DNA of 64,000 nucleotides from an uncultured Cytophagales bacterium. GTDB lineage: Bacteria > Bacteroidota > Bacteroidia > Cytophagales > Thermonemataceae. Position numbers and translations under genes: made by a program. Below, piece by piece: positions 1-64,000 of the stretch. Each line of letters opens with the position of its first letter. Position 1 is the first letter of the stretch. Location of the stretch: NCBI GenBank assembly GCA_938002655.1, contig CALLAC010000002.1:20823-84822 (forward strand), read 5' to 3'. The notes under the pieces are model-generated. The model worked only from the letters and a program-made list of their open reading frames with translations, did not search any database and was not told the origin of the DNA.

Positions 1-630
1 TTTTTGCTCCAACAACTCCTCAATAAACAGCACTGCATCGTTTATCAGAATTCGTGTAAAACCTTTTTGTAAAAGGATTTGTAACTCTGTTTCGAGGGTT
101 CGGTCATAAAGATTTTTCAGCGGGCTGGCAATGACGATTTTTTGCCCTTCGGGAAAAGTGAAAATGTAATCTGTAACGCTATCTACGGTATCTTTACGAA
201 CCTCTCTGCCCGAAATAGGCGAGAAAGTTCTACCGATGCGTGCATAAAGTAGTTTGAGATAGTCGTAGATTTCGGTAGTTGTACCTACGGTAGAACGCGG
301 ATTTTTAGAACTTACTCTTTGCTCAATGGCGATAGCAGGCGAAATACCTTTGATGTATTCCACTTCGGGCTTTTGCATACGAGCCAAAAATTGCCTTGCA
401 TAAGCACTCAAACTTTCTACATACATTCGTTGCCCTTCGGCAAAAAGCGTATCAAATACTAAAGATGACTTGCCCGAACCCGAAACACCTGTTACTACTA
501 CCAACTTGTTACGAGGAATAGCTACATCTATATTTTTAAGATTGTGCAACTTTGCACCCTTGATGAGTACAAAGTCTTTGGTAGAAAGATTCTCAAAATT
601 ATCTTTGGGGAACTCAACAGCTGATTGCAT
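1..630 (-). CDS. uvrA: Excinuclease ABC subunit A, N-terminal part (runs off the window edge; absent from the ORF track)
   Basis: Manual minus-strand translation from ATG at 630: MQSAVEFPKD...IKGAKLHNLKNIDVAIPRNKLVVVTGVSGSGKSSLVFDTLFAEGQRMYVESLSAYARQFL, the UvrA N-terminus with Walker A. Confidence 0.95.
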   Translation of the reverse strand, partial: MQSAVEFPKDNFENLSTKDFVLIKGAKLHNLKNIDVAIPRNKLVVVTGVSGSGKSSLVFDTLFAEGQRMYVESLSAYARQFLARMQKPEVEYIKGISPAIAIEQRVSSKNPRSTVGTTTEIYDYLKLLYARIGRTFSPISGREVRKDTVDSVTDYIFTFPEGQKIVIASPLKNLYDRTLETELQILLQKGFTRILINDAVLFIEELLEQK

Positions 631-642
631 AGACAAGCAATT

Positions 643-1005
643 TTAAGAATATTTTTTGCGAAACGCTAATCGTTTCAATTCTCTTTGCAATATGATTTCA
701 ACAATTTTTTCAGTATCTTGTTTGGCAAAAGCCTCTGAAAATTCATTTTCAGGTAAATCTAAGCGATAAGCCACTTGTAAAAGCCTTTCAGGGGCTTTTT
801 GTAAAAGATTTTTCACGAAAAACAAAAGATACTTTCGCAATTCTTCCCAAGAAAGCAGAGCTTGCGGCGTAAAATCTTCACAATGCTTTTGCAAATGGTT
901 TTGAAGGAATTCTAAATCTTGAAGCATCTGTATTTTTTGACAAAGATAAAAAAAGTCCTCTTTTACAGAGGACTTTTGCAATTTTTGTTTGCTAATTTCT
1001 GACAA
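643..1005 (-). CDS. Hypothetical helical protein
   Basis: 120-aa ORF between the T9SS cargo gene and uvrA on the same strand; C-terminal LLQVAYRLDLPE...IILQRELKR looks like a real conserved-type segment. The true start may be downstream. Confidence 0.6.
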   Translation of the reverse strand: MSEISKQKLQKSSVKEDFFYLCQKIQMLQDLEFLQNHLQKHCEDFTPQALLSWEELRKYLLFFVKNLLQKAPERLLQVAYRLDLPENEFSEAFAKQDTEKIVEIILQRELKRLAFRKKYS

Positions 1006-3844
1006 TCTTATACAGCTCTCGCGAACTTGTCCCTTTCACTTCTACCAAATAAACCCCTTGGGGCAAGAGAGATAAATCTATTTGATTTTCACCAAACTTC
1101 AATTCCATTACCCGCAAGGTTTTGCCGTATACATCTTGGATTTTAACTTCCAAGTTTTCTTGCAAACTATTTGCATACAAAATATCACGTGTAGGATTGG
1201 GATAGATGCCCACTAGCAAATTAGATTTTTCGGAAGAAAGTGAAACAATACGCGAATATGCAAATTTGCCGTCTTTATCTATCTGCTTGATACGGTAGTA
1301 AATCTTGCCTGTAATTTTATCGCTCAAACCTCTATCTTCAAATACATAGCGATTTTCAGATTTCTTTTTAGCAGAAACTTGACCAACTTTTGTAAATTCT
1401 CGGGCATCAAAACTTCTTTCTACTTCATAAAAATCTGTGTTGATTTCGCTACGTGTATTCCATAAAACTTCGGGAACAAGGTTTTCGTTGTAGCGAGCTT
1501 GAATATTCAGAAACTCTACGGGCAAAGGATTGACAATATCGGAGATTGTCCAAGGTGAAAAAGCCGTTACATCTACAGTAATACTTGTAATCAGTGGGTT
1601 TGTAGCAGGAGCGATAAACGGAACACTGCGAATTTCCCAAACCGTGCCATTATTTCGCCATACTTGCAATGCTGATGAATTTTTCCCATTGTTAATGGCT
1701 GGTAGCCAACGGAATTCTACATCGTTTCTGCCATTCGCTACAGAAGGTTCGATGTACCACGTACAAGCAATAGAGGTGAAAGGTCCGACGGTCTGAATAC
1801 CTGCAACATCAGAGACACGTAATAAATCTAAGGTTCCCAAATCGGCTCCTGCGGGAAGATGAAGCCCTAAAAAGTCGTAGTCGGCAGTTCCTACATTGCG
1901 TATGGTTCGGGCTCTGCCAAGTATACGGCTATTGTCTTTTTCTCCTACCGTAGTAGGATTAGCGGCAGGGTCAATTGCCGAAGGAGTAAAATTAAGTGTA
2001 TTGGCATTGGTTTGTACGTAACCATCGGTAAAAATCATCTGATTATTGATGCTCAAATCACCGAGTAAGTTAAGCGTTTTGGTTGTACCATTCAGTTCCC
2101 AGTTCTGACTTATCACAGGATTAGTTCCTACGGGCACAAAATCCATATTGAAAGCCGTGAGTGGTCTATCACCTGCCGAGCCATCGTCGTTGTAGCTTCC
2201 TTCTTCTACATTGAGCGTAAAACCATCGGCTGTAATCACATTCGTGCCTCTGCGAATACGTGGTTGTACGGTAAAAGCAGGTGCAATAAAAGATTGCTGT
2301 GTAACGAAAACGTGGTTGGGCTTTACAGTTACAAAGCCTAAGGGTCCGTAATCTATGGTGTGCTGAATGCGATTTTCGAGTAGAATGAGTTCGGAATTAG
2401 ACATGGCTGTTGGCAATTGCAAACCCGAACCCACATTATAGCGATTATTGACGGCATTGAAATTAGTGTTTACGCTTGCCATTGTAGTAATAGGTATGCC
2501 AGTTACCCATATGCCTGCATACGGATTAGGAAAAAAGCCTAAAGGCAAAGCAAGTGCCGCCGAATTAGTAGGGCCATAAAATGGGTCTAATGCTATAAAA
2601 CGAGCAATCGTAGCATTGAAATTATTTTCGTTGCCTGCCGAGCCTATCGTAATATTGTTGAAAGCAGGAACTGCCCCGCTATGGTGATTGGCAAAAGCAA
2701 TCGCTGTACCGCCAAGTGTTGCACCGCCGTTAAAGTTATTATTCAGAATAGATATATTTTGAACCGTCATTGCAGGACCAGCAACCGCAGCAAAGGTCCG
2801 ATTTTTTGTATTTACCACAATATGATTAAAATTTGTAGAAGTAGGGCGAGGGGTAAAAGCATTGTTATGAATATTTACATTCATAGAACGCCCGAGCCAG
2901 ATGCCCACGTTGGGGTGTCCGCTTATGGTATTATTGTTGATGTTGATGATGGAATTAGGATTGTAATTGTCTTTAATTTCTATTACTGAAAACGAAGCAC
3001 CATCGGGAACTGCTGTGGGTACTGCGAGCGTATTATTTGCAACATTATGCGTTGTATTAGCGGCAGGTATGTTTAGTTCTATGCCTGCTTGTGCAATTGC
3101 TGATATTATATTATTGGTAATAGTGCTATTCCCTGATATATCGCCCCACTGCAAGCCATACCAACCCCCTGCATGGATTTGATTGTTAGTTACCGTGCCA
3201 TAGTTTCCAATGCTTCTAATACCTACTCTAAAAAAATTAGCCGTCGGATTTGTGTTTTGTATAATATTGTTCTCTATGGTAACTTGGTTTTGCCCTGCTA
3301 TAAATGCAGTTATATCATTAAGCGATAGACGAATGCCGTAGGCGTGCTGGTCTACTGCTTGTGAGCCTGGGTTATGGATATTTTCTATCAAGTTATATCG
3401 AATACGTAGATTATTATAGGCTCCGGGCGTGCCGTGGTTATCGACAAATATGCCGTGTCTGCCGTTGGTACTTGTGCCATTTGCTCCATCTACTTGTAAA
3501 TGTAAGTTATCAATCGTAACATTAGGCGAAGCCACTACCAAGATACTTTCACAAGCACCCGTCATAGTTAAGATAGGTCGGAGATTGGGAAAACCACCAT
3601 TGCCAAGCAAAGTTACAGGTTTATTGATGATAACATTCGCACTAATAGAATACGTACCTGCACACAAATGTACCGTTCCTCCGGCTGGAACAGCCGCAAT
3701 AGCGGCAGAAATAGTTGCTTTGGCATTTGCACAGTCAGCTCCTGAATTGGCATCGTTACCCATAGGGGAAACATAAACTTGTGAAAAGCTAAAAAATGGT
3801 AGTAACGAAAACACTACAAAAATTAGACATAATCTTCTTTTCAT
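992..3844 (-). CDS. Secreted parallel beta-helix (pectin lyase-like fold) protein with T9SS type A C-terminal sorting domain
   Basis: Signal peptide from Met at 3844 (MKRRLCLIFVV...SFSQ); beta-helix cap ISAAIAAVPAGGTVHLCAGTY; many Asn/Ile-rich repeats (TIENNII, TITNNII, NINNNTI); PLPVE linker; IYPNPT...GVYLVEV CTD. Confidence 0.8.
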   Translation of the reverse strand: MKRRLCLIFVVFSLLPFFSFSQVYVSPMGNDANSGADCANAKATISAAIAAVPAGGTVHLCAGTYSISANVIINKPVTLLGNGGFPNLRPILTMTGACESILVVASPNVTIDNLHLQVDGANGTSTNGRHGIFVDNHGTPGAYNNLRIRYNLIENIHNPGSQAVDQHAYGIRLSLNDITAFIAGQNQVTIENNIIQNTNPTANFFRVGIRSIGNYGTVTNNQIHAGGWYGLQWGDISGNSTITNNIISAIAQAGIELNIPAANTTHNVANNTLAVPTAVPDGASFSVIEIKDNYNPNSIININNNTISGHPNVGIWLGRSMNVNIHNNAFTPRPTSTNFNHIVVNTKNRTFAAVAGPAMTVQNISILNNNFNGGATLGGTAIAFANHHSGAVPAFNNITIGSAGNENNFNATIARFIALDPFYGPTNSAALALPLGFFPNPYAGIWVTGIPITTMASVNTNFNAVNNRYNVGSGLQLPTAMSNSELILLENRIQHTIDYGPLGFVTVKPNHVFVTQQSFIAPAFTVQPRIRRGTNVITADGFTLNVEEGSYNDDGSAGDRPLTAFNMDFVPVGTNPVISQNWELNGTTKTLNLLGDLSINNQMIFTDGYVQTNANTLNFTPSAIDPAANPTTVGEKDNSRILGRARTIRNVGTADYDFLGLHLPAGADLGTLDLLRVSDVAGIQTVGPFTSIACTWYIEPSVANGRNDVEFRWLPAINNGKNSSALQVWRNNGTVWEIRSVPFIAPATNPLITSITVDVTAFSPWTISDIVNPLPVEFLNIQARYNENLVPEVLWNTRSEINTDFYEVERSFDAREFTKVGQVSAKKKSENRYVFEDRGLSDKITGKIYYRIKQIDKDGKFAYSRIVSLSSEKSNLLVGIYPNPTRDILYANSLQENLEVKIQDVYGKTLRVMELKFGENQIDLSLLPQGVYLVEVKGTSSRELYKIVRN

Positions 3845-4135
3845 TCTAAAAACTACCAAGCTAAAAATTGTATTTTTAGCCTCTTTGTTCAAAAGATAAG
3901 TAGGTAAACAAGCCTTTTTCATACGATTTTTCGTTTTGAGTTTCCAAAAAAAGACAGTAAAAAAAGTAGGTTTCTATAATTGTTTTGACAAAAACCTTCA
4001 AGGAATGCAAAGTGTCAGTTTTTAAAGTTAGATAATATTACAAAAAGACTTGTTTAATTGATTTTTTTGATGAATACTACTTGTTTTCGAAAGGTAATCA
4101 AAAAAAAGTGATTTTTTTTAAAAAAAATAATTTTT

Positions 4136-5443
4136 TCAAAAAACTCGTCGAATTTCTGCACCAATAGCATTGAGCCTGCCATCAATATTTTCGTAGCCTC
4201 TATCAATCTGCTCGCTATTTTCAATAAGGCTTACTCCTTCGGCAGAAAGAGCGGCAATAAGCAAGGCTACTCCTGCCCGAATATCAGGAGAGCTCATACG
4301 TATGCCTCGTAATGGATATTTACGATTGATGCCTATAACAGTAGCCCGATGAGGGTCATTAAGAATAATTTGAGCCCCCATATCAATGAGTTTATCTACA
4401 AAAAAAAGCCGGCTTTCAAACATTTTTTGATGAATAAGTACAGTGCCTTCAGCTTGAATAGCCGTAACAAGAACAATACTTAGCAAATCAGGAGTAAAGC
4501 CGGGCCAAGGGGCGTCATCTATTTTCAATATAGAACCATCAATAAAAGTGTTGATCTGGTAGTGTTTTTGAGCGGGAATAAAAATATCATCGCCTCTCAA
4601 CTGCATTTGTATGCCCAATTTTTCAAAAACTCTTGGAATACAACCTAAATGCTCTATACCACAATTTTTGATAGTAATCTCGGAGGCAGTTGTAGCGGCA
4701 AGTCCAATAAAACTGCCTACTTCAATCATATCGGGCAAAATGGTATGTTCTGTACCTTGTAGGCTTTCTACACCTTCTATGGTAAGTAAATTGGAGCCAA
4801 TACCATAGATTTTCGCTCCCATTCGGCAAAGCATACGACAAAGTTGCTGAATGTAAGGCTCGCAAGCGGCGTGGTAAATCGTAGTAGTGCCTTTGGCAAG
4901 TACAGCGGCCATAATAATATTTGCCGTTCCTGTTACAGAGGCTTCGTCAAGCAATATGTATTTACCTTGTAAGTTAGAAGCATCTATTTCGTAAAATTCA
5001 GTTTTAGGATTGTAATTAAACTTTGCCCCAAGTTCCTGAAAGCCTAAAAAGTGTGTATCTAAACGACGCCTGCCAATTTTATCGCCCCCTGGTTTAGGAA
5101 TTTTACTTTTACCAAAACGAGCAAGTAAAGGACCTAAAATCATGATAGAGCCTCGCAAAGCAGAGGCTTTTTGTATGTAAGCAGGCGTTTCTAAATACTC
5201 CAAATTGATATTTCTTGCTTCAAAACGATACGAGTGCGAATTGATTTTATCCACACGTACGCCTAAATCTTGCAAAATTTCTATGAGTTTAAGCACATCG
5301 CGTATTTGTGGAATATTATGTACAAGCACTGGCTCGGGGGTTAGCAAAATAGCACACAGAATTTGCAAAGCCTCGTTCTTTGCTCCCTGAACGCTCAATT
5401 CGCCCCGAAGCGATTTACCACCTATTACTTGAAATGCAGACAT
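4136..5443 (-). CDS. murA: UDP-N-acetylglucosamine 1-carboxyvinyltransferase
   Basis: GAKN, LRGSIMILGPLL, PGGDKIGRRRLDTH, SVTGTANI and PDIRAG motifs; length 435 aa. Confidence 0.95.
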   Translation of the reverse strand: MSAFQVIGGKSLRGELSVQGAKNEALQILCAILLTPEPVLVHNIPQIRDVLKLIEILQDLGVRVDKINSHSYRFEARNINLEYLETPAYIQKASALRGSIMILGPLLARFGKSKIPKPGGDKIGRRRLDTHFLGFQELGAKFNYNPKTEFYEIDASNLQGKYILLDEASVTGTANIIMAAVLAKGTTTIYHAACEPYIQQLCRMLCRMGAKIYGIGSNLLTIEGVESLQGTEHTILPDMIEVGSFIGLAATTASEITIKNCGIEHLGCIPRVFEKLGIQMQLRGDDIFIPAQKHYQINTFIDGSILKIDDAPWPGFTPDLLSIVLVTAIQAEGTVLIHQKMFESRLFFVDKLIDMGAQIILNDPHRATVIGINRKYPLRGIRMSSPDIRAGVALLIAALSAEGVSLIENSEQIDRGYENIDGRLNAIGAEIRRVF

Positions 5444-5497
5444 TTTTGTTTTGAATACTTGAAAAAATCAGAACATTAGACGAAACGAACGAGAAAT

Positions 5498-7702
5498 TTA
5501 CTTCAAATTTTTCTCCAAATAATCGGTATAAAGACTAAACAAAAGCAAACGACTCTGCCAGCTGTATGCTACCCCATGATTGCCAGGCGGAAAGATACGC
5601 AAATCAATATCTTTACCTGCATCAATCATAGCTTTCACAAGTTGGAAAGTGTGCTTTATATGCACGTTCTCGTCCATTGCCGAATGTACCAAAAGCATTT
5701 TACCTTTGAAATTTTTAACATAGTTCATACAAGAGGAGGCCACATATTTGGCATCATTTTCGGGCAAAAGTCCCATATAACGTTCTGCATAAATGCTATC
5801 ATACAAACGCCAATCGGTAACAGGTGCCCCCACAATGGCTACTTTGAAAATATCAGGATAATTCAGTATCGTAAAAGCCGACATATAGCCACCGTAGCTA
5901 TGCCCACGAATAGCTATACGGCCAGCATCTACAAAGCCCTGTTTTACAAGAAACAGAGCTGTTTCTGCAAAATCTTTGCTTTCATATTTGCCCAGTTGTT
6001 CATAAACAATCTTTTCAAAAGCATAACCATATCCCCCACTGCCTCTGTTATTGACACTGGCTACAATATAGCCCTGTTGGGCTAAATATTGCTCCCAAGC
6101 ATCTCTACCAAACTCATTATAGACACTTTGAGCTCCAGGACCTCCGTAGATATTCAAAACCAAAGGGTATTTTTGGTTAGGGTTGAAGCTATAAGGTTTT
6201 ACCAGATAAATATCTATTTTTTGCCCATCGGAAGTAGTGAAATTGGTAAGTTCACGAGGCGAGTAAGCATTTTCTTGAATAAATTTGCTCACTTCGGCGT
6301 TATCTACCATTTTTTTGAGCATTTTTGGGATTTTACCAACTTCCCAAAGTTCTACTTGCGTAGGTGTGGTGGTGTTGGAGTATCTATCCAAGTAATATTT
6401 GCTATTTGGCGAAAAATCAATGATATGCCTTCCTGCAACTTGCGTAAGGCGGCGTTTGTTTTTTCCTGAAAAATCTATTTCGTACAGATGTCTTTCTAGA
6501 GGAGAATTTTCTGTGGAAGTGTAAAAAATTTTCTTATTTTTAACATCAATGTTATGCACAAAAACCACTTCCCAGTTGCCTTTGGTAACTTGTCCAAGCA
6601 TTTTTCCGTTGTAATCGTATCGGTACACATGAGCAAAGCCATCGCGTTCAGAAATCCAAAAGAACTCTTGCACCCCTTTCGGAAAAAAAGCATAGTGCAT
6701 AATACCTGCAAAAAAATCAAACACATCTATCCACGCCTTGGAAGTTTCTTCCATAATGAGCTTTACCTGACCATTTTGTACACTAGTAAAATATAATTTC
6801 AGATGATTTTGCTTACGATTGAGATGCATTACTGCGAGTTGCCCTGCAACGGAAGTCCAATAAATGCGTGGAATATAGCCATCGCCTACATCTACTTTTG
6901 CCCAAGTAAGCTGATTTTTGGCTACATCAATCATTCCTATTTTTACAAGCGGGTTGTTGTTGCCTACTTTGGGATAAGGGAGTTTTTCGTACGTATCGGC
7001 AAGTCCGCTGTAATCGGTCATTTGGAAAATAGGCACGTTACGTTCGTCGGTTTGCCAAAAAGCAATATAGCGACTATCAGGCGACCATTCCCAAGCCTGA
7101 GCTAAACCAAACTCTTCTTCATACACCCAACCAAAACGACCATTCCACACATTTTCTTGAGCATCGAAAGTAAGCTGTGTTTCTTTTTGAGTAGCAAAAT
7201 CAAACACAAAGAGATTGCCCTCTTTTTCATAAGCTATTTTTTTGCCATCAGGAGAAAGTTCTGCTGAATGAGCATCTTGAACGGCAAGTTTGAGTGTTTT
7301 AGCCGTTATATCATAAAAATAATAGTCCGAAATACCCGAACGACGATAAATGGGGCGAAAATTGGTTTGAAAAAGCAAATATTTACTATCTTTTGACCAC
7401 TGAAAAGCACTATAATTGAAATTTTGATTTTTATCAGGAAATTTCAAGCCCGAAGCACTGAAAATAAGCTCTTCTTTGCCTTCTTTGGGTGAAAAAACCT
7501 TGATTTCTCCTGCTCCTTCTATAAAAGAAAACTTTTCCCCACCCTCAATCCAATTCACACTTCTGGGTCCAAAGCTACCTGTAAGTTTCCCTCCCGAACT
7601 CAAAGCCTCTTGAAGCGAAGCAAAACGTCTTTTTTCTTGGGCTTGGGCAGTAGAGAATATAAGCAAAACAGCAAATCCAAATAGTAAAAATCTTTTTTGC
7701 AT
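5498..7702 (-). CDS. S9B family dipeptidyl peptidase IV-like serine peptidase, secreted
   Basis: Signal peptide from Met 7702; beta-propeller region with GWVYEEEF; catalytic GHSYGG, DENVH and GNHG motifs. Confidence 0.9.
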   Translation of the reverse strand: MQKRFLLFGFAVLLIFSTAQAQEKRRFASLQEALSSGGKLTGSFGPRSVNWIEGGEKFSFIEGAGEIKVFSPKEGKEELIFSASGLKFPDKNQNFNYSAFQWSKDSKYLLFQTNFRPIYRRSGISDYYFYDITAKTLKLAVQDAHSAELSPDGKKIAYEKEGNLFVFDFATQKETQLTFDAQENVWNGRFGWVYEEEFGLAQAWEWSPDSRYIAFWQTDERNVPIFQMTDYSGLADTYEKLPYPKVGNNNPLVKIGMIDVAKNQLTWAKVDVGDGYIPRIYWTSVAGQLAVMHLNRKQNHLKLYFTSVQNGQVKLIMEETSKAWIDVFDFFAGIMHYAFFPKGVQEFFWISERDGFAHVYRYDYNGKMLGQVTKGNWEVVFVHNIDVKNKKIFYTSTENSPLERHLYEIDFSGKNKRRLTQVAGRHIIDFSPNSKYYLDRYSNTTTPTQVELWEVGKIPKMLKKMVDNAEVSKFIQENAYSPRELTNFTTSDGQKIDIYLVKPYSFNPNQKYPLVLNIYGGPGAQSVYNEFGRDAWEQYLAQQGYIVASVNNRGSGGYGYAFEKIVYEQLGKYESKDFAETALFLVKQGFVDAGRIAIRGHSYGGYMSAFTILNYPDIFKVAIVGAPVTDWRLYDSIYAERYMGLLPENDAKYVASSCMNYVKNFKGKMLLVHSAMDENVHIKHTFQLVKAMIDAGKDIDLRIFPPGNHGVAYSWQSRLLLFSLYTDYLEKNLK

Positions 7703-7817
7703 AAAACAACACTTTAAGATTAGCTTGCAAATAAACATATTCTCGTCAAAAGAAAAAAGTTGGCTTGAAAAAAATTACCACAAAAAATATTTAATTTGCG
7801 GGCAAATTTTTGGAATA

Positions 7818-8783
7818 ATGGACTTTCATATACTTATCAGCAACCTGACCAATCCCACGATTTTATTTTTTCTGCTTGGGATTTTGGCAACTACGCTCAA
7901 AAGCGACTTGGAAATTCCACAATCATCAAGCAAGTTCATATCCTTGTATTTGCTTTTTTCTATTGGCTTCAAGGGGGGGCAAGAATTAGTACATAGCCAT
8001 TTTACTTCTGAAATTATTTTTTCGGTACTGCTTGGCATTTCCATTTCTGCGATTATACCCTTTTATACATTTTTCTTGCTGAAAAGAAAATTGAGCATAA
8101 GCGATGCAGGAGCGATAGCGGCCACGTATGGCTCGGTAAGTGCTGTAACTTTTGTTTCGGCAGTATCTTTTTTAGAAATTCAAAAAATGGCTTTTGGTGG
8201 GCATATGGTTGCTGTAATGGCTTTTATGGAAGCTCCTGCCATTATTGTTGGAGTTACGCTCATCAAGAAGTTTGAAAAAGACACTTGCCAACAAAGTAGC
8301 AATATGTGGCAAATCATCAAACATTCCTTTTCCAATGGGAGCATTCTGATGATTTTCGGCAGTCTGATTATTGGTATTGTTTCTGATGATAAGCAAGCCG
8401 AAGGTATTAAGCCCTTTACTACGGATATTTTCAAAGGTTTCTTAGCTATTTTTCTTTTGGAAATGGGAATGATAACGGCTCGGCGTTTTGCATCTTTTCG
8501 CAAGCAAGGGCTTTTTCTCACCTTACTGGCCATTTTCTTGCCTGCTTTTAATGGAATTATGTCGGTAGCTGTCAGCTCGCTTATTACCCACGATGTTGGA
8601 AACCGATTTATGTTTGGTGTGCTTGCGGCAAGTGGTTCGTATATTGCGGTGCCTGCGACTATGAAGCTTGCCGCCCCTAATGCCGATCCTGGTATCTATG
8701 TTCCTATGGCTTTGGGACTTACTTTCCCTTTTAATATTTCTGTGGGTTTTCCTCTTTATTTTGCAGTAGCCAACGCTATTTGA
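7818..8783 (+). CDS. Sodium-dependent bicarbonate transporter family permease (SbtA-like)
   Basis: Polytopic membrane protein with KSDLEIP, SLYLLFSIGFKGG, YGSVSAVTF, MEAPAII, ASGSYIAVPA and LGLTFPFNI motifs typical of the SbtA/DUF897 family; probable start Met 7818. Confidence 0.85.
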   Translation: MDFHILISNLTNPTILFFLLGILATTLKSDLEIPQSSSKFISLYLLFSIGFKGGQELVHSHFTSEIIFSVLLGISISAIIPFYTFFLLKRKLSISDAGAIAATYGSVSAVTFVSAVSFLEIQKMAFGGHMVAVMAFMEAPAIIVGVTLIKKFEKDTCQQSSNMWQIIKHSFSNGSILMIFGSLIIGIVSDDKQAEGIKPFTTDIFKGFLAIFLLEMGMITARRFASFRKQGLFLTLLAIFLPAFNGIMSVAVSSLITHDVGNRFMFGVLAASGSYIAVPATMKLAAPNADPGIYVPMALGLTFPFNISVGFPLYFAVANAI

Positions 8784-8784
8784 T

Positions 8785-9354
8785 ATGCCTCATATTTTAC
8801 TTTTGGATAATTTTGATTCTTTTACGTATAATTTATACGACTACTTGGGGCGTTTGGGAGCTACATGTACAGTTTTCCGAAACAACGTAGCTTTATCTGC
8901 CATCACAAGGTATCCATACCAAGGCATTGTACTTTCTCCTGGTCCTTCGTCTCCGAAACAAGCAGGAAATTTAATGAAAGTTTTAGAATTTTACCACGAC
9001 AAACTGCCCATTTTAGGGATTTGTTTAGGGCATCAAGCCATCGGAGAATTCTTCGGAGCTGTGCTCACCTGTGCTCATCAACCTATGCACGGAAAAATTT
9101 CGGAAATTATTACGCAAGGAAGTGTTTTATTTGAAGGTTTACCACAAAAATTCAAGGTAGTACGATACCATTCGCTTATTTTACAGAATTTTCCCCAAGT
9201 ACTGAAAGTTACTGCCTCTACAAACGATGCTTACCAAGAGATAATGGCTTTGGAGCATAATTATTTACCCATTTTTGGCGTACAATTTCACCCCGAAGCT
9301 ATTTTGTCTGAATATGGTTTAGAGATTTTAGCAAATTGGCTGAAAATTATTTGA
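8785..9354 (+). CDS. Glutamine amidotransferase, anthranilate/aminodeoxychorismate synthase component II (TrpG/PabA)
   Basis: LDNFDSFTYNL, SPGP, GICLGHQ, RYHSL and QFHPE class I GATase motifs. Confidence 0.92.
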   Translation: MPHILLLDNFDSFTYNLYDYLGRLGATCTVFRNNVALSAITRYPYQGIVLSPGPSSPKQAGNLMKVLEFYHDKLPILGICLGHQAIGEFFGAVLTCAHQPMHGKISEIITQGSVLFEGLPQKFKVVRYHSLILQNFPQVLKVTASTNDAYQEIMALEHNYLPIFGVQFHPEAILSEYGLEILANWLKII

Positions 9355-9371
9355 GTAAAAAGCTTAAATCT

Positions 9372-10487
9372 TTACTTTTTCAGAAAATGTGGGATAAGTT
9401 GGCCGATTCGCTCGGCGGCTTTGCCGTCCCAAAGTGGAATAGGAAAAGCTTTTTTGTATTTTCCTTGCTCTATTTCGCTAATTTTAGCGAAAAGCAATTC
9501 GTAATCATCACCGATAAGCGTATTAGAGCCTTTTTCTATGGTGATGGGACGTTCTGTGTTTTTCCGTAAGGTCAGGCAAGGTATTTGCAAAAATGTACTC
9601 TCTTCTTGTATGCCCCCAGAATCGGTAAGTATGCAAAAGGCATTTTTTTGCAAACAGATAAAATCAAAATAGCTTAAAGGTGCTACTATCAACATTTTTT
9701 CAGGAATTTTATCTAAAATGCTATGTTCTTGTAGCTGTTTTTGCGTACGCGGATGTAGTGGGAGAATCAAGTAATATGTTTGAGCTATTTCTTTGAAAAC
9801 TTCAAAAAGCCGCTTCAAAGCAGAAGGAGTATCTACATTAGAAGGGCGATGCACAGTAGATAATATAAACTTTTGACAATCGATTTTTTGTAAAATTTCT
9901 TGGGCTTTTTTCGTATATTCCAATTTTTCTTCGATGAGTTTGAGAGCCAAACAAAGGCTATCAATCATGATATTGCCTACCAAAAAAATTTTATCAGCAC
10001 TGATACCTTCTTTCAACAGATTTTGATTGGCATCTTCCGAAGGAGTAAGCAGTACATCGGCAACGCTATCGGTTAGCACACGATTGATTTCTTCGGGCAT
10101 TTGGCGGTCGTAACTACGTAAGCCAGCTTCAACGTGTGCTACACGGATGCCCATCTTTACACAAACCAGTGTTGCCGCCAGAGTAGAATTGACATCTCCA
10201 TAAACCACTACTAGCTCGGGTTTATCATTGAGTAGGCATTGCTCTAGTGCGAGCATGGCATTGGCTGTTTGTTGCGTATGCGTGCCTGAACCAACGCCCA
10301 GATTGTAATCGGGTGTAGGGATTTCTAGCTGTTGAAAAAAGATATCAGACATCATCGCATCGTAATGCTGCCCAGTATGAATAATTTTCTGCTTGATATT
10401 TTCTTTCCAAACAAGATTTTTGTAAAGAGGTGCTAATTTCATAAAATTGGGCCGTGCCCCTACGATGTGAAAAATATTACTGCTCAT
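9372..10487 (-). CDS. wecB: UDP-N-acetylglucosamine 2-epimerase (non-hydrolysing)
   Basis: GARPNFMK, HTGQHYD, VYGDVNST, HVEAGLRS, HRPSNVD, TDSGGIQEE and TERP motifs. Confidence 0.93.
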   Translation of the reverse strand: MSSNIFHIVGARPNFMKLAPLYKNLVWKENIKQKIIHTGQHYDAMMSDIFFQQLEIPTPDYNLGVGSGTHTQQTANAMLALEQCLLNDKPELVVVYGDVNSTLAATLVCVKMGIRVAHVEAGLRSYDRQMPEEINRVLTDSVADVLLTPSEDANQNLLKEGISADKIFLVGNIMIDSLCLALKLIEEKLEYTKKAQEILQKIDCQKFILSTVHRPSNVDTPSALKRLFEVFKEIAQTYYLILPLHPRTQKQLQEHSILDKIPEKMLIVAPLSYFDFICLQKNAFCILTDSGGIQEESTFLQIPCLTLRKNTERPITIEKGSNTLIGDDYELLFAKISEIEQGKYKKAFPIPLWDGKAAERIGQLIPHFLKK

Positions 10488-11715
10488 ATTTTAGCTGATA
10501 ACGATTTTGTGTAACGGCATTAAAACATTCAACAAACTTTGTAGCTACGGTATGAATATTGATTTTATTTTCGATAAGGCTTTCAGCATTTTTACCCATT
10601 TGCTTTGTAAGAGTCTTGTTTGTAAAGCAAAATAAAATTTTTTCTGCCAAATCTTTGGCATCATTTTCCTTAAAGTACAAGCCTGTTTGATAGTCAATAA
10701 CTAAATCTTTTTCTGTACCATCGGCTACTGAGCAAATTACGGGTTTGCCAAAAGCCATTGCATCGTTGATAGAAAGCCCTCCTGCTCCTGCAAGTACGTA
10801 TACTGTAGAACGCATCAAATACTTTCCGAGCTGTTCGGAATCATGAACTGCTCCCAAAAAGAAAACTTTATCAGCTATTCCTAAACGCTCGGCTTGCTTT
10901 TGCAGAGATTCTTTTTCAGGACCATCACCTACAATAAGCAATTCGGCTTTGGCAATTTGTTTTTGTACTATAAAAAAAGCTTCTATGAGCAAATCTACTT
11001 TTTTCCATTTGACAAGCCTTCCGATATGAATAACTCGCTCTGAGCCAGTATCGTTGAAATTATTTTCTGCAAGTAGTTTATTTTTTATTCTGAAAAGCTC
11101 ATCGGTATCACCTGAATTGTAGGTTACAAAAATTTTTTCTCTGGGCACACCATAGCTTGTAAGTATTTCATACGCAAGTGTAGTATAATTGAGATGAGCA
11201 TCTACCCAACGAAAATACCATTTATTGATTTCTGTAATGAGCCAATATTTAATTTTCTTTTTGAGCGTATCGGCTCTGATAAGATTCATATTTTCATCAT
11301 AAAATCCTTTTTGAGCATAAAATTGACTTGCTTCTTTATAACGTGGCACTTGGTAGGGTATGCTTCGGTAAATTGTTTTCACTTTGTTTTTTTTCAGCCA
11401 CCAACGCAAAGGAACATCTAAAAAATAACCTAAAATAAAAGGCCAGCCAACTACTACAATCTGTGGCTGTTCTTGCTTCAAAATACTAAGTAAATTTTTC
11501 AGGTATGGCTTTTGCCCTAAAAACAAATATTCTTCGCTATAAATAATCTTAAAAGCACAATGCTGGTAAGTTTCGTATACCCCCTGACCAATCGTTTGGC
11601 TTTTATTTTGCGGTATAACTACACATACATCTAAATTTTTAGTTTTCTCTTGTAGTAAATTCAACAACCTTGCAAGGTAATGAGGCATTCCTCCGAATAT
11701 GAAAATTACTTTCAT
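10477..11715 (-). CDS. Glycosyltransferase family 4 (GT-B)
   Basis: IGRLVKWKKVDLL, LLIVGDGP and GLSINDAMAFGKPVI motifs; probable start Met 11715; overlaps the wecB start. Confidence 0.88.
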   Translation of the reverse strand: MKVIFIFGGMPHYLARLLNLLQEKTKNLDVCVVIPQNKSQTIGQGVYETYQHCAFKIIYSEEYLFLGQKPYLKNLLSILKQEQPQIVVVGWPFILGYFLDVPLRWWLKKNKVKTIYRSIPYQVPRYKEASQFYAQKGFYDENMNLIRADTLKKKIKYWLITEINKWYFRWVDAHLNYTTLAYEILTSYGVPREKIFVTYNSGDTDELFRIKNKLLAENNFNDTGSERVIHIGRLVKWKKVDLLIEAFFIVQKQIAKAELLIVGDGPEKESLQKQAERLGIADKVFFLGAVHDSEQLGKYLMRSTVYVLAGAGGLSINDAMAFGKPVICSVADGTEKDLVIDYQTGLYFKENDAKDLAEKILFCFTNKTLTKQMGKNAESLIENKINIHTVATKFVECFNAVTQNRYQLKYEQ

Positions 11716-11802
11716 TAAAACAATTTTTGGCAAAACTCAATCAAACAATCATAAAATTAGAAAAAAATAATAGCATTCTTTGAATGCCCTTTACTTTTCT
11801 GC

Positions 11803-11810
11803 TAATTTTG
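11803..11810 (+). promoter_or_regulatory. Bacteroidota housekeeping promoter -7 element for folD
   Basis: TAATTTTG (TAnnTTTG) at 11803-11810, with TTTG at 11779-11782 and a 20-nt spacer. Confidence 0.6.
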
Positions 11811-11833
11811 CAAATTTAGAAAATAAAATCGCT

Positions 11834-12727
11834 ATGATACTTTTAGATGGCAAAAAAATTTCTGCTGAAATCAAAGCAGAACTCAAAAAAGAAATAGAAA
11901 AAATCAAAGCGAGTGGGGGGAAAATTCCCCATTTGGCGGCAATCCTTGTGGGCAATGACGGAGCAAGTGAAACCTACGTCAAAAGCAAAGTAAAATCTTG
12001 CCAAGAAGTAGGCTTTCATTCTACGCTTTTACGTCTGAAAGCCGATATTTCCGAAGCGGCTCTGCTCGCTGAAATTCAAAAAATGAATCAAAACCCCGAA
12101 ATTGATGGCTTCATCGTACAATTACCCTTGCCCAAACATATCTCAGAAAATAAAATCATTGAAAACATTGCTCCTGAAAAAGATGTGGATGGCTTTCACC
12201 CCATCAATATCGGTAGAATGACTAAAAACTTACCTGCTTATATTCCTGCTACGCCTTTTGGTATTTTGCAACTCTTGGAACGCTATCAAATTGAAACCAC
12301 AAGCAAACATTGTGTAGTAGTGGGCAGAAGCCATATTGTTGGCTCACCAATAAGTATTTTAATGGCTCGCAATGCCCCTATCGGCAACTGTACCGTAACA
12401 CTCTGCCATAGTAAAACCAAAGATTTAAGCTACTTTACACAAAAAGCCGATATATTGATAGTAGCACTCGGAAAACCTGAATTCATCGAAGCCTATATGG
12501 TAAAAGACGGTGCAGTAGTTGTAGATGTAGGTATCACTCGACTGCCCGATGAAAATTCGGCAAAAGGCTATAAAATCGTAGGAGATGTAAAGTTTGAGGA
12601 GGTTGCCCCTAAATGTAGCTACATCACACCTGTACCTGGCGGAGTAGGACCTATGACTGTTGTTTCACTTCTGCAAAATACTTTGTTTGCGGCAAAAAAA
12701 CAAGTATATCTGCCCAACCCATTTTGA
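11834..12727 (+). CDS. folD: Bifunctional methylenetetrahydrofolate dehydrogenase/cyclohydrolase
   Basis: [41 protein letters not shown] and [11 protein letters not shown] motifs; probable start Met 11834. Confidence 0.96.
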
Positions 12728-12793
12728 AAAACCTATTTTTGAAAAACCTATGAGGTTTTTCAAACCTCATAGGTTTCCTAGGTATAGGTTTTC
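12722..12793. repeat. REP-like nested palindrome between convergent folD and hsp20
   Basis: Perfect 15-bp stem AAACCTATGAGGTTT (12744-12758), TTC loop, AAACCTCATAGGTTT (12762-12776); direct repeat TTTTGAAAAACCTAT at 12722 and 12737; outer ATAGGTTTT at 12784-12792. Confidence 0.75.
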
Positions 12794-12800
12794 TAGGTAC

Positions 12801-13244
12801 TTATTTTACTGCTATTTTCTTAACTGAGCTTTCGTAGCCTTTCTTTTTAGCAATTTTGATACTCAAAACGCCATTTTTCAGAGAGGCTTCTACTTTATCG
12901 GGGTCTGCACTTTCAGGAATTTGAAAAATTCTCTGAAAACAAGCGTAGCCAAACTCTCTACGAAGCCAGTTTTTTTCTCTTTCTTCGTTTTGGTACTGCT
13001 TTTCAGAATAAATTCGCAAGTAGCCATCTTGTACTTCTATTTTGATGTCTTTTTTATCTAAGCCAGGTACAGCAACTGACACCTCGTAAGCCTTTTGCTC
13101 CTCGCTGATATTCACCGAAGGTACTAAACCTACTTCTTCATTTTCTTTTACTTCTTTGCCTATTACTTTTCCCCAAAATTTTTCAATTATTGCAGGAAAT
13201 TTAGGCTTGAGATTTTTAGTCCATTTGAGTAAGTCCATAGCCAT
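12801..13244 (-). CDS. Hsp20/alpha-crystallin family small heat-shock protein
   Basis: PSVNISE, VAVPGLDKKDIKIEV, RREFGYACFQRIFQIP and ASLKNGVLSIKIAK motifs. Confidence 0.92.
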   Translation of the reverse strand: MAMDLLKWTKNLKPKFPAIIEKFWGKVIGKEVKENEEVGLVPSVNISEEQKAYEVSVAVPGLDKKDIKIEVQDGYLRIYSEKQYQNEEREKNWLRREFGYACFQRIFQIPESADPDKVEASLKNGVLSIKIAKKKGYESSVKKIAVK

Positions 13245-13278
13245 AGTAATTTAAAGTTTTGGTTTTCGATGTTTTGAA

Positions 13279-13295
13279 ATGCAAAACATATACCG
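13279..13295 (-). promoter_or_regulatory. Possible sigma-54 (-24/-12) promoter for hsp20
   Basis: Minus strand reads CGGTATATGTTTTGCAT (GG-N10-GC with TTGCAT), about 35 nt before the ATG. Confidence 0.4.
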
Positions 13296-13404
13296 TTTCT
13301 CAAATACTTACTTTTGGGCAAAATTTTCAGGCCTTTTGTCAAACAAAATAGACAAATTGTCTTAAATTTTTCTTAAATTGCCATAGTAAACTGACATTTC
13401 GTCT

Positions 13405-15714
13405 ATGTTTCTTTTACGCCGTATTTTTTGGAAAAAAGTGCTTATCAAATCATTCTGGACTTTACTGACTTGCTTCGTACTTTTTCTGATTTTAGATTTT
13501 ATTTTCCCTTTTCGTTTTCATATTCACTATTCGCAGGTGATTTTAGATGAAGAAAATCGCATTTTAGGGGCATTTTTAAGTCCTGATGAAAAATGGCGAA
13601 TGAAAACAGAACTATCAGAAATCAATGAAGATTTGCAAAAAGCCTTTATAGCCAAAGAAGATAATTATTTTTTCTATCATTTTGGTATAAATCCTTTGGC
13701 AGTTGTAAGAGCGATTTTTGACAATTTGCTCTCTCAGAAACGCACCTCAGGGGCTTCTACTATTACTATGCAAGTAGTTCGCCTGCTAAACCCCAAAGCT
13801 CGCACCTATGGAAACAAAATTTTAGAAATGTTTAGAGCTCTACAACTCGAATGGCATTACTCTAAAAGAGAAATTTTACAGATGTATCTCAATTTAGTAC
13901 CTTACGGAGGCAATATAGAAGGCGTAAAATCGGCTTCTGTTTTATATTTTCAAAAGTTACCACAAAATTTGAGTATTGCCGAAATCACTACGCTTGCCAT
14001 TATTCCGAATCGTCCTCGCAGTTTGGCATTAGGAAAAGATAATTTGCTTATCCAAACAGAAAGAAACAAATGGCTAAAAAAATTTGAAAAGAAAGGTATT
14101 TTTGATAAAAAAGAAATTGCCAATGCTTTAAAAGAGCCACTAAATGCACAAAGAAATGAGGCTCCTCGTTTTGCACCACATTGGTGTATTCGATTGGGGC
14201 AAGAGTATCCTAAAAACGAAAATATACGAACCTCTCTACTCCTGCCCTTGCAAAATAAAGTGCAAACACTTGCCGAAAATTATGTAAAAAAACTTCGTTT
14301 GCTTGGGATTGAAAACTTAGCTATTCTGGTTGTAGAAAATAAAACTCGCAAAATTCGGGCATACATTGGCTCCCAAAACTTTGCTGAAAGCCAAGTAGAT
14401 GGCATCACTGCTATACGTTCGCCAGGCAGTACACTCAAACCCTTAGTGTACGCACTCGCTATGGATTTAGGCAAACTCACTCCTAAAACTACTGTTCTCG
14501 ATATTCCTACCGATTGGAACAGCTATGCTCCCGATAATTTCGATAAAAAATTTCGTGGCAAAGTTTCCGTAGAAACTGCTCTTTCGCTCTCGCTCAATAT
14601 TCCTGCCGTTGCTACACTACAAGAAATTTCGGTAGAATATTTCGTAAAAAAGCTCAAACAAGCAGGTTTCAAAACGTTGGGCAAGCAAGAAAAGAAAGTA
14701 GGTCTTTCAATGATTTTGGGCGGATTTGGAACAAATTTAGAAGAACTTACCAGCCTTTACGTTTCTTTGGCCAATAATGGACAATATGCCCCCTTGAATT
14801 TTTTAGCCACCGATAGCACCCAACGCACCGATACAATTATTTCAGCCGTTTCGGCATATAGCTTTACACAAGTGCTTACGCTTACCCAACGCCCCGATTT
14901 GCCTAAAAGCTATCTGAATGCAAAATATAAGCCGCTTATCGCATGGAAAACGGGCACATCTTATGGCAAACGCGATGCTTGGAGCATAGGCTACAATCAA
15001 AAATACACAATAGGTGTCTGGATAGGAAACTTCTCGGGTAAAGGTGTGCCCGAGCTGTCTGGCTCTGAAATGGCTACTCCGCTGCTTTTCGAAATTTTCA
15101 ATGCTCTTGATAAGCAAGGATTGCTACCTCCACCGCCTCCAACAATCTCTTTTCGCTTAGTTTGCACTGAAAGCGGCTTACCACCTAATAGCTTCTGCGA
15201 AAATCAAGTCATCGACTATTATATTCCGTTGGTATCGCCCTCGCAAGTTTGTGAACATCAAAAAGAACTCTATGTTTCGGCAGATGAAAAAATGCAATAT
15301 CTCCCCGACTGCTTGCCCGAAACAGGATATAAAAAGAAATTTTATCCTATCATTTCAGCTCAATTGCAAGCCTACTATGAAGCCGAAAAGATTCCCTATC
15401 TCAAAATACCCCCTCTGCACCCCAGTTGCGAGCGTCATGTGCAAGCTAATCTAAAAAATAAACCTCAAATTATTTCCCCATTAGCCAATAGAACTTACCT
15501 TATGCCCGAAAGCCAAGTTACAGAGCTTATGCTCAAAGCCTACACTCAAAACGATGTAAAAAAACTATATTGGTATATCAACAATAAGTTTTACCAAGAA
15601 GCCAATCCAAATGAAAATGCTTTCTTCAAGCCCAAAATGGGTAAAAATATCATCACTTGCGTTGATGACAAAGGCAGAAGCGAAACCATTAGCATAAGGG
15701 TGGAAAAGGAATAA
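13405..15714 (+). CDS. pbpC: Penicillin-binding protein 1C (transglycosylase + transpeptidase + C-terminal domain)
   Basis: N-terminal TM; GT51 motifs EDNYF, GASTITMQ and RKILEM; transpeptidase SxxK (RSPGSTLKP), SLN and KTG motifs; PBP1C-type C-terminal domain. Confidence 0.92.
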   Translation: MFLLRRIFWKKVLIKSFWTLLTCFVLFLILDFIFPFRFHIHYSQVILDEENRILGAFLSPDEKWRMKTELSEINEDLQKAFIAKEDNYFFYHFGINPLAVVRAIFDNLLSQKRTSGASTITMQVVRLLNPKARTYGNKILEMFRALQLEWHYSKREILQMYLNLVPYGGNIEGVKSASVLYFQKLPQNLSIAEITTLAIIPNRPRSLALGKDNLLIQTERNKWLKKFEKKGIFDKKEIANALKEPLNAQRNEAPRFAPHWCIRLGQEYPKNENIRTSLLLPLQNKVQTLAENYVKKLRLLGIENLAILVVENKTRKIRAYIGSQNFAESQVDGITAIRSPGSTLKPLVYALAMDLGKLTPKTTVLDIPTDWNSYAPDNFDKKFRGKVSVETALSLSLNIPAVATLQEISVEYFVKKLKQAGFKTLGKQEKKVGLSMILGGFGTNLEELTSLYVSLANNGQYAPLNFLATDSTQRTDTIISAVSAYSFTQVLTLTQRPDLPKSYLNAKYKPLIAWKTGTSYGKRDAWSIGYNQKYTIGVWIGNFSGKGVPELSGSEMATPLLFEIFNALDKQGLLPPPPPTISFRLVCTESGLPPNSFCENQVIDYYIPLVSPSQVCEHQKELYVSADEKMQYLPDCLPETGYKKKFYPIISAQLQAYYEAEKIPYLKIPPLHPSCERHVQANLKNKPQIISPLANRTYLMPESQVTELMLKAYTQNDVKKLYWYINNKFYQEANPNENAFFKPKMGKNIITCVDDKGRSETISIRVEKE

Positions 15715-15800
15715 AAAAGTGTATTCAGTAAAATTTATTAAATCTGCCAAAAAGCATACCTTATGCAAGGAGCATCTTTTGCAATAAGAATTACCAGTCA

Positions 15801-16064
15801 ATTAAATCTCCACTCAACTACATTGGTGGAAAATGCAAACTTTTAGACCAAATTTTACCCCTATTTCCTAAAAAAAATAAACACTTTCATCGATTTATTT
15901 GCAGGTGGGTGTATGTAGGTTTGAATGTGAAAGCAGATAAAGTTATCTGCAATGACAATCTGAAATTTTTAGTTGAAATGTACCAAGAATTTCAGAAAAA
16001 TAGCCTTTCAGAAATTTTACAAAACATTGACTTACATCTTGGGCATTTCTTCATAGTCAAATGA
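15801..16064 (+). pseudogene. Remnant of a D12-class (Dam-like) N6-adenine DNA methyltransferase
   Basis: IKSPLNYIGGKCKLLDQILPLFPKK, then in the +1 frame INTFIDLFAGGC, then back in frame VGLNVKADKVICND...; no start codon; stops at 16064. Confidence 0.8.
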
Positions 16065-16176
16065 AATAGAGTAATAGGCCTGCAAAATAAAAAAGCTGTA
16101 CCAAATTAGCAATAAAACTTACTTGACTTTTGTGCATGAAAATACAAATCCCTCAAAAAAAGTTATTTTTGGGCTT

Positions 16177-17373
16177 TCAAAATAAGCTTTCATACACATA
16201 TCCCACAATATCCTCTGCCACTTCTTTTTTACTTTTGAGCGAGAAATCGGTTTTATTGCCGTTTTTATCTAAAATACTGATTTTGTTGGTGTCGTAGGCA
16301 AAACCTGCCCCTTCGTCTTTGAGTGAATTTAACACTACAATATCAAAATTTTTCTTTTTCAGTTTTTGCAGTGCGTTTTCGATTTCATTTTGAGTTTCCA
16401 GGGCAAAACCTACAAAAAATTGATTCTTCTTTTTCTTTTGCCCCAAAGAAAAAGCTATATCTACATTTTTGATAAGTTCCAAAGTAAGTGTTTCGGAGTT
16501 TTTTTTGATTTTTTCAGTAGCTACTTCTTTGGGACGATAGTCAGCTACTGCCGCTGAAAAAATACAAATATCCATCTGTTCTACAAGAGTTTGAGCCACT
16601 TCAAACATCTCTTGTGCAGAGCTAACCTTATAAAAGCTAACTTTTTCGGGTTGAGCAATAGCAGTATTAGCGGCAATCAGATGCACCTCTGCTCCTTTTT
16701 GGGCAAAGCATTCTGCCAAAGCAAATCCCATCTTTCCCGTAGAATGGTTGCTGATAAAACGCACTGGGTCTATGGCTTCACGGGTAGCTCCTGCGGTTAT
16801 CATTACCTTTTTACCTGCAAAAATTTGTTTTTCTTGAAAAAAATTTTCTAAAAAAGCCACAATATGTTCAGGTTCAGCCATTCTTCCTTCGCCTATCAAG
16901 CCACTTGCCAATTCGCCGTATTCAGAGGGTATAATATAATTGCCATAGCTTTCGAGCTTACGCAAGTTTTCTTCGGTAGCGGGGTGCCGATACATATCCA
17001 AATCCATTGCAGGAGCAAAAAATACAGGACAGCGAGCAGAAAAATACGTAGCTGTAAGCAAATTATCGCAAATACCATTGGCACACTTGGCAAGCGTATG
17101 GGCACTAGCAGGAGCCACTACAATTGCATCAGCCCATAAACCCAATTCTACGTGATTGTGCCATATACCTGTTTTATCTTTTACAAAATCAACAAAAACT
17201 GGATTTTTGGAAAGCGTAGCAAGTGTAAGCGGTGTTATAAATTCGGTAGCCCTCTGGCTCATCAGTACTTTTACTTCTACCCCTTTCTTGACAAGCAGAC
17301 GCACCAAAAATGCAGACTTGTAAGCGGCAATACTTGCCGTTACGGCTACAATAATTTTCTTATTCTGCAACAT
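16177..17373 (-). CDS. coaBC: Bifunctional phosphopantothenoylcysteine decarboxylase / phosphopantothenate-cysteine ligase
   Basis: [60 protein letters not shown] and VGFALET motifs. Confidence 0.96.
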
Positions 17374-17905
17374 CTACGAAGTTTTTCTCTGCAACGATTT
17401 GAGCGGCTCTTTGCTTTTTCAGTCTTTTGTGTAAAAAAGATAATACTAAGTTTTCAAGTAAAACTTCAATAGGTTTCAAGAGTATCACAATGAAGAGCTT
17501 AAAACCAATACTTACCCACTGATTATCACCAAATTTAGCTTCTATGAATGGCTCTATCAAAATTTCTTCTACCAAAAAAAGTAATAAAGCTAAAAACAAA
17601 ACAATCGTGGTAGCCGTACGACCTGCACGGGCTTGGGTGAGTTCGTCAATGGTCTGTTGGAGTTGTTGGTTTTTGCTATCCAGTTCTCGGTTTTTTTGGT
17701 CTAAAGCCGCATTGGCTTTGTCTAATTTTTTCTGAATTTTGTCGCTTACTTTGGTAATAAGCCTCATTTGCCCGATAGACTCCTCAAAATTGAAAAGCAA
17801 ACGCTTGTATTCCTCTTTCAAATCATGCTCGTGCAAATCTAACTTTTCGGCAATTTGCTTGGCTCTTTGCAACTCATTGACTTCCTTGATGTAAAATTTT
17901 TCCAT
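17360..17905 (-). CDS. Hypothetical protein with coiled coil and two C-terminal transmembrane helices
   Basis: 181-aa ORF with a heptad-like Q/K/L region and two hydrophobic segments; its stop overlaps the coaBC start. Confidence 0.7.
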   Translation of the reverse strand: MEKFYIKEVNELQRAKQIAEKLDLHEHDLKEEYKRLLFNFEESIGQMRLITKVSDKIQKKLDKANAALDQKNRELDSKNQQLQQTIDELTQARAGRTATTIVLFLALLLFLVEEILIEPFIEAKFGDNQWVSIGFKLFIVILLKPIEVLLENLVLSFLHKRLKKQRAAQIVAEKNFVDVAE

Positions 17906-17996
17906 TCAGAAATTTTTTTTTGCAAAGATAGTTTTTATTTGCTTTTTTCGTAATTTCAAAACGAAAAACTTTTGATAACCCTGAAATTTACTTGCT

Positions 17997-18530
17997 ATGA
18001 ACCCTTGGCACGATGTTCCTGTGGGCGATAATCCGCCCGAAATAGTCAATGCTATCATTGAAATCCCCAAAGGTAGCAAAGGAAAGTTTGAAATACATAA
18101 ACCTACAGGCTTGCTGATGCTAGATAGAGTGTTGTTTTCGGCTGTTCATTATCCCGCAAATTATGGCTTTATACCACAAACCTATTGCGACGATAAAGAC
18201 CCACTCGATATTTTAGTGATTATGTCGATTGATTTACCTCATTTATGTATGGTTGATGCCAAAGTAATCGGTGTAATGCGAATGATAGACCAAGGCGAAG
18301 CTGACGATAAAATCATTGCCGTAGCCCGCTACGATATGAGTGTCAATTATATCAACGACATCAGCCAACTCCCTCCCCACACTACCGTTGAAATACGACG
18401 CTTTTTTGAAGATTACAAAAAACTTGAAAACAAAAACGTGATTGTAGAAGAATTTTTAGGTAAAGCCGAAGCTATGCAAATTGTGCAAGAAAGCATAGAG
18501 CTCTATCAAAAAACTTTTTGCAAACAATGA
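17997..18530 (+). CDS. ppa: Inorganic pyrophosphatase, family I
   Basis: [41 protein letters not shown] and FFEDYKKLE motifs. Confidence 0.95.
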
Positions 18531-19125
18531 AACCTATTACAAGCCTTTCGGATTTAGATTTGAATAGTATTTACACTTGCGCCGATTATCTGAATTGGCA
18601 TTTAAAGCAGGCTGTGGAGCTTATCAAAGGAAAAATTTTCCCTGTGCCTCCTGCTCCAAGTATGAAACCCCAAAGAATATCTTGGCAAATCTCTTATTTT
18701 ATTGCTGATTTCTTGAAAAATAAGGAATGTAGAGCCTTTTCCACACCTTTTCATGTTTGCCTGCTCGATAAACAAAAATCTAAAGAAGCCTATACCGTTG
18801 TTCGGCCTGATATTTCCATGATTTGCAATAAAAACAAATTATTAGATGAAAGAGACCGTTTGGGCTCACCCGAATTGTAGAGATTCTCTCTTTGGGAAGT
18901 TCTAAAAAAGAAATGAAAATCAAGTATCAACTTTACGGAGAGGCAGGTGTAAAAGAACATTGGGTGGTTTATCCTTACGAGAAAAGCGTGCTTCAATTCG
19001 TTTTAGACGTAAAAACCGATAAATTTTATCTTAAAGCCACTTTCGCCAAAGATGAAATGCTTGTTTTGCACATTTTCCCCGATTTATAAATTGATCTGGC
19101 AAAAGTTTTTGAAGATTGTATTTAG
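18527..19125 (+). pseudogene. Uma2-family (PD-(D/E)xK) endonuclease pseudogene
   Basis: Two ORFs (18518-18880 and 18892-19089) join into one Uma2-like protein (ELIKGKI...PAP...VVRPDI...GSPE / IVEILS...KYQLYGEAGVKEHWVVYP). Frameshift near 18870-18878; in-frame TAA at 19087 before IDLAKVFED. Confidence 0.8.
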
Positions 19126-19188
19126 TTGATGCTTTCAAAGAAAAAATCTATTGTTACCGTATTTTAAACCCTGTAAAAGCATAGTCTC

Positions 19189-19851
19189 ATGGCAGAAGTA
19201 AAAATAGCAGAGTCTTGGAAAGTACACTTGCAAGAAGAGTTTAATAAGCCTTATTTTGAAGATTTAATTACTTTCGTAAAATACGAATACAAACAAAATA
19301 AAGTATACCCGCCAGGCAGTTTAATCTTTAATGCCTTTGAGCAATGTTCGTTTGAAGATTGCAGAGTAGTTATTTTAGGGCAAGACCCTTACCACGGCGA
19401 AGGACAAGCTCATGGGCTTGCCTTTTCGGTACCTGATGGCGTAAAAATGCCTCCTTCACTTATCAATATCTTTAAAGAAATTCAAGCAGATGTAGGAAAG
19501 CCTTTTCCTAAAAGCGGTAATTTAGAACGATGGGCAAAACAAGGAGTATTATTGCTGAATGCAACGCTTACAGTACGAGCAGGGCAGGCTGGTTCGCATC
19601 AAAACAAAGGCTGGGAAAGGTTTACCGATGCTGTTATTCAAATAATTTCAGACCGAAAAGAGCACGTTGTTTTTTTACTTTGGGGGGCTTATGCTCAAAA
19701 AAAGGGAAAAATTATCGATAGAGCCAAGCATCTTGTTTTAGAAGCTCCTCATCCTTCGCCTTTGGCAGGTGGAGGCTTCGCTGGCAATCGGCATTTTAGC
19801 CAAACCAACAAATACCTTATCCAACACGGCTTTCAGCCTATCGATTGGTAG
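19189..19851 (+). CDS. ung: Uracil-DNA glycosylase
   Basis: GQDPYH, PPSLINI, WAKQGVLLLNATLTV, LWG and HPSPL motifs. Confidence 0.97.
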   Translation: MAEVKIAESWKVHLQEEFNKPYFEDLITFVKYEYKQNKVYPPGSLIFNAFEQCSFEDCRVVILGQDPYHGEGQAHGLAFSVPDGVKMPPSLINIFKEIQADVGKPFPKSGNLERWAKQGVLLLNATLTVRAGQAGSHQNKGWERFTDAVIQIISDRKEHVVFLLWGAYAQKKGKIIDRAKHLVLEAPHPSPLAGGGFAGNRHFSQTNKYLIQHGFQPIDW

Positions 19852-19865
19852 TTTCTGAACAATGT

Positions 19866-20744
19866 TTATTTTTTCAATAATTTTCTAATTTTTTCTGTAA
19901 GTTCTTGGCTTGCCTTCACGAGCGGCAAACGCACTTGCGAGCTACAAATACCCATTTCTGCAAGCAACTGCTTGATACCTGTGGGGTTCCCCTCAACGTA
20001 CATCAAATCGTTTAGAGGTAAAATTTCAAACAATTTTTCAGTAGCTTTGGCAAAATCGCCTGCCAGAGCCAGATGTGTCATTTCATTGAAAGCCTTCAAA
20101 GCATTAGCCAATACCGAAATTACGCCTACTGCTCCAAAACTTACCATTGGCACAGTGAGCATATCATCGCCTGAAATAAGTAAAAAATCTTCGGGCTTCC
20201 GACGAGCAATTTCCATACATTGCAACAAATTGCCCGAAGCCTCTTTGATACCTATAATATTGGGGTGCTGGGCTAATTTGAGCGTAGTTTCAGCCGTAAG
20301 GTTGGAAGCCGTACGCCCAGGAACATTATACAAAATAATGGGAACAGGCAAAGCCTCAGCCAATTTTTCATAATGAGCTACTATACCCGCCTGCGAAGGC
20401 TTATTGTAGTAAGGACTTGCCGAAAGAACCGCCGTAATACCCGAAAAGTCTGTTTCTTGAATAATTTGCAATAAATTTTCTGTATTGTTTCCGCCAATGC
20501 CATATACAATAGGCAAATTGTTGGGATTGTTTTTTTTAGCAAATTCTAACAAAACTTTTTTTTCTTTTGCGGTAGTAGTAGGCGACTCACCCGTAGTGCC
20601 CTGAATTACCCAATAATCCACACCCATGGCAGTGGTATGAGCCAAGAGCTTTTCAAAACTGGCAAGGTCAAGCTGATAATCTTCTGTAAAAGGTGTAACA
20701 AGGGCAACACCCACCCCTTTAAGTTGGTTTTGTGGTAGTTTCAT
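19866..20744 (-). CDS. dapA: 4-hydroxy-tetrahydrodipicolinate synthase
   Basis: ALVTPF, GTTGESPT, PYYNKPSQ, LYNVPGRT, GIKEASG and SGDD motifs. Confidence 0.96.
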   Translation of the reverse strand: MKLPQNQLKGVGVALVTPFTEDYQLDLASFEKLLAHTTAMGVDYWVIQGTTGESPTTTAKEKKVLLEFAKKNNPNNLPIVYGIGGNNTENLLQIIQETDFSGITAVLSASPYYNKPSQAGIVAHYEKLAEALPVPIILYNVPGRTASNLTAETTLKLAQHPNIIGIKEASGNLLQCMEIARRKPEDFLLISGDDMLTVPMVSFGAVGVISVLANALKAFNEMTHLALAGDFAKATEKLFEILPLNDLMYVEGNPTGIKQLLAEMGICSSQVRLPLVKASQELTEKIRKLLKK

Positions 20745-21357
20745 TTTCTAATTGTTTTGCCAAATGGTGCAAATCTAATAGCATTTGCTCAATAATCAAA
20801 TCGTAACGTAATTTTTTAGGCGAGGAAAGCAGTACCATCGTAATACGATTTTGGAAAATAAGAAGCGTACTGAACAAAAACCAAATTTGAGCATATTTTT
20901 GGGCAAAAGGCACAAAAAACTTTTGAGCAATTTCTTTCACTATTTCAGCAGGCGAGCCGCTGATAAAATACTCCTTATCAATCCAAGCAATTTCAGTACG
21001 AACAAGCTGACTTTCATCAGGCTTTTCTTTGGCTCTTAGGTGGTTTTTAGGGGTAATTTGAAAATGTATTTTTGAAGAGTTATTTATTTCAAGGCTAATG
21101 ACCAAATAGTTGTATCGTTCTTGAATGGTACGTTCAACCAGAATATGCCTGCCCGCCCATACTCCTTCTATGCGAGGTAAAGCAATGTTTCCCTTTTTTT
21201 GTTTAAGATTGGCTGACAAAACAAATTTTTCAGCTACTTTCTGAAAGTAATCCACAATTTTTTTACTTTCCTGAATTGTTTGAAGCCGAAAATAAAAAAA
21301 GAAAAATGTTATGCCTGCCAAAACAACAAAAAGCAAAATAGCAAGAAATAAATGCAT
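20719..21357 (-). CDS. Hypothetical protein with an N-terminal membrane anchor
   Basis: 212-aa ORF with a hydrophobic N-terminal helix; lies between the ABC gene and dapA and overlaps the dapA start. Confidence 0.65.
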   Translation of the reverse strand: MHLFLAILLFVVLAGITFFFFYFRLQTIQESKKIVDYFQKVAEKFVLSANLKQKKGNIALPRIEGVWAGRHILVERTIQERYNYLVISLEINNSSKIHFQITPKNHLRAKEKPDESQLVRTEIAWIDKEYFISGSPAEIVKEIAQKFFVPFAQKYAQIWFLFSTLLIFQNRITMVLLSSPKKLRYDLIIEQMLLDLHHLAKQLENETTTKPT

Positions 21358-21387
21358 AGCCCTATGTGTTTTATGAAAAAAAATACA

Positions 21388-24300
21388 TTACTTCTTTTTC
21401 TTTCTTTGCACTTTGCTAATTAGAATGCTTATTTGCTCGAGTAGTTTTCGGAATACGTTGAAGTACAAGGTAATAAACAAGATAGCACTCATCAAGCAAA
21501 TGATGAAAATATTAAAATACACTGTTTCCCAAAATATTCCTGCAAAGTATTTTTGTGGTGCAAAAAAATGCGTTCTAAAATCGAGAGCGTGGTTAGGTTC
21601 GGGATTTTGGAAAATAGGATAAATTTTTTGTATAAGCCTTCTGCCATCGGTAATAATTCTTTCTGGCGTTTCCACTGCCTTGACAAGTTTTTCAATCGAT
21701 TCGTTGTGGTAATAGTTTTTCATCGCAAGAAATTGCTTGCGTTCTGTTTCATTCTTGGTAAGCGAAGCTATCAGCTTATCTTTCTGCTCACTATATTCGT
21801 TGTAAGAAAGAATGTAAAACTTTTTGATTTTCTGCAAGTGCTCTTTAAGGGCGTGATATTTTTCTTTCAGAGCAAGCAAATCCAACTTTTCAAGATTTTC
21901 CCAAACGATACCTGTTAGTTTGTTTTGTTTTTGCAATTCATTTTTTAGCACCACCAAATTTTCTTTGGCTTCATCTTTCAAAGAGTCAGTGGATTGAAAA
22001 TTGAAAGCATTATCCAGTTTAGTTTCCAATTCGGGCACATAAAGTACCTTGTGATATTCGGCTTGGGCAATTTTTTGGTCGTAGAAATAAAAATTTTGCT
22101 CAAAACGATTGTTTTTGAATTGTCCTACTACAAGTGCTTCAAAAGCCCAACGCGAAGCCATAAATTCTGCTAATAGAGGCACTTTACGATTTGAGCCTAA
22201 TACGGGATTGATCTCATTGAAACGCACGACAATTCCTCCTAAAAGCAATTGTGGAATAAGAAGCAAAGGAATAAGTATGTAAATCGTAACTACCGAATTG
22301 AACGTAGCTGAAATGTTTAAGCCGAGCATATTAGCAAAACAAGCCGTACTGAATAAAACCAACCAGTACAGAGTGTTCATTGCTTCGATACCCAAAATCC
22401 AGTTGCCAATCAGTACAAAACTCAACATCTGAATTGCCGAAAACGAAAACATCAGTATTATTTTGGAAATAAGATAACTCATTCGGCTCAAATGCAAAAA
22501 ACGCTCTCTTTTGCGAATTTTAGCATCTCTGATAATTTCTTCGGCACTTACCGAAAGCCCTACAAAAAGTGCTACAATCACTGCCATAAAAATATAAGCA
22601 GGCAGATTATTGTTTTTCGCAAAAATATAAGTGCCATCAGAAACTTGATAAAATCGGACAATAAAGGCAAGAATCAGAGCTAAAAGAGGTGCTTCTAGCA
22701 AATTGATAGCCATATACTGCGTATTACTTAGCTTGGCAAGTACGTCTCTTGTCAGATACACCTGCATTTGCTTAAAAAATGAAGCTATTTTGAAATGTAT
22801 AGCCGGTTTTTCGGTATATCTGACAACTTGTGGCGGAGGAATATATTTTTCATAAAATTCGTGCCACTTTCGAGGGGTAATTTTTCGTTTATCGGTAAGC
22901 GAGCCATATTCATTCACTATCTTGGCTTCAATGATATTAAAAATTTGTTCAGGATTAACATTTCCGCACTCAGTACACATATTTTTATCTTTGTCTACAA
23001 AACCTGCAATACTCTTAAAATGCGTCACAGCCTCCAACGGATTGCCGTAGTAAATCGGATAGCCTCCTACATCAAGAATAAGAAGTTTATCAAACATTTT
23101 GAAAATATCGGAAGAAGGCTGATGAATAACGATAAAAATAAGTTTTCCACGCAGAGCCAATTCTTTGAAAAGCACCATAATGTTTTCCGAATCGCGTGAA
23201 GAAAGGCCTGAGGTTGGTTCATCAACAAATAGAATGTAAGGTTCTCGCAAAAGTTCTAATGCGATATTAACCCGCTTTCTTTGCCCCCCGCTGATAATTT
23301 TTTGTAGTGGATTGCCCACTTTCAGGTCTTGTATTTCCAAAATTCCCAAATTTTTGAGTGTTTTTCGTACGAGTTCATCAAGTTCTTGTTCAGAAGCATC
23401 GCCAATGCTTAGTTTGGCCGCATAATACAAATTCTGATACACGGTAAGTTCTTCAATGAGCAAATCGTCTTGGGGAACATAGCCAATCAGACCTGCTGTT
23501 GCTTTCTTATCTTCCTGAATATCAATAGAGTTGATAAGTACTTTCCCTTTTGTAGGCTTGAGCGTGCCATTGAGTACATTGAGCAAGGTAGATTTTCCCG
23601 AACCACTTGCCCCCATCAGCCCGATGAGTTGCCCTGCCTGTTCGGCAAGGTTAATCTCTCGCAATCCTATATGCCCATTTGGAAATTTATACCAAATATT
23701 TTCAGCTTCAAAAGAAATTTTTACTTGGCTTACTTCGTTCAAAAAAAGCCCTACCACATCGCTATAATATACAGGCTTGATGTTTTCAGCTCTAATACTA
23801 CTACCTATGGGAAAAGGATAAACGTGATGGTCTTTGATAGGCAAGGAGTTGAGATAAATATCACTTTTGCCTATGTATTTCATAAGATATATTTCGGTAC
23901 TGGGCATGCGTAAAATACCAATAGCCCCCTCTAAATTTTTCCGATAAATGTGTTTATATTGGCTTTCTGTACTTTCTTTGCTATCAATCCATACAATATG
24001 ATTATGAAAATTGCTTTGGCAAAAATCTTCTAGAATGAAATGACGCAAAAGCTCGTACTCCAATGGCTCTAAAAAAAAGTATTGGCTAATTTTTTGAGAA
24101 AATTTCTGCTCTCTTTCACTTGCCACTCCATCAGCAATGCTCAATTCTAAAAGATAAGCTAAAATGATAATTTTTTGATTTTTGGTAAGTTCACTATTGA
24201 GTTGCTCACAAATTTCACGAGGATTAAGCTTTTTTTCGGTATAATTATTAAAAATAGCAATGTATTTGGCCACAACTTCTTCGTCAAAATTTTCTTCCAA

Positions 24301-24399
24301 AAATTTTCGAATAATTTGTTTCTCTTCGTCAGCAACGCCATCTATTTGGGCTGAAGCCGCAAGTAACTGAATAATTGCTCGTAAAACCTTCTCGCTCAT
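21388..24399 (-). CDS. ABCG/White-type half transporter with N-terminal TerB-like domain (paralog 1)
   Basis: TerB-like ADG..SERE region; Walker A GASGSGKS; signature ISGGQRKR; Walker B ILFVDEP; H-loop IHQP; C-terminal ABC-2-type membrane domain. Confidence 0.85.
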   Translation of the reverse strand: MSEKVLRAIIQLLAASAQIDGVADEEKQIIRKFLEENFDEEVVAKYIAIFNNYTEKKLNPREICEQLNSELTKNQKIIILAYLLELSIADGVASEREQKFSQKISQYFFLEPLEYELLRHFILEDFCQSNFHNHIVWIDSKESTESQYKHIYRKNLEGAIGILRMPSTEIYLMKYIGKSDIYLNSLPIKDHHVYPFPIGSSIRAENIKPVYYSDVVGLFLNEVSQVKISFEAENIWYKFPNGHIGLREINLAEQAGQLIGLMGASGSGKSTLLNVLNGTLKPTKGKVLINSIDIQEDKKATAGLIGYVPQDDLLIEELTVYQNLYYAAKLSIGDASEQELDELVRKTLKNLGILEIQDLKVGNPLQKIISGGQRKRVNIALELLREPYILFVDEPTSGLSSRDSENIMVLFKELALRGKLIFIVIHQPSSDIFKMFDKLLILDVGGYPIYYGNPLEAVTHFKSIAGFVDKDKNMCTECGNVNPEQIFNIIEAKIVNEYGSLTDKRKITPRKWHEFYEKYIPPPQVVRYTEKPAIHFKIASFFKQMQVYLTRDVLAKLSNTQYMAINLLEAPLLALILAFIVRFYQVSDGTYIFAKNNNLPAYIFMAVIVALFVGLSVSAEEIIRDAKIRKRERFLHLSRMSYLISKIILMFSFSAIQMLSFVLIGNWILGIEAMNTLYWLVLFSTACFANMLGLNISATFNSVVTIYILIPLLLIPQLLLGGIVVRFNEINPVLGSNRKVPLLAEFMASRWAFEALVVGQFKNNRFEQNFYFYDQKIAQAEYHKVLYVPELETKLDNAFNFQSTDSLKDEAKENLVVLKNELQKQNKLTGIVWENLEKLDLLALKEKYHALKEHLQKIKKFYILSYNEYSEQKDKLIASLTKNETERKQFLAMKNYYHNESIEKLVKAVETPERIITDGRRLIQKIYPIFQNPEPNHALDFRTHFFAPQKYFAGIFWETVYFNIFIICLMSAILFITLYFNVFRKLLEQISILISKVQRKKKK

Positions 24400-24566
24400 T
24401 TTTTCAGATTTTAGTGAATAAGAAAAAACTTAAATAAAAGTGATATCAAGATTTAAACTTTTAGATTTTTTTACTGCTTTTTGAAATGCCCGTGAAGACA
24501 TACTTTTTTGAGCCCAAAAAGAAAAAGACATTGTCGATAAAAAAGTGCAACATAAGAGCCTATTTT

Positions 24567-25511
24567 CTAGATAAGCATCCATTCTTTTACCTTCGGATTG
24601 GGCAAATCTTTTTCCAGAGGTATTTGCATAATACTGTACACATTTTGTTTTATTACATTTGCAATATGAAGCAAAGGCAAATCATTGGCATCGGTACCGA
24701 AAGGTTGTTCAATTTCTTCAGAAATAATTTCTACACCTGCTAAAGCATAGCTTATCAGAAATACAGCAGGAATTGTATAATAATGAAAAGTATCTACCAT
24801 TCCCAAAGGCAAAAGCATCGAGTAAAGCAAAATGAAACTCTTGATAAATGAAACATGCGAGAAAGGAATAGGCGAGTTTTTAATTCTTTCACAAGCTCCC
24901 ATTATGTTTATCATTTGTTCAATTTGTTCTTTGATGTTTATTTTATCGACATCATTAAATTTACCTTGCTTAAAGAGTTCCTCCATTTTTACGAAAATAT
25001 TCGTAGCAATTAGATGAGGAATGTGTTTGGCTTTTTTGAGTTTTTCAATATAATTTTTATCTCCACAGTCGTCAAAATAATGAAAATTCATTTTATCGCG
25101 TAAGTGCCCTTCGAGAGCATAAGCAAAATTAGTGATTTGAGCGGCCAGATAGTGTCTATTTTCGTAATCATCGTTAAGTAAGGCGTAAAAGTTAGATGCC
25201 ATAGTACGACTCTCGTTGATTAAAGCTCCCCAAAGTTTTCTACCTTCCCACCATCTTTCATAAGAAGAGTTGGTACGAAAAACCAAAGTCAGACCCATAA
25301 TTACCCCTATAAGTGAAAGGAAAGTAACGTTCAGCTCTATGGGATATTTATTTTTATCATAAAAAACGTGCAAACGCAAATATACTATGGCAAGGCTGTA
25401 AAGCATTATGATAAGTTGAATTTTGAGCAGTTCTCGGATATTATAGGCATGCCTCAGGCCTATCAAACCTTTAAGAACCAACATCCATTTCCCTGAATCA
25501 TACAAAATCAT
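24567..25511 (-). CDS. Bestrophin family (YneE/UPF0187-like) ion channel
   Basis: LVFRTNSSYERWWEGRKLWG, GACERIKNSPIP and EEIEQPFGTDANDLP motifs. Confidence 0.92.
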   Translation of the reverse strand: MILYDSGKWMLVLKGLIGLRHAYNIRELLKIQLIIMLYSLAIVYLRLHVFYDKNKYPIELNVTFLSLIGVIMGLTLVFRTNSSYERWWEGRKLWGALINESRTMASNFYALLNDDYENRHYLAAQITNFAYALEGHLRDKMNFHYFDDCGDKNYIEKLKKAKHIPHLIATNIFVKMEELFKQGKFNDVDKINIKEQIEQMINIMGACERIKNSPIPFSHVSFIKSFILLYSMLLPLGMVDTFHYYTIPAVFLISYALAGVEIISEEIEQPFGTDANDLPLLHIANVIKQNVYSIMQIPLEKDLPNPKVKEWMLI

Positions 25512-25543
25512 AGTTTTTAGTAGTTTTGATTTCTGATAAAAGT

Positions 25544-26557
25544 TTAATACACATTCACTTCGGTTTGCAAAACAATTCCGAACTGTTCTTCTACACTTTT
25601 CTTAATTTTTTGAGCAAGTTGCCAAATTTCTTTGCCTTGTGCATTTCCTGTATTGATAAGCACTAAAGCCTGCCTATGGTGCACACCCGCATTTCCTTCG
25701 CGATAGCCTTTCCAACCTGCTTGCTCAATGAGCCAAGCGGCAGGCACTTTATAAGTATTTTCGTTGAGTGGGTAGGCAGGTAAGTTCGGATAATTTTGTT
25801 TCAAATACTCATAATGTTTTTTAGAAATGTATGGATTTTTGAAAAAACTACCTGCATTACCTATTTCAGCAGGGTTGGGAAGTTTTTCGATACGAATTTG
25901 CCGAACTGCCTCACTGATACTTTGAACAGAAGGCTCAATATGACGCTCTTTGAGAAACTTCTCAACATCGGCATACGAAAAATTTAATGTAGGTTTTTTA
26001 GAAAGTTTCAGCACTACTGTAAGTATAATAAAGCGATTTTTTAGTTCATTTTTGAAGATACTCTCGCGATAACCAAATTTACAATCTTTTTTATTAAAAC
26101 GATAGATTGTCCCTGAAGCGACATCAAAAGCCTCTAAATATTCAAAAACTTCTTGCAGTTCAACTCCATAAGCCCCGATATTTTGCATAGGTGCCGCCCC
26201 TACGGTACCAGGTATGAGTGTCAGGTTTTCAATGCCTCCCCAATTACGAGCCACACAATACTCTACAAGTGTATTCCAGTTTTCACCCGCTTGCACTTTC
26301 AGCCAAACATTCTCATCATCTTCCCTGATAATCTCTTTTCCTAAAAGACTGATTTTTAGAACTAATCCTTCAAAATCTTGTGTAAAAAGCACATTACTTC
26401 CTCCTCCTAAAATCAGCAAAGGCAGATTGTTTGTTTTTTGCCAATGTACAGCATCACAAATTTGGTGAACATGCCAACATTCTACAAAATAACGAGCCTT
26501 TACCTCGATACCAAAAGTATTGTAAGATTTGAGCGAAACGTTTTCCAAAATATTCAT
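25544..26557 (-). CDS. murB: UDP-N-acetylenolpyruvoylglucosamine reductase
   Basis: YNTFGI, GGGSNVLF, LIPGTVGAAPMQNIGAYG, FGYRESIFK, GNAGSFFKNP and HRQALVL motifs. Confidence 0.96.
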   Translation of the reverse strand: MNILENVSLKSYNTFGIEVKARYFVECWHVHQICDAVHWQKTNNLPLLILGGGSNVLFTQDFEGLVLKISLLGKEIIREDDENVWLKVQAGENWNTLVEYCVARNWGGIENLTLIPGTVGAAPMQNIGAYGVELQEVFEYLEAFDVASGTIYRFNKKDCKFGYRESIFKNELKNRFIILTVVLKLSKKPTLNFSYADVEKFLKERHIEPSVQSISEAVRQIRIEKLPNPAEIGNAGSFFKNPYISKKHYEYLKQNYPNLPAYPLNENTYKVPAAWLIEQAGWKGYREGNAGVHHRQALVLINTGNAQGKEIWQLAQKIKKSVEEQFGIVLQTEVNVY

Positions 26558-26559
26558 AA

Positions 26560-27768
26560 TCAGAGCAAATAACCAAGTATCAAACCTGTAATTACAATAA
26601 AGGGCGGCGGAATTTTAGTAAAGTGTAAAATTACAAAAGTTCCAATGGCAACGCCAATATCCAAAAAAATTTCATTAGTAGAATTTTGTTCAAAAATAGC
26701 CTGCCCCATAAGCACTACGGCAACCAGCACAAGTCCTACACTTACGGCGTGTATTCCTTCTAGTGCGGCACGAACAGGGCGATATTTCTTGAGCTCGTCC
26801 CAAAACTGCATTACAAAAAAAATAAGCAAAGTTCCAGGCATAAAAATGCCAAAACTTGCCAAAAAAGCCCCTAACGTTTGTCCCCATGTTCCAAACTCAC
26901 GCATTGCCATTGCCCCAATGAAAGCAGAAAAAGCAAAGGTAGGACCTGGCAAAATTTGATTGAAATTATAGCCCAAATCAAACTCTTCGCGAGTAATCAG
27001 CTTCTTGATATACACAAATTCCGTAAGCATTAGTGGCACAAGCACGTGCCCTCCTCCAAAAATAATAGAGCCAGTTCGGTAAAAATTTTCAGCCAAACGA
27101 AAAGGCAATCCGAAAGTATAACGTCTGGTAAATTCGCTAAAAAAAGCCAAAACAGCAAAAATCAGAACAAAATAAGTGAGATTTCGCCAACGAATTTTGA
27201 TTTTTTTGTCAGCTACTTTGGGATATTTTTCAAAATTACGCATAGTTACCAAACCACCGAAAACTATCAGCAAAGGCAAAAACCATTGTGAGTGATAAAA
27301 ATAGGCGACTATGGCTGAAAAAACTACTAAAAACGCAGATACTTTGCTTTGCACTACTCTGGGCGTTATTTGCCAAGCCGCCGAAAAAATAAAACCTACT
27401 GCAATGGCTTGTGTAAAACGTGCAAAAGAGAAATCTACTTGGTTTTGCTCTAAATACGTGATAAAAATAGCGGCAAGGGTCATTATGAGCAAAGAAGGAA
27501 AAATCCAAATCACAAGGGTCAGATATGCCAAACCTGCTCCGCCCAAACGATAAGCTATGCCTGTAATGGTTTGTGTAGAAGTAGGTCCAGGCAAAATTTG
27601 ACAAAGGGCATAAATTTCAAGCAAAGCACTTTCGGAGAGATAGGCTCTTTTTTCGCAAAAAATACGGATAAAATGTGCCAAATGAGCCTGCGGACCGCCA
27701 AATGATGTCCAAGACATTACGAAAATCTCACGCAAAAAAATCAGATAACGTATTTTGCGAAATTCCAT
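26560..27768 (-). CDS. chrA: Chromate ion transporter (CHR family, long form)
   Basis: Tandem CHR domains: SFGGPQAH...ALCQILPGP and FGGGHVL...NQILPGPTF. Confidence 0.88.
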   Translation of the reverse strand: MEFRKIRYLIFLREIFVMSWTSFGGPQAHLAHFIRIFCEKRAYLSESALLEIYALCQILPGPTSTQTITGIAYRLGGAGLAYLTLVIWIFPSLLIMTLAAIFITYLEQNQVDFSFARFTQAIAVGFIFSAAWQITPRVVQSKVSAFLVVFSAIVAYFYHSQWFLPLLIVFGGLVTMRNFEKYPKVADKKIKIRWRNLTYFVLIFAVLAFFSEFTRRYTFGLPFRLAENFYRTGSIIFGGGHVLVPLMLTEFVYIKKLITREEFDLGYNFNQILPGPTFAFSAFIGAMAMREFGTWGQTLGAFLASFGIFMPGTLLIFFVMQFWDELKKYRPVRAALEGIHAVSVGLVLVAVVLMGQAIFEQNSTNEIFLDIGVAIGTFVILHFTKIPPPFIVITGLILGYLL

Positions 27769-27776
27769 TTACAGTA

Positions 27777-28508
27777 TCAGTGAGTATTGGTGAGTTTTTT
27801 GAACTCTTCGCGAGTAAGCATTTTATCCATACGCGTATCTAAATGCTGATAGCGTTCTTTGAACATGTTTTCCATTTCTTTGAGGCGATGCGAAGTAGTT
27901 TTAGCTATCAGATACGCATAACCCATACTTACAAAGGCTATAAGAATGGAAAGAATAGTGATTATCCAAAGGCCTGTATTGCTACTGGCTTCGGGTGGGG
28001 GTAGCTTCTGATTTTCAGCAGGAATAATAGTTTCTTGAATTTCCCCTGTATTTGTATCGCTTTTGCTATCATTCCTTTGCACTCCTTCATCGGTAGTTGT
28101 AATACCCAGAGTTTTATCCAAAGAAGCCGAAAGCGAATCCAAACCTATTTTCCATTTCGCCTGAAAATCAGCAGATTTACTAATACGAGGAGCTAAACTA
28201 CGAAGTTCTTTCCAGACATCTTTTTTAAACTGCTTTATTTTTTCTTCATCACTGCTCAAATGAGCGTAATTTTTATTTTTGTAAGCAGAGATGATATTTT
28301 TAGAAGCACGAGAAGAATTGGGTGTTGTTTTTTCCAGGGTTAGCAAAGTTGAGCAATCGATTTTATTGGCTATTTCTGCTTTATTTTGTTGAATATGATT
28401 AAATTTGATTGCCTGACAGAGAATTTCTAACTTAGCTTTTTCAAAGGGAATTTGAGCAAAAAGAGGAGCATTTAGCAAAGAAAGTGCTAAAATTACTGTT
28501 CGAAGCAT
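27777..28508 (-). CDS. Hypothetical protein with signal peptide and C-terminal membrane anchor
   Basis: N-terminal signal-like segment, polar linker, TM helix GLWIITILSILIAFVSMGYAYLI, short basic tail. Confidence 0.65.
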   Translation of the reverse strand: MLRTVILALSLLNAPLFAQIPFEKAKLEILCQAIKFNHIQQNKAEIANKIDCSTLLTLEKTTPNSSRASKNIISAYKNKNYAHLSSDEEKIKQFKKDVWKELRSLAPRISKSADFQAKWKIGLDSLSASLDKTLGITTTDEGVQRNDSKSDTNTGEIQETIIPAENQKLPPPEASSNTGLWIITILSILIAFVSMGYAYLIAKTTSHRLKEMENMFKERYQHLDTRMDKMLTREEFKKLTNTH

Positions 28509-28595
28509 ATATTTTTCTGATTTTTAAGCTGAAAACATCGCAAAGCTAAAATTTTATTCACCAAAATCAAATGATTTTATGAAGTTATTTTTCAT

Positions 28596-30260
28596 TTAAT
28601 CCTCGCTACGAGGTGGCTCGTAGGCTTCTCTTTTGAAAAAAGTAAATCCCCCTTTTTTGTAAAGCATAGTAAGATGTGGATAGGTTTGCTGAAACCTCTC
28701 AAGCTCATCGGTTTTTACTACAAAATAAGCATCTTTATCAATTTTACCATTCAAAAGCCACTCGGTATTTTCCTGATAAGTTTCTTTTTGATAAAAATTG
28801 GGATTTTGGTAGTGTGGATATTGAAAGTAAAAATAATGAGCATAACTTTTGAACCAAACCGTAGTTACATAGCTATTCGGATTTTCTTGGCGAAGCATTT
28901 TGTAAAACTCAATAGCAGGGGCTTGTGAGTATTGCTCAATCAGCGGTACAACTACCGCCAAATAAACATTTATTACCAGAGCAGAAGCCAAAAAAAGGGT
29001 TACGGAGGCTTTTGCCACTTGCTTTCTTATTTTCCGGGCTGTCCAAAATACTGCTATACCATACAAAACACCTATCAAGAATTCCCAGCCTTTCCATTTT
29101 ACGGGGGTTTTCAGGCAATCTAAGGCAAATGGGTCATCGATATAAGCATAAAAATTTTCTTTGTAATAAGCAAAAAGTGGTACAGCCGCAAGAATAAGAG
29201 CGAAAATCCCACCTAATATTCCTAAAAACCACTCAAAACGCTTGGGAATTGAATTCTGAGAAATAAATTGTGTGATAGCTTGGGCGGCAAAAAATGAAAG
29301 CGGTAAATAAGCCATTGATGAATAATGCACGATTTTTGTTTCTACAATTGAGAATAAAATCATTACTACCCAAAACAAAAAAAACATTTTCTTATGAAAA
29401 ACAGGGGAGGCTTGTTTCAAATTTTTACGAAAGCCCCACAAAGCAAATACCGACATCGGAAAACACCCCAAAAAAACTACTACGAAATGATAGAAGAAGG
29501 GTTGTTCGTGTCCTGCATCGGGTGTAGAAAATAAACGAATTTGATACTCAATAAACATTTTGAAAAACCACCAGCCTCCCTGCCATAGCTCTACTGCAAA
29601 CCAAGCCAAAGAAACCAAAGCTGTTGAAAAAGCATACAAGACTACCGCTTGCCAAGTAGCTATTCGGCGAAAACGCTCACTTGCCCAAAATGCTACAAAA
29701 CTTAACAGTATGAGCAAAAAGCCCACAGGACCTTTGGTAAGCACAGCCAAGCCTGTAAAAATACCTGCTAAAATGGCTTTACGATTGCTTGCAGTTTCAA
29801 TCGTTTCTGCAAGATAATATATGCTTAAAAAAATAAAGTAGTTGAATACAGGGTCAATAATACCTGATTTGAAGTACATAAAAGGCAAAAAACTCCCCAA
29901 ATACGCCATTGCCCACCAAAAACCTATTTGCAAAGAGTATTTGCGTGTGCCTATATGTAAAAATGTGAGCAGTGTAATTACTCCAAAAATAGCATTAGGC
30001 AGGCGTGCCGCAAAAGCATTGATACCAAACAAACTCATTGAAAGACTTTGCAACCAGAAAAAAAGTGGCGGTTTTTCCCAAAAAGGGCGATAATTGATTT
30101 GTACTTGCCTGAAATTTCCTGTAACCAACATTTCACGAGCCGACTCGGCAAAATTCACCTCGTCCCAATCAAAAAGATGAACACTTCCTAAAAAAGTTGT
30201 AAAGAAAAGCAATCCTGCTATTAGAAAAAAAATTTGATGTAGACGATAGCTAATAGGCAT
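28596..30260 (-). CDS. ArnT/PMT-like GT-C glycosyltransferase (lipid-linked donor)
   Basis: DWDEVNFAESAREM, EKPPLFFWL, ARLP, LTKGPVG and HEQPFFY motifs in a polytopic membrane protein; probable start Met 30260. Confidence 0.88.
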   Translation of the reverse strand: MPISYRLHQIFFLIAGLLFFTTFLGSVHLFDWDEVNFAESAREMLVTGNFRQVQINYRPFWEKPPLFFWLQSLSMSLFGINAFAARLPNAIFGVITLLTFLHIGTRKYSLQIGFWWAMAYLGSFLPFMYFKSGIIDPVFNYFIFLSIYYLAETIETASNRKAILAGIFTGLAVLTKGPVGFLLILLSFVAFWASERFRRIATWQAVVLYAFSTALVSLAWFAVELWQGGWWFFKMFIEYQIRLFSTPDAGHEQPFFYHFVVVFLGCFPMSVFALWGFRKNLKQASPVFHKKMFFLFWVVMILFSIVETKIVHYSSMAYLPLSFFAAQAITQFISQNSIPKRFEWFLGILGGIFALILAAVPLFAYYKENFYAYIDDPFALDCLKTPVKWKGWEFLIGVLYGIAVFWTARKIRKQVAKASVTLFLASALVINVYLAVVVPLIEQYSQAPAIEFYKMLRQENPNSYVTTVWFKSYAHYFYFQYPHYQNPNFYQKETYQENTEWLLNGKIDKDAYFVVKTDELERFQQTYPHLTMLYKKGGFTFFKREAYEPPRSED

Positions 30261-30264
30261 AAAT

Positions 30265-30693
30265 TTATCTTGTTTCCATAGAGCAAGCATTACACAAACC
30301 TTGAATAAGCAAATTGAACTCTTTGGCTACAAAGCCCTCAGGTAAAGAAATTTTAGGAATAATTGTGTTATCCAAACATCGGGTTTTCCCACAAGTAGAA
30401 CATTTGAAATGAACGTGGTTGTGATGATGTTCGTCCATAGAGCAGTAATGCGGCGAGCAGAGAGCATATTTAGGCGTGCCTTCGTCATCTAAAACTTTAT
30501 GAATAATCCCTTTTTCTAAAAAAGTTTTGAGTGTTCGGTAAAGTGTTACTCTATCAAAGGCAGGCACTAAAATTTTTTCTAAATCGTTGTGGCTGATAGC
30601 AAAGTTTTTACTAATAAATATAGCTAATGTTTCCAAACGACAAGCCGTATGACGCAACTGATGTTTGTTAAGAATGCTGACAGCAACATTCAT
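30265..30693 (-). CDS. Fur-family transcriptional regulator (His/Cys-rich, Zur-like candidate)
   Basis: DRVTLYRTLKTFLEKGIIH helix-turn-helix; EHHHNHVHFKCSTCG; C-terminal CNAC. Confidence 0.9.
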   Translation of the reverse strand: MNVAVSILNKHQLRHTACRLETLAIFISKNFAISHNDLEKILVPAFDRVTLYRTLKTFLEKGIIHKVLDDEGTPKYALCSPHYCSMDEHHHNHVHFKCSTCGKTRCLDNTIIPKISLPEGFVAKEFNLLIQGLCNACSMETR

Positions 30694-30796
30694 AAAATTA
30701 TTTTTTTGCTCGCTACAAAAGTAGTATTTTTTTGCAATATCTGAACAATTTTATTTTTTTTAGCGTTTATGCAAAAAACCTAAAATCTATAAGTCT

Positions 30797-31486
30797 ATGA
30801 GAAAGTATTTTATTTGTTGCATTGTATTTTTTATTTTTGCTCTCAACTTTAGTTCTGCCCAACTTCGTGTAGGCATACGTGGCGGCTTACAAGTTGCCGA
30901 TATGCGAACCAAACCCGACGACCGCACCGTCGAAGAAATCAGCAAATTACAATTGGGTTACCAACTCGGCTTGGTATTAGATTATTCTTTCAATAATGTT
31001 ATTTTTATTCAACCTGCTCTGCAAATTAATAGCAAAGGTTCAAAAATTATACAAACCAGCAATACTCCGAATACCAAACTAACCATTCAAAACATGCCTT
31101 TGTACGTAGATATACCTTTGCTTTTAGGAGTACGTTTTGGAGTACAAGGGCTGAAAATTTTTGGCATGGGCGGCCCGTATGTAGCTTATGGAATAGGAGG
31201 GAAAAGATTGGCTCGCACCGAAACGCTTTCAGGCTCGCTCATAACTGAAAGCAAAAGTTCTATTTATTGGGGGAATGAATCCTCATCAGACTTACGCCCG
31301 CTTGATATGGGCTTTGTCGTTTCGGCAGGTGTAGAATTAAGCAATTTACAAATAGGCTTGCATTATACACCAGGATTTATAAATATTGCCCCCGAGAACT
31401 CAGGCAGAAAACTCTACAATAGCACGCTGGGTATCAATGCTACTTTACTTTTAGGAGGTAATGGTAGAGTGGGAAGATTTTTATGA
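30797..31486 (+). CDS. Outer-membrane beta-barrel protein (porin/PorT-like family)
   Basis: Signal peptide, alternating beta-strands, YVDIPLLLG and [11 protein letters not shown] segments typical of Bacteroidota 8-stranded barrels. Confidence 0.7.
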
Positions 31487-31514
31487 TGAATACTTAAAAC
31501 ACAATCTACAAGCA

Positions 31515-32732
31515 ATGCTTACACAAGTTTCTGTACAAAAAAATCCCACACAAGAAGGTTATTATGGCAACTTCGGGGGTGCATACATCCCCGAAATGCT
31601 TTATCCGAACATTGCCGAGCTTGAAAAAGTATATCTTTCAGTAATTTATTCTGAAAAATTTCAACAAGAGTTTTGGGATTTGCTAAAAAATTATGTAGGC
31701 AGACCCTCCCCTCTTTATTTTGCCAAGAGACTCTCAAAAAAGTATCAAACACAAATTTTTCTAAAAAGAGAAGACCTCAACCATACGGGTTCGCATAAAA
31801 TCAATAATACTATTGGGCAAATCTTGCTTGCTAAACATTTAGGTAAAAAACGTATTATCGCCGAAACGGGGGCAGGTCAGCATGGGGTAGCTACTGCTAC
31901 TGTTTGTGCACTAATGGGATTGGAGTGCGTTGTATACATGGGCGAAATAGATATAGAACGCCAAAAACCCAACGTAGAACGAATGAAACTACTCGGAGCA
32001 ACAGTATGCCCTGTCTCTTCGGGTAGTAAAACCCTCAAAGACGCTACCAACGAAGCTATACGCGATTGGATCAACAACCCTACCGATACACATTACATCA
32101 TTGGCTCAGTAGTAGGACCGCACCCTTACCCCGATATGGTGGCTCGTTTTCAGTCGGTTATTTCCGAAGAAATACAAAAGCAACTCCAAGAGCAAATCGG
32201 CAGAAACTATCCCGATTATGTACTTGCTTGCGTAGGTGGTGGTAGTAATGCGGCAGGCAGTTTTTATCATTTCATAGAAAACCCCAAAGTTAAACTCATC
32301 GCTCTAGAAGCGGCAGGCAAAGGCATACATTCAGGGCATTCGGCGGCAACCACAGCTCTTGGAAAAATGGGCATCATTCATGGCAGTAAAACCCTTCTTA
32401 TGCAAAATGCCGACGGTCAAATTATTGAGCCCTATTCTATTTCAGCAGGTTTAGATTATCCAGGCATCGGACCGCTACACGCCTACTTATTTGATAGCCA
32501 AAGAGCTCAATATCATTCAATTACAGATGAAGAAGCTATGCAAGCCGGCTTTATGCTTGCCCAAACCGAAGGCATTATTCCTGCCATTGAAACAGCTCAT
32601 GCATTCGCTTACTTGGAAAAACTCAATGCTAAACCCAATGAGGTAGTAGTTGTTTGTCTTTCAGGGCGAGGCGATAAGGACCTAGCTACTTACATGCAAT
32701 GGAAATCAAATTATTCGTATTCTTATTGCTAA
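31515..32732 (+). CDS. trpB: Tryptophan synthase beta chain
   Basis: [42 protein letters not shown] and [11 protein letters not shown] motifs; probable start Met 31515. Confidence 0.96.
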
Positions 32733-32791
32733 CTTTTTTAAGTATCAAAAGCAAATCAACTTACAACATCTGAAAAAATATAGGAAACTGA

Positions 32792-32814
32792 AAAGACTGC
32801 CTTTGGCAGTCTTT
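32792..32814. terminator. Probable bidirectional intrinsic terminator between trpB and the convergent ORF
   Basis: AAAGACTGCC-TTT-GGCAGTCTTT, a perfect 10-bp stem. Confidence 0.7.
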
Positions 32815-32839
32815 GAGTATTTGTTCAGTTTCCTTACAC

Positions 32840-33277
32840 TCAGGCCGCAAGTTCTAATATTAACAACACTAAACCTATGATTAAAAATATAATGCCTGGT
32901 AACAAAAGTATAATCGTAGCAATGAAAACTAATCCAACTGCTGCAAGTATTACACCCACTAATCCTAATGTACCTAGTTTTTGTCTTTTTTGTATTTCTG
33001 TACTTTTTAGATTTTTCTTAATTCTTTCGCCTTTGATTATTTTATTTGTAGTAAGAGGGACATTTGAAACCTCAATTTGAACAGGTTTTACTGCACAAGG
33101 CGAAATATCAGCTGGCTTATTCGCAGAAACATTTTTTTCAAGATTTATCTTTTCAAAAGATAAATCCTCAGCCATGATTACATCCATACGAACTGCACTT
33201 TCTGTACTTTGAGCTGATGTTGTTTTTGCATAGCCTAATAATAGCAAAACAGCGAAAAGAAGAAGATTTTTTCTCAT
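32840..33277 (-). CDS. Hypothetical protein with signal peptide and C-terminal hydrophobic hairpin
   Basis: 145-aa ORF with an N-terminal signal peptide and two C-terminal hydrophobic helices. Confidence 0.6.
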   Translation of the reverse strand: MRKNLLLFAVLLLLGYAKTTSAQSTESAVRMDVIMAEDLSFEKINLEKNVSANKPADISPCAVKPVQIEVSNVPLTTNKIIKGERIKKNLKSTEIQKRQKLGTLGLVGVILAAVGLVFIATIILLLPGIIFLIIGLVLLILELAA

Positions 33278-33442
33278 AATAATTTAGTTTTTAATTGAAC
33301 GTCGTCTCAAATTTAGTAATTGTTTAATATACTCCAAATTTTTTAGTATATTTTTTAACTTTTCAGGCTGTAAGAGTAGCATTTTTACCTTTTCAAAAGA
33401 TTTTTGTTACCTTTGCCTGCTAAAAGCTAAATCAAGTTATCA

Positions 33443-34987
33443 ATGCAAAGCAGAAAAGTTTTACTAATTATTCTTGACGGCTGGGGCATAGCCACTCAGC
33501 CCGAAGTTTCAGCCATAAACCAAGCCTATACACCTTTTATAGATAGCCTTTATATCCAATACCCTCATACGCAATTAGAGGCATCGGGGCTTGCTGTGGG
33601 GCTACCCGAAGGACAAATGGGAAATTCGGAAGTAGGGCACATCAATATCGGTGCGGGCAGAATAGTGTATCAGGATTTGGTGAAAATCAGCCTTGCTTTT
33701 GAAAAAGGCGACATGAGCCGTAATCCTATCCTTACGCAAGCCTTTGAATATGCTGAAAAAAACAATAAAAATATGCATCTCATTGGTTTAGTTTCTGATG
33801 GTGGCGTACATTCGCATATCAACCACCTGAAAGGTATTTGTCAGATTGCCTGCGAAAGAAACTTCTCCAATATTTTCATTCATGCCTTCACCGATGGCAG
33901 AGATACCGACCCTCAATCAGGTATACATTTTTTGAAAGATGTAGAAACTTTTACCCAACAAACCACAGGTAAAATCTCTTCAATAATTGGCAGATATTAT
34001 GCAATGGATAGAGATAACCGTTGGGAACGTGTAAAACTTGCTTACGATTTGCTTACCAAAGGCATTGGAAAAAATACCGAAAACTTACAAGAAGCTATCT
34101 TGCAATCCTATCAAGAAGGCATTACTGACGAATTTTTGAAGCCTATCAAAATGTATGAAAATGCTAAAGCTCTACCTAATATAGAACCCGATGATGTAGT
34201 CATTTGCTTTAATTTTCGTACCGATAGAGGCAGGCAAATCACACAAGTTCTTACCCAAACCGATTTCCCTGAATACGAAATGTATAAATTGCCCTTGTAT
34301 TATATTACGCTCACCAACTATGACGATACTTTTCAAAATGTAAAAGTAATTTTTGAAAAAGATAATTTGCAAAATACACTTGGCGAAGTGCTTGCACGAG
34401 CAGGTAAAAAGCAAATCCGCATTGCCGAAACAGAAAAATACCCCCATGTAACTTTCTTTTTTTCTGGTGGCAGAGAAGAAGTTTTTGAAGGCGAAAAGCG
34501 TATTTTGTGCCCTTCGCCCAAAGTAGCTACCTACGATTTGAAACCCGAAATGAGTGCCTATGATATTGCCGAAGCTATTTGCCCCGAATTGCAAAAACAA
34601 GAAGCCGATTTCATTTGCCTCAATTTTGCCAACCCTGATATGGTGGGGCATACAGGCTCTATGCAAGCGGCTATCAAGGCTTGCGAAGCAGTAGATAATT
34701 GTACAAAAAAAGTTGTAGAAACTGCCTTAAAAAATAATTACACTACCCTTATCATCGCTGACCACGGCAATGCCGATTGTATGATAAATGAAGACGGCTC
34801 GCCTAATACAGCCCATACTACCAATCCTGTACCCTGTATTTTAGTAAGCAAAGATGCTCAAAATTACGAATTTACAGGCAAAGGTATTTTGGCAAACATT
34901 GCTCCAACTATTTTAGACCTAATGAATATTCCAAAACCCCAAGAAATGAACGAAAATGCCATTTTAGTAAAAAAAGCCAATGTCTAA
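33443..34987 (+). CDS. gpmI: 2,3-bisphosphoglycerate-independent phosphoglycerate mutase
   Basis: LDGWG, GQMGNSEVGH, SDGGVHSH, DGRDT, GRYYAMDRD, AETEKYPHVT, NPDMVGHTG and ADHGN motifs. Confidence 0.97.
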   Translation: MQSRKVLLIILDGWGIATQPEVSAINQAYTPFIDSLYIQYPHTQLEASGLAVGLPEGQMGNSEVGHINIGAGRIVYQDLVKISLAFEKGDMSRNPILTQAFEYAEKNNKNMHLIGLVSDGGVHSHINHLKGICQIACERNFSNIFIHAFTDGRDTDPQSGIHFLKDVETFTQQTTGKISSIIGRYYAMDRDNRWERVKLAYDLLTKGIGKNTENLQEAILQSYQEGITDEFLKPIKMYENAKALPNIEPDDVVICFNFRTDRGRQITQVLTQTDFPEYEMYKLPLYYITLTNYDDTFQNVKVIFEKDNLQNTLGEVLARAGKKQIRIAETEKYPHVTFFFSGGREEVFEGEKRILCPSPKVATYDLKPEMSAYDIAEAICPELQKQEADFICLNFANPDMVGHTGSMQAAIKACEAVDNCTKKVVETALKNNYTTLIIADHGNADCMINEDGSPNTAHTTNPVPCILVSKDAQNYEFTGKGILANIAPTILDLMNIPKPQEMNENAILVKKANV

Positions 34988-35013
34988 TATCATTCATAAA
35001 AATGAACCCATTC

Positions 35014-35043
35014 CGAAAGTATAAACTTTCGAGATTTTTTTGT
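35014..35043 (+). terminator. Possible intrinsic terminator after gpmI
   Basis: CGAAAGT-ATAA-ACTTTCG hairpin followed by a T-run. Confidence 0.45.
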
Positions 35044-35286
35044 TTTACTTACCTGCCATCTTTTTATGTAAGCTAAAATCTTTTTCTTAAACTTTTAGCA
35101 GACAGAAAGTTTATTTCAGCTTGCCAAAGATTATTTCGCAAATTAGTGCCCAAAATATCTTTTGTAACTTTTATATAAGTTTTGAAAAAATTTTTCAACT
35201 TTTTTTTTGAATAATTCAAAATCTTGTATTTACTTTGCTACGCTTAATAAAACAATATTCATCTTTCATTCAAAATCATTGAAAAA

Positions 35287-36999
35287 ATGAAAAAAACTCT
35301 AACCTTCGGTTTTGCCGCTTTACTTGCGGGTGCTGTATCTGCTCAGCGTGTGTGCCACACAATGCACGTGTGGGAAAAACAAAAACAAGAAAATCCCGAA
35401 TTAGAACACAGAATGCAAGAAATTGAGCGAGTAACCGAAAATTACTTGCGTAATGGCTCGGCGTATCAGAATGAAAATGGCAGAGTTACGGGAGTTGTAA
35501 CCATCCCTGTGGTAGTTCACGTAATTTATAACTCTTCCAAGCCTCAAGAAAACATTAGCGATGCTCAAATTCAATCACAAATTGCCGTATTGAACGAGGA
35601 CTTCCGCCGTACCAATCCCGACCACGTAAATGTACCTTCTCTTTTCTCCTCATTGAAAGCTGATACAGAAATTCAGTTTGTTTTAGCCAGCACCACTCCA
35701 ACAGGTGGCCCTACCACAGGTATCACTCGTAAAGCCTCTACCCGTACCTCTTGGGGTACTAATGATGATTGTAAAAAACCTTCAGCAGGCGGTGTAGCTC
35801 CTTGGGACGCAACCCGCTATCTAAATATTTGGGTTTGTAATATTGGAGGTGGTATTTTGGGCTATGCCCAATTCCCCGGCGGAAGCACTGCTACCGATGG
35901 AGTAGTAATCTCTCCACAATATTTTGGCTCATCTTCCAAAGGTACAGGTTTTTATCTTTCTGCACCTTTTGATAAAGGTCGTACTGCTACTCATGAAGTT
36001 GGGCACTGGCTCAACCTTCGCCACATCTGGGGCGATGCCAATTGCGGAAACGATTTCGTAGCCGATACTCCTACCCAACAAACTTCTAACAGCGGTTGCC
36101 CTACTTTCCCCAAACCTTCTTGTGGCAATACCAGCGATATGTTTATGAACTATATGGACTATACTGACGACCGCTGTATGTACATGTTCACTCTCGGACA
36201 AAAAGACCGTATGCGTGCTACTTTTGAACCCGGTGGAGGACGTTCTGGATTTGTGGGCGGTAGCTCGAGCGGTGGTTCTACTACGCTTACTTATTGTACT
36301 TCCAAAGGCAATAGCGTAGCCGATGAATGGATTCAAAGAGTGCAACTCAACACTATCAACAACAATTCGGGTGCAAATGCAGGTTACGGCAACTTTACTT
36401 CACAATCTACTAACCTTGTACGTGGAACTGCTTACACCATTACCATTACTCCCGGTTGGCGAAGCACTCGTTATGCCGAAGGCTACGCCGTATGGATTGA
36501 CTACAACCGCGATGGTGATTTCCTCGATGCAGGTGAGCAATTATTTACCGTTTCAGCTACTACAAGTACTTCTATTTCAAGAACATTCACGGTACCTACT
36601 TCTGTAACCACAGGTGCTACGCGTATGCGTGTATCTATGAAATACAATGGTGTTCCAAGTTCTTGCGAAACTTTTAGTTATGGCGAAGTAGAAGATTACA
36701 CCGTAAATGTTGTTGCGGCTCGCGAAGATTTGAATGCTATTCCTACGCTCAACGAAGATTTTGATATTCAAATTTATCCCAACCCTGCCAAAGATGTAGC
36801 TCATATCAAACTGGTAGGCTCACAATCGGCTTCTCTGCAAGTATTTGATATGGCAGGAAGAAACGTATATCATGCTAACATCGATGAGAATGGCCAACAC
36901 ACTATCCGTTTAGAGCAATTTGAAAAAGGTATTTACCTCATCAATTTGCAAACCTCTAATGGTGTGATTGAAAGAAAGAAACTTGTTGTGCAAAAATAG
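35287..36999 (+). CDS. M43-family (pappalysin/ulilysin-like) zinc metalloprotease with GEVED domain and T9SS sorting domain
   Basis: Signal peptide; IPVVVHVIY; [15 protein letters not shown]; FMNYMDY Met-turn; GEVEDY; IYPNP...GIYLI CTD. Confidence 0.92.
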
Positions 37000-37031
37000 T
37001 TAGTTCTATACATAATTAAGCAGTTTTTCTT

Positions 37032-37070
37032 ACAACACGAGGTAAACATTTTGCTTCGTGTTGTTTTTTT
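37032..37070 (+). terminator. Intrinsic terminator after the M43 protease gene
   Basis: ACAACACGA...TCGTGTTGT 9-bp stem followed by T7. Confidence 0.7.
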
Positions 37071-37181
37071 ATGAAAAGCCTTCTATCTTTGGGTTTTACG
37101 CTAAAATGAAATTAGCTTTTGGAAGTCAAACGACGATTTCCTATAATCCTGCCAATCATTGTAATCTTGTTGTAAAATGCC

Positions 37182-39548
37182 ATGAACTTGAAATTCTTTT
37201 ACTCTTTTTCTGTCTTATTTGTATTTCCAATTTTACTTTTGGCTCAAAAAGCAACTCTGCAAGGCAAAGTATTTGATGAATACCAAAAACCACTGGAAAC
37301 AGCTATTGTAGGCGTACCCTCTTTGGGCATAGGAACAAACACTAACGCACAAGGCTTTTACAGCTTACAAATCCCCGCCAATCAGGTTTTACGTATAAAA
37401 GTAAGTTATCTGGGCAAAAGCAAAGATACTACCTTGCAAGCATCGGAAAATACTACTTTGGAAATCAATTTTTACTTAAAAGTTAGTGAAATTGAAGCTA
37501 TTAGCATAATAGGAAGAAAACAAGATTCATTGCAACGTTTACAAGTCAGTACCTTTCACCTCAATGCCAAACGTTTGGAAGCTATGCCTTCGGCTTTTGG
37601 TGATTTCAATAAAATTTTGGCTACGCTTGCAGGCGTAGTGAGCAACAACGAACTCTCCTCTACTTATTCGGTGCGTGGGGGTAATTTTGATGAAAACCTT
37701 GTGTATGTCAATGATATTCTGATTTATCGTCCATTCCTTATCAGAGCAGGACAGCAAGAAGGCTTGAGCTTTATCAATCCCAATTTAGCCGAAGAGGTAA
37801 GTTTTTCATCAGGAGGTTGGCAAGCCAAATATGGCGATAAACTCTCTTCAGTATTATCCGTAAATTATCGTAAGCCCACTCGTAAAGGTGGTTCGCTTAC
37901 TTTGGGCATTTTGAACAATCAGGCTCATGTAGAAGGATTGAGCAAAAATCAGAAGTTTACTTATCTGCTGGGTATCAGACGCAAAAATTCTCGCTATCTG
38001 CTTCGAACTCTGCCCGTAAAAGGGGAATATTTACCTCAATTTATTGACTTTCAAGGTTATTTCACCTATCAACTTTCCTCGAAATGGACAGCCGAATTGC
38101 TCACGTCTTATGCTCAAAATCGCTATTTGGTGCGTCCTGCAAGTCAGCAAAGTACTTTTGGAACAATCAATAGGGTACTGAGGCTTTTTGTGGCTTTTGA
38201 AGGGCAAGAACTCATGAACTACGATATTACCCAAAATGCTATCAAATTGAGCTACCACGATGACAAACTTCAAAGCAATTGGATACTCTCGCAAGTTTTT
38301 ACCATAGAACGCGAATACTCAGAAGTTGAAGGTAGCTATCGGCTCTGCGAAGTCAACCCTAATTTTGGTACGCAAGGTTTTAATGAATGTATACTCACCG
38401 TAGGAATTGGCTCAGAGTATTTACACTTACGCAACCGCTTTCAAGCACAAATTTATGCACTGGAAAACCGCTCTATCTACGATTGGAGCCCTACGCATCG
38501 TAGCGAAGTAGGCTTTCGATTTAGCCACGAAATCATTGATGATGTATTGCAAGAATATAATTTTCTGGACTCATCGGGCTTTGTGCGTATCAATTACCGA
38601 AATTTTGCAAGTAATTTTCTTGCAAGCCATCGTTTTGCAGGATTTTTACAACACCAGTGGGATATTGATAGCCGACAACGCCTTACGGCAGGGTTTCGGC
38701 TTAGTTATTGGAGTATGAATCGTGAGTGGGTAGCCTCTCCTATTTTGCAGTATGGGGTGCGTGCTACCTCAAAAGATATGATTTGGAAGTTTGCCATAGG
38801 AATGTATCAGCAGCCACCTTTTTACCGAGAACTACGAAGTTTTGAAGGGAATTTGAATTTGGCTTTGCTTTCGCAAAAATCTTTACAACTGATTGCAGGC
38901 AACGATTGGAGCTTTAAGGGCTGGGGCGAAAGAACATTCAGATTTACCAACGAAATCTATTACAAATATCTGTGGGAGCTTGTGCCATACGATGTAGATA
39001 ATGTTCGTTTGCGTTATTATCCCACTAATGATGCTTTCGGATATGCCTACGGCTGGGATATGCGTATCAGTGGAGAGCTTATCAAAGGTACAGAGTCTTG
39101 GTTTTCGATGAGTTTGATGCGAACCGAAGAAAATGTTGCCTTTGATACCCAAGGGTTTATCCGCCGTCCTACCGACCAACGTTTCACTTTGGGGGTATTT
39201 CTGGAAGATTATTTGCCCAACAACCCTACTTGGCGAATGAATTTGAATTTGGTATGGGGCTCGGGCTTACCTTTCAATGTTCCGAATAATCCGAACTTAC
39301 GCAATGTTTTTCAAGGAAAAGCATTTCGCAGAGTAGATATTGGTTTTTCGAAATTTATTGATAAAGTTCGCTTCAAAGGTAAAACGCTCTTTCAATCTCT
39401 TTGGATAGGAGCCGATATATTGAACTTACTGGCAATCAACAACCCTGTTTCATATTCTTGGGTAAGCGATCTGAACGGGCAACGCTATGCTATCCCCAAT
39501 ACGCTTTCGGCAAGATTTATAAACCTACGAATGATTGTCAAATGGTAA
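37182..39548 (+). CDS. TonB-dependent receptor-like outer-membrane protein with N-terminal carboxypeptidase-regulatory-like domain
   Basis: Signal peptide; N-terminal GKVFDE...GTNTNAQGFYSL...VSYLG domain; plug motif SVRGGNFDENLVYVNDI and GGWQAKYGDKLSSVL; beta-barrel body. Confidence 0.85.
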   Translation: MNLKFFYSFSVLFVFPILLLAQKATLQGKVFDEYQKPLETAIVGVPSLGIGTNTNAQGFYSLQIPANQVLRIKVSYLGKSKDTTLQASENTTLEINFYLKVSEIEAISIIGRKQDSLQRLQVSTFHLNAKRLEAMPSAFGDFNKILATLAGVVSNNELSSTYSVRGGNFDENLVYVNDILIYRPFLIRAGQQEGLSFINPNLAEEVSFSSGGWQAKYGDKLSSVLSVNYRKPTRKGGSLTLGILNNQAHVEGLSKNQKFTYLLGIRRKNSRYLLRTLPVKGEYLPQFIDFQGYFTYQLSSKWTAELLTSYAQNRYLVRPASQQSTFGTINRVLRLFVAFEGQELMNYDITQNAIKLSYHDDKLQSNWILSQVFTIEREYSEVEGSYRLCEVNPNFGTQGFNECILTVGIGSEYLHLRNRFQAQIYALENRSIYDWSPTHRSEVGFRFSHEIIDDVLQEYNFLDSSGFVRINYRNFASNFLASHRFAGFLQHQWDIDSRQRLTAGFRLSYWSMNREWVASPILQYGVRATSKDMIWKFAIGMYQQPPFYRELRSFEGNLNLALLSQKSLQLIAGNDWSFKGWGERTFRFTNEIYYKYLWELVPYDVDNVRLRYYPTNDAFGYAYGWDMRISGELIKGTESWFSMSLMRTEENVAFDTQGFIRRPTDQRFTLGVFLEDYLPNNPTWRMNLNLVWGSGLPFNVPNNPNLRNVFQGKAFRRVDIGFSKFIDKVRFKGKTLFQSLWIGADILNLLAINNPVSYSWVSDLNGQRYAIPNTLSARFINLRMIVKW

Positions 39549-39561
39549 GTTGTTGCAAAAT

Positions 39562-40341
39562 TTATAAACAACCTGTTCTGCCACCATCTATCACAAGGTT
39601 TGTGCCATTGATGTAAGCGGCTTGTGGCGAGGCTAAAAAAACTACTCCATAGGCAATTTCTTCGGCTTGGGCAAATCTACCTGCTGGAATTTCAGCAAGC
39701 ATTTCCTGTTTTGCCTCTTGCATGCTGATACCTTTATTTTCAGCATTTTTCTGAATAAGACTTTCCAGACGTGCCGTCCAGGTAGCACCAGGCAATACGT
39801 TATTCACCGTAATTCCCCAAGAAGCAAGCTCTGTGGCAAGGGTTTTTGCCCAATTAGCTACTGCCCCACGAATTGTATTAGAAACACCCAAATTTTTCAG
39901 AGGCTGTTTTACCGAAGTAGAAATAATATTGATAATTCTGCCATAATTTGCTTGTTTCATTCCTTCTACAAACTTTTGCACCAAAAGTTGGTTACAAATT
40001 AAGTGTGCCTGAAAGGCTTGTAGAAAGGCTTGCGGTTTGGCATCTATGGCTTTGCCTGCCGCCGGTCCGCCTGTATTATTTACGAGAATATGAGTATTTT
40101 CTTGCAAATTCTCCAAAACCTTTTGTAGTGTAGCAGGCTCACTAAAATCTGCCACTAAGTATCTATGTCGCTGATTTTGAGAGCTATCCAACTCTGCCAA
40201 TACTTGCCCTAATTTGCTTTCATCACGAGCCAGCAGAATGAGATTGGCTCCTGCCCGAGCTAGCTCCAAAGCTACTGCTTTGCCTATGCCTTGCGTACTA
40301 CCTGCCACAAGAGCTGTTTTGCCATCAAGTCGAATTTGCAT
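39562..40341 (-). CDS. Short-chain dehydrogenase/reductase (3-oxoacyl-ACP reductase-like subgroup)
   Basis: GSTQGIG Rossmann motif, LVNNTGGP, GRIINIIS, ITVNNVLPG and IDGG. Confidence 0.9.
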   Translation of the reverse strand: MQIRLDGKTALVAGSTQGIGKAVALELARAGANLILLARDESKLGQVLAELDSSQNQRHRYLVADFSEPATLQKVLENLQENTHILVNNTGGPAAGKAIDAKPQAFLQAFQAHLICNQLLVQKFVEGMKQANYGRIINIISTSVKQPLKNLGVSNTIRGAVANWAKTLATELASWGITVNNVLPGATWTARLESLIQKNAENKGISMQEAKQEMLAEIPAGRFAQAEEIAYGVVFLASPQAAYINGTNLVIDGGRTGCL

Positions 40342-40429
40342 ATCTTCAAATTTACTTTTCGTCTTTTTCGCAAAAATAAATGAAACTTCTAACTTTGTCA
40401 GAAATTCCGAGAAAATTTCACTTTTAGCT

Positions 40430-42352
40430 ATGTATATCTCTCGTGATATTGTTGATAAAATCTATCAGAGCCTCGATATAGTGGAGGTAGTAAGCGATTA
40501 TGTAAATTTGCAAAAATCAGGTAAAGACTACAAAGCCTGTTGTCCATTTCACAACGAACGCACTCCTTCGTTTTTTGTATCTCCTGCCAAAGGTATTTTC
40601 AAATGTTTTGGCTGTGGCAAAGGCGGCGATGCTGTTACTTTTGTAATGGAAATTGAAGGGATAAGCTATGGCGAGGCTTTGCGTCAGCTTGCTCAAAAAT
40701 ATAAAATTGAAATCCCTGAAAGTGACAACAAAAAGCCCTCTGATGACGATATACAAAAGCAAAATGAAATAGATGCCCTCTACATTGCCATGCAATTTGC
40801 TAAAAATTTTTACTACGAGCAACTCCTTTACACCGATGAAGGCAAAGCCATAGGGCTTTCGTACCTGAAAGAAAGAGGATTTAATGAGCAAACTATCAAA
40901 ACCTTTGAGTTGGGCTACGCAAATAGCGATTGGGATACATTCTACCGAACCGCTATCAAAAAAGGTTACAATCCTGAAATTTTGGAAAAAGCAGGATTGG
41001 TGCAAAAAAAAGAAACTAAAAACGACTACTACGACCGCTTTCGCGAACGCATCATGTTCCCCATTCATAATATTTCGGGTAAAGTAATTGCTTTTGGAGC
41101 AAGAGCACTCAAAACACATAAAGACACTCCCAAATACCTCAATTCACCTGAAACAGCACTTTACCACAAGAGCAAAGTTTTGTATGGGCTTTTTCAAGCT
41201 AAAAAATCTATTTTACAAAAAGATGAATGCTTGCTTGTAGAAGGCTACGCCGATGCAATTTCTTTGCACCAGGCAGGAATTAGCAATGTAGTGGCTTCTT
41301 TGGGTACTTCGCTCACACACGAACAGGTTCGGCTTATCAGACGATTCACCCACAATGTATGTATCCTTTACGATGGCGACGAAGCAGGGCTCAATGCCGC
41401 TTTACGCGGTGTAGACATTCTCTTAGAAGAAGGTCTTTCGCTGAAAGTAGTTTGGCTACCCCAAAATGAAGACCCCGATAGCTTTCTGCAAAAATACGGT
41501 ACCAATGCTATGCTCACGTATATTCAGGAAAATACCCAAGATTTTATCAAGTTCAAAACTAAATATTTGCTTAAAAATGCCGAAGACGACCCTTTTAAGC
41601 GTGGTGAAGCAATTCGCCAAGTTGTGAGCAGTATTGTTAAAATTCCTGATATCATTCAACGAAATGTGTTTTTCAAAGAATGTAGCCTACTTTTTGGTAT
41701 AGAGGAAGATGTTTTAATCCGAGAAGGCAATAAAATTTTAAACAAAGAACTCAAACAAAAACCCGACCAAGAAGCTCTCTCCGAACTTTTACAAAACAAT
41801 CCTGATGACTTTTTAGACCAAAAAGCCAATGCATTTAGCTCGGTATATCATCAAGAATACGAAGCAATGCGTTTGCTTTTGTGCTATGCCGATTATCCTA
41901 TTTCGCAAGATACAATTTTTGGGCAGTATCTTCTGAAAGAATTACAGGGCTTGCAGTTTGAAAACCCTATTTTTCAAGAAATATTTGAAATTTTTGCTCG
42001 TAACCTCAATGAAGGCAGGTTGCTTTCTCATCACGATTTTATGAAAATGGAAAGTCGTGAAATCAGGCAAGCTGTGATAGATCTTATCACCGAAAAATAT
42101 AAATTAAGCCCCAATTGGGAAGAGAAAGCAGGTATTATTGTTGAAAAAAAAGACGAAAAGCTCAACCGTGTAGCTTACGAAGCCATTATGCGAATGAAGT
42201 GGAAAGCTGTGCAAAGAATGATAAAAGAAAATCAAAAAAAATTAGAAAAGGCAAATAACGAAGAAGAACAAGACCACTTCTTACAAATTCATATACAGCT
42301 CAAAAGCATTGAGCAGGAAATAGCAAAAGCTTTGGGAAACGTGCTTCGCTAA
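40430..42352 (+). CDS. dnaG: DNA primase
   Basis: Zn finger CCPFHNERTPSF...CFGC; FRERIMFPI; KYLNSPET; TOPRIM VEGYADAI and YDGDEAG. True start is Met 40430 (the ORF-track start lies inside the SDR gene). Confidence 0.97.
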   Translation: MYISRDIVDKIYQSLDIVEVVSDYVNLQKSGKDYKACCPFHNERTPSFFVSPAKGIFKCFGCGKGGDAVTFVMEIEGISYGEALRQLAQKYKIEIPESDNKKPSDDDIQKQNEIDALYIAMQFAKNFYYEQLLYTDEGKAIGLSYLKERGFNEQTIKTFELGYANSDWDTFYRTAIKKGYNPEILEKAGLVQKKETKNDYYDRFRERIMFPIHNISGKVIAFGARALKTHKDTPKYLNSPETALYHKSKVLYGLFQAKKSILQKDECLLVEGYADAISLHQAGISNVVASLGTSLTHEQVRLIRRFTHNVCILYDGDEAGLNAALRGVDILLEEGLSLKVVWLPQNEDPDSFLQKYGTNAMLTYIQENTQDFIKFKTKYLLKNAEDDPFKRGEAIRQVVSSIVKIPDIIQRNVFFKECSLLFGIEEDVLIREGNKILNKELKQKPDQEALSELLQNNPDDFLDQKANAFSSVYHQEYEAMRLLLCYADYPISQDTIFGQYLLKELQGLQFENPIFQEIFEIFARNLNEGRLLSHHDFMKMESREIRQAVIDLITEKYKLSPNWEEKAGIIVEKKDEKLNRVAYEAIMRMKWKAVQRMIKENQKKLEKANNEEEQDHFLQIHIQLKSIEQEIAKALGNVLR

Positions 42353-42358
42353 AAACAC

Positions 42359-43831
42359 TTACCAACCAATCGGATAGTAGGCTTTGTCGCCATTTTCGTA
42401 GATACCCTCAAAATACAAGCCATCGCCTGTTTTATCGGTTTGTTGTACAATAGCAAGCACATGAGCCGCCGAATTTACTACAATACGCTTGCCACTTTGG
42501 CTGATGTGCGTAATAATAAAACCTTGCTTGACACCCGCATCAGCAAGTTTGCCTTTACTAATTCTAAGCACTTTTGCTCCACTTTTAATATGCAAAGCTT
42601 CTTTTTCAGTTTCGCTGACATTCACAATTTCTGCCCCCATAATTTGAATATGCTCGCTACTTGTCTTTCGGGTAATTTCTAGATTTCCTTTGGGGTTTTT
42701 GAGTGTAACAACAACCTTTTTTTCCTCCATATTTCTACGAAAAAGTACCGAAACCTTATCGCCAGGGCGTTTGGAGGCTATAATCCCTTGTAATTCTGAT
42801 TTGGAATTGACTTTAATATTTTCAATTTCTAAAATTACATCTCCTTTCATAATACCTGCCTCCCAAGCACCGCTATTGGTGGTTACATTATTTACATACA
42901 CGCCGTCTACATTGGGAAGTTTTTTACTTTTGGCAAGTTCGGCATTCACATCACTGATTTCAACGCCCATCAAGGCTCTTTGTACTTGCCCATACTGACG
43001 CAAATCATCGGTTACTTTTTTAACCAAATTTGAAGGAATAGCAAAGGAATATCCCTGAAAAACGCCTGTTTCGCTGGCAATAGCTGTATTGATACCTATA
43101 AGTTCGCCTCGTAAATTTACCAGAGCCCCGCCGCTATTGCCCGGATTTACGGAGGCATCTGTCTGTAAGAAACTTTCAACTTGCAAATTGTCTTTATCTT
43201 GAATAAGATTGATATTTCTTGCTTTGGCAGAAATAATGCCCGCTGTTACCGTAGAATTGAGTTCAAAAGGATTGCCCACCGCAAGCACCCATTCGCCTAC
43301 ACGAACTTTATCAGAATTTGCAAAAGGCAAAAAAGGCAGAGCGTCTTCGTTTATTTTGAGCAGTGCCAAGTCGGTAGAGGGGTCTATACCTACTACACGA
43401 GCTTCGTAACTGCGTTTGTCGTGCAAAGTAACTTCTATCAAATCGTTGTTTTCAATAACGTGGTTATTGGTAACAATGTAGCCATCTTCGGAAATGATAA
43501 CTCCCGAACCTGAAGAAGAACGTGGCGACCAGCCCTTGCCGTGAAACTGCCGAAACATCTCATCTATGGCGTCGTTTTCATGGTAACGTGAGGCTTGGCG
43601 TCTTGTAAAACTAGTACGAATATGCACTACCGCAGGAATTGCCATTTCAGCAGAGTAAACAAAGTTCATCTCTTGCGGAATAGCAAGTGAGGTATCCTTG
43701 TAACGATAGGCAATTTTAGTCGTAGGAATAAAATTTAAGCCTAAAAACCAATGAGAAACAAGCAATACTAGCGTTCCTCCAAGCAAAGCCGATAACACAA
43801 TTGCTACGTAAAACTTCTTTTGAGAAAGCAT
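42359..43831 (-). CDS. HtrA/DegP-family serine protease with PDZ domains
   Basis: N-terminal TM; SGSGVII, TNNHV, DLALLKI and NPGNSGG motifs; PDZ domains. Confidence 0.93.
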   Translation of the reverse strand: MLSQKKFYVAIVLSALLGGTLVLLVSHWFLGLNFIPTTKIAYRYKDTSLAIPQEMNFVYSAEMAIPAVVHIRTSFTRRQASRYHENDAIDEMFRQFHGKGWSPRSSSGSGVIISEDGYIVTNNHVIENNDLIEVTLHDKRSYEARVVGIDPSTDLALLKINEDALPFLPFANSDKVRVGEWVLAVGNPFELNSTVTAGIISAKARNINLIQDKDNLQVESFLQTDASVNPGNSGGALVNLRGELIGINTAIASETGVFQGYSFAIPSNLVKKVTDDLRQYGQVQRALMGVEISDVNAELAKSKKLPNVDGVYVNNVTTNSGAWEAGIMKGDVILEIENIKVNSKSELQGIIASKRPGDKVSVLFRRNMEEKKVVVTLKNPKGNLEITRKTSSEHIQIMGAEIVNVSETEKEALHIKSGAKVLRISKGKLADAGVKQGFIITHISQSGKRIVVNSAAHVLAIVQQTDKTGDGLYFEGIYENGDKAYYPIGW

Positions 43832-43958
43832 AATTTTTCAGTACAAACTTTTTCAAAAATACAAAAAATAATTCACAATTGTTTATTTTTGAAAGATTTT
43901 TTGCAGTAAGTTTTGCCTTTTAAAGTCGTTTTTTTATTTTTACCCCAAAACATACACT

Positions 43959-44735
43959 ATGGCACGTAAAAATACTGCTGTTCGCTTTTCTTTACCGAAA
44001 GATTTACAAGAAAAATTACAAGATTTTGCACAACAAATTGATATTATTGCCCGCAACAATCTCTTGGCAATGTATCTGTATGGCTCTGTTACACATAAAG
44101 TTTTTGAAAACTCGAATACCCAAATCAATGTACTAATTGTGCTGAAAAGTGCAAAAGTAGAAAATATTGAAAATATCTCGCAAGCTATTTCCAAAGCCCG
44201 AAAATCTTTCAATTTAGAACCAACTATCATTACCAAGGAAGAAGTCAAAACTTCTGCCGATGTTTTCCCGATAGAGTTTACCGATATGAAAGTAAAAAAT
44301 ACTCTGATTTGGGGTGATGATGTTTTCAAAAATGTACTTGTTTCTATGGAAGATTTGCGTCTGGCTTGTGAATTAGAATTTAAAAAACGCTTGTTCCATT
44401 TGCGTAGCTATTTTGTACTCAATCTCAAACAGCCCCAACTACTTATAGAAAAACTTCTGCAAGATTTTCCCGAATTTATGATACAAGCCGATACGCTTTT
44501 TTACATTCGTTCAGGGTACTTTGCTACCTCTACCGATGAATTGCTGAAAGAAATTTTCAAGACTTTTCATATTCAAAATGCTAAACTCAAAAAAGTAGCC
44601 GAAATTTATAAAAAACCCAGCCAAGCCCCTACCAATTTGCTAGAAATAGTTGATTTGTACAACGACTATCTTTCAGTAGTTGCCAAAGTAGCTCATTTTG
44701 CCGATTCTATGCAAGTGTATAGAGAGGAAAGTTAG
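43959..44735 (+). CDS. Pol-beta-superfamily nucleotidyltransferase-like protein with a degenerate catalytic motif
   Basis: LYGS...TQINVLIVL and ADVFPIEFTDM...LIWGDD motifs; helical C-terminal domain. Confidence 0.65.
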   Translation: MARKNTAVRFSLPKDLQEKLQDFAQQIDIIARNNLLAMYLYGSVTHKVFENSNTQINVLIVLKSAKVENIENISQAISKARKSFNLEPTIITKEEVKTSADVFPIEFTDMKVKNTLIWGDDVFKNVLVSMEDLRLACELEFKKRLFHLRSYFVLNLKQPQLLIEKLLQDFPEFMIQADTLFYIRSGYFATSTDELLKEIFKTFHIQNAKLKKVAEIYKKPSQAPTNLLEIVDLYNDYLSVVAKVAHFADSMQVYREES

Positions 44736-44849
44736 CCAAAAAATCCATTACCTTCAGTAAAGCAACAAGTTGTTTGTAGAAGTTTTATTGAGAAGAGCTT
44801 TTGTATTCTTTCGGAGCTTTCGTATAAAAAAGCTCGTAATGTTGCCGAG

Positions 44850-44923
44850 TGGTCCCACTTGGGCTCGAACCAAGGACCCCCTGATTATGAGTCAGGTGCT
44901 CTAACCGACTGAGCTATAGGACC
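44850..44923 (-). tRNA. tRNA with CAU anticodon, most likely tRNA-Ile2 (lysidine-modified)
   Basis: GGTCCTATAGCTCAGTCGGTTAGAGCACCTGACTCATAATCAGGGGGTCCTTGGTTCGAGCCCAAGTGGGACCA folds into a full cloverleaf; CCA end not encoded. Confidence 0.93.
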
Positions 44924-44945
44924 CAACCTTTTTGTTTTAGGACTG

Positions 44946-44977
44946 CAAATGTAGATAAATCAAAATTTTTTTCCAAA
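44946..44977 (-). promoter_or_regulatory. Housekeeping promoter for the tRNA
   Basis: Minus strand TTTG (44977-44974), 20-nt spacer, TACATTTG (44953-44946). Confidence 0.65.
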
Positions 44978-44986
44978 TTTTTTCTT

Positions 44987-45028
44987 AAAAAAAATAAGAC
45001 TTGGGCATTTACATTTCCCCAAGTCTTA
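44987..45028 (-). terminator. Intrinsic terminator of the TonB receptor-lipoprotein operon
   Basis: Perfect 11-bp stem TAAGACTTGGG/CCCAAGTCTTA followed on the minus strand by T8. Confidence 0.75.
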
Positions 45029-45048
45029 CTGATTGTTTTCAAGTAAAA

Positions 45049-45618
45049 TTAGGGTGCAAGCGTAACATTAAACGTAATATTAAAGTCCTGTTCGCCGCCA
45101 ATATTAGGATTGTATACCCAAGGTGTAGCAGATAAGTTTTGCGACTTAATAGGATTATGCACAAGTATCATCTGCAAATTTCCACCTCCTGCATTTGAGT
45201 TAGTTGTCACTCTGGCTCGTAAACCTATTGGCTTTCCATTGCTATCCTGGTCTCTGTACTGAAAACTAGTAAACAACGTGGAGGGGAAACCATAGTATAT
45301 TTGGTGTTCATTGGCTTCTTCAATAATTTCTCTTGTAATATCTACTCCATTTTCACCTGCAATGGATACGTCAATATCATACGTAGTACTTGGTTTTAGT
45401 GTACCGTTCTGAATTACAGGCGGATTGCTCCCCAAGCCGTCATCGTCTTGCCAAGTCATAGTTACAGTTTCAGAACCTGAACTAAAACGCACCACTACTT
45501 TAGTAATTAGTTCTTGCTCGTTGTGGTCGTGGTCATGGTCATCTTTTTTCTTTTTACAAGCTCCCAAAAATACTGCTCCTGCAAGTAAGAAAGCTGAAAT
45601 TTTGTGTAAATTTTTCAT
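45049..45618 (-). CDS. His/Asp-rich lipoprotein, putative metal-binding partner of the TonB receptor
   Basis: Lipobox LGAC followed by KKKKDD; DHDHDHNEQELIT; EANEHQIYY and LVHNP motifs. Confidence 0.8.
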   Translation of the reverse strand: MKNLHKISAFLLAGAVFLGACKKKKDDHDHDHNEQELITKVVVRFSSGSETVTMTWQDDDGLGSNPPVIQNGTLKPSTTYDIDVSIAGENGVDITREIIEEANEHQIYYGFPSTLFTSFQYRDQDSNGKPIGLRARVTTNSNAGGGNLQMILVHNPIKSQNLSATPWVYNPNIGGEQDFNITFNVTLAP

Positions 45619-45641
45619 AAGAATTGAGTTTTGAAGTTGAA

Positions 45642-48014
45642 CTAAAAAATATAAGAAAGTTGTAAGATAAAATTTCTGCCTATTTCATTGGCATAGTAAC
45701 GCCAACGATTCAGATAGTCTCTGTAAATGGTGTTAGCCAGATTTTCCACCTGCACATTCGTTGTAAATCCTTTGTAAGTTGTACTTGCTCCTATACTCCA
45801 TAGCCAATAGGCACTAGGAGCAGGCATAAAATCAAAACTACCTTCTGAAAGAATTTGCTGTTTTTCTTCTGTGCTAATGTTTCCAAAGCGAGTAGGCTCT
45901 ACTACACGAGGAGCATTGTTTTGCTTTGCTACATACAAGACATTCACAAAAAATGAAGTATTTTGTAATTTACCCCAACTCTTACGTTCCCAAGCAATTT
46001 TATTTTCCCAACGCAACGGAGGCATATTGATAACAGCTTCTTTATTCTTTCTGACAAAAGCGTTCAGATACGAAAATTTGCTTTGCCATTGCCAATTTCC
46101 TTGATAAAACTTTTGCATAGCATCTATTCCACGCAAAACAACATCTTTCTGCACATAGCTAAACACAGGAAAATACCCCTGAATAGTCAGACGAATATCA
46201 GTAGGTGTTGCATAGATGAAATTATCAATCCACTGATGATAAGGGCTTATTTCCCATTGCCAAGCGTTTTTCTGATATTGAACAGTGCTTATCCATTTGT
46301 AAGATTTTTCCAAAGCAAAAGGCTTATCGGGGTTGAGTGAGCCTCCTTCAAAAAGCAAACCTTCTTGTATATTGCCAATGCCCAAATGCAATCCTTGGCT
46401 AAAAAGTTCGGCAGTGTGCGGAGGACGCACCGTAGTAGCCAAATTCGTTTTTATTACAACATTTCTCCATTTTCGGTACCAATAGCCCACAGTAACCGTT
46501 TTCCAATGAAATTGATAATTAGGTGTAAGACGCAACCTGTTGCGTACGGCTTGTACTTCGGTATGCCGAAAATCATAACGCAACCCCCACTCTATTTCGT
46601 AGGCAGGTTTCACAAAGCGTTCTATCCAAAAAAGCCCTTGCGAAAAGTTGGTGAAATTCGGTAGAAGCGGTGTAATACCCGTACCTGGTACATTGTAGTT
46701 ATCTTGCCAAAGTATATTCAGCCCCAAAGAACCTCGAAAATTTTTCCAGGCATGATGCTCCAAAATGGCATCAAGAGTGTGTGTTTGAAGTTGTAAAGAA
46801 AGAGCAGGAATAGTAGAACGCCCCCCTCGACGTATATCGAACTCTTTTCTATCGTTCCATTGCAAAGCATATTGCAGAGAAAGTATTCCCAAATGATTTA
46901 AGGTAATTTTACTGCTCAATTTAGCTAAATAATGCACGATTTTCTGACGAGGGTTCTGAATTTCGTATGTAAAAGGAGCTACATACCAAGGCTGAGGACG
47001 GCTAATGGAAACTGTGAGGTCGTTGATATTGCCTGTATGGGCGGCACGTAAAATGCCTATCTCGGCATCATACCGACTGAAATAGGCTTCTGCTTGCCAT
47101 TTTTTCCGTTCTACACCCAAAGTAGCTGCAAAATTAAGCTCTTGCATACCTGTATTCGAAAGCACATAGGTAGGTGAACGGAAGTCTCCGCCCCGCTTTG
47201 CTGAACCTTGCCAGCGCCAAGCCCAGCCTTTACCAAAGGCTTTTTCCATTTGCAGAGCTAAATTTCCCATTCGGTTATTGCTATGCCCTATCAGGTAGAC
47301 TTTTCCGTGCAATTTTTTTTCGGTAGGTAATGGTAGAGGGTTGAGTATCACTACGCCGCCCATAGCATCGGAGCCATAACGAACCCCTGCCGCCCCTTTG
47401 ATAACACTCACTTGCTCAGCTGAAAAAACATCTATTTCTGGGGCGTGTTCTTCTCCCCATTGTTGCCCTTCTTGGCGTATGCCATTGTTTAGTATCATAA
47501 TTCTTTGCGAGTGCAAGCCATGAATAATGGGCTTGCTGATACCCGCACCTGTACTAAAAGTGTATACACCCGTAATATTTTTCAATGTCTCACCCAAAGT
47601 TTTTCCACGCGATAGTTCCAACTCCTGCCTGCTCAAAAAACTTTGTGTTTGCGTAGAAAGTGGCTTTTCCATATTTCCAAGCACTTCTACACTTGCTATT
47701 TGCTGATTATCTGCCTGCAAGAAAATATCTTTATGAAAATGCTCATTTTTTTTGAGTTGTAAAACAATTTGCAAAGGCAAAAAACCTTCTTTTTCTAAAA
47801 AAACTTGATATTCACCTTCACATACATTTTCTAGTGCAAACTCTCCTTCTATATTCGTTTGTAACACTTTGCCCAAAGGCTCTATCCGAACCTGCACTTC
47901 TGGTAAAGAAATTTTAGTATCTTTCTGAAAAATATGCCCATGTATGCTTGCCGTGCATTGAGCATACAACTCTCCCCACAAAAATCCCCATACCAACAAG
48001 AAAATGCTTTTCAT
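45642..48014 (-). CDS. TonB-dependent receptor, probable metal uptake
   Basis: Signal peptide; N-terminal carboxypeptidase-regulatory-like domain; plug ISKPIIHGLHSQRI...QEGQQWGEEHAPEID; VIKGAAGVRYGSDAMGGVV; C-terminal NLANTIYRDYLNR...GRNF; terminal Phe. Confidence 0.92.
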   Translation of the reverse strand: MKSIFLLVWGFLWGELYAQCTASIHGHIFQKDTKISLPEVQVRIEPLGKVLQTNIEGEFALENVCEGEYQVFLEKEGFLPLQIVLQLKKNEHFHKDIFLQADNQQIASVEVLGNMEKPLSTQTQSFLSRQELELSRGKTLGETLKNITGVYTFSTGAGISKPIIHGLHSQRIMILNNGIRQEGQQWGEEHAPEIDVFSAEQVSVIKGAAGVRYGSDAMGGVVILNPLPLPTEKKLHGKVYLIGHSNNRMGNLALQMEKAFGKGWAWRWQGSAKRGGDFRSPTYVLSNTGMQELNFAATLGVERKKWQAEAYFSRYDAEIGILRAAHTGNINDLTVSISRPQPWYVAPFTYEIQNPRQKIVHYLAKLSSKITLNHLGILSLQYALQWNDRKEFDIRRGGRSTIPALSLQLQTHTLDAILEHHAWKNFRGSLGLNILWQDNYNVPGTGITPLLPNFTNFSQGLFWIERFVKPAYEIEWGLRYDFRHTEVQAVRNRLRLTPNYQFHWKTVTVGYWYRKWRNVVIKTNLATTVRPPHTAELFSQGLHLGIGNIQEGLLFEGGSLNPDKPFALEKSYKWISTVQYQKNAWQWEISPYHQWIDNFIYATPTDIRLTIQGYFPVFSYVQKDVVLRGIDAMQKFYQGNWQWQSKFSYLNAFVRKNKEAVINMPPLRWENKIAWERKSWGKLQNTSFFVNVLYVAKQNNAPRVVEPTRFGNISTEEKQQILSEGSFDFMPAPSAYWLWSIGASTTYKGFTTNVQVENLANTIYRDYLNRWRYYANEIGRNFILQLSYIF

Positions 48015-48021
48015 TTTTTAT

Positions 48022-48064
48022 CTCAACTTTGTTGCAAAAATATAAACATTGCAACATAGTTGCA
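48022..48064 (-). promoter_or_regulatory. Tandem palindromic operator boxes overlapping the TonB receptor promoter
   Basis: Minus strand TGCAAC-TAT-GTTGCA (48064-48050), 13 nt, TGCAAC-AAA-GTTGAG (48036-48022); TTTG and TATTTTTG 20 nt apart overlap the boxes. Confidence 0.7.
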
Positions 48065-48166
48065 AACAAAATAGGGCTTTTTTCAACAAAATACCACAAA
48101 TGACGTATGTTAGGGATTGGTAGTTTGCATATTTTTGCTGCTGCATTAAGTAAAAACACAAATACT

Positions 48167-49393
48167 ATGCGAATTGTAGTTATCTGGCTTTCAATTATTT
48201 TACTACTTAGCACTTGCCAAAAACCTGTTGGTACTTCTACAAGCACTGCAAATGAATTTAATGATTGTGGCGGACTTGATGATGGCAGATTTACCATTGG
48301 AGCTAGTGGCATACGCCTAATGTATGGCTTTCCTATCCCTGCTTCTACATCCCATTTTGTAGTAAAAGTAGGCGATAAATTTGCAAGCAATTACGGCAGA
48401 TTGCCCGGTGTAAAAAAGATTTGTACCAAAAAAAAATTCAAAGTAGTAGGCAACCGCAAGTTCAGCGAAATGGAATTCAAATTTGAAGGAGTTACCATTA
48501 CGCAAAGGCTTATTCCCGTTGATGACAACTTGAAAGAAGTGGATAGCCTCTCGCCCGCTCGCTATTACCTGATTGAGTATGAATTTAAAAATAATCGAAT
48601 TGAAGCCTGCGAAGTGGCTTTTCAGCTACTCATAGATAATATGATTGCCGATAACGATGCTCCCAAACTTGATGGCGACAGCACTATGGTTGACGTAGAA
48701 ACCAAATACGTAGACAAACACGTACCTAAACAAATTTTTTTATACCGAAAAGCTCGCGATTTGAGCGACCACACTGCCGAAATACTCACTGCCAAAGAAA
48801 AAGCTGTAAAACCTGATGAACTCGCTATTGGTAGATGGCCTTATTTCCATCAAATAATCTGGGACTACAACCCCTGCAACTGTCCCTATACCGATGCCGC
48901 TATAATTATGCGTTGGAATGCTCAAATACTTACATCAGGACAAAAAAGGCGTGTAGGCATATATTACGGAATGGCTCGTAAAATCAATAAAAAACCTAAT
49001 CAGGATATTGTACGACTGCAAACTACTTTTACTGAAAATGTTTCTATGCGACTTTTTGCCGATACAGCTTATTTCGATAATGCTAGTGCCGTACTTTCCA
49101 AAGATTTTACTAACCGCATTGACCAAATCTTGCAGGGCAGAGACCTCCGTAAAGTGATAGGTGTCTTGGTAGAAGGGCACACCGATGCCAAAGGAACAGA
49201 AGAAGCCAATGTAGAATATTCTCGTAAAAGAGCAAAAGCCGTAATGGATTACTTGGCAAAAAAAGGTATTCCTAATGAAAAAGTCGTACCCAAAGGCTAT
49301 GGCGAAATGTATGCTCTACAAAGCCCCGAAACAGAAACCAACGGAAACCCCAAAGATAGAAAGGCTATTATCGTTATGTATATGGAACAATAA
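48167..49393 (+). CDS. Lipoprotein with an uncharacterised N-terminal beta domain and C-terminal OmpA-like peptidoglycan-binding domain
   Basis: Lipobox LLSTC after Met 48167; VEGHTDAKGTEEANVEYSRKRAKAVMDYL...GYGE...DRKA OmpA_C motif. Confidence 0.82.
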   Translation: MRIVVIWLSIILLLSTCQKPVGTSTSTANEFNDCGGLDDGRFTIGASGIRLMYGFPIPASTSHFVVKVGDKFASNYGRLPGVKKICTKKKFKVVGNRKFSEMEFKFEGVTITQRLIPVDDNLKEVDSLSPARYYLIEYEFKNNRIEACEVAFQLLIDNMIADNDAPKLDGDSTMVDVETKYVDKHVPKQIFLYRKARDLSDHTAEILTAKEKAVKPDELAIGRWPYFHQIIWDYNPCNCPYTDAAIIMRWNAQILTSGQKRRVGIYYGMARKINKKPNQDIVRLQTTFTENVSMRLFADTAYFDNASAVLSKDFTNRIDQILQGRDLRKVIGVLVEGHTDAKGTEEANVEYSRKRAKAVMDYLAKKGIPNEKVVPKGYGEMYALQSPETETNGNPKDRKAIIVMYMEQ

Positions 49394-49588
49394 CAAAATA
49401 ACTATTCTGCTTGAAATTTAAAGATGGCAAAAAACAAAACTTCAAAAAAAGAACTTGATTTATCCAAAGCATGCATTCACAGATTTTTTAAGTAATTTCA
49501 TCAATTTTATCTTCAAGTGCTGAAAAGGTCGTATAGTTTTGCTATCACGTAAAGCAACCGAAAAGATAAGTGTTTTGTAGTTGAGAAA

Positions 49589-49617
49589 GTGACTTTCATT
49601 TTGGAAGTCATTTTTTT
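49589..49617 (+). terminator. Terminator-like hairpin in the long intergenic region before the hybrid kinase
   Basis: GTGACTTTC-ATTTT-GGAAGTCAT (with G-U pairs) followed by T7. Confidence 0.45.
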
Positions 49618-49766
49618 GTTTTTATTGGCAAACTTGTTGTACAGAGTTCAAGAAAGTGTTCATTGTTTATCGCTTACAATCATTTATTTAGAAAGTTTAG
49701 CTTTGATTGTTGGAAAATTGCTTTTTTCATTGCTTATGCGTAGTTTAGAAAAAAATTATTCTTGTA

Positions 49767-52169
49767 ATGAATTTAGAAAACATCAGCAAAGCCGAACTCA
49801 TTGCCGAAATCAAGCGTTTGCGGAAAATGCTCAACGAAGACCTTATCCAAGAACTTCAAGAAAGCAACGCCGCTCTACAAGATTTATTTGATAACTCCAA
49901 CGACCTCATTTTTGTCTGCAATGCCGAAGGTAAAATTTTATTTGCCAATCGTATTTTTATACAAAAATTGGGCTATGCCATTGATGAACTGCCACTACTG
50001 AACTTTCAAGACCTTTTAGCCCCCTCGCATCGTATTGCCTACTTACGACAGCTAAGTCGCTTACTGGCAGGTGAAGAAATTCCCAAATTTCAACTTGTAT
50101 TATTGAGTAAGCAAAAACAAAAAATTTACCTCAAAGGCAAAGTAAGCATTCGCTTTGAAAATGGTAGCCCTGCCGCTTTAAGAGGCATCATGTACGACAC
50201 GACCGACAAAGTACGCATTGAAGCCGAACTCATGAGCCAAACAGCCCGCCTAAAAGCTATTTTTGAAAGTGGCTCGCATATCATGTGGTCTGTCAATAGA
50301 AAAAGAGAGTTTACAGCATTCAACCAAAACTATGTCAAGGCTTTACAAATTCAATATGGCATAATTCCCACAATCGGAGAAAATCTAGATAATTTGCGAA
50401 GTGCTCTGGAAAAAGATGGCTTGCGGGCTTTTTGGAAAGAAAAAATGAAAAAAGCCTTTGCAGGCGAAATTCAACATTTTGAAGTAAAAGCACGCGATAT
50501 CAACGGAAATACCGTTTGGCAAGAAGTTTACCTGAACCCCATCCCCTCGCCCGATGGCTCTATTGAAGAAGTTGCCGCAATAGCTCACGATATCACCGAA
50601 AACAAAAAAATTCGAGAAAGCCTGCAAAAAGCCAAAGAAGTAGCCGAGCAATCTTTGAAAGTCAAAGAGATTTTTTTAGCAAATATGAGCCACGAAATCC
50701 GAACCCCAATGAATGGCATCATCGGAATGATTGAACTGCTAAGCCTTACGCCACTCAACGAAATACAAAAAGAGTATGTAGAAACGCTCAAGAAATCGTC
50801 TCAGACGCTAATGCACATTCTCAACGATATTCTTGACCTTTCTAAAATTGAAGCAGGAAAAATGCAACTTTTCCCCAAAAGTACCCATTTCAGACAAACT
50901 CTGCAGAAAGTGTACGACTTATTTCTACCTCAAGCCAAACAAAAACAAAATTCTCTTATTCTGCAAATAGATAGCCAAATTGCTCCATTTTTAGAAATTG
51001 ATGAAACCAGGTTCATTCAAATTCTTTCTAATCTGGTAGCCAATGCTATCAAATTTACCGAAAAAGGGGAAATAAAAATCACTTGCCAACTACTTGAAAG
51101 CCAAGAAAAAGAACAAAAAATAAAAGTTAGTGTTTCGGATAGTGGTATCGGTATTGCTGAAAAAGACCGCCATAAACTTTTTCAGGCTTTTAGCCAAATA
51201 GATAGTTCGATGGCAAAGGCTCAAAGCGGTACAGGTTTGGGGCTGGCAATTTCCAAACAGCTCGCTCAAATGATGAAAGGCGAAATCAATTTTTCACCCA
51301 ATCCGCAAGGTAAGGGCAGTATTTTTTATTTTATTTTCCAAGCCCCTATTAGCCAAGATAAAACACAAGCGTATTCACCAAATATTATTTGGCAAAAATT
51401 AGAAAAGCCTCTGCAAATACTTTTGGTTGATGATAACGCTATCAATCGGAAAGTAGCTTGCGAAATGCTCAAAAAATTAGGAGCAGAAGTGGTATCTGCC
51501 GAAAATGCCTCACAAGCTTTTGAATGGCTCGATAAAGAAAATTTTGACCTTATCTTCTTGGATATTCAAATGCCTGAAATTGATGGTATAGCCGCCTTGC
51601 ACCACATTCGAAAAATGAATTTGCCTAACCCCCCTCGTATTATTGCTCTTACAGCTTATGCAATGAAAGAAGACCCTCAAAAACTACTTTCAGAAGGTTT
51701 TGATGACTATCTTGCCAAGCCCATTCGTTTAGAAAATTTGTATCAGAAACTAACCGCACAAACTACCCCATTTGGCAACGACAAAGCAGATGAAAATGCT
51801 TGGATTGATGAGAGCATTTGGAACTCACTCATCACTCTTACAAACAAAGAAGTATTTTTAGAAAGTTTGCAAGAATGTATCGCCGAAACAAAAACACAAA
51901 TAAATCAAATCTGGCAATTTTATACCCAAGAAAATTTTACTGAAATCCCCAAAGTTTTACACACCATCAAAGGAGCAACTGCTACATTAGGATTGAGCCG
52001 TTTTGCCGAAAAAACTGCTTGGGCTGAAAGAGAAATCAAACAAAAGCCTTATTCCCAATGGAAAGCTATTCTGCAAGAATGGGAAAAAGAATGGGAGAGT
52101 TTCTTGAATGTACATTCAGAGCTTATATTGCTATACTCAACAAAGAAGCTAAATAACGAACAGAGTTAA
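49767..52169 (+). CDS. Cytoplasmic hybrid histidine kinase (PAS-PAS-HisKA-HATPase-REC-HPt)
   Basis: Two PAS-like regions; FLANMSHEIRTPMNG; NLVANAIKFT, DSGIGI and GTGLGL; REC FLDIQMPE; HPt LHTIKG; no TM seen. Confidence 0.93.
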   Translation: MNLENISKAELIAEIKRLRKMLNEDLIQELQESNAALQDLFDNSNDLIFVCNAEGKILFANRIFIQKLGYAIDELPLLNFQDLLAPSHRIAYLRQLSRLLAGEEIPKFQLVLLSKQKQKIYLKGKVSIRFENGSPAALRGIMYDTTDKVRIEAELMSQTARLKAIFESGSHIMWSVNRKREFTAFNQNYVKALQIQYGIIPTIGENLDNLRSALEKDGLRAFWKEKMKKAFAGEIQHFEVKARDINGNTVWQEVYLNPIPSPDGSIEEVAAIAHDITENKKIRESLQKAKEVAEQSLKVKEIFLANMSHEIRTPMNGIIGMIELLSLTPLNEIQKEYVETLKKSSQTLMHILNDILDLSKIEAGKMQLFPKSTHFRQTLQKVYDLFLPQAKQKQNSLILQIDSQIAPFLEIDETRFIQILSNLVANAIKFTEKGEIKITCQLLESQEKEQKIKVSVSDSGIGIAEKDRHKLFQAFSQIDSSMAKAQSGTGLGLAISKQLAQMMKGEINFSPNPQGKGSIFYFIFQAPISQDKTQAYSPNIIWQKLEKPLQILLVDDNAINRKVACEMLKKLGAEVVSAENASQAFEWLDKENFDLIFLDIQMPEIDGIAALHHIRKMNLPNPPRIIALTAYAMKEDPQKLLSEGFDDYLAKPIRLENLYQKLTAQTTPFGNDKADENAWIDESIWNSLITLTNKEVFLESLQECIAETKTQINQIWQFYTQENFTEIPKVLHTIKGATATLGLSRFAEKTAWAEREIKQKPYSQWKAILQEWEKEWESFLNVHSELILLYSTKKLNNEQS

Positions 52170-54489
52170 AATTACGTAATTCGTAGATAGTCCGATGGAT
52201 ACTTTGCTTTTCTTTTTTGGTTAGGTGCCAACTCAAAACAGCACGCTCTATGATAACTTTGGAGGGCATAGGGTATTTATCAGGATTTTCAAGGGCTTTG
52301 TGAATTTCATCTAAATTTTTAGAAATCGGTACGTACTCAAATTCTACTCGGTGAATTTGCGTTTTGGGCATAGCTCCTTGCACAAACTCGATGAGATTGT
52401 CGTTGTTGATGTCCTGCATATATTCTTGGTTCATATAGATACCTTCCAGCGGAGTGAATAATCTTTGGAATAAAGATTGCTGAATACGCTTTTCAATGGG
52501 TTTATTTTTTTGTGTATCACGTATAGAAACCAGCACTACCCCTGAAGTATTTTTTTGTATCCAATCTTTGAATACATACAAAAATCGAGCCGCTGTTTCT
52601 ACGCCAAAGTTATCGGATATGCCTGCGTCCATAATTTGCATTTCAGGGTTAGAAGGAAGTTTTACGTTGGGAGCCACATAAGGGAAAGTTGCACTCATTC
52701 GCAATGCACTTAGAAAGCGTAAATTTTTACTATCCTGCTTTTCAAAAAAACGTAAGAATTCCACTCCTTTGGTTTTTTGGTTGAGAAAGCGTTTTTGAAA
52801 AAGGCTCGGCGTACACATATAAGAAACATTTTGGGGCGAGATGTACAGCTTTCTGCCATCATTTACGATAGTAGGCGAGAGTATCATCATAGGGATAAGA
52901 GCTTTTTTTTCAGGTTCTTTGTATTCACAAAGTGCTTTGTCCATCACGCCGTCAGTATTTTCATTGAGCTGTTGTTCAAAAGCGTATCCTCGATCTTTGT
53001 AATAAGTTCTTCCTTTGTAATTAAATTTTTGAAAACGAAAAAAAATATCATTTACAACCCAACTAAATGCAATAGCATTGAGATTATCGCGTGTGATGTT
53101 TTCGTAGTATTCGTCAGCATAAATATCAATTTTTTCACCTTGTTGTTGTCTTAGGTACAATTCTCTGAAATACGCCGCCCCTATAAGCCCCCCCGAAGCT
53201 CCTGAAATGAGTACTGTGTGGTTCATCAAGTTACCACCAAGCGTACTATCTACGTATTGCAAAGTACGCATAGCCCAAGCCGAAGCTCTTTGCCCCCCTC
53301 CACTTACACAAATAAGCACCATTTTAGGATTTTCTTTCTTGGGGAATTTGGCTCGCCAGTTGTTCAAAATTTCTAGGGTTTCTGTATAATCTTTCCTGAA
53401 ATTATCATCATTTACTGCTTCTCGTACCGATTGTGTAGAATATTCTGGCTTTGGGGAAGTCTCATAATCGATACCATACACTTCATAAGCCTGATTGAAC
53501 CAGTCCATTTTGGTAACATAATTAAAGCCCAAGATAAAAACAATCAGAGCAGTAAGTACCCAACGCTTGAACCAGAAAGTGAATGCCCCCACAAACATAA
53601 TGCCCAAAGTAAGCAAGAGTACCAAACTCGCCCCTGCTGGAATTTGGAAATAAGGATTTTCTTCAAAGTAGCCTAAAAACATTACAACAACAAAAATTGT
53701 AGATTGAATAATGACCGAATTGATATGGTTTTGGTTAAACACTTTCATCAAAATTTGCCTATCAATACCAATCAGTTCTTGGACTTTTCTATAGGAAAAC
53801 GGATGAGCAAAATAATAATCTACGCGGATTTTATCATGCCGAGCCGCATCATAGCGTTCCTTGATATTCATACGCACTATTTTTACTTTTCTCAAACTTA
53901 CGTTCAGCCCTTCGGTTACACGATTTACTATTTTGAAAATATCCAGATTGGTTAGATAAAAATAAAAGAAGAAAAAGCCGCACATCAAGAAAAAACCTAG
54001 TAAAAAAGCTAAAACTTTAATCCAGATATTACTTTCAGTTTCCAAAGCATTTTCTCGGGCAAATACAACAAATTCCCACAAATAAACCCCCAAAAAAAGC
54101 GTTGGAAAAAAACTATTATTGATACAAAACTTCAAAAATGGATATTTCAGATGCCCTAAGAAGCCAAAGCGGTGTCCGTCCCAAAGGTAGCAAGTAATTT
54201 GATACGACATAGTATAGCCCCCAAGCGTAACGCCCAAAATCGCCATACTCCATTCATTTACTCGGTTGATATACTCGGGTTCTAAAAAAAGGTAAGATAG
54301 CCCTATCATACTACCTACGTTATCTGTAACTATTCCGATGAGCAAAAGCCAAGCAAGTACCAAGAGATGATTTTTACGTAAATTCAGAATAAGTAGCTGC
54401 ATCGGAAAGGAATACCATACCCAAGAAAGTAAAGGCTCTATAAACTTACTTTGTAATTTGCTTTTTCGCCTAATAACTTTCCTAACCAT
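52123..54489 (-). CDS. Patatin-like phospholipase domain fused to a multi-pass N-terminal membrane region
   Basis: Several N-terminal TMs; SGGGQRA oxyanion motif; GASGG nucleophile elbow; DAG in place of DGG. Confidence 0.75.
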   Translation of the reverse strand: MVRKVIRRKSKLQSKFIEPLLSWVWYSFPMQLLILNLRKNHLLVLAWLLLIGIVTDNVGSMIGLSYLFLEPEYINRVNEWSMAILGVTLGGYTMSYQITCYLWDGHRFGFLGHLKYPFLKFCINNSFFPTLFLGVYLWEFVVFARENALETESNIWIKVLAFLLGFFLMCGFFFFYFYLTNLDIFKIVNRVTEGLNVSLRKVKIVRMNIKERYDAARHDKIRVDYYFAHPFSYRKVQELIGIDRQILMKVFNQNHINSVIIQSTIFVVVMFLGYFEENPYFQIPAGASLVLLLTLGIMFVGAFTFWFKRWVLTALIVFILGFNYVTKMDWFNQAYEVYGIDYETSPKPEYSTQSVREAVNDDNFRKDYTETLEILNNWRAKFPKKENPKMVLICVSGGGQRASAWAMRTLQYVDSTLGGNLMNHTVLISGASGGLIGAAYFRELYLRQQQGEKIDIYADEYYENITRDNLNAIAFSWVVNDIFFRFQKFNYKGRTYYKDRGYAFEQQLNENTDGVMDKALCEYKEPEKKALIPMMILSPTIVNDGRKLYISPQNVSYMCTPSLFQKRFLNQKTKGVEFLRFFEKQDSKNLRFLSALRMSATFPYVAPNVKLPSNPEMQIMDAGISDNFGVETAARFLYVFKDWIQKNTSGVVLVSIRDTQKNKPIEKRIQQSLFQRLFTPLEGIYMNQEYMQDINNDNLIEFVQGAMPKTQIHRVEFEYVPISKNLDEIHKALENPDKYPMPSKVIIERAVLSWHLTKKEKQSIHRTIYELRNFNSVRYLASLLSIAI

Positions 54490-54595
54490 ACACTACGAAA
54501 TTTTGCTCCTTGAATTTTGATTGGAAGTTTTGAAAGTTTTTTTGCAAAATTTTGAGTTAATCTCTTAAATTTAAGCCTCAAAATGCATGCAATGA

Positions 54596-56026
54596 ATGAA
54601 AACTTGGCTTGCAATTTTAACATTATTCATTACTACTGCAATATTTGCTCAAAAAAATATCAGTTTAGATGACGTTTTGCGTTGGTCTAGCAGTCAGACT
54701 TTTGATTTTCAGAAAGCAGAGAAAGAGTTCCAAATTAGCCTTTGGCAATATCGCTATCATCTTTCCAACAACAAACCACGCCTAATATTTAGCGGTGATT
54801 TACCCAATTTTAGCAGAACTATCATTCCTGTAACGCAAAATGACGGTGTAGAGGCTTTCCGTGAGCGTAGTTTGGCTACTTCGCTAGTAGAACTTTCTAT
54901 TGCCCAAAATATTGCCGCCACAGGCACAACCATTTTTGCTTCTTCGCAACTCAATCGTATAGATGTGTTTCAGCCTACTAATGCCGTTTCTTACCTTGCC
55001 TACCCTGCTCTTGTGGGTATTCGGCAACCTTTGGGTAGTTTTAATGCAATGCGTTGGGAAAATAAAATTCAACCTATACGCTACCAAGAATCGCAAAAAA
55101 AGTTCAAAGAAGATATCGAAATAGCCAAGCTGAAAGCTATGCAGTTGTTTTTTCAGTTGCTTTCAGAACAAGAAAATTTACAGATGTTGGAAAAACAAAA
55201 AATATTCAACGATAGCCTTTTTGTGTTGGCACAAAAGCGATTTTCGGTCGGGAAAATTACAGAAAATGAGCTTTTACGCAATGAAATCAACTATTTGCAA
55301 GCCGAGCAAGAGCTCACGCAAAGCCGAAATCAATACGAGTTTGCTTTGAGGCAGTTTCAGAGTTATTTTAAAATTCACGAAAACATACAATTGCAATGCC
55401 CAAATGAACTTCGTGCCGAAATAAATTTAGAAATCGCTTTGGAAAGATTTCGCAAAAATAGTCGTAAAAGCATAGAAATACAAAGAAAAATTATTGAAGC
55501 TGACAAAGAGCTCGCCCAAGCACGTGCCAATGCGGGCTTAAAAGCGGATATTTCGCTAGCTTTTGGACTTTCTAAAGATGGACAGACTATCAGAGACGTG
55601 TATAGGAATGTAAAAGACCAAGAAAACGCTCGTATTTCCTTTCAAATTCCCATTTTGGATTGGCAGAGAGGCAAATCGCAAGTAAAAGTTGCTCAATTGC
55701 AAAAAGAAATGATTTTGCAAGAAACTGAAAGAGAAATCCAAGAAATGGAACTGGAACTAGAACTGCAAATAAAAAACTGGTTTGTAGCTCAAAAACAATT
55801 AGAAATTGCCAAAAAAAATCAAACCATTGCCCGAAAAATATATCTGATAACCTACCAAGAATACCTGAACGGCAACACCAACCTAAGCGAAGTGGAAAGA
55901 GCATTTTCCAGTCAAAGCCTTTCACAACAAAACTACTTGAAGCAGTTAGAAGCCATTTGGGTAGGCTATTACAAAATACGACTGCTCACACTGTACGATT
56001 TTGAAAAAAATTTACCTCTCGATTGA
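54596..56026 (+). CDS. TolC-family outer-membrane efflux protein
   Basis: Signal peptide; long helical repeats; IRQPL and FQIPILDW motifs; two-fold internal architecture. Confidence 0.85.
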   Translation: MKTWLAILTLFITTAIFAQKNISLDDVLRWSSSQTFDFQKAEKEFQISLWQYRYHLSNNKPRLIFSGDLPNFSRTIIPVTQNDGVEAFRERSLATSLVELSIAQNIAATGTTIFASSQLNRIDVFQPTNAVSYLAYPALVGIRQPLGSFNAMRWENKIQPIRYQESQKKFKEDIEIAKLKAMQLFFQLLSEQENLQMLEKQKIFNDSLFVLAQKRFSVGKITENELLRNEINYLQAEQELTQSRNQYEFALRQFQSYFKIHENIQLQCPNELRAEINLEIALERFRKNSRKSIEIQRKIIEADKELAQARANAGLKADISLAFGLSKDGQTIRDVYRNVKDQENARISFQIPILDWQRGKSQVKVAQLQKEMILQETEREIQEMELELELQIKNWFVAQKQLEIAKKNQTIARKIYLITYQEYLNGNTNLSEVERAFSSQSLSQQNYLKQLEAIWVGYYKIRLLTLYDFEKNLPLD

Positions 56027-56035
56027 ACAAAAACA

Positions 56036-56079
56036 TTTGCAACTTTGTTGCTTTTTTGTATGTTTGCAACAAGGTTGAA
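56036..56079 (+). promoter_or_regulatory. Tandem operator boxes overlapping the merC-like promoter
   Basis: TGCAAC-TTT-GTTGCT (56038-56052), 12 nt, TGCAAC-AAG-GTTGAA (56065-56079); TTTG at 56036-56039 and TATGTTTG at 56059-56066, 19-nt spacer. Confidence 0.7.
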
Positions 56080-56082
56080 ACT

Positions 56083-56472
56083 ATGAAAGGCTTTTATCAT
56101 AAGTTTGTAGCTAAGTTAGGATTTTCACTTTCATTACTTTGCGGCTTGCACTGTCTTGCCACCCCTGCTCTGCTTGCTTGTATGCCTGCCGTAGCCGAAT
56201 GGTTTTCAGAAGAAGTAGAAATAAGCATTACTTTGTTTAGCTTTTTTATCGGCTTTTTGGTGCTTTGGAAAGATTTGCGTTTGCATAAATTTACTATTCC
56301 CTTACTTTTGCTAATTTTTTCTTTTACCCTTATCCTGATAAGCCAGATTTTTGTTCATAGGCACTTTTTGGATATTTTGGGCATTGTAGGCATTGCTTTG
56401 GCATATCTTTGGAATTGGCATAAAGTTCGCCAGTTACGTATGTGTGCCTGTGTGGTAAATACCTCTGAATAA
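56083..56472 (+). CDS. MerC-domain membrane protein
   Basis: LSLLCGLHCLATP motif, four TM helices, His residues and C-terminal CAC; true start Met 56083. Confidence 0.8.
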   Translation: MKGFYHKFVAKLGFSLSLLCGLHCLATPALLACMPAVAEWFSEEVEISITLFSFFIGFLVLWKDLRLHKFTIPLLLLIFSFTLILISQIFVHRHFLDILGIVGIALAYLWNWHKVRQLRMCACVVNTSE

Positions 56473-56554
56473 GCAATCTACGTACATCAGTTTTTTTGCT
56501 TTTCTTAGTAGTTTAATAGCCGTACATTTTCTATTTTTGCCAAAAGTTTGATGT

Positions 56555-58672
56555 ATGCTTTTGCGAAAAAATGCTGTTATTGCCTCTTCTATTAGCTTTT
56601 TTGTTACTTTTATCATTTCACTCTACATTTGGGGCTTTCAGATGCCCTCGGTTACGCTTCTGAAAAGTTTAGGTTTAGCTTGGTTTATTTTGCTTTTACC
56701 TCAATTTTTATCCAAACCTTCCAAACCTATCTGGTGGCGAACTTACAGCCTGCAAAGTGTGTATTTGCTTTTAAGCCTTGCAAGTTTAGGATTTCTGAAA
56801 CGCTATGCAGAATGGATAGGATTTTTGAGTTGGGTTACTGCTCTGTTGGGTATTCTTGTTGGCTTATACACTTTCGGAGCTATTGCAAGTTCTCGCACTT
56901 TTTACCTGAAAAAAATAGCAGGATATCTATTTTTGGCATTTTTAGTGGGTAGCTACCTGCTGGGGCATATCTACAAATTTGCTTTTTCCCCTATCCTTCT
57001 CGAAAACTTTTCTGCACTAAACGTACCGTATACTTATCTGGACACGGTGTATCATAGTGCCTGTGCCAAAATGCTTCAAACCTATGAAGTTTTTACCACA
57101 GGTTTGGACGGCACTATTCCGATGAACTACAACGTTTTTACGCATTGGCTTAGTAGTCATTTGGCTTATTTCTTTGAAATACCTATTCACCAATACTACA
57201 ACCTCACGTATCCGATTGTATTTTTTGCTTTTTGGGTTTTTACTTTTTTAGAGCTTGTTCAAAAGCTTTTTACTTTTTTTGCTCAAAAAAGAGCTTCTTC
57301 GCTTAGTAACTTACCTACCTCGATTTGGTTTTGGGTAATTTTCTTGTGTATTCTTTTCCCATTGCCCGATAATATTTATACAAGAGGACTTTTAGGATTA
57401 CATTTCACTCAAACACACACTTATACCATTGCTTTGAGCTTGTTTTTTATTTTCATAGAAAGTCTTATTGCTTTTTGGCAGGAAGAAAAAAAACAAGTAG
57501 CTTTTGTATGGTTATTTTTTCCTGTGTTCAGTTTCATTTTAGGAACAGCCCATGTAGCCATTGTAGTAGCTATTACGGCAGGAACAGGCTATTTGTTTTT
57601 ACGAAAAAAGCTTTTTATGAAATGGCATTATTGGATTTGGATTTTGCTTGTACTATTCAATTTAGTGATTTGCTATTTTTTTACAGCCGAAACTATTCCT
57701 TTCAGTGGTCGGGAAAAAAGCTACGAGGGACGAGTAGAGTGGTTTCATTTTTTCCGACAGGAACAGTTTGAACCATTCAATTTCTGGGTTATTTTTTATA
57801 GTACTTTGTATTTGGTAACCTTTCTCTATATTTGGAACGAAAAAATTACCTTCAAAAATTGGCTTCGTAGAACTGATACCATTCTTGTTGAATTGCTATG
57901 GGTAGTAGCATTGGCGGGCATAGTTCCCAACATAGTGCTTGCTCTTTATGGTAGTACAGGAATGTATTTTTTGAGCGTACAAAGATTTTTAGCGTCGGCT
58001 TTTTTGCTTGCATATTTTCCCTTTATTCCTACTCTGCATTTTAGCTTTTGGAAATGGCTCAAATATCCTGTATTTATAGGAATAGCCTTGCTGATGTACA
58101 TGATGTATCGAAACAATTTCAATGACTCTTGGGAGGCAAATTTTCAAGCTCGCAAAAATATTATGCAAATCAATGATTTTTCTTGGAAAGCTACCCATTA
58201 TATTGAAAATCTATTTCACCCCCAACACCCCGATTGGCAAAAAGCAAAAAGAATATTCAGCGATAGTCTGCAAATCAAAATCCAACAAAATAGCTACTAC
58301 CAATTTATCCAAAAGATTGCAGAACTGGATAAATTATTTATTTCCGAAAAAAAAGAGGCTTTGTTGTATATTCCTTTTCATAAACTTCATTTTCAGCAAT
58401 GGGAAACAATCTTTGCAACCCAAGATGGCATGTATTTGGTGGGTATTTCGGGTCTTGCTCTTCTCAATGGTTTGCCTCATCCCAAATATCCTGTAGGGGC
58501 GTATGGTTTCAGCTATTACGACCATAACTTACGTGAAAAAACCTGGACACAAGGTTTTACAACAGAAGAACTCAAAAAATTAACTCTCCAAAAGGGGTTC
58601 AAATATTTATATGTTTTTCAGCCTGAAAAGCAGGGTTTTGAAAAAATCATTTGCTCTGAGCCAGCAAAATAA
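56555..58672 (+). CDS. Large polytopic membrane protein, possibly GT-C fold
   Basis: Many TMs; periplasmic-type loop with DTVYHS...GLDGTIPMNY; soluble C-terminal domain. Confidence 0.6.
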   Translation: MLLRKNAVIASSISFFVTFIISLYIWGFQMPSVTLLKSLGLAWFILLLPQFLSKPSKPIWWRTYSLQSVYLLLSLASLGFLKRYAEWIGFLSWVTALLGILVGLYTFGAIASSRTFYLKKIAGYLFLAFLVGSYLLGHIYKFAFSPILLENFSALNVPYTYLDTVYHSACAKMLQTYEVFTTGLDGTIPMNYNVFTHWLSSHLAYFFEIPIHQYYNLTYPIVFFAFWVFTFLELVQKLFTFFAQKRASSLSNLPTSIWFWVIFLCILFPLPDNIYTRGLLGLHFTQTHTYTIALSLFFIFIESLIAFWQEEKKQVAFVWLFFPVFSFILGTAHVAIVVAITAGTGYLFLRKKLFMKWHYWIWILLVLFNLVICYFFTAETIPFSGREKSYEGRVEWFHFFRQEQFEPFNFWVIFYSTLYLVTFLYIWNEKITFKNWLRRTDTILVELLWVVALAGIVPNIVLALYGSTGMYFLSVQRFLASAFLLAYFPFIPTLHFSFWKWLKYPVFIGIALLMYMMYRNNFNDSWEANFQARKNIMQINDFSWKATHYIENLFHPQHPDWQKAKRIFSDSLQIKIQQNSYYQFIQKIAELDKLFISEKKEALLYIPFHKLHFQQWETIFATQDGMYLVGISGLALLNGLPHPKYPVGAYGFSYYDHNLREKTWTQGFTTEELKKLTLQKGFKYLYVFQPEKQGFEKIICSEPAK

Positions 58673-59012
58673 TGCCTCCTACAATCAGAAAAGTGCCTGC
58701 AATTTTTTGCCAAGAAAGTGGTTCAGCAAAAAAATAATAGCTTAAAAATAGCACCAATACAAAAGCAATGCTTGTGAAAGGATAGGCAAAAGACAAGTCA
58801 AACTTGGTGAGTGCGGCTATCCAAGTAAAACTTGCCAAAAAAGCCGAAATAAAACTGCTAATCACCCAAAAATCCCAGAAAATCTCCCAAAAATACTGCA
58901 ATTTTGCTAAAAAACCTTCGGGCATTGAGCCTTTGAGGTTCAAACGCCATTTAAGAACAATCTGTCCGTAGACTGTTAGTACAATAGTCAGGGAAATATA
59001 CAAATAGCCCAT
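58647..59012 (-). CDS. Small EamA/SMR-like (ArnE/ArnF-like) membrane protein, possible lipid-linked sugar flippase
   Basis: 121 aa, four TMs; TVYGQIVLK, DLSFAYPF and FFAEPLSWQKIAG motifs. Confidence 0.78.
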   Translation of the reverse strand: MGYLYISLTIVLTVYGQIVLKWRLNLKGSMPEGFLAKLQYFWEIFWDFWVISSFISAFLASFTWIAALTKFDLSFAYPFTSIAFVLVLFLSYYFFAEPLSWQKIAGTFLIVGGIILLAQSK

Positions 59013-59044
59013 AAGATAAAACGCCTTATTTTTTTACAATTGTT

Positions 59045-60046
59045 TCAATTTTTCAGTTGAAAATCTATGGTTTTCAATTCTTCATCTTCCAGAGCTTTTT
59101 CGTAAAGTTTGAAAATTCTATCTTGTGTATCTATGCCTACTCCCCTAATAAATAAGATAGTGTGTTCATGGTGTACTTCCTGGGCAATAGGTATGCCTTT
59201 TTTTTCTAGAAATTTGAATACCAATGGCTTATACTGATTAAACTCTTCTAAAACTTTCCTGAATCGCTCATCAATTTCCTTGTAAATAGCTTTTGCTTCC
59301 GAGTGTAGAACTATTTTTTCATAAATTTTGGGATATTTGTGTTTAGCATATTGTAAGTATTTGAGAATGTAATACTTAAACTCTACGTATGCATGATAAC
59401 TATCGTAATAATTGGAAAAATAACCTTCCCAATGATTTGCATCTTGATAAGACTCTCTTTCATAAAACTCCTTACTTTCAAAAGCTAGCCAAGTTTGATG
59501 ATAAAAAGCGTTCCATTCGTCTAAAAGTCCGAAAAAACCTATTTTCTGAGGAAGCATTGCTAGGTTATTGGTAGCGATGAAAGTTTTATAACGCTCTTTT
59601 TGCAAATGAGTAGGAATAACTTTGGCTATTTCTTGAGCAGGGAAACTAGGGATCATTTCTGTAAAAATTTCTTTGGTGTTGTCAAAATAAAAAAGTAAAT
59701 ATTCTTTGCCTGCCTGAAAAATTTTAGGATTCCTTTCCAAATATCTGTATGCTCCACGGCGGGAATAATCGTGATACATTTCGTGTATCATAAGTGGAAT
59801 TTCGTGAATAATCACATCGCGATGCGTAGTATCGGTAAGATAAATCATAAAATCCAGATGCCTGCCTATATTGATAGTAGCACTTGGCAAATGAACTATG
59901 GAGTTTGTCTGATAATATTTTTCTAAAAGATGGGCATGTTCGCGTGAATACACTCTCAGGAACTGAATGGCATATTTTCTTGCAGAAGTTTGAGCATTTA
60001 CGAACAAAAAAGAAAAATGCCCTAGCAGAAGGAGTAAAATCCTCAT
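59045..60046 (-). CDS. Hypothetical secreted protein with an HExxH motif
   Basis: Signal peptide; IHEMYHDY; downstream LDEWNAF. Confidence 0.65.
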   Translation of the reverse strand: MRILLLLLGHFSFLFVNAQTSARKYAIQFLRVYSREHAHLLEKYYQTNSIVHLPSATINIGRHLDFMIYLTDTTHRDVIIHEIPLMIHEMYHDYSRRGAYRYLERNPKIFQAGKEYLLFYFDNTKEIFTEMIPSFPAQEIAKVIPTHLQKERYKTFIATNNLAMLPQKIGFFGLLDEWNAFYHQTWLAFESKEFYERESYQDANHWEGYFSNYYDSYHAYVEFKYYILKYLQYAKHKYPKIYEKIVLHSEAKAIYKEIDERFRKVLEEFNQYKPLVFKFLEKKGIPIAQEVHHEHTILFIRGVGIDTQDRIFKLYEKALEDEELKTIDFQLKN

Positions 60047-60109
60047 ATATTGATATTTTTTCAGGAAACATGAAAATTCTTACTTACAAATGTAAACAAT
60101 AATTCAAGT

Positions 60110-63100
60110 TTAGCCAAAGGTAAATTTGAGTTTCCAAAAAAGCATTTCCAACCATTTTACAAAGCGTGCCAGCAAACGAAAATACAAGAAAAAGTAAGTG
60201 GCAATTATCATAAGCCACAAAACAGCCAAGTTGAAAGATAAAGTGCTTATCGTTTCATTTACAACTTTTTTATTAGGGGCAAAAAAATGGGCAGAAATAT
60301 CCTGTGCATCAATGTAAATGGCATTTGCGATGGGCTCTATATGTTTTTGCAAAACAACTAATTTTTGCTCGCTATCTAGCTGTTTTACCAAACGAGCTAG
60401 GGCTTCGTTATGATACAGGCGACGAAGATTGTGATGGGCAGGGTTTTCGCGTAAAAAATTATCCTTAGCTTTTGAGGCAACTTGTTGTTCTTGCTTGTAA
60501 TATTTTCGGATATTTTTGAAAATCTTTTCCATTTGTTTGTAAGTTCCTGCAATATTTTTCTCTTCAGTGAGAGCGTAAAGGGTAGGAATTTCCTTTCTAT
60601 CAATTTTTTCTAATTCTTTGGTCAGTTCGTTCCGAATGAGCCAGAAAGTCTGCCCCGACTGATACGGATTGCTTCGGGCTTTATCTAAAAGTTTTTGTAA
60701 TTCGGGCAAATAAAATACTTTTTTATATTCGGCGGTTGCTATGATTTTATCATAAGCATACAAGGGTTTTTGGTAGGCATTTTCCTTAAATTGTACTACC
60801 ATCAGAGCCTCAAAAGCCCAACGCGATGCTAAAAGTTCTGAAAACCAAGGAATATGGTCTTGGGCAGAAAACTTGAACTCAGGATTAACTTTATCAAAAC
60901 GAATTACAATGCCTCCTAAAACTAGTTGCGGAATGAGTAATAAAGGTATGAGAATATACACCGTAACCGCAGATTTGAAAGAGTCTGAAATCAGCAAGCC
61001 TAAGACATTGGCAAAAGCCGAACAAGAAAAAAGCACTATAAAATACTCCCAAGTCATTCCACGAATTTCTAAAATACTATTGCCTATCCATACCAAAGCC
61101 AAAATTTGTACAAAAGAAAGTGTAAAAAGTACTGCCGCTTTGGCAAGCAAATAGCTATTACGGCTCAGATGCAAAAAAGCTTCTCTTTTGAGAATTTTTC
61201 TATCGCTGATAATCTGCTCGGCACTCCCTACCAAACCCGAAAACAATGCCACAATAATTGCAATAAAAATATAAGCTGGGATATTTTCGTTTTCGCCAAA
61301 TGTGTAAGGCTTATTAGGCTCGTGATAACGATTTACGTAAGCTAAGCCAAAAGCCAAAAGCGGTGCTTGCAACAAATTGACAAGCAGGTATTGTGAATGA
61401 TTAATTTTGTTCTTTAAATCTCTTTTGAAAAAAATGAAAAATTGTCTAATTCGACTAGGCGATTGGATACGCTGGTTGGGGATTTCGCCTTGAATGAAGA
61501 CATCATTTCTGGCTTGGCTTTCTATTTCTTTCTGATAAGTTTCATACCATTGTTGGGGTGAAATTTTTCTTTTTTCTGTAAAACGTCCATATTCATTGAC
61601 AATTTTGGCAGAGATAATATCAAAAATTTGTCCTACATCAATATTTCCACACTCACTGCACTCGCCTTGGCTACGGCTTACTTGCCTTGCGTGCTTACGA
61701 AAATACGGCACAGCATCAATCGGACTACCATAATAAATCGGGTAGCCTCCTGTATCGATAATGAGTAATTTATCAAACATTTTGAAAATAGTTGATGAAG
61801 GCTGGTGAATTACTACTATTACAAGTTTGCCTTCTAGGGCAAGCTCTTTGAGCAAATCCATAATGTTTTCTGAATCGCGAGAAGAAAGCCCCGAAGTAGG
61901 TTCATCGACAAAAAGGATCGCAGGTTTGCGTAATAGTTCCAAGCCAATATTCAAACGTTTTCTTTGCCCGCCGCTGATGGTTCTTTCCAGAGGTGAGCCA
62001 ACTTGTAAATGAGCTACTTCTTGCAAGCCTAAACGTCTTAAAACCTCTTCTACACTTGCCTGTATTTGTGTTTCGTTTTGGTTGCCCAAACTCAATTTTG
62101 CTGCATAATAAAGGTTATCATATACACTCAGATGTTCTATGAGCAAATCATCTTGTGGCACATAGCCGATAATGCCTTCTAATTTTTCTTGATGTACATT
62201 ACGCCCATTGATAAGCACTTTGCCGCTATGCGGTTTCAAATTTCCGTTTAGTACTTCTAAAAGCGTAGATTTTCCTGCACCGCTCTCGCCCATGATACCT
62301 AAAAGTTTACCACCACTTTCAGCAAAGCTGATTTCTCGAATGCCATTTTTTTTATTTGCAAAAAGATATGTTACATGTTTTGCTTCTAGATAAATTTTCT
62401 GCTCTTGCTTGGTTTTTCGGAAAATGCTCACTATATCGCTGTAATAAATTGCCTCTATGCGTCCTCCTCTGATGACACTACCTGGCGAAAGGAAATAAAT
62501 ATACCCGCTTTTAAGCAAAAAGCCATTCAGATAGTAATCTTGCTCGCCAATGTATTTGAAAAGATAAGTTTCCAGATTTGGTACTCGCAAAACAAGCATA
62601 AATCCTTGCAGATGAGGCTGATGCAAATGATAGGCATAATGAATATTGGCAAAAGGTGTAATGTAGAGCGTATTTTCAAGGAAATGCTTTTCAATGTAAT
62701 CAATGGTGATAAAGTTGATAAAATTTTCTACTTCGCTTTGCTCGAAATTGAAAATAGCGGCAACAGTATGAATGAACTCCCATTCATTAGAGCTAATTTC
62801 GCCATCGGCGGCGATAAGTTCAACCATTTTGATAAGGGCAACGAGTTTTTGCTGTTGGGTAAGCTCCTGATTGATACGCGTGCATATCACGAGCATACGC
62901 GACGAAATACGCATGCTTGTAAGTTTTAAGCCACTATCATCAGTTTCTACGGTACGAAGTTTAGAAAATTCCTCAAAAATGAGCAAATATTTATGCACCT
63001 GTTCGGGGCTGAGATGCTCTTGCAAAAAATTTTCTACCAAATTTCTATAAGTGGGTTGTGTGCCTTCCAAAGAAGCCGTAATACCAAATAGTTGCATTAG

Positions 63101-63124
63101 GGCTTTGAGTATCTCCTCAGTCAT
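60110..63124 (-). CDS. ABCG/White-type half transporter with N-terminal TerB-like domain (paralog 2)
   Basis: ADGEISSNEWEF TerB-like region; GESGAGKS, ISGGQRKR, ILFVDEP and IHQP motifs; ABC-2-type membrane domain; same architecture as 21388-24399. Confidence 0.85.
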   Translation of the reverse strand: MTEEILKALMQLFGITASLEGTQPTYRNLVENFLQEHLSPEQVHKYLLIFEEFSKLRTVETDDSGLKLTSMRISSRMLVICTRINQELTQQQKLVALIKMVELIAADGEISSNEWEFIHTVAAIFNFEQSEVENFINFITIDYIEKHFLENTLYITPFANIHYAYHLHQPHLQGFMLVLRVPNLETYLFKYIGEQDYYLNGFLLKSGYIYFLSPGSVIRGGRIEAIYYSDIVSIFRKTKQEQKIYLEAKHVTYLFANKKNGIREISFAESGGKLLGIMGESGAGKSTLLEVLNGNLKPHSGKVLINGRNVHQEKLEGIIGYVPQDDLLIEHLSVYDNLYYAAKLSLGNQNETQIQASVEEVLRRLGLQEVAHLQVGSPLERTISGGQRKRLNIGLELLRKPAILFVDEPTSGLSSRDSENIMDLLKELALEGKLVIVVIHQPSSTIFKMFDKLLIIDTGGYPIYYGSPIDAVPYFRKHARQVSRSQGECSECGNIDVGQIFDIISAKIVNEYGRFTEKRKISPQQWYETYQKEIESQARNDVFIQGEIPNQRIQSPSRIRQFFIFFKRDLKNKINHSQYLLVNLLQAPLLAFGLAYVNRYHEPNKPYTFGENENIPAYIFIAIIVALFSGLVGSAEQIISDRKILKREAFLHLSRNSYLLAKAAVLFTLSFVQILALVWIGNSILEIRGMTWEYFIVLFSCSAFANVLGLLISDSFKSAVTVYILIPLLLIPQLVLGGIVIRFDKVNPEFKFSAQDHIPWFSELLASRWAFEALMVVQFKENAYQKPLYAYDKIIATAEYKKVFYLPELQKLLDKARSNPYQSGQTFWLIRNELTKELEKIDRKEIPTLYALTEEKNIAGTYKQMEKIFKNIRKYYKQEQQVASKAKDNFLRENPAHHNLRRLYHNEALARLVKQLDSEQKLVVLQKHIEPIANAIYIDAQDISAHFFAPNKKVVNETISTLSFNLAVLWLMIIATYFFLYFRLLARFVKWLEMLFWKLKFTFG

Positions 63125-63160
63125 AGTGTCGTAGCTTTGCCAAAGGCAAGATAGAAAAAC

Positions 63161-64000
63161 TTACTTAAAAAGCAAAAAAGGACGGAAAAATAAAAGCAAA
63201 ATCAGAAGCAATAAAAGTGATACCGAGCAATACAGATGTAAGTTTTTCTGCTTTTGAAAATTTTTGCTAGTTCTAAAAAAAGCGAAAAATGGAATTTTCA
63301 GATAGTAAAACAATGCTAAAAATGTAGCCAACAACCCAAGCACAAGCCAAACCAATAAAACACTTTCTTGCGAGTTTTGATATTTTTCCCAAAGTAGAGA
63401 AAAAAGCAAGAATTTGGCTGTAAAACCTGCCGTAGGGGGCAAACCCGCAAGTGTCAGAAATCCAACAAACATGGCTATCATCAAGAAAGGGTCTTTTTGT
63501 CCTAACCCTTCAAATGCTTGAATTTCGGCAATCTGATGTTTGGTTTCGTAATGCTCCGCCAAAGCAAAGAGTAAAAAGTTCGCTAGTACATACACCAACA
63601 AGAAAAATAAAAGGATTTTTTCATCATTGCGTTGGTGCAAGTTGGTAGCTATAAGCAAAAAGCCTGCATTTGCTACCGAACTATACGCAAGCATACGCTT
63701 GAGATTTTTCTGCCAAAAAGCTACAAGATTACCTACAAAAATGCTTGCCAGTGCTACTACAAAAAATATCTGTGGCAAGGCAGGTAGTATCGGCTTGTAG
63801 GCAAGTGAAACTTTGTACAACACTGCTGTACCTGCAATTTTGGGAGTAGTAGCTAAAAATGCCGTTACCGAAGTAGGAGCGATTTGGTAGGCGTCGGGTG
63901 TCCAGATATGCCAAGGAAATGCAGAAATTTTAAGCAAAAAGCCTGAAAGTACCAAAATAAAAGCTACATAAGCTAGTTTTATGTTGTTGATTTTCCAAAA
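63161..64000 (-). CDS. nuoN: NADH-quinone oxidoreductase subunit N, C-terminal part (frame is open to the window edge)
   Basis: FPWHIWTPDAYQIAPT, KRMLAYSSVANAG and LAGLPPTAGFTAKF motifs. Confidence 0.92.
   Translation of the reverse strand, partial: FWKINNIKLAYVAFILVLSGFLLKISAFPWHIWTPDAYQIAPTSVTAFLATTPKIAGTAVLYKVSLAYKPILPALPQIFFVVALASIFVGNLVAFWQKNLKRMLAYSSVANAGFLLIATNLHQRNDEKILLFFLLVYVLANFLLFALAEHYETKHQIAEIQAFEGLGQKDPFLMIAMFVGFLTLAGLPPTAGFTAKFLLFSLLWEKYQNSQESVLLVWLVLGLLATFLALFYYLKIPFFAFFRTSKNFQKQKNLHLYCSVSLLLLLILLLFFRPFLLFK

Follow-up and report, generated by a model that had tools for sequence, protein, structure and literature searches.

An ABCG-type half-transporter with a TerB and FHA-fold head in a Cytophagales genome, and a candidate SiaC-type switch for its family

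Domain architecture of the transporter

A single ORF of 1003 aa occupies 21388..24399 on the minus strand (as do all features located below) of the window, i.e., the whole 64,000-nt stretch of DNA analyzed here, as seen in the ORF list and its translation. The encoded protein, named paralog A, consists of five parts: a TerB domain, a beta domain of about 90 aa with an FHA-type fold, an ABCG-type NBD-TMD core, a CxxC motif and a helical periplasmic insert of about 200 aa. Pfam matches cover residues 8-119 (TerB), 246-397 (ABC_tran) and 544-761 (ABC2_membrane). The domain order given in the initial annotation, which was made from the letters of the sequence, agrees with the Pfam matches, the AF2 model and Foldseek, and the motifs it quoted, IYLNSLPIKDHHVYPFPIGSSIR (residues 181-203), YVPQDD, SGGQRKR, DEPTSGL, IHQPS and CTECGN, are all present in the translation. 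Full-length homologues exist; orthologues with 89%, 82% and 71% identity to paralog A have equal length and equal architecture, and internal stops are absent from hundreds of its relatives. Judged from these sequences, the gene is real and under selection. PADLOC returned generic ATPase matches only with regard to a defense-system role of paralog A, and scans for sigma-70 promoters and terminators at the gene were uninformative for a Bacteroidota genome.

The TerB domain (residues 8-119; 24043..24378) scores 46.8 bits against the Pfam gathering threshold of 24.4 (PF05099, E = 4e-12), as anticipated for the N-terminus, and is present in 47 of 48 family members scanned. It forms seven helices in the AF2 model and carries an acidic "DG...E" motif twice, as D20/E26 and as D90/E97; each pair is retained in 90% or more of the sequences. 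The next domain (residues 135-220; 23740..23997) is beta-rich, with 8-9 strands at residues 135-211 in the AF2 model (pLDDT 87.2, pTM 0.79), and its conserved residues are H150, G177, L183-N184-G185, G199-S200, R203, Y211-Y212 and D214. The best 50 Foldseek matches of this model in the PDB are all FHA domains, with probabilities of 0.90-1.00, marginal E-values of 2e-3 to 7e-2 (none at 1e-3) and TM scores of 0.36-0.54, suggesting that the middle domain of paralog A adopts the FHA beta-sandwich fold.

Homology to FHA domains by sequence was rejected, because the Pfam, PDB-profile and hhalign comparisons were all negative and the fold comparison alone was positive. PF00498 (FHA) has no match in paralog A at E<=1, FHA is not among the 25 Pfam families most often matched in 48 members, and a genome-wide scan with PF00498 detected four other FHA domains and not this one. 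In addition, a profile of 82 middle-domain sequences found no PDB match at E<=10, and the hhalign probability for a set of 23 canonical Cytophagales FHA domains was 5%. None of the pThr-binding residues (Gly-Arg, Ser-x-x-His and the Asn of S/T-x-N-G; GR, SxxH and NGT) is conserved among the 82 sequences; hhalign pairs the canonical Ser and His with E156 and I159, and sets the canonical Asn opposite a gap. The FHA-like segment devoid of GR and SxxH that was initially described is thus recovered both in its modeled fold and in its residues, and the lack of the canonical pThr residues makes classical phospho-dependent recognition unlikely. Among 1.84 billion representatives, phmmer matched 237 sequences; in the 150 listed, the middle domain occurs in no other architecture and always at the same position, the proteins being either about 1000 aa long or shorter and then probably partial.

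The ABC ATPase domain (residues 229-465; 23005..23715) contains Walker A GASGSGKS, Q-loop YVPQDD, signature SGGQ, Walker B ILFVDEP and H-loop IHQP, and these motifs are intact in all three paralogs of the genome. According to the Pfam order and the AF2 topology, it precedes a six-helix ABC-2 membrane domain within one polypeptide. The ABC-2/ABCG-type membrane domain (residues 541-762; 22114..22779; PF01061) is made up of an elbow helix, TM1-TM5 and a re-entrant helix in the AF2 model. The best 50 Foldseek matches of the core are all ABCG structures (E 5e-24, TMt 0.65-0.79), which identifies the fold as that of ABCG, complete with an elbow helix and with a re-entrant helix that lies between TM5 and TM6. 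The best sequence matches in the PDB are Cdr1/Pdr5, ABCG1, ABCG5/8 and ABCG2. Eukaryotic ABCG transporters make up all the best matches of the NBD-TMD core, in sequence as well as in fold. The best-scoring NCBIfam model is TIGR00955 (eye-pigment-precursor/White; E = 1e-71), although the 242 bits reached lie below its curated cut-off of 736.35. The White/ABCG hallmarks and the NBD-before-TMD order noticed at first reading therefore hold by sequence and by fold.

Behind the ATPase domain, the segment C475-x-x-C478-GNV-N482PEQIF487 (22939..22977) joins a family-wide CxxC motif to the putative counterpart of the ABCG NPxDF motif. The CxxC is present in 167 of 167 full-length members at a constant distance from the H-loop, and is invariant in alignments of 120 and of 48 sequences, which extends the initial sighting of this motif to the whole family. 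Its loop is about eight residues longer than in ABCG2, the alignment with which stops at ABCG2 residue 281 (G466 of paralog A), and pLDDT is low at residues 469-480 around it. In the counterpart of NPxDF (N482-P483-E-Q-I-F487), the Asn and Pro are kept in at least 90% of the sequences and the Phe is invariant, and the Asp position is taken by Gln. The NPXDF motif of ABCG transporters forms a second, constant NBD:NBD contact (PMC7037313). Since the CxxC directly precedes the motif of this contact, the two loops of a dimer could form a four-cysteine clamp.

A periplasmic insert (residues 763-958; 21526..22113) is modeled by AF2 in extracellular loop 3 (EL3), between TM5 and TM6. It corresponds to the long insertion already seen before the last TM, and is predicted to form long helices at 765-801, 805-829 and 844-880 (37, 25 and 37 residues), with two beta hairpins after them. 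None of the 81 aligned members lacks the insert (145-216 aa, median 199), which has no match in the PDB by sequence and is conserved at N764, Y862, Y897, N899, P928, P948 and K950. From the translation and the AF2 model, the remaining 21388..21525 encodes TM6 (residues 959-979), a basic cytoplasmic C-terminal helix ending in KKKK, and the stop codon.

Distribution and gene context of the family

The exporter family was found in 101 of 151 sampled Cytophagales genomes, in one to three copies, and in nine of 301 genomes sampled across the phylum; among its carriers are Flexibacter flexilis DSM 6793 and isolates of Fulvivirga or Ekhidna. No assigned function for it was found in source names or papers, and the literature on TerB-ABC fusions, bacterial ABCG proteins and SiaC in Bacteroidetes yielded no paper on it. 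As TerB and the FHA fold could be modeled and the family carries no assigned function, the initial reading stands on both points. The source genome has three paralogs: A, B (60110..63124) and C, which lies on another contig (C1). Paralog B, with 1004 aa, is 44% identical to A and has the same architecture, a CSECGN motif and all ATPase motifs intact. The three genes are not adjacent and fall in separate, old clades with differing gene contexts, A belonging to clade I and C to clade III. Three paralogs are retained in each of the six genomes of the genus. Of the 101 positive genomes, 56 have a single copy (at most five candidates scored per genome).

The surroundings of paralog A show no conserved synteny, even within the genus or family. 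An ORF of 212 aa with an N-terminal TM helix (20719..21357) lies 30 nt downstream and overlaps the start of dapA; it may be co-transcribed with paralog A and matches no known family. This ORF and the 333-aa ORF downstream of paralog B fall outside the lipoprotein and small-secreted-protein families described below. A Pfam scan of the ten neighboring ORFs (17360 to 30693) detected no kinase domain. There are no genes for a SiaA-like PP2C phosphatase, a SiaB kinase or SiaC around 21388-24399, no Sia genes beside any clade I locus, and no lipoprotein gene adjoining paralog A. In addition, a metal regulon for paralog A was rejected, because its promoter carries no Zur-type box; such operators occur elsewhere in the window.

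The relatives have a more informative context. At 27 of 28 clade III loci, including that of paralog C, the operon reads CheR-CheB-GAF-[HAMP/GAF/PAS-SpoIIE]-SiaB family kinase-SiaC-exporter-lipoprotein-small secreted protein, with the PP2C phosphatase, the SiaB-family kinase (NF038262, 179 bits) and SiaC (PF09345) directly upstream of the exporter gene. The adjacent SiaC proteins keep L.YFNT.SSK, which matches the phospho-site LLYLN-T68-SSIK of the Pseudomonas aeruginosa protein. In 56 of 82 loci, with all three clades represented, the lipoprotein gene lies beside the exporter gene and runs in the same direction; its product has no match in Pfam, NCBIfam or PDB profiles. Among the 151 Cytophagales genomes, 99 have both the exporter and SiaC, two the exporter only, five SiaC only and 45 neither; these counts are uncorrected for phylogeny, and whole families are without both genes. 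One genome has a single exporter and a single SiaC, and there no output gene adjoins the Sia module; the source genome of paralog A has seven SiaC paralogs. The context that is conserved suggests a Ser/Thr partner switch (SiaA/SiaB/SiaC) together with a periplasmic lipoprotein. The analysis of conserved neighborhoods, which had been proposed at the outset, thus revealed a signaling operon and a lipoprotein in relatives, but no metal-related neighbors and no conserved ones at paralog A. The study of the SiaC-SiaD structure puts forward a role for DUF1987 proteins in modulating adjacent proteins (PMC8457831).

Proposed mechanism and alternatives

The explanation that we favor, as somewhat more likely than not, is that paralog A is an ABCG-type half-transporter that exports an envelope molecule and is switched through its head by a SiaC-type protein. 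It would act as an ATP-driven pump, most likely as a homodimer in the inner membrane, and its cargo would be a hydrophobic or amphipathic, probably lipid-like, envelope molecule. The TerB domain and the pocket-less FHA-fold domain in front of the ATPase would serve as a regulatory docking module, and the two CxxC loops of the dimer could make a four-cysteine metal or redox clamp. The stalk of about 200 residues probably passes the cargo to the conserved periplasmic lipoprotein or is controlled by it. The most likely regulator would be a SiaC-type phosphoprotein, the phosphorylation of which is set by the SiaA-like PP2C phosphatase and the SiaB-type kinase; for paralog A, which has no adjacent Sia genes, we infer control in trans. 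A parallel would be the control of the FHA-bearing mycobacterial exporter Rv1747 by the phosphoprotein Rv2623.

In a stronger and tentative version, which we would not expect to hold in full, the whole family including paralog A is the missing output of the SiaABC-type switches of Bacteroidota: a SiaC paralog, unphosphorylated or phosphorylated, would gate the pump from the TerB/pseudo-FHA head, an inter-subunit Cys4 metal or redox clamp would sit at the NBD contact, and the stalk would hand a lipid-like cargo to the dedicated lipoprotein. If true, this would be a previously undescribed signal-gated trans-envelope export machine.

The initial annotation had proposed a regulated exporter whose TerB-like domain and CxxC motif sense metal, lipid or redox state. 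Its reading of the architecture is borne out, whereas the sensing part receives no support from the gene context. Direct sensing would mean that the acidic motifs of TerB bind metal, or that the CxxC is a thiol switch, and that transport is gated without a partner. The conservation of both acidic pairs in at least 90% of the sequences fits this, as do the universal CxxC in a flexible loop beside a functionally sensitive NBD interface and the link of TerB proteins to membranes and stress responses; but metal-handling genes are not among the neighbors conserved across the family, the promoter of paralog A is without a Zur-type operator, and the role of TerB itself is not established. Furthermore, since a protomer supplies no more than two cysteines, the dimer would be required for a metal site. 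We therefore regard direct sensing as the sole control as doubtful, while the CxxC may still sense metal or redox state within a SiaC-switched exporter.

It is quite improbable that paralog A is a mechanotransmitter, in which ATP hydrolysis moves the stalk onto the lipoprotein or another periplasmic partner, as in FtsEX, LolCDE and MacB-type systems. The large, universally conserved periplasmic domain and the lipoprotein as conserved adjacent partner would suit such a device, but the fold of the membrane domain is that of ABCG, with re-entrant helices, and not that of FtsX/MacB, and to our knowledge every characterized ABCG-fold protein transports substrates across the membrane or out of it. 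An obligate heterodimer with paralog B or C, as in ABCG5/ABCG8, is suggested by the three paralogs in this genome, two of them in the window, and in all six genomes of the genus. This seems hardly likely, given that 56 of the 101 positive genomes (with up to five candidates scored in each) have one copy, that all three paralogs retain every catalytic motif with no degenerate site of the ABCG5/8 kind, and that they are non-adjacent members of separate old clades with different contexts. Efflux of multiple drugs or xenobiotics as a general function, as implied by the automatic JGI names ("ABC-type multidrug transport system") and by ABCG2 and Pdr5/Cdr1 among the best matches, is likewise a poor prospect, since those names rest on generic domain matches only and the dedicated signaling operon, lipoprotein and small secreted protein point to a specific physiological cargo.

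Comparison with known systems

ABCG transporters are of medical and agricultural importance for the export of sterols, drugs and hormones, and are usually treated as a eukaryotic family. The eukaryotic half-transporters (ABCG1, ABCG2, ABCG5/G8, plant ABCG25/16; White/EPP, TIGR00955) share with paralog A the NBD-before-TMD order, the fold, the elbow helix, the re-entrant helix and an NPxxF-like motif after the NBD. In contrast to them, paralog A has in addition the TerB and FHA-fold head, the CxxC loop before NPxxF and the helical EL3 insert of about 200 aa, and its family is bacterial and restricted to Bacteroidota. The design of an ABCG-type pump with a two-domain head and a stalk is conserved in many Bacteroidota, with a phosphorylation-controlled partner protein as its probable switch. 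An abundant bacterial lineage with the ABCG fold, a regulatory head, a CxxC at an ABCG-specific NBD contact and a periplasmic stalk could offer a tractable model for the control of transport by the second NBD interface and by loop 3. It also points to an envelope-export route in environmental Bacteroidota (Cytophagales, Vicingaceae, Marinilabiliales). The gain from paralog A alone is modest, as it is one of three paralogs and the one with the least informative gene context.

Rv1747 of Mycobacterium tuberculosis (FHA-FHA-NBD-TMD) likewise has a regulatory head of FHA type at the N-terminus of an NBD-TMD exporter. Its regulation involves Ser/Thr phosphorylation and the small phosphoprotein Rv2623, which binds its FHA domain, and its proposed cargo is an envelope glycolipid (PMC5549992, PMC3138270). 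However, Rv1747 has two canonical pThr-binding FHA domains and a cognate Hanks kinase, PknF, whereas paralog A has one FHA-fold domain without those residues, plus TerB. The kinase near the exporter family, where present, is of the SiaB type. An Rv1747-type arrangement, with a canonical FHA domain and the gene of a cognate Hanks-type Ser/Thr kinase, is therefore not seen at paralog A, where the FHA domain is non-canonical and the ten neighboring ORFs hold no kinase.

The SiaABCD system of P. aeruginosa shares the PP2C phosphatase, the SiaB-family kinase and SiaC with its phospho-site motif, which lie beside paralog C and the clade III exporters. In Pseudomonas the output of SiaABCD is the diguanylate cyclase SiaD, whereas the clade III module has no GGDEF gene and is adjacent to the exporter instead. 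The exporter is thus a candidate output for SiaABC-type switches in a phylum without a SiaD-type cyclase beside them. The type VII secretion ATPase EssC/YukA also carries N-terminal pseudo-FHA folds on a membrane ATPase, and its domains are among the Foldseek matches of the middle domain (1wv3, 5fwh). The FHA domains of EssC are not known to have pThr-binding residues. EssC/YukA differs from the exporter family in that it belongs to the FtsK/SpoIIIE ATPase family and to a secretion system.

Domain architecture and predicted structure

Paralog A, the gene under study, is one long open reading frame of 1003 aa on the minus strand (21388..24399; ORF list and translation), and its translation contains all the peptide motifs quoted in the initial annotation. 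The N-terminal TerB-like domain claimed there was recovered by Pfam above the gathering threshold (residues 8-119; 46.8 bits vs 24.4). ABC_tran and ABC2_membrane were matched at residues 246-397 and 544-761, respectively, and the ABCG-linked ABC2_membrane_7 gave a weak match at residues 426-525. The top NCBIfam model was TIGR00955 (White/pigment-precursor ABCG family; E 1e-71), although the score of 242 bits is far under its cut-off of 736. The solved structures closest by sequence are Cdr1/Pdr5, ABCG1, ABCG5/8 and ABCG2. The entire protein was modelled with AlphaFold2 from a 48-sequence alignment (mean pLDDT 80, pTM 0.65), and the top 50 Foldseek matches of this model are eukaryotic ABCG structures only (E down to 5e-24, target TM-score 0.65-0.79). 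The TIGR00955 and Foldseek results bear out the ABCG-like NBD-TMD core described initially. The feature is confirmed as real and its earlier description as correct: paralog A is an ABCG-type exporter carrying three family-specific modules, and a regulated ABCG-type exporter is the best-supported account of it.

In the model, the seven helices of TerB (residues 3-123) are followed by a beta domain with strands at 135-211 and a helix at 212-220. Next come the ATPase (229-465), a loop modelled at low confidence that contains the CxxC (469-480), and the elbow helix (541-558). The chain continues with TM1-TM5 and a re-entrant helix (748-762); the large insert that follows comprises long helices at 765-801, 805-829, 844-880 and 884-907 plus two beta hairpins, ahead of TM6 (959-979) and a basic C-terminal helix. 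Lys and Arg abound in the cytoplasmic TM2-TM3 loop and at the C-terminus, which fits an N-in/C-in topology; with this topology, the insert is predicted to lie in the periplasm, at the site of ABCG extracellular loop 3. The insert, noticed earlier as a long coiled-coil insertion before the last TM, occurs in every family member compared (145-216 aa).

The middle domain, located between TerB and the ATPase, was not recognized as an FHA domain by sequence searches. Pfam found no FHA domain in paralog A, and FHA does not figure in the 25 most frequent Pfam families of 48 relatives; a PF00498 scan of its genome (G000) detected four other FHA domains and not this one; a PDB search with an 82-sequence middle-domain profile gave zero matches, and an hhalign comparison with 23 canonical FHA domains of related genomes gave a probability of 5%. 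The AlphaFold2 model of residues 126-228 alone is confident (pLDDT 87.2, pTM 0.79), and each of its 50 best PDB matches by Foldseek is an FHA domain, among them those of CEP170, Mek1, Rad53 FHA1, TIFA, KIF1A, NIPP1, Chk2, PNKP, Ki67, the EssC N-terminal domains and DgcB (probabilities 0.90-1.00, TM-scores 0.36-0.54, E-values no better than 2e-3). Weak as it is, the hhalign alignment is in line with the fold comparison: the family LNG coincides with the 'VNG' turn of FHA domains and GSxIR with their 'GDxI' turn. In this alignment, E156..I159 occupy the place of the canonical Ser-x-x-His, and a gap stands opposite the Asn of 'STNGT'. Across the 82 sequences, H150, G177, L183, N184, G199, S200, R203, Y211, Y212 and D214 are conserved, and none of Gly-Arg, Ser-x-x-His and NG(T) is. 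Together, the Foldseek matches and the missing motifs show an FHA fold that lacks the classical phosphothreonine pocket, and the degenerate FHA-like segment of the initial annotation was accurately described. By phmmer against 1.84 billion representative proteins, the middle domain was seen only at the same position, in proteins of ~1000 aa or in shorter sequences, among the 150 listed of 237 matches.

C475 and C478 are invariant in the family alignments. The CxxC is present in 167/167 full-length relatives, 49 or 50 residues past the H-loop, and GNVNPEQIF directly follows it in 116 of the 167. The NPXDF motif of ABCG2 (residues 289-293), together with the nearby E285 and N288, is part of a second NBD:NBD interface, which is ABCG-specific and keeps contact throughout the cycle, and mutations at which abolish ATPase activity (PMC7037313). 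Since the alignment with ABCG2 stops at ABCG2 residue 281 (G466 of paralog A), the CxxC is placed in a loop ~8 residues longer than that of ABCG2, directly before the NPxxF counterpart. We infer that the CxxC loops of two protomers could meet as a Cys4 site in the dimer. Direct metal or redox sensing by the exporter is unlikely; no Zur-type operator was found near the paralog A promoter, which argues against metal sensing.

Distribution of the family and the three paralogs

Full-length relatives sharing this architecture are numerous, the first search having given at least 8000 candidates, and the literature search found no papers describing the family. Among the matches listed, the closest are from Raineya (82-89% identity), followed at ~50% by Thermonemataceae, Microscillaceae, Fulvivirga, Cyclobacteriaceae, Flexibacter and Chryseolinea; the source names are generic only. 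The family is present in 9 of 301 sampled Bacteroidota whole genomes, and in 101/151 genomes and 63/86 genera of the Cytophagales, where, with up to five candidates scored per genome, the copy number is one in 56 positive genomes, two in 30 and three in 15. The species-genome scan drew records from Cytophagales, Vicingaceae, Salibacteraceae, Marinilabiliales/Bacteroidales and Chitinophagales-type MAGs, all labelled Bacteroidota except one. The exception, a 5.9-kb contig (L052, record CALPOI020000156.1), belongs to a MAG that carries the label Candidatus Planktophila lacus (Actinomycetota); mis-binning of this contig is probable, as its family member groups inside clade III of the Bacteroidota.

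The 2.64-Mb genome G000 carries three copies. Paralog B (60110-63124 of the window, minus strand; 1004 aa, CSECGN) is 44% identical to paralog A by sequence comparison, and paralog C (1066 aa) lies on contig C1. A FastTree phylogeny of 89 sequences gave three well-supported clades, with A and B in clade I and C in clade III; paralog B is on a long branch, making its exact placement uncertain. A 333-aa secreted protein encoded after paralog B (59045-60046) is distinct from the conserved lipoprotein described below and has no match among known families. Walker A, Q-loop, signature, Walker B, H-loop and CxxC are all intact in A, B and C, and this full motif set argues against obligate heterodimers among the paralogs, an improbable arrangement.

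Gene neighbourhoods and association with SiaC

Clustering of the neighbours in 82 family loci revealed a ~300-aa lipoprotein with a clear lipobox, which adjoins the exporter co-directionally in 56 loci and in all three clades. It has no match in Pfam, NCBIfam or PDB. The lipobox Cys, G102, D107, Y110, D156, G188, E192, Q216 and R297 are invariant in this lipoprotein family (L028 numbering; alignment A3, L005-L084). G000 has four copies.

A conserved neighbourhood, which the initial annotation had proposed to look for, exists in clade III and not around paralog A. In 27/28 clade III loci the exporter is preceded by genes for CheR and CheB, a GAF protein, a phosphatase of HAMP/GAF/PAS-SpoIIE architecture, a DUF6272 protein and SiaC (PF09345), the sole exception having just 239 nt of upstream sequence; the lipoprotein and then a small secreted protein follow 3'. 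DUF6272 corresponds to the NCBIfam SiaB-family kinase (179 bits vs a cut-off of 85). The paralog C operon (L085, G000:C1:232000-251900, at 6300-18800) encodes a GAF protein, a 1223-aa HAMP-GAF-PAS-SpoIIE phosphatase, a SiaB-family kinase, SiaC and the exporter, followed by a duplicated pair of genes, two for lipoproteins each with one for a small secreted protein; no CheR/CheB pair occurs within G000:C1:232000-251900. In Pseudomonas aeruginosa, SiaA and SiaB set the phosphorylation of SiaC, which activates SiaD by direct binding, and the authors of the SiaC-SiaD structure suggested that DUF1987 proteins in general modulate an adjacent protein (PMC8457831). The exporter-adjacent SiaC proteins conserve L.YFNT.SSK, the counterpart of the peptide LLYLN-T68-SSIK that is phosphorylated in SiaC from P. 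aeruginosa.

The upstream genes of paralog A encode a bestrophin-type channel, murB and a chromate-transporter-family protein, and downstream are a 212-aa membrane ORF and dapA. The 212-aa ORF (20719-21357, minus strand; one N-terminal TM helix) is separated from the exporter by 30 nt and at its other end shares 26 nt with the start of dapA. It has no match among known families, and comparison with the lipoprotein family ruled it out as a member. Neither Sia partners nor the conserved lipoprotein is among the neighbours, the remaining lipoprotein-family genes of G000 being on contigs C7 and C31. The neighbours of the orthologues in Raineya, Thermonemataceae and Flexibacter differ, and the Flexibacter orthologue retains the lipoprotein upstream. 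The context of paralog A is the least informative of the three copies.

A SiaC search of the same 151 Cytophagales genomes as in the exporter search found 104 positive: 99 have both genes, 5 SiaC only, 2 the exporter only and 45 neither (Fisher's test, p = 3e-30, uncorrected for phylogeny, with several whole families lacking both genes). Co-absence also occurs inside families, in 2/6 genomes of one family (f64) and one genome of another (f2). The association is asymmetric in that genomes with the exporter almost always have SiaC as well. One genome (G344) has a single clade I-type exporter 93 kb from the Sia module with its only SiaC. This module (L120, G344:C1:2301000-2317000, at 3460-8722) encodes YfiR/HmsC-like, TPR, HAMP-SpoIIE and SiaB-type proteins, SiaC and a 169-aa uncharacterized protein; no GGDEF or other obvious output gene stands beside it in L120.

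Proposed regulation and cargo

The closest functional analogue of paralog A is Mycobacterium tuberculosis Rv1747, an NBD-TMD exporter with N-terminal FHA domains, which is restrained by the phosphoprotein Rv2623 binding its FHA I domain and whose proposed cargo is the glycolipid PIM (PMC5549992). As the FHA-fold head of paralog A is without the phosphothreonine pocket, its partner recognition may be independent of phosphate. With no Sia partner beside the gene, any control by a SiaC paralog, of which G000 has seven, would act in trans; such control of paralog A is only inferred. From the cargoes of ABCG relatives, the periplasmic stalk and the lipoprotein, we would guess at a lipid-like envelope component as the cargo. 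Mechanotransmission by the exporter has little probability, and multidrug efflux is an equally poor prospect.

The partner-switch repertoire of G000 is unusually large, with seven SiaC-family and five DUF6272/SiaB-type genes in 2.64 Mb (contigs C1, C5, C17 and C29). Other G000 proteins contain four canonical FHA domains, one of them belonging to a tandem pair (C32:2196-2663, C27:19104-19292, C7:90429-90617), and thus classical phosphothreonine signalling coexists with Sia-type switches.

Follow-up and report, generated by a model that had tools for sequence, protein, structure and literature searches.

Tandem Zur-type boxes in the predicted promoters of a TonB-dependent receptor and a MerC-like gene: a candidate zinc regulon in Cytophagales and other Bacteroidota

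We analysed a stretch of 64,000 nucleotides from an uncultured Cytophagales bacterium (GCA_938002655.1, CALLAC010000002.1:20823-84822), hereafter called the window. Pairs of 15-bp palindromes lie in two of its promoter regions, one upstream of the gene of a TonB-dependent receptor, the other upstream of that of a MerC-family membrane protein. A Fur-family regulator is encoded 17 kb from the receptor boxes. The relevant features are the following.

30265-30693, minus strand: Fur-family regulator, putatively Zur-like (142 aa; Pfam FUR, E = 1.8e-9)
45049-45618, minus strand: lipoprotein (189 aa), with a DDHDHDH stretch after the lipobox Cys
45642-48014, minus strand: TonB-dependent outer-membrane receptor (790 aa), with Plug and CarboxypepD_reg domains
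48022-48036, minus strand: box 2 of the TonB-receptor promoter, TGCAACAAAGTTGAG, with two mismatches, both in the final two bases
48035-48042, minus strand: predicted -7 element of the receptor promoter, TATTTTTG, whose end is the first TG of box 2
48050-48064, minus strand: box 1 of the TonB-receptor promoter, TGCAACTATGTTGCA, a perfect 6-3-6 palindrome
48063-48066, minus strand: predicted -33 element of the receptor promoter, TTTG, whose end is the first TG of box 1
56036-56039, plus strand: predicted -33 element of the MerC-like promoter, TTTG, overlapped by box 1
56038-56052, plus strand: box 1 of the MerC-like promoter, TGCAACTTTGTTGCT
56059-56066, plus strand: predicted -7 element of the MerC-like promoter, TATGTTTG, overlapped by box 2, after a spacer of 19 nt
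56065-56079, plus strand: box 2 of the MerC-like promoter, TGCAACAAGGTTGAA, followed by 3 nt and the ATG at 56083
56083-56472, plus strand: MerC-family membrane protein (129 aa; Pfam MerC, E = 4.4e-15)
56555-58672, plus strand: polytopic membrane protein (705 aa), downstream of the MerC-like gene

On the minus strand, the sequence leading up to the receptor gene is TTTG-TTTGCAACTATGTTGCA-ATGTTTATATTTT-TGCAACAAAGTTGAG-ATAAAAA-ATG. The two boxes are 13 nt apart, the spacer between the -33 and -7 elements is 20 nt long, and the ATG (48014) lies 7 nt past box 2, within which the predicted start site falls. In both promoters the TTG of the -33 element (TTTG) and that of the -7 element (TAnnTTTG) are part of a box. 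The boxes overlap consensus elements, and these make up the predicted core promoter. A sequence-only reading of this region had described the perfect palindrome, the near-copy 13 nt further on, the overlap with both elements and the 20-nt spacer, and every one of these details was correct. The same two-box layout that it had reported ahead of the MerC-like gene was also found, as listed above. Within each pair the boxes are spaced by 27-28 bp, because both promoter elements are embedded in them (4 + 19 or 20 + 4). This distance does not correspond to whole helical turns, and hence does not imply cooperative binding of two dimers; independent binding is as likely as cooperation.

Measured against TGCAAC-N3-GTTGCA, the four boxes comprise one perfect site, two with one mismatch and one with two. 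Sites with at most one mismatch occur three times in 64 kb, when 0.31 are expected, and none of 100 shuffles reached three. All of them fall in the receptor and MerC-like promoters. When up to three mismatches are allowed, the number of sites (37, for 35 expected) is that of chance, so that only strong sites are informative. The remaining four sites with two mismatches (at 1161, 11660, 15416 and 41254) lie inside long ORFs and were rejected. The promoter pattern itself, TTTG-N18-21-TAnnTTTG, is found 16 times in the window, for 4.0 expected, and these include both promoters with boxes. A weak palindrome (TTGTAATCTTGTTGTAA, 37159-37175) is placed 7 nt before a second TonB receptor gene (37182-39548). 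It has three mismatches and is probably not a site, since such matches occur at chance level.

The best NCBIfam matches of the receptor are weak and concern the heme-receptor and ZnuD families (78.5 bits for the ZnuD model, whose cutoff is 950). It would be the first gene of the proposed repressed operon. The lipoprotein gene begins 23 nt past it, and given this short gap the two are probably co-transcribed. A protein search with the lipoprotein retrieved 13 homologs. The lipoprotein has no match in Pfam, NCBIfam or the PDB sequences. Its AlphaFold model is an all-beta sandwich (mean pLDDT 80), for which Foldseek returned only generic beta-sandwich matches in the PDB (E above 1e-3, TM below 0.4). 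The DDHDHDH stretch is present in the lipoproteins of Raineya, and members of the family stand directly behind tandem boxes in at least ten other Bacteroidota loci. The MerC-like proteins share an invariant S-x2-C-x2-H-C-x3-P motif in our alignment, and no gene family occurs more often than MerC immediately after the tandem boxes of Bacteroidota. The 705-aa protein, which has no match in Pfam, NCBIfam or the PDB sequences, is found only in the Raineya group and always after the MerC-like gene. Its gene is separated from the latter by 82 nt and has a -7-like element of its own (TATTTTTG) about 20 nt upstream; its inclusion in the MerC-like regulated unit is uncertain. The window encodes none of the classic zinc markers (COG0523, ZnuABC or a zinc-free ribosomal paralog), and the targets of its boxes are only plausible uptake genes.

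The promoters are conserved in related genomes. For the receptor, identity reaches 91% with its counterpart in another uncultured Cytophagales genome and 86% with the one in Raineya orbicola. The sequence-only reading had made conservation of the motif upstream of orthologs a test of its proposal, and box 1 is kept in all five orthologous loci whose receptor is at least 60% identical (L001-L004 and L009). Box 2 is kept in the three closest ones, L001-L003 (TGCAACAAAGTTGAA). Across these orthologs (91 to 60% identity), the half-sites are retained, the three central bases vary (TAT, TTT, ATT, AAA) and the flanks diverge. The MerC-like promoter is conserved in the same manner, with half-sites that are kept and a variable N3, and its box 1 is retained in L069, L086, L082 and L138. 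In the closest relative of the window (L001), an insertion of about 55 nt (about 3915-3985) has moved the ATG away from box 2, and the boxes hold their position relative to the -33 and -7 elements despite the longer leader. This indicates that they are part of the promoter and are not tied to the translation start.

The same intergenic region contains another conserved block, TACGTCATTTGTGGTATTT (48089-48107, minus strand), between box 1 and a divergent gene of the OmpA family. Its sequence is the same in the window and three genomes of the Raineya group, where its flanks diverge; it occurs once in the window, and L004 and L009, which are more distant, lack it. The block might serve the divergent OmpA-family lipoprotein gene as a promoter or an operator, and this gene probably begins in reality at the ATG around 48168 (MRIVVIWLSIILLLSTCQ).

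We then characterized the Fur-family regulator. Its best NCBIfam match is Zur (PRK11639), with 48.9 bits for a cutoff of 167 in a model that describes the enterobacterial equivalog. Its best relatives in the PDB are the Zur proteins of E. coli (E = 2.8e-9), M. tuberculosis and S. coelicolor. When aligned with E. coli Zur, for which the ligands and the roles of residues have been described (PMC4219657, PMC6103462), the regulator keeps seven of the eight zinc ligands. In the sensing site, H77, C88 and H96 correspond to H65, C79 and H91 of the regulator, and the fourth ligand, E111, is replaced by T104. The Cys4 structural site is complete (C98, C101, C134 and C137, for C103, C106, C143 and C146 in E. 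coli). The base-contacting R65 is conserved, and Y45 is replaced by N36. Taken together, the structural relatives and the zinc ligands suggest that the regulator is Zur-like. Its own promoter region (30694-30796) contains a half-site but no box, and zur also lacks a box in the orthologs of the Raineya group.

We fetched 80 loci encoding orthologs of the regulator by protein similarity (50-88% identity), i.e. independently of the motif. The box, with at most one mismatch, is present in 58 of them (70 sites, for 1.2 expected), although the set is dominated by one genus, Dyadobacter, and the 58 loci are therefore not independent events. It is mostly perfect and placed around 100-200 nt upstream of zur, with half-sites that are nearly invariant and a variable N3. 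For example, Dyadobacter luteus has a box between zur and a divergent MerC-like gene, with a receptor-lipoprotein pair next door, which brings all four components of the window into one locus. The suggestion of the sequence-only reading that a shared Fur-family repressor, plausibly the one at 30265-30693, controls these genes is supported by the proximity of its orthologs to the boxes.

The same reading had proposed a search for enrichment of the motif upstream of COG0523 genes, and this is what we found. Among 80 loci fetched by similarity to a COG0523 protein of the ZigA/YeiR type, 52 carry the box (83 sites, for 0.4 expected). Nearly all these boxes are upstream of the gene, often as pairs 36-40 nt apart. 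They were found in Flavobacterium, Sphingobacterium, Pedobacter, Chitinophaga, Hymenobacter, Saprospiraceae, Cecembia, Dyadobacter and Draconibacterium, while none of the six Firmicutes loci in the set has one. In Saccharicrinis (L101), a zur-COG0523-merC operon lies behind tandem boxes.

To obtain a broader view of the tandem form, we scanned 185,579 species genomes. This revealed 71 loci, where a rough calculation based on 23 fixed bases gives an expectation of around 0.1. Ten of them were excluded because they were short tandem-repeat arrays or other matches outside promoters. Six of the loci (L099, L112, L129, L071, L080 and L119) are arrays of 15-26-nt tandem repeats containing TTGCAAC-N3-GTTGC, and come from unrelated genomes. 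The loci that remain after exclusion are in intergenic promoter regions, mostly of Bacteroidota, with some in Acidobacteriota, Planctomycetota and beta-proteobacteria. The genes adjoining the tandem boxes of Bacteroidota encode TonB receptors with a Plug domain (15), MerC (10), FUR (8), DUF4625 (5), ABC transporters (4), SCO1/SenC (3) and cobW, i.e. COG0523 (2). The eight Fur-family genes are counted among 126 proteins of these flanking operons. Fur-family proteins of box-controlled operons are 36-50% identical to the regulator of the window, and such genes occur in Chitinophagaceae, Cyclobacteriaceae, Flavobacteriales, Marinilabiliales and Planctomycetota. In the other phyla, three cobW, two FUR, ZnuA, FolE2, Amidase_3 and a nicotianamine synthase are among the genes next to the boxes. 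Some of the regulon members found in other genomes, SCO1/SenC and MerC for instance, are more familiar in connection with copper and mercury.

The motif has been catalogued before, in another phylum. The candidate beta-proteobacterial Zur sites in Additional file 5 of Haas 2009 (PMC2770081) include gAAATGCAACAAgGTTGCATTTa before Rmet_1098 (yciC-folE2-cysS2-queD2), and two such boxes before Mfla_1232. Since this supplement lists the same core, the palindrome of the window is a known Zur box, letter for letter, which supports the initial suggestion of a zinc regulon. The box of Cupriavidus, Ralstonia and Methylobacillus has an identical TGCAAC-N3-GTTGCA core with A/T-rich flanks, and the extended consensus that we derived from the sites ascertained by protein similarity (wwwwTGCAAC-AnT-GTTGCAwwww) matches the 23-nt sites of Haas 2009, aAAATGCAACATTGTTGCATTat. 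The resemblance extends to the targets: in both cases the box is found before zur, COG0523 and receptor genes, and promoters with two boxes occur. The differences concern the host and the regulon. In Bacteroidota the boxes are fused to -33 and -7 elements rather than to -35 and -10 elements, and the leading members of the regulon described here are a MerC-like protein and a new family of lipoproteins, whereas that of beta-proteobacteria features ZnuABC or ZupT. The regulator of the window is only about 23% identical to the beta-proteobacterial one that lies beside the same box (L121). The literature we searched contained neither a Zur box of Bacteroidota nor MerC-like proteins in Zur regulons. 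The element is thus a known type of operator, with a known mechanism, in an unstudied phylum-level setting.

These observations suggest the following model, to which we give a probability of roughly 80%. Each 15-bp palindrome would be the operator for one dimer of the Zur-type repressor encoded at 30265-30693. With zinc in adequate supply, both boxes of each promoter would be occupied by Zn-loaded Zur, one dimer covering the -33 element at box 1 and the other covering the -7 element and the predicted start site at box 2. With both elements covered, RNA polymerase could not bind. When zinc becomes scarce, the sensing site would empty, Zur would leave the DNA and two units would be transcribed. 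The first, the TonB-dependent receptor and its lipoprotein, would act in capture at the outer membrane; the second, the MerC-like membrane protein, is a candidate for the inner-membrane step. The presence of two boxes per promoter would be expected to result in tight repression, lifted only under marked starvation.

This model has precedents. Promoters with two boxes are known from the cobW1 operon of C. metallidurans, yciC of B. subtilis and znuA of S. coelicolor, where one box lies over the upstream promoter element and the other over the downstream one, as predicted for the window. This layout has been tied to tighter repression that is lifted only under severe zinc starvation; the cobW1 operon, with its two Zur sites, is an example of expression confined to such conditions (PMC10882993, PMC6103462). 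The window differs from these cases in that the geometry of the promoter fixes the spacing at 27-28 bp. The receptor recalls the ZnuD-type receptors of Neisseria, Caulobacter and Pseudomonas, which are TonB-dependent receptors under a Zur box, but it is far below the cutoff of the ZnuD family and is paired with an uncharacterised lipoprotein. The operator of znuABC in E. coli has a different sequence, of the GAAATGTTATAWTATAACATTTC type. The repressor that reads it resembles ours in its fold family, the Cys4 site, three of the four sensing ligands, the base-contacting Arg and the proposed logic of repression by promoter occlusion; it differs in placing two dimers on one operator, where the window has two separate boxes, and in having Tyr45 instead of N36 (PDB 4MTD; PMC4219657). 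The classical Fur or PerR boxes (7-1-7 or 19 bp, or n-1-n with GATAAT/TTATAAT) were rejected as an identity for the element, which has a 6-3-6 layout and a GCAAC core.

The alternative that best withstands the evidence is a repressor of the same Fur-family type that senses another metal (Ni or Co, as Nur does, or Mn, Fe or Cu), in which case the regulon would import that metal. The S. coelicolor Nur box (tTGCaa-N5-ttGCAA; PMC2691836) is likewise the target of a Fur-family protein; it contains a GCAA core and, as a split palindrome, departs from the n-1-n form. The perfect box of the window fits it. One may add that the weak family matches of the receptor include heme, B12 and copper receptors, that SCO1/SenC, CobN and MerC are among the flanking genes, and that one sensing ligand of E. 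coli Zur is not conserved in the regulator. Yet the fit to TTGCAA-N5-TTGCAA is a formal one. Positions C6 and G10 of our box, which fall in the free N5 of Nur, are 91% conserved, while the outer T/A are conserved in only about 50% of the sites. There are also no nik or sod genes among those flanking tandem boxes. The regulator itself is more distant from Nur than from the three Zur structures (E = 7.6e-3 for Nur, 2.8e-9 for the best Zur), and it has the Cys that is diagnostic of Zur (C88 in E. coli). Finally, the box is enriched before COG0523 genes and accompanies ZnuA and FolE2, all of them typical of zinc regulons. On these grounds we rejected a Nur box or regulon as the main reading, and we consider a metal other than zinc improbable.

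The repeats could also have nothing to do with a repressor. They might be promoter elements with bases that are similar by chance, or the arms of a hairpin acting on transcription, RNA stability or translation. Every box does open with the TTG of a promoter element, and folding of the 61-nt region gives -18.7 kcal/mol (z = -4.1). Furthermore, the N3 of box 2 in tandem operators tends to be the reverse complement of that of box 1. We analysed this covariation in 55 tandem operators spaced by 24-31 nt (L069-L138). The N3 are fully reverse-complementary in 17 of the 55 operators, for 3.5 expected, a count in which some loci are related or appear on both strands. All three positions are significant, and the middle one is enriched for complements, not for identities. 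The pairs of the window are complementary at two of the three positions, and those of its close relatives at all three. However, the flanks show no such complementarity and G:T pairs are as frequent as A:C pairs (12 and 13), so there is no signature of the RNA type. No Rfam family reaches its threshold. A transcript from the predicted start, inside box 2, would leave box 1 untranscribed. The right half-sites, GTTGCA, are conserved even though they lie outside any promoter consensus, single boxes are found upstream of zur and COG0523, and the same boxes occur in phyla whose promoters are of the TTGACA/TATAAT type. Hence, we judge this explanation very improbable, and the covariation may have other causes: template switching at quasi-palindromes, a dyad-symmetric pair of dimers and recent inverted duplication are all possible.

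That a regulator of another family (MerR, ArsR/SmtB, MarR or other) reads the palindrome, the association with Fur-family genes being indirect, is equally hard to credit: MerC genes are classically under MerR control, the 6-3-6 layout is not the usual 7-1-7 of the Fur family and a MarR gene follows the MerC-like gene in one locus (L138), but of the 25 families that head the list for genes beside tandem boxes, FUR is the only one that binds DNA, and the boxes lie over the -33 and -7 elements instead of being centred in the spacer like MerR sites. A MerR-type operator was rejected as the identity of the element for the same position of the boxes and for the lack of MerR among the most frequent flanking families.

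Repression by Zn-loaded Zur thus remains the reading that we favour. Since the mechanism is a textbook one, its value lies in annotation and in candidate transporters, not in a new principle. Zinc regulation in Bacteroidota is little described, and the box allows regulons to be predicted by scanning the genomes of Flavobacteriia, Sphingobacteriia, Cytophagia, Chitinophagia and marine Bacteroidia. What is comparatively new is that the MerC-like protein and the uncharacterised lipoprotein recur as members of the regulon. These, i.e. the MerC-like protein and the lipoprotein family of 45049-45618, together with the DUF4625 proteins, are nominated for a role in zinc acquisition. A bolder reading, which we regard as speculative and rather doubtful in its entirety, is that MerC-family proteins with the S-x2-C-x2-H-C-x3-P motif are inner-membrane zinc importers that act downstream of a ZnuD-like receptor and the new lipoprotein family and replace ZnuABC/ZupT, and that regulators only about 23% identical share one box specificity across Bacteroidota, beta-proteobacteria, Planctomycetota and Acidobacteriota.

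Some loci of the genome scan have an unusual organization. In Raineya sp. Prado078 (L108, 4597-4641), the tandem boxes are flanked by the ends of two genes that converge on them, and no long ORF follows; what they control might be a small protein or a small RNA. Two other operons behind boxes, in Cytophagaceae (L136) and Spirosomataceae (L110), are alike: a receptor gene (770 or 734 aa) is followed by genes encoding proteins of 102, 205 and 108 aa, and the operon of L136 continues with a gene encoding 1228 aa. The pooled Pfam families include DUF2149 (2), MotA/ExbB (2) and CobN (1). Judged from these pooled families rather than gene by gene, the genes of the two operons are probably DUF2149, MotA/ExbB and CobN. 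We take this arrangement to resemble the Zur-regulated CobN-like cluster of Pseudomonas.
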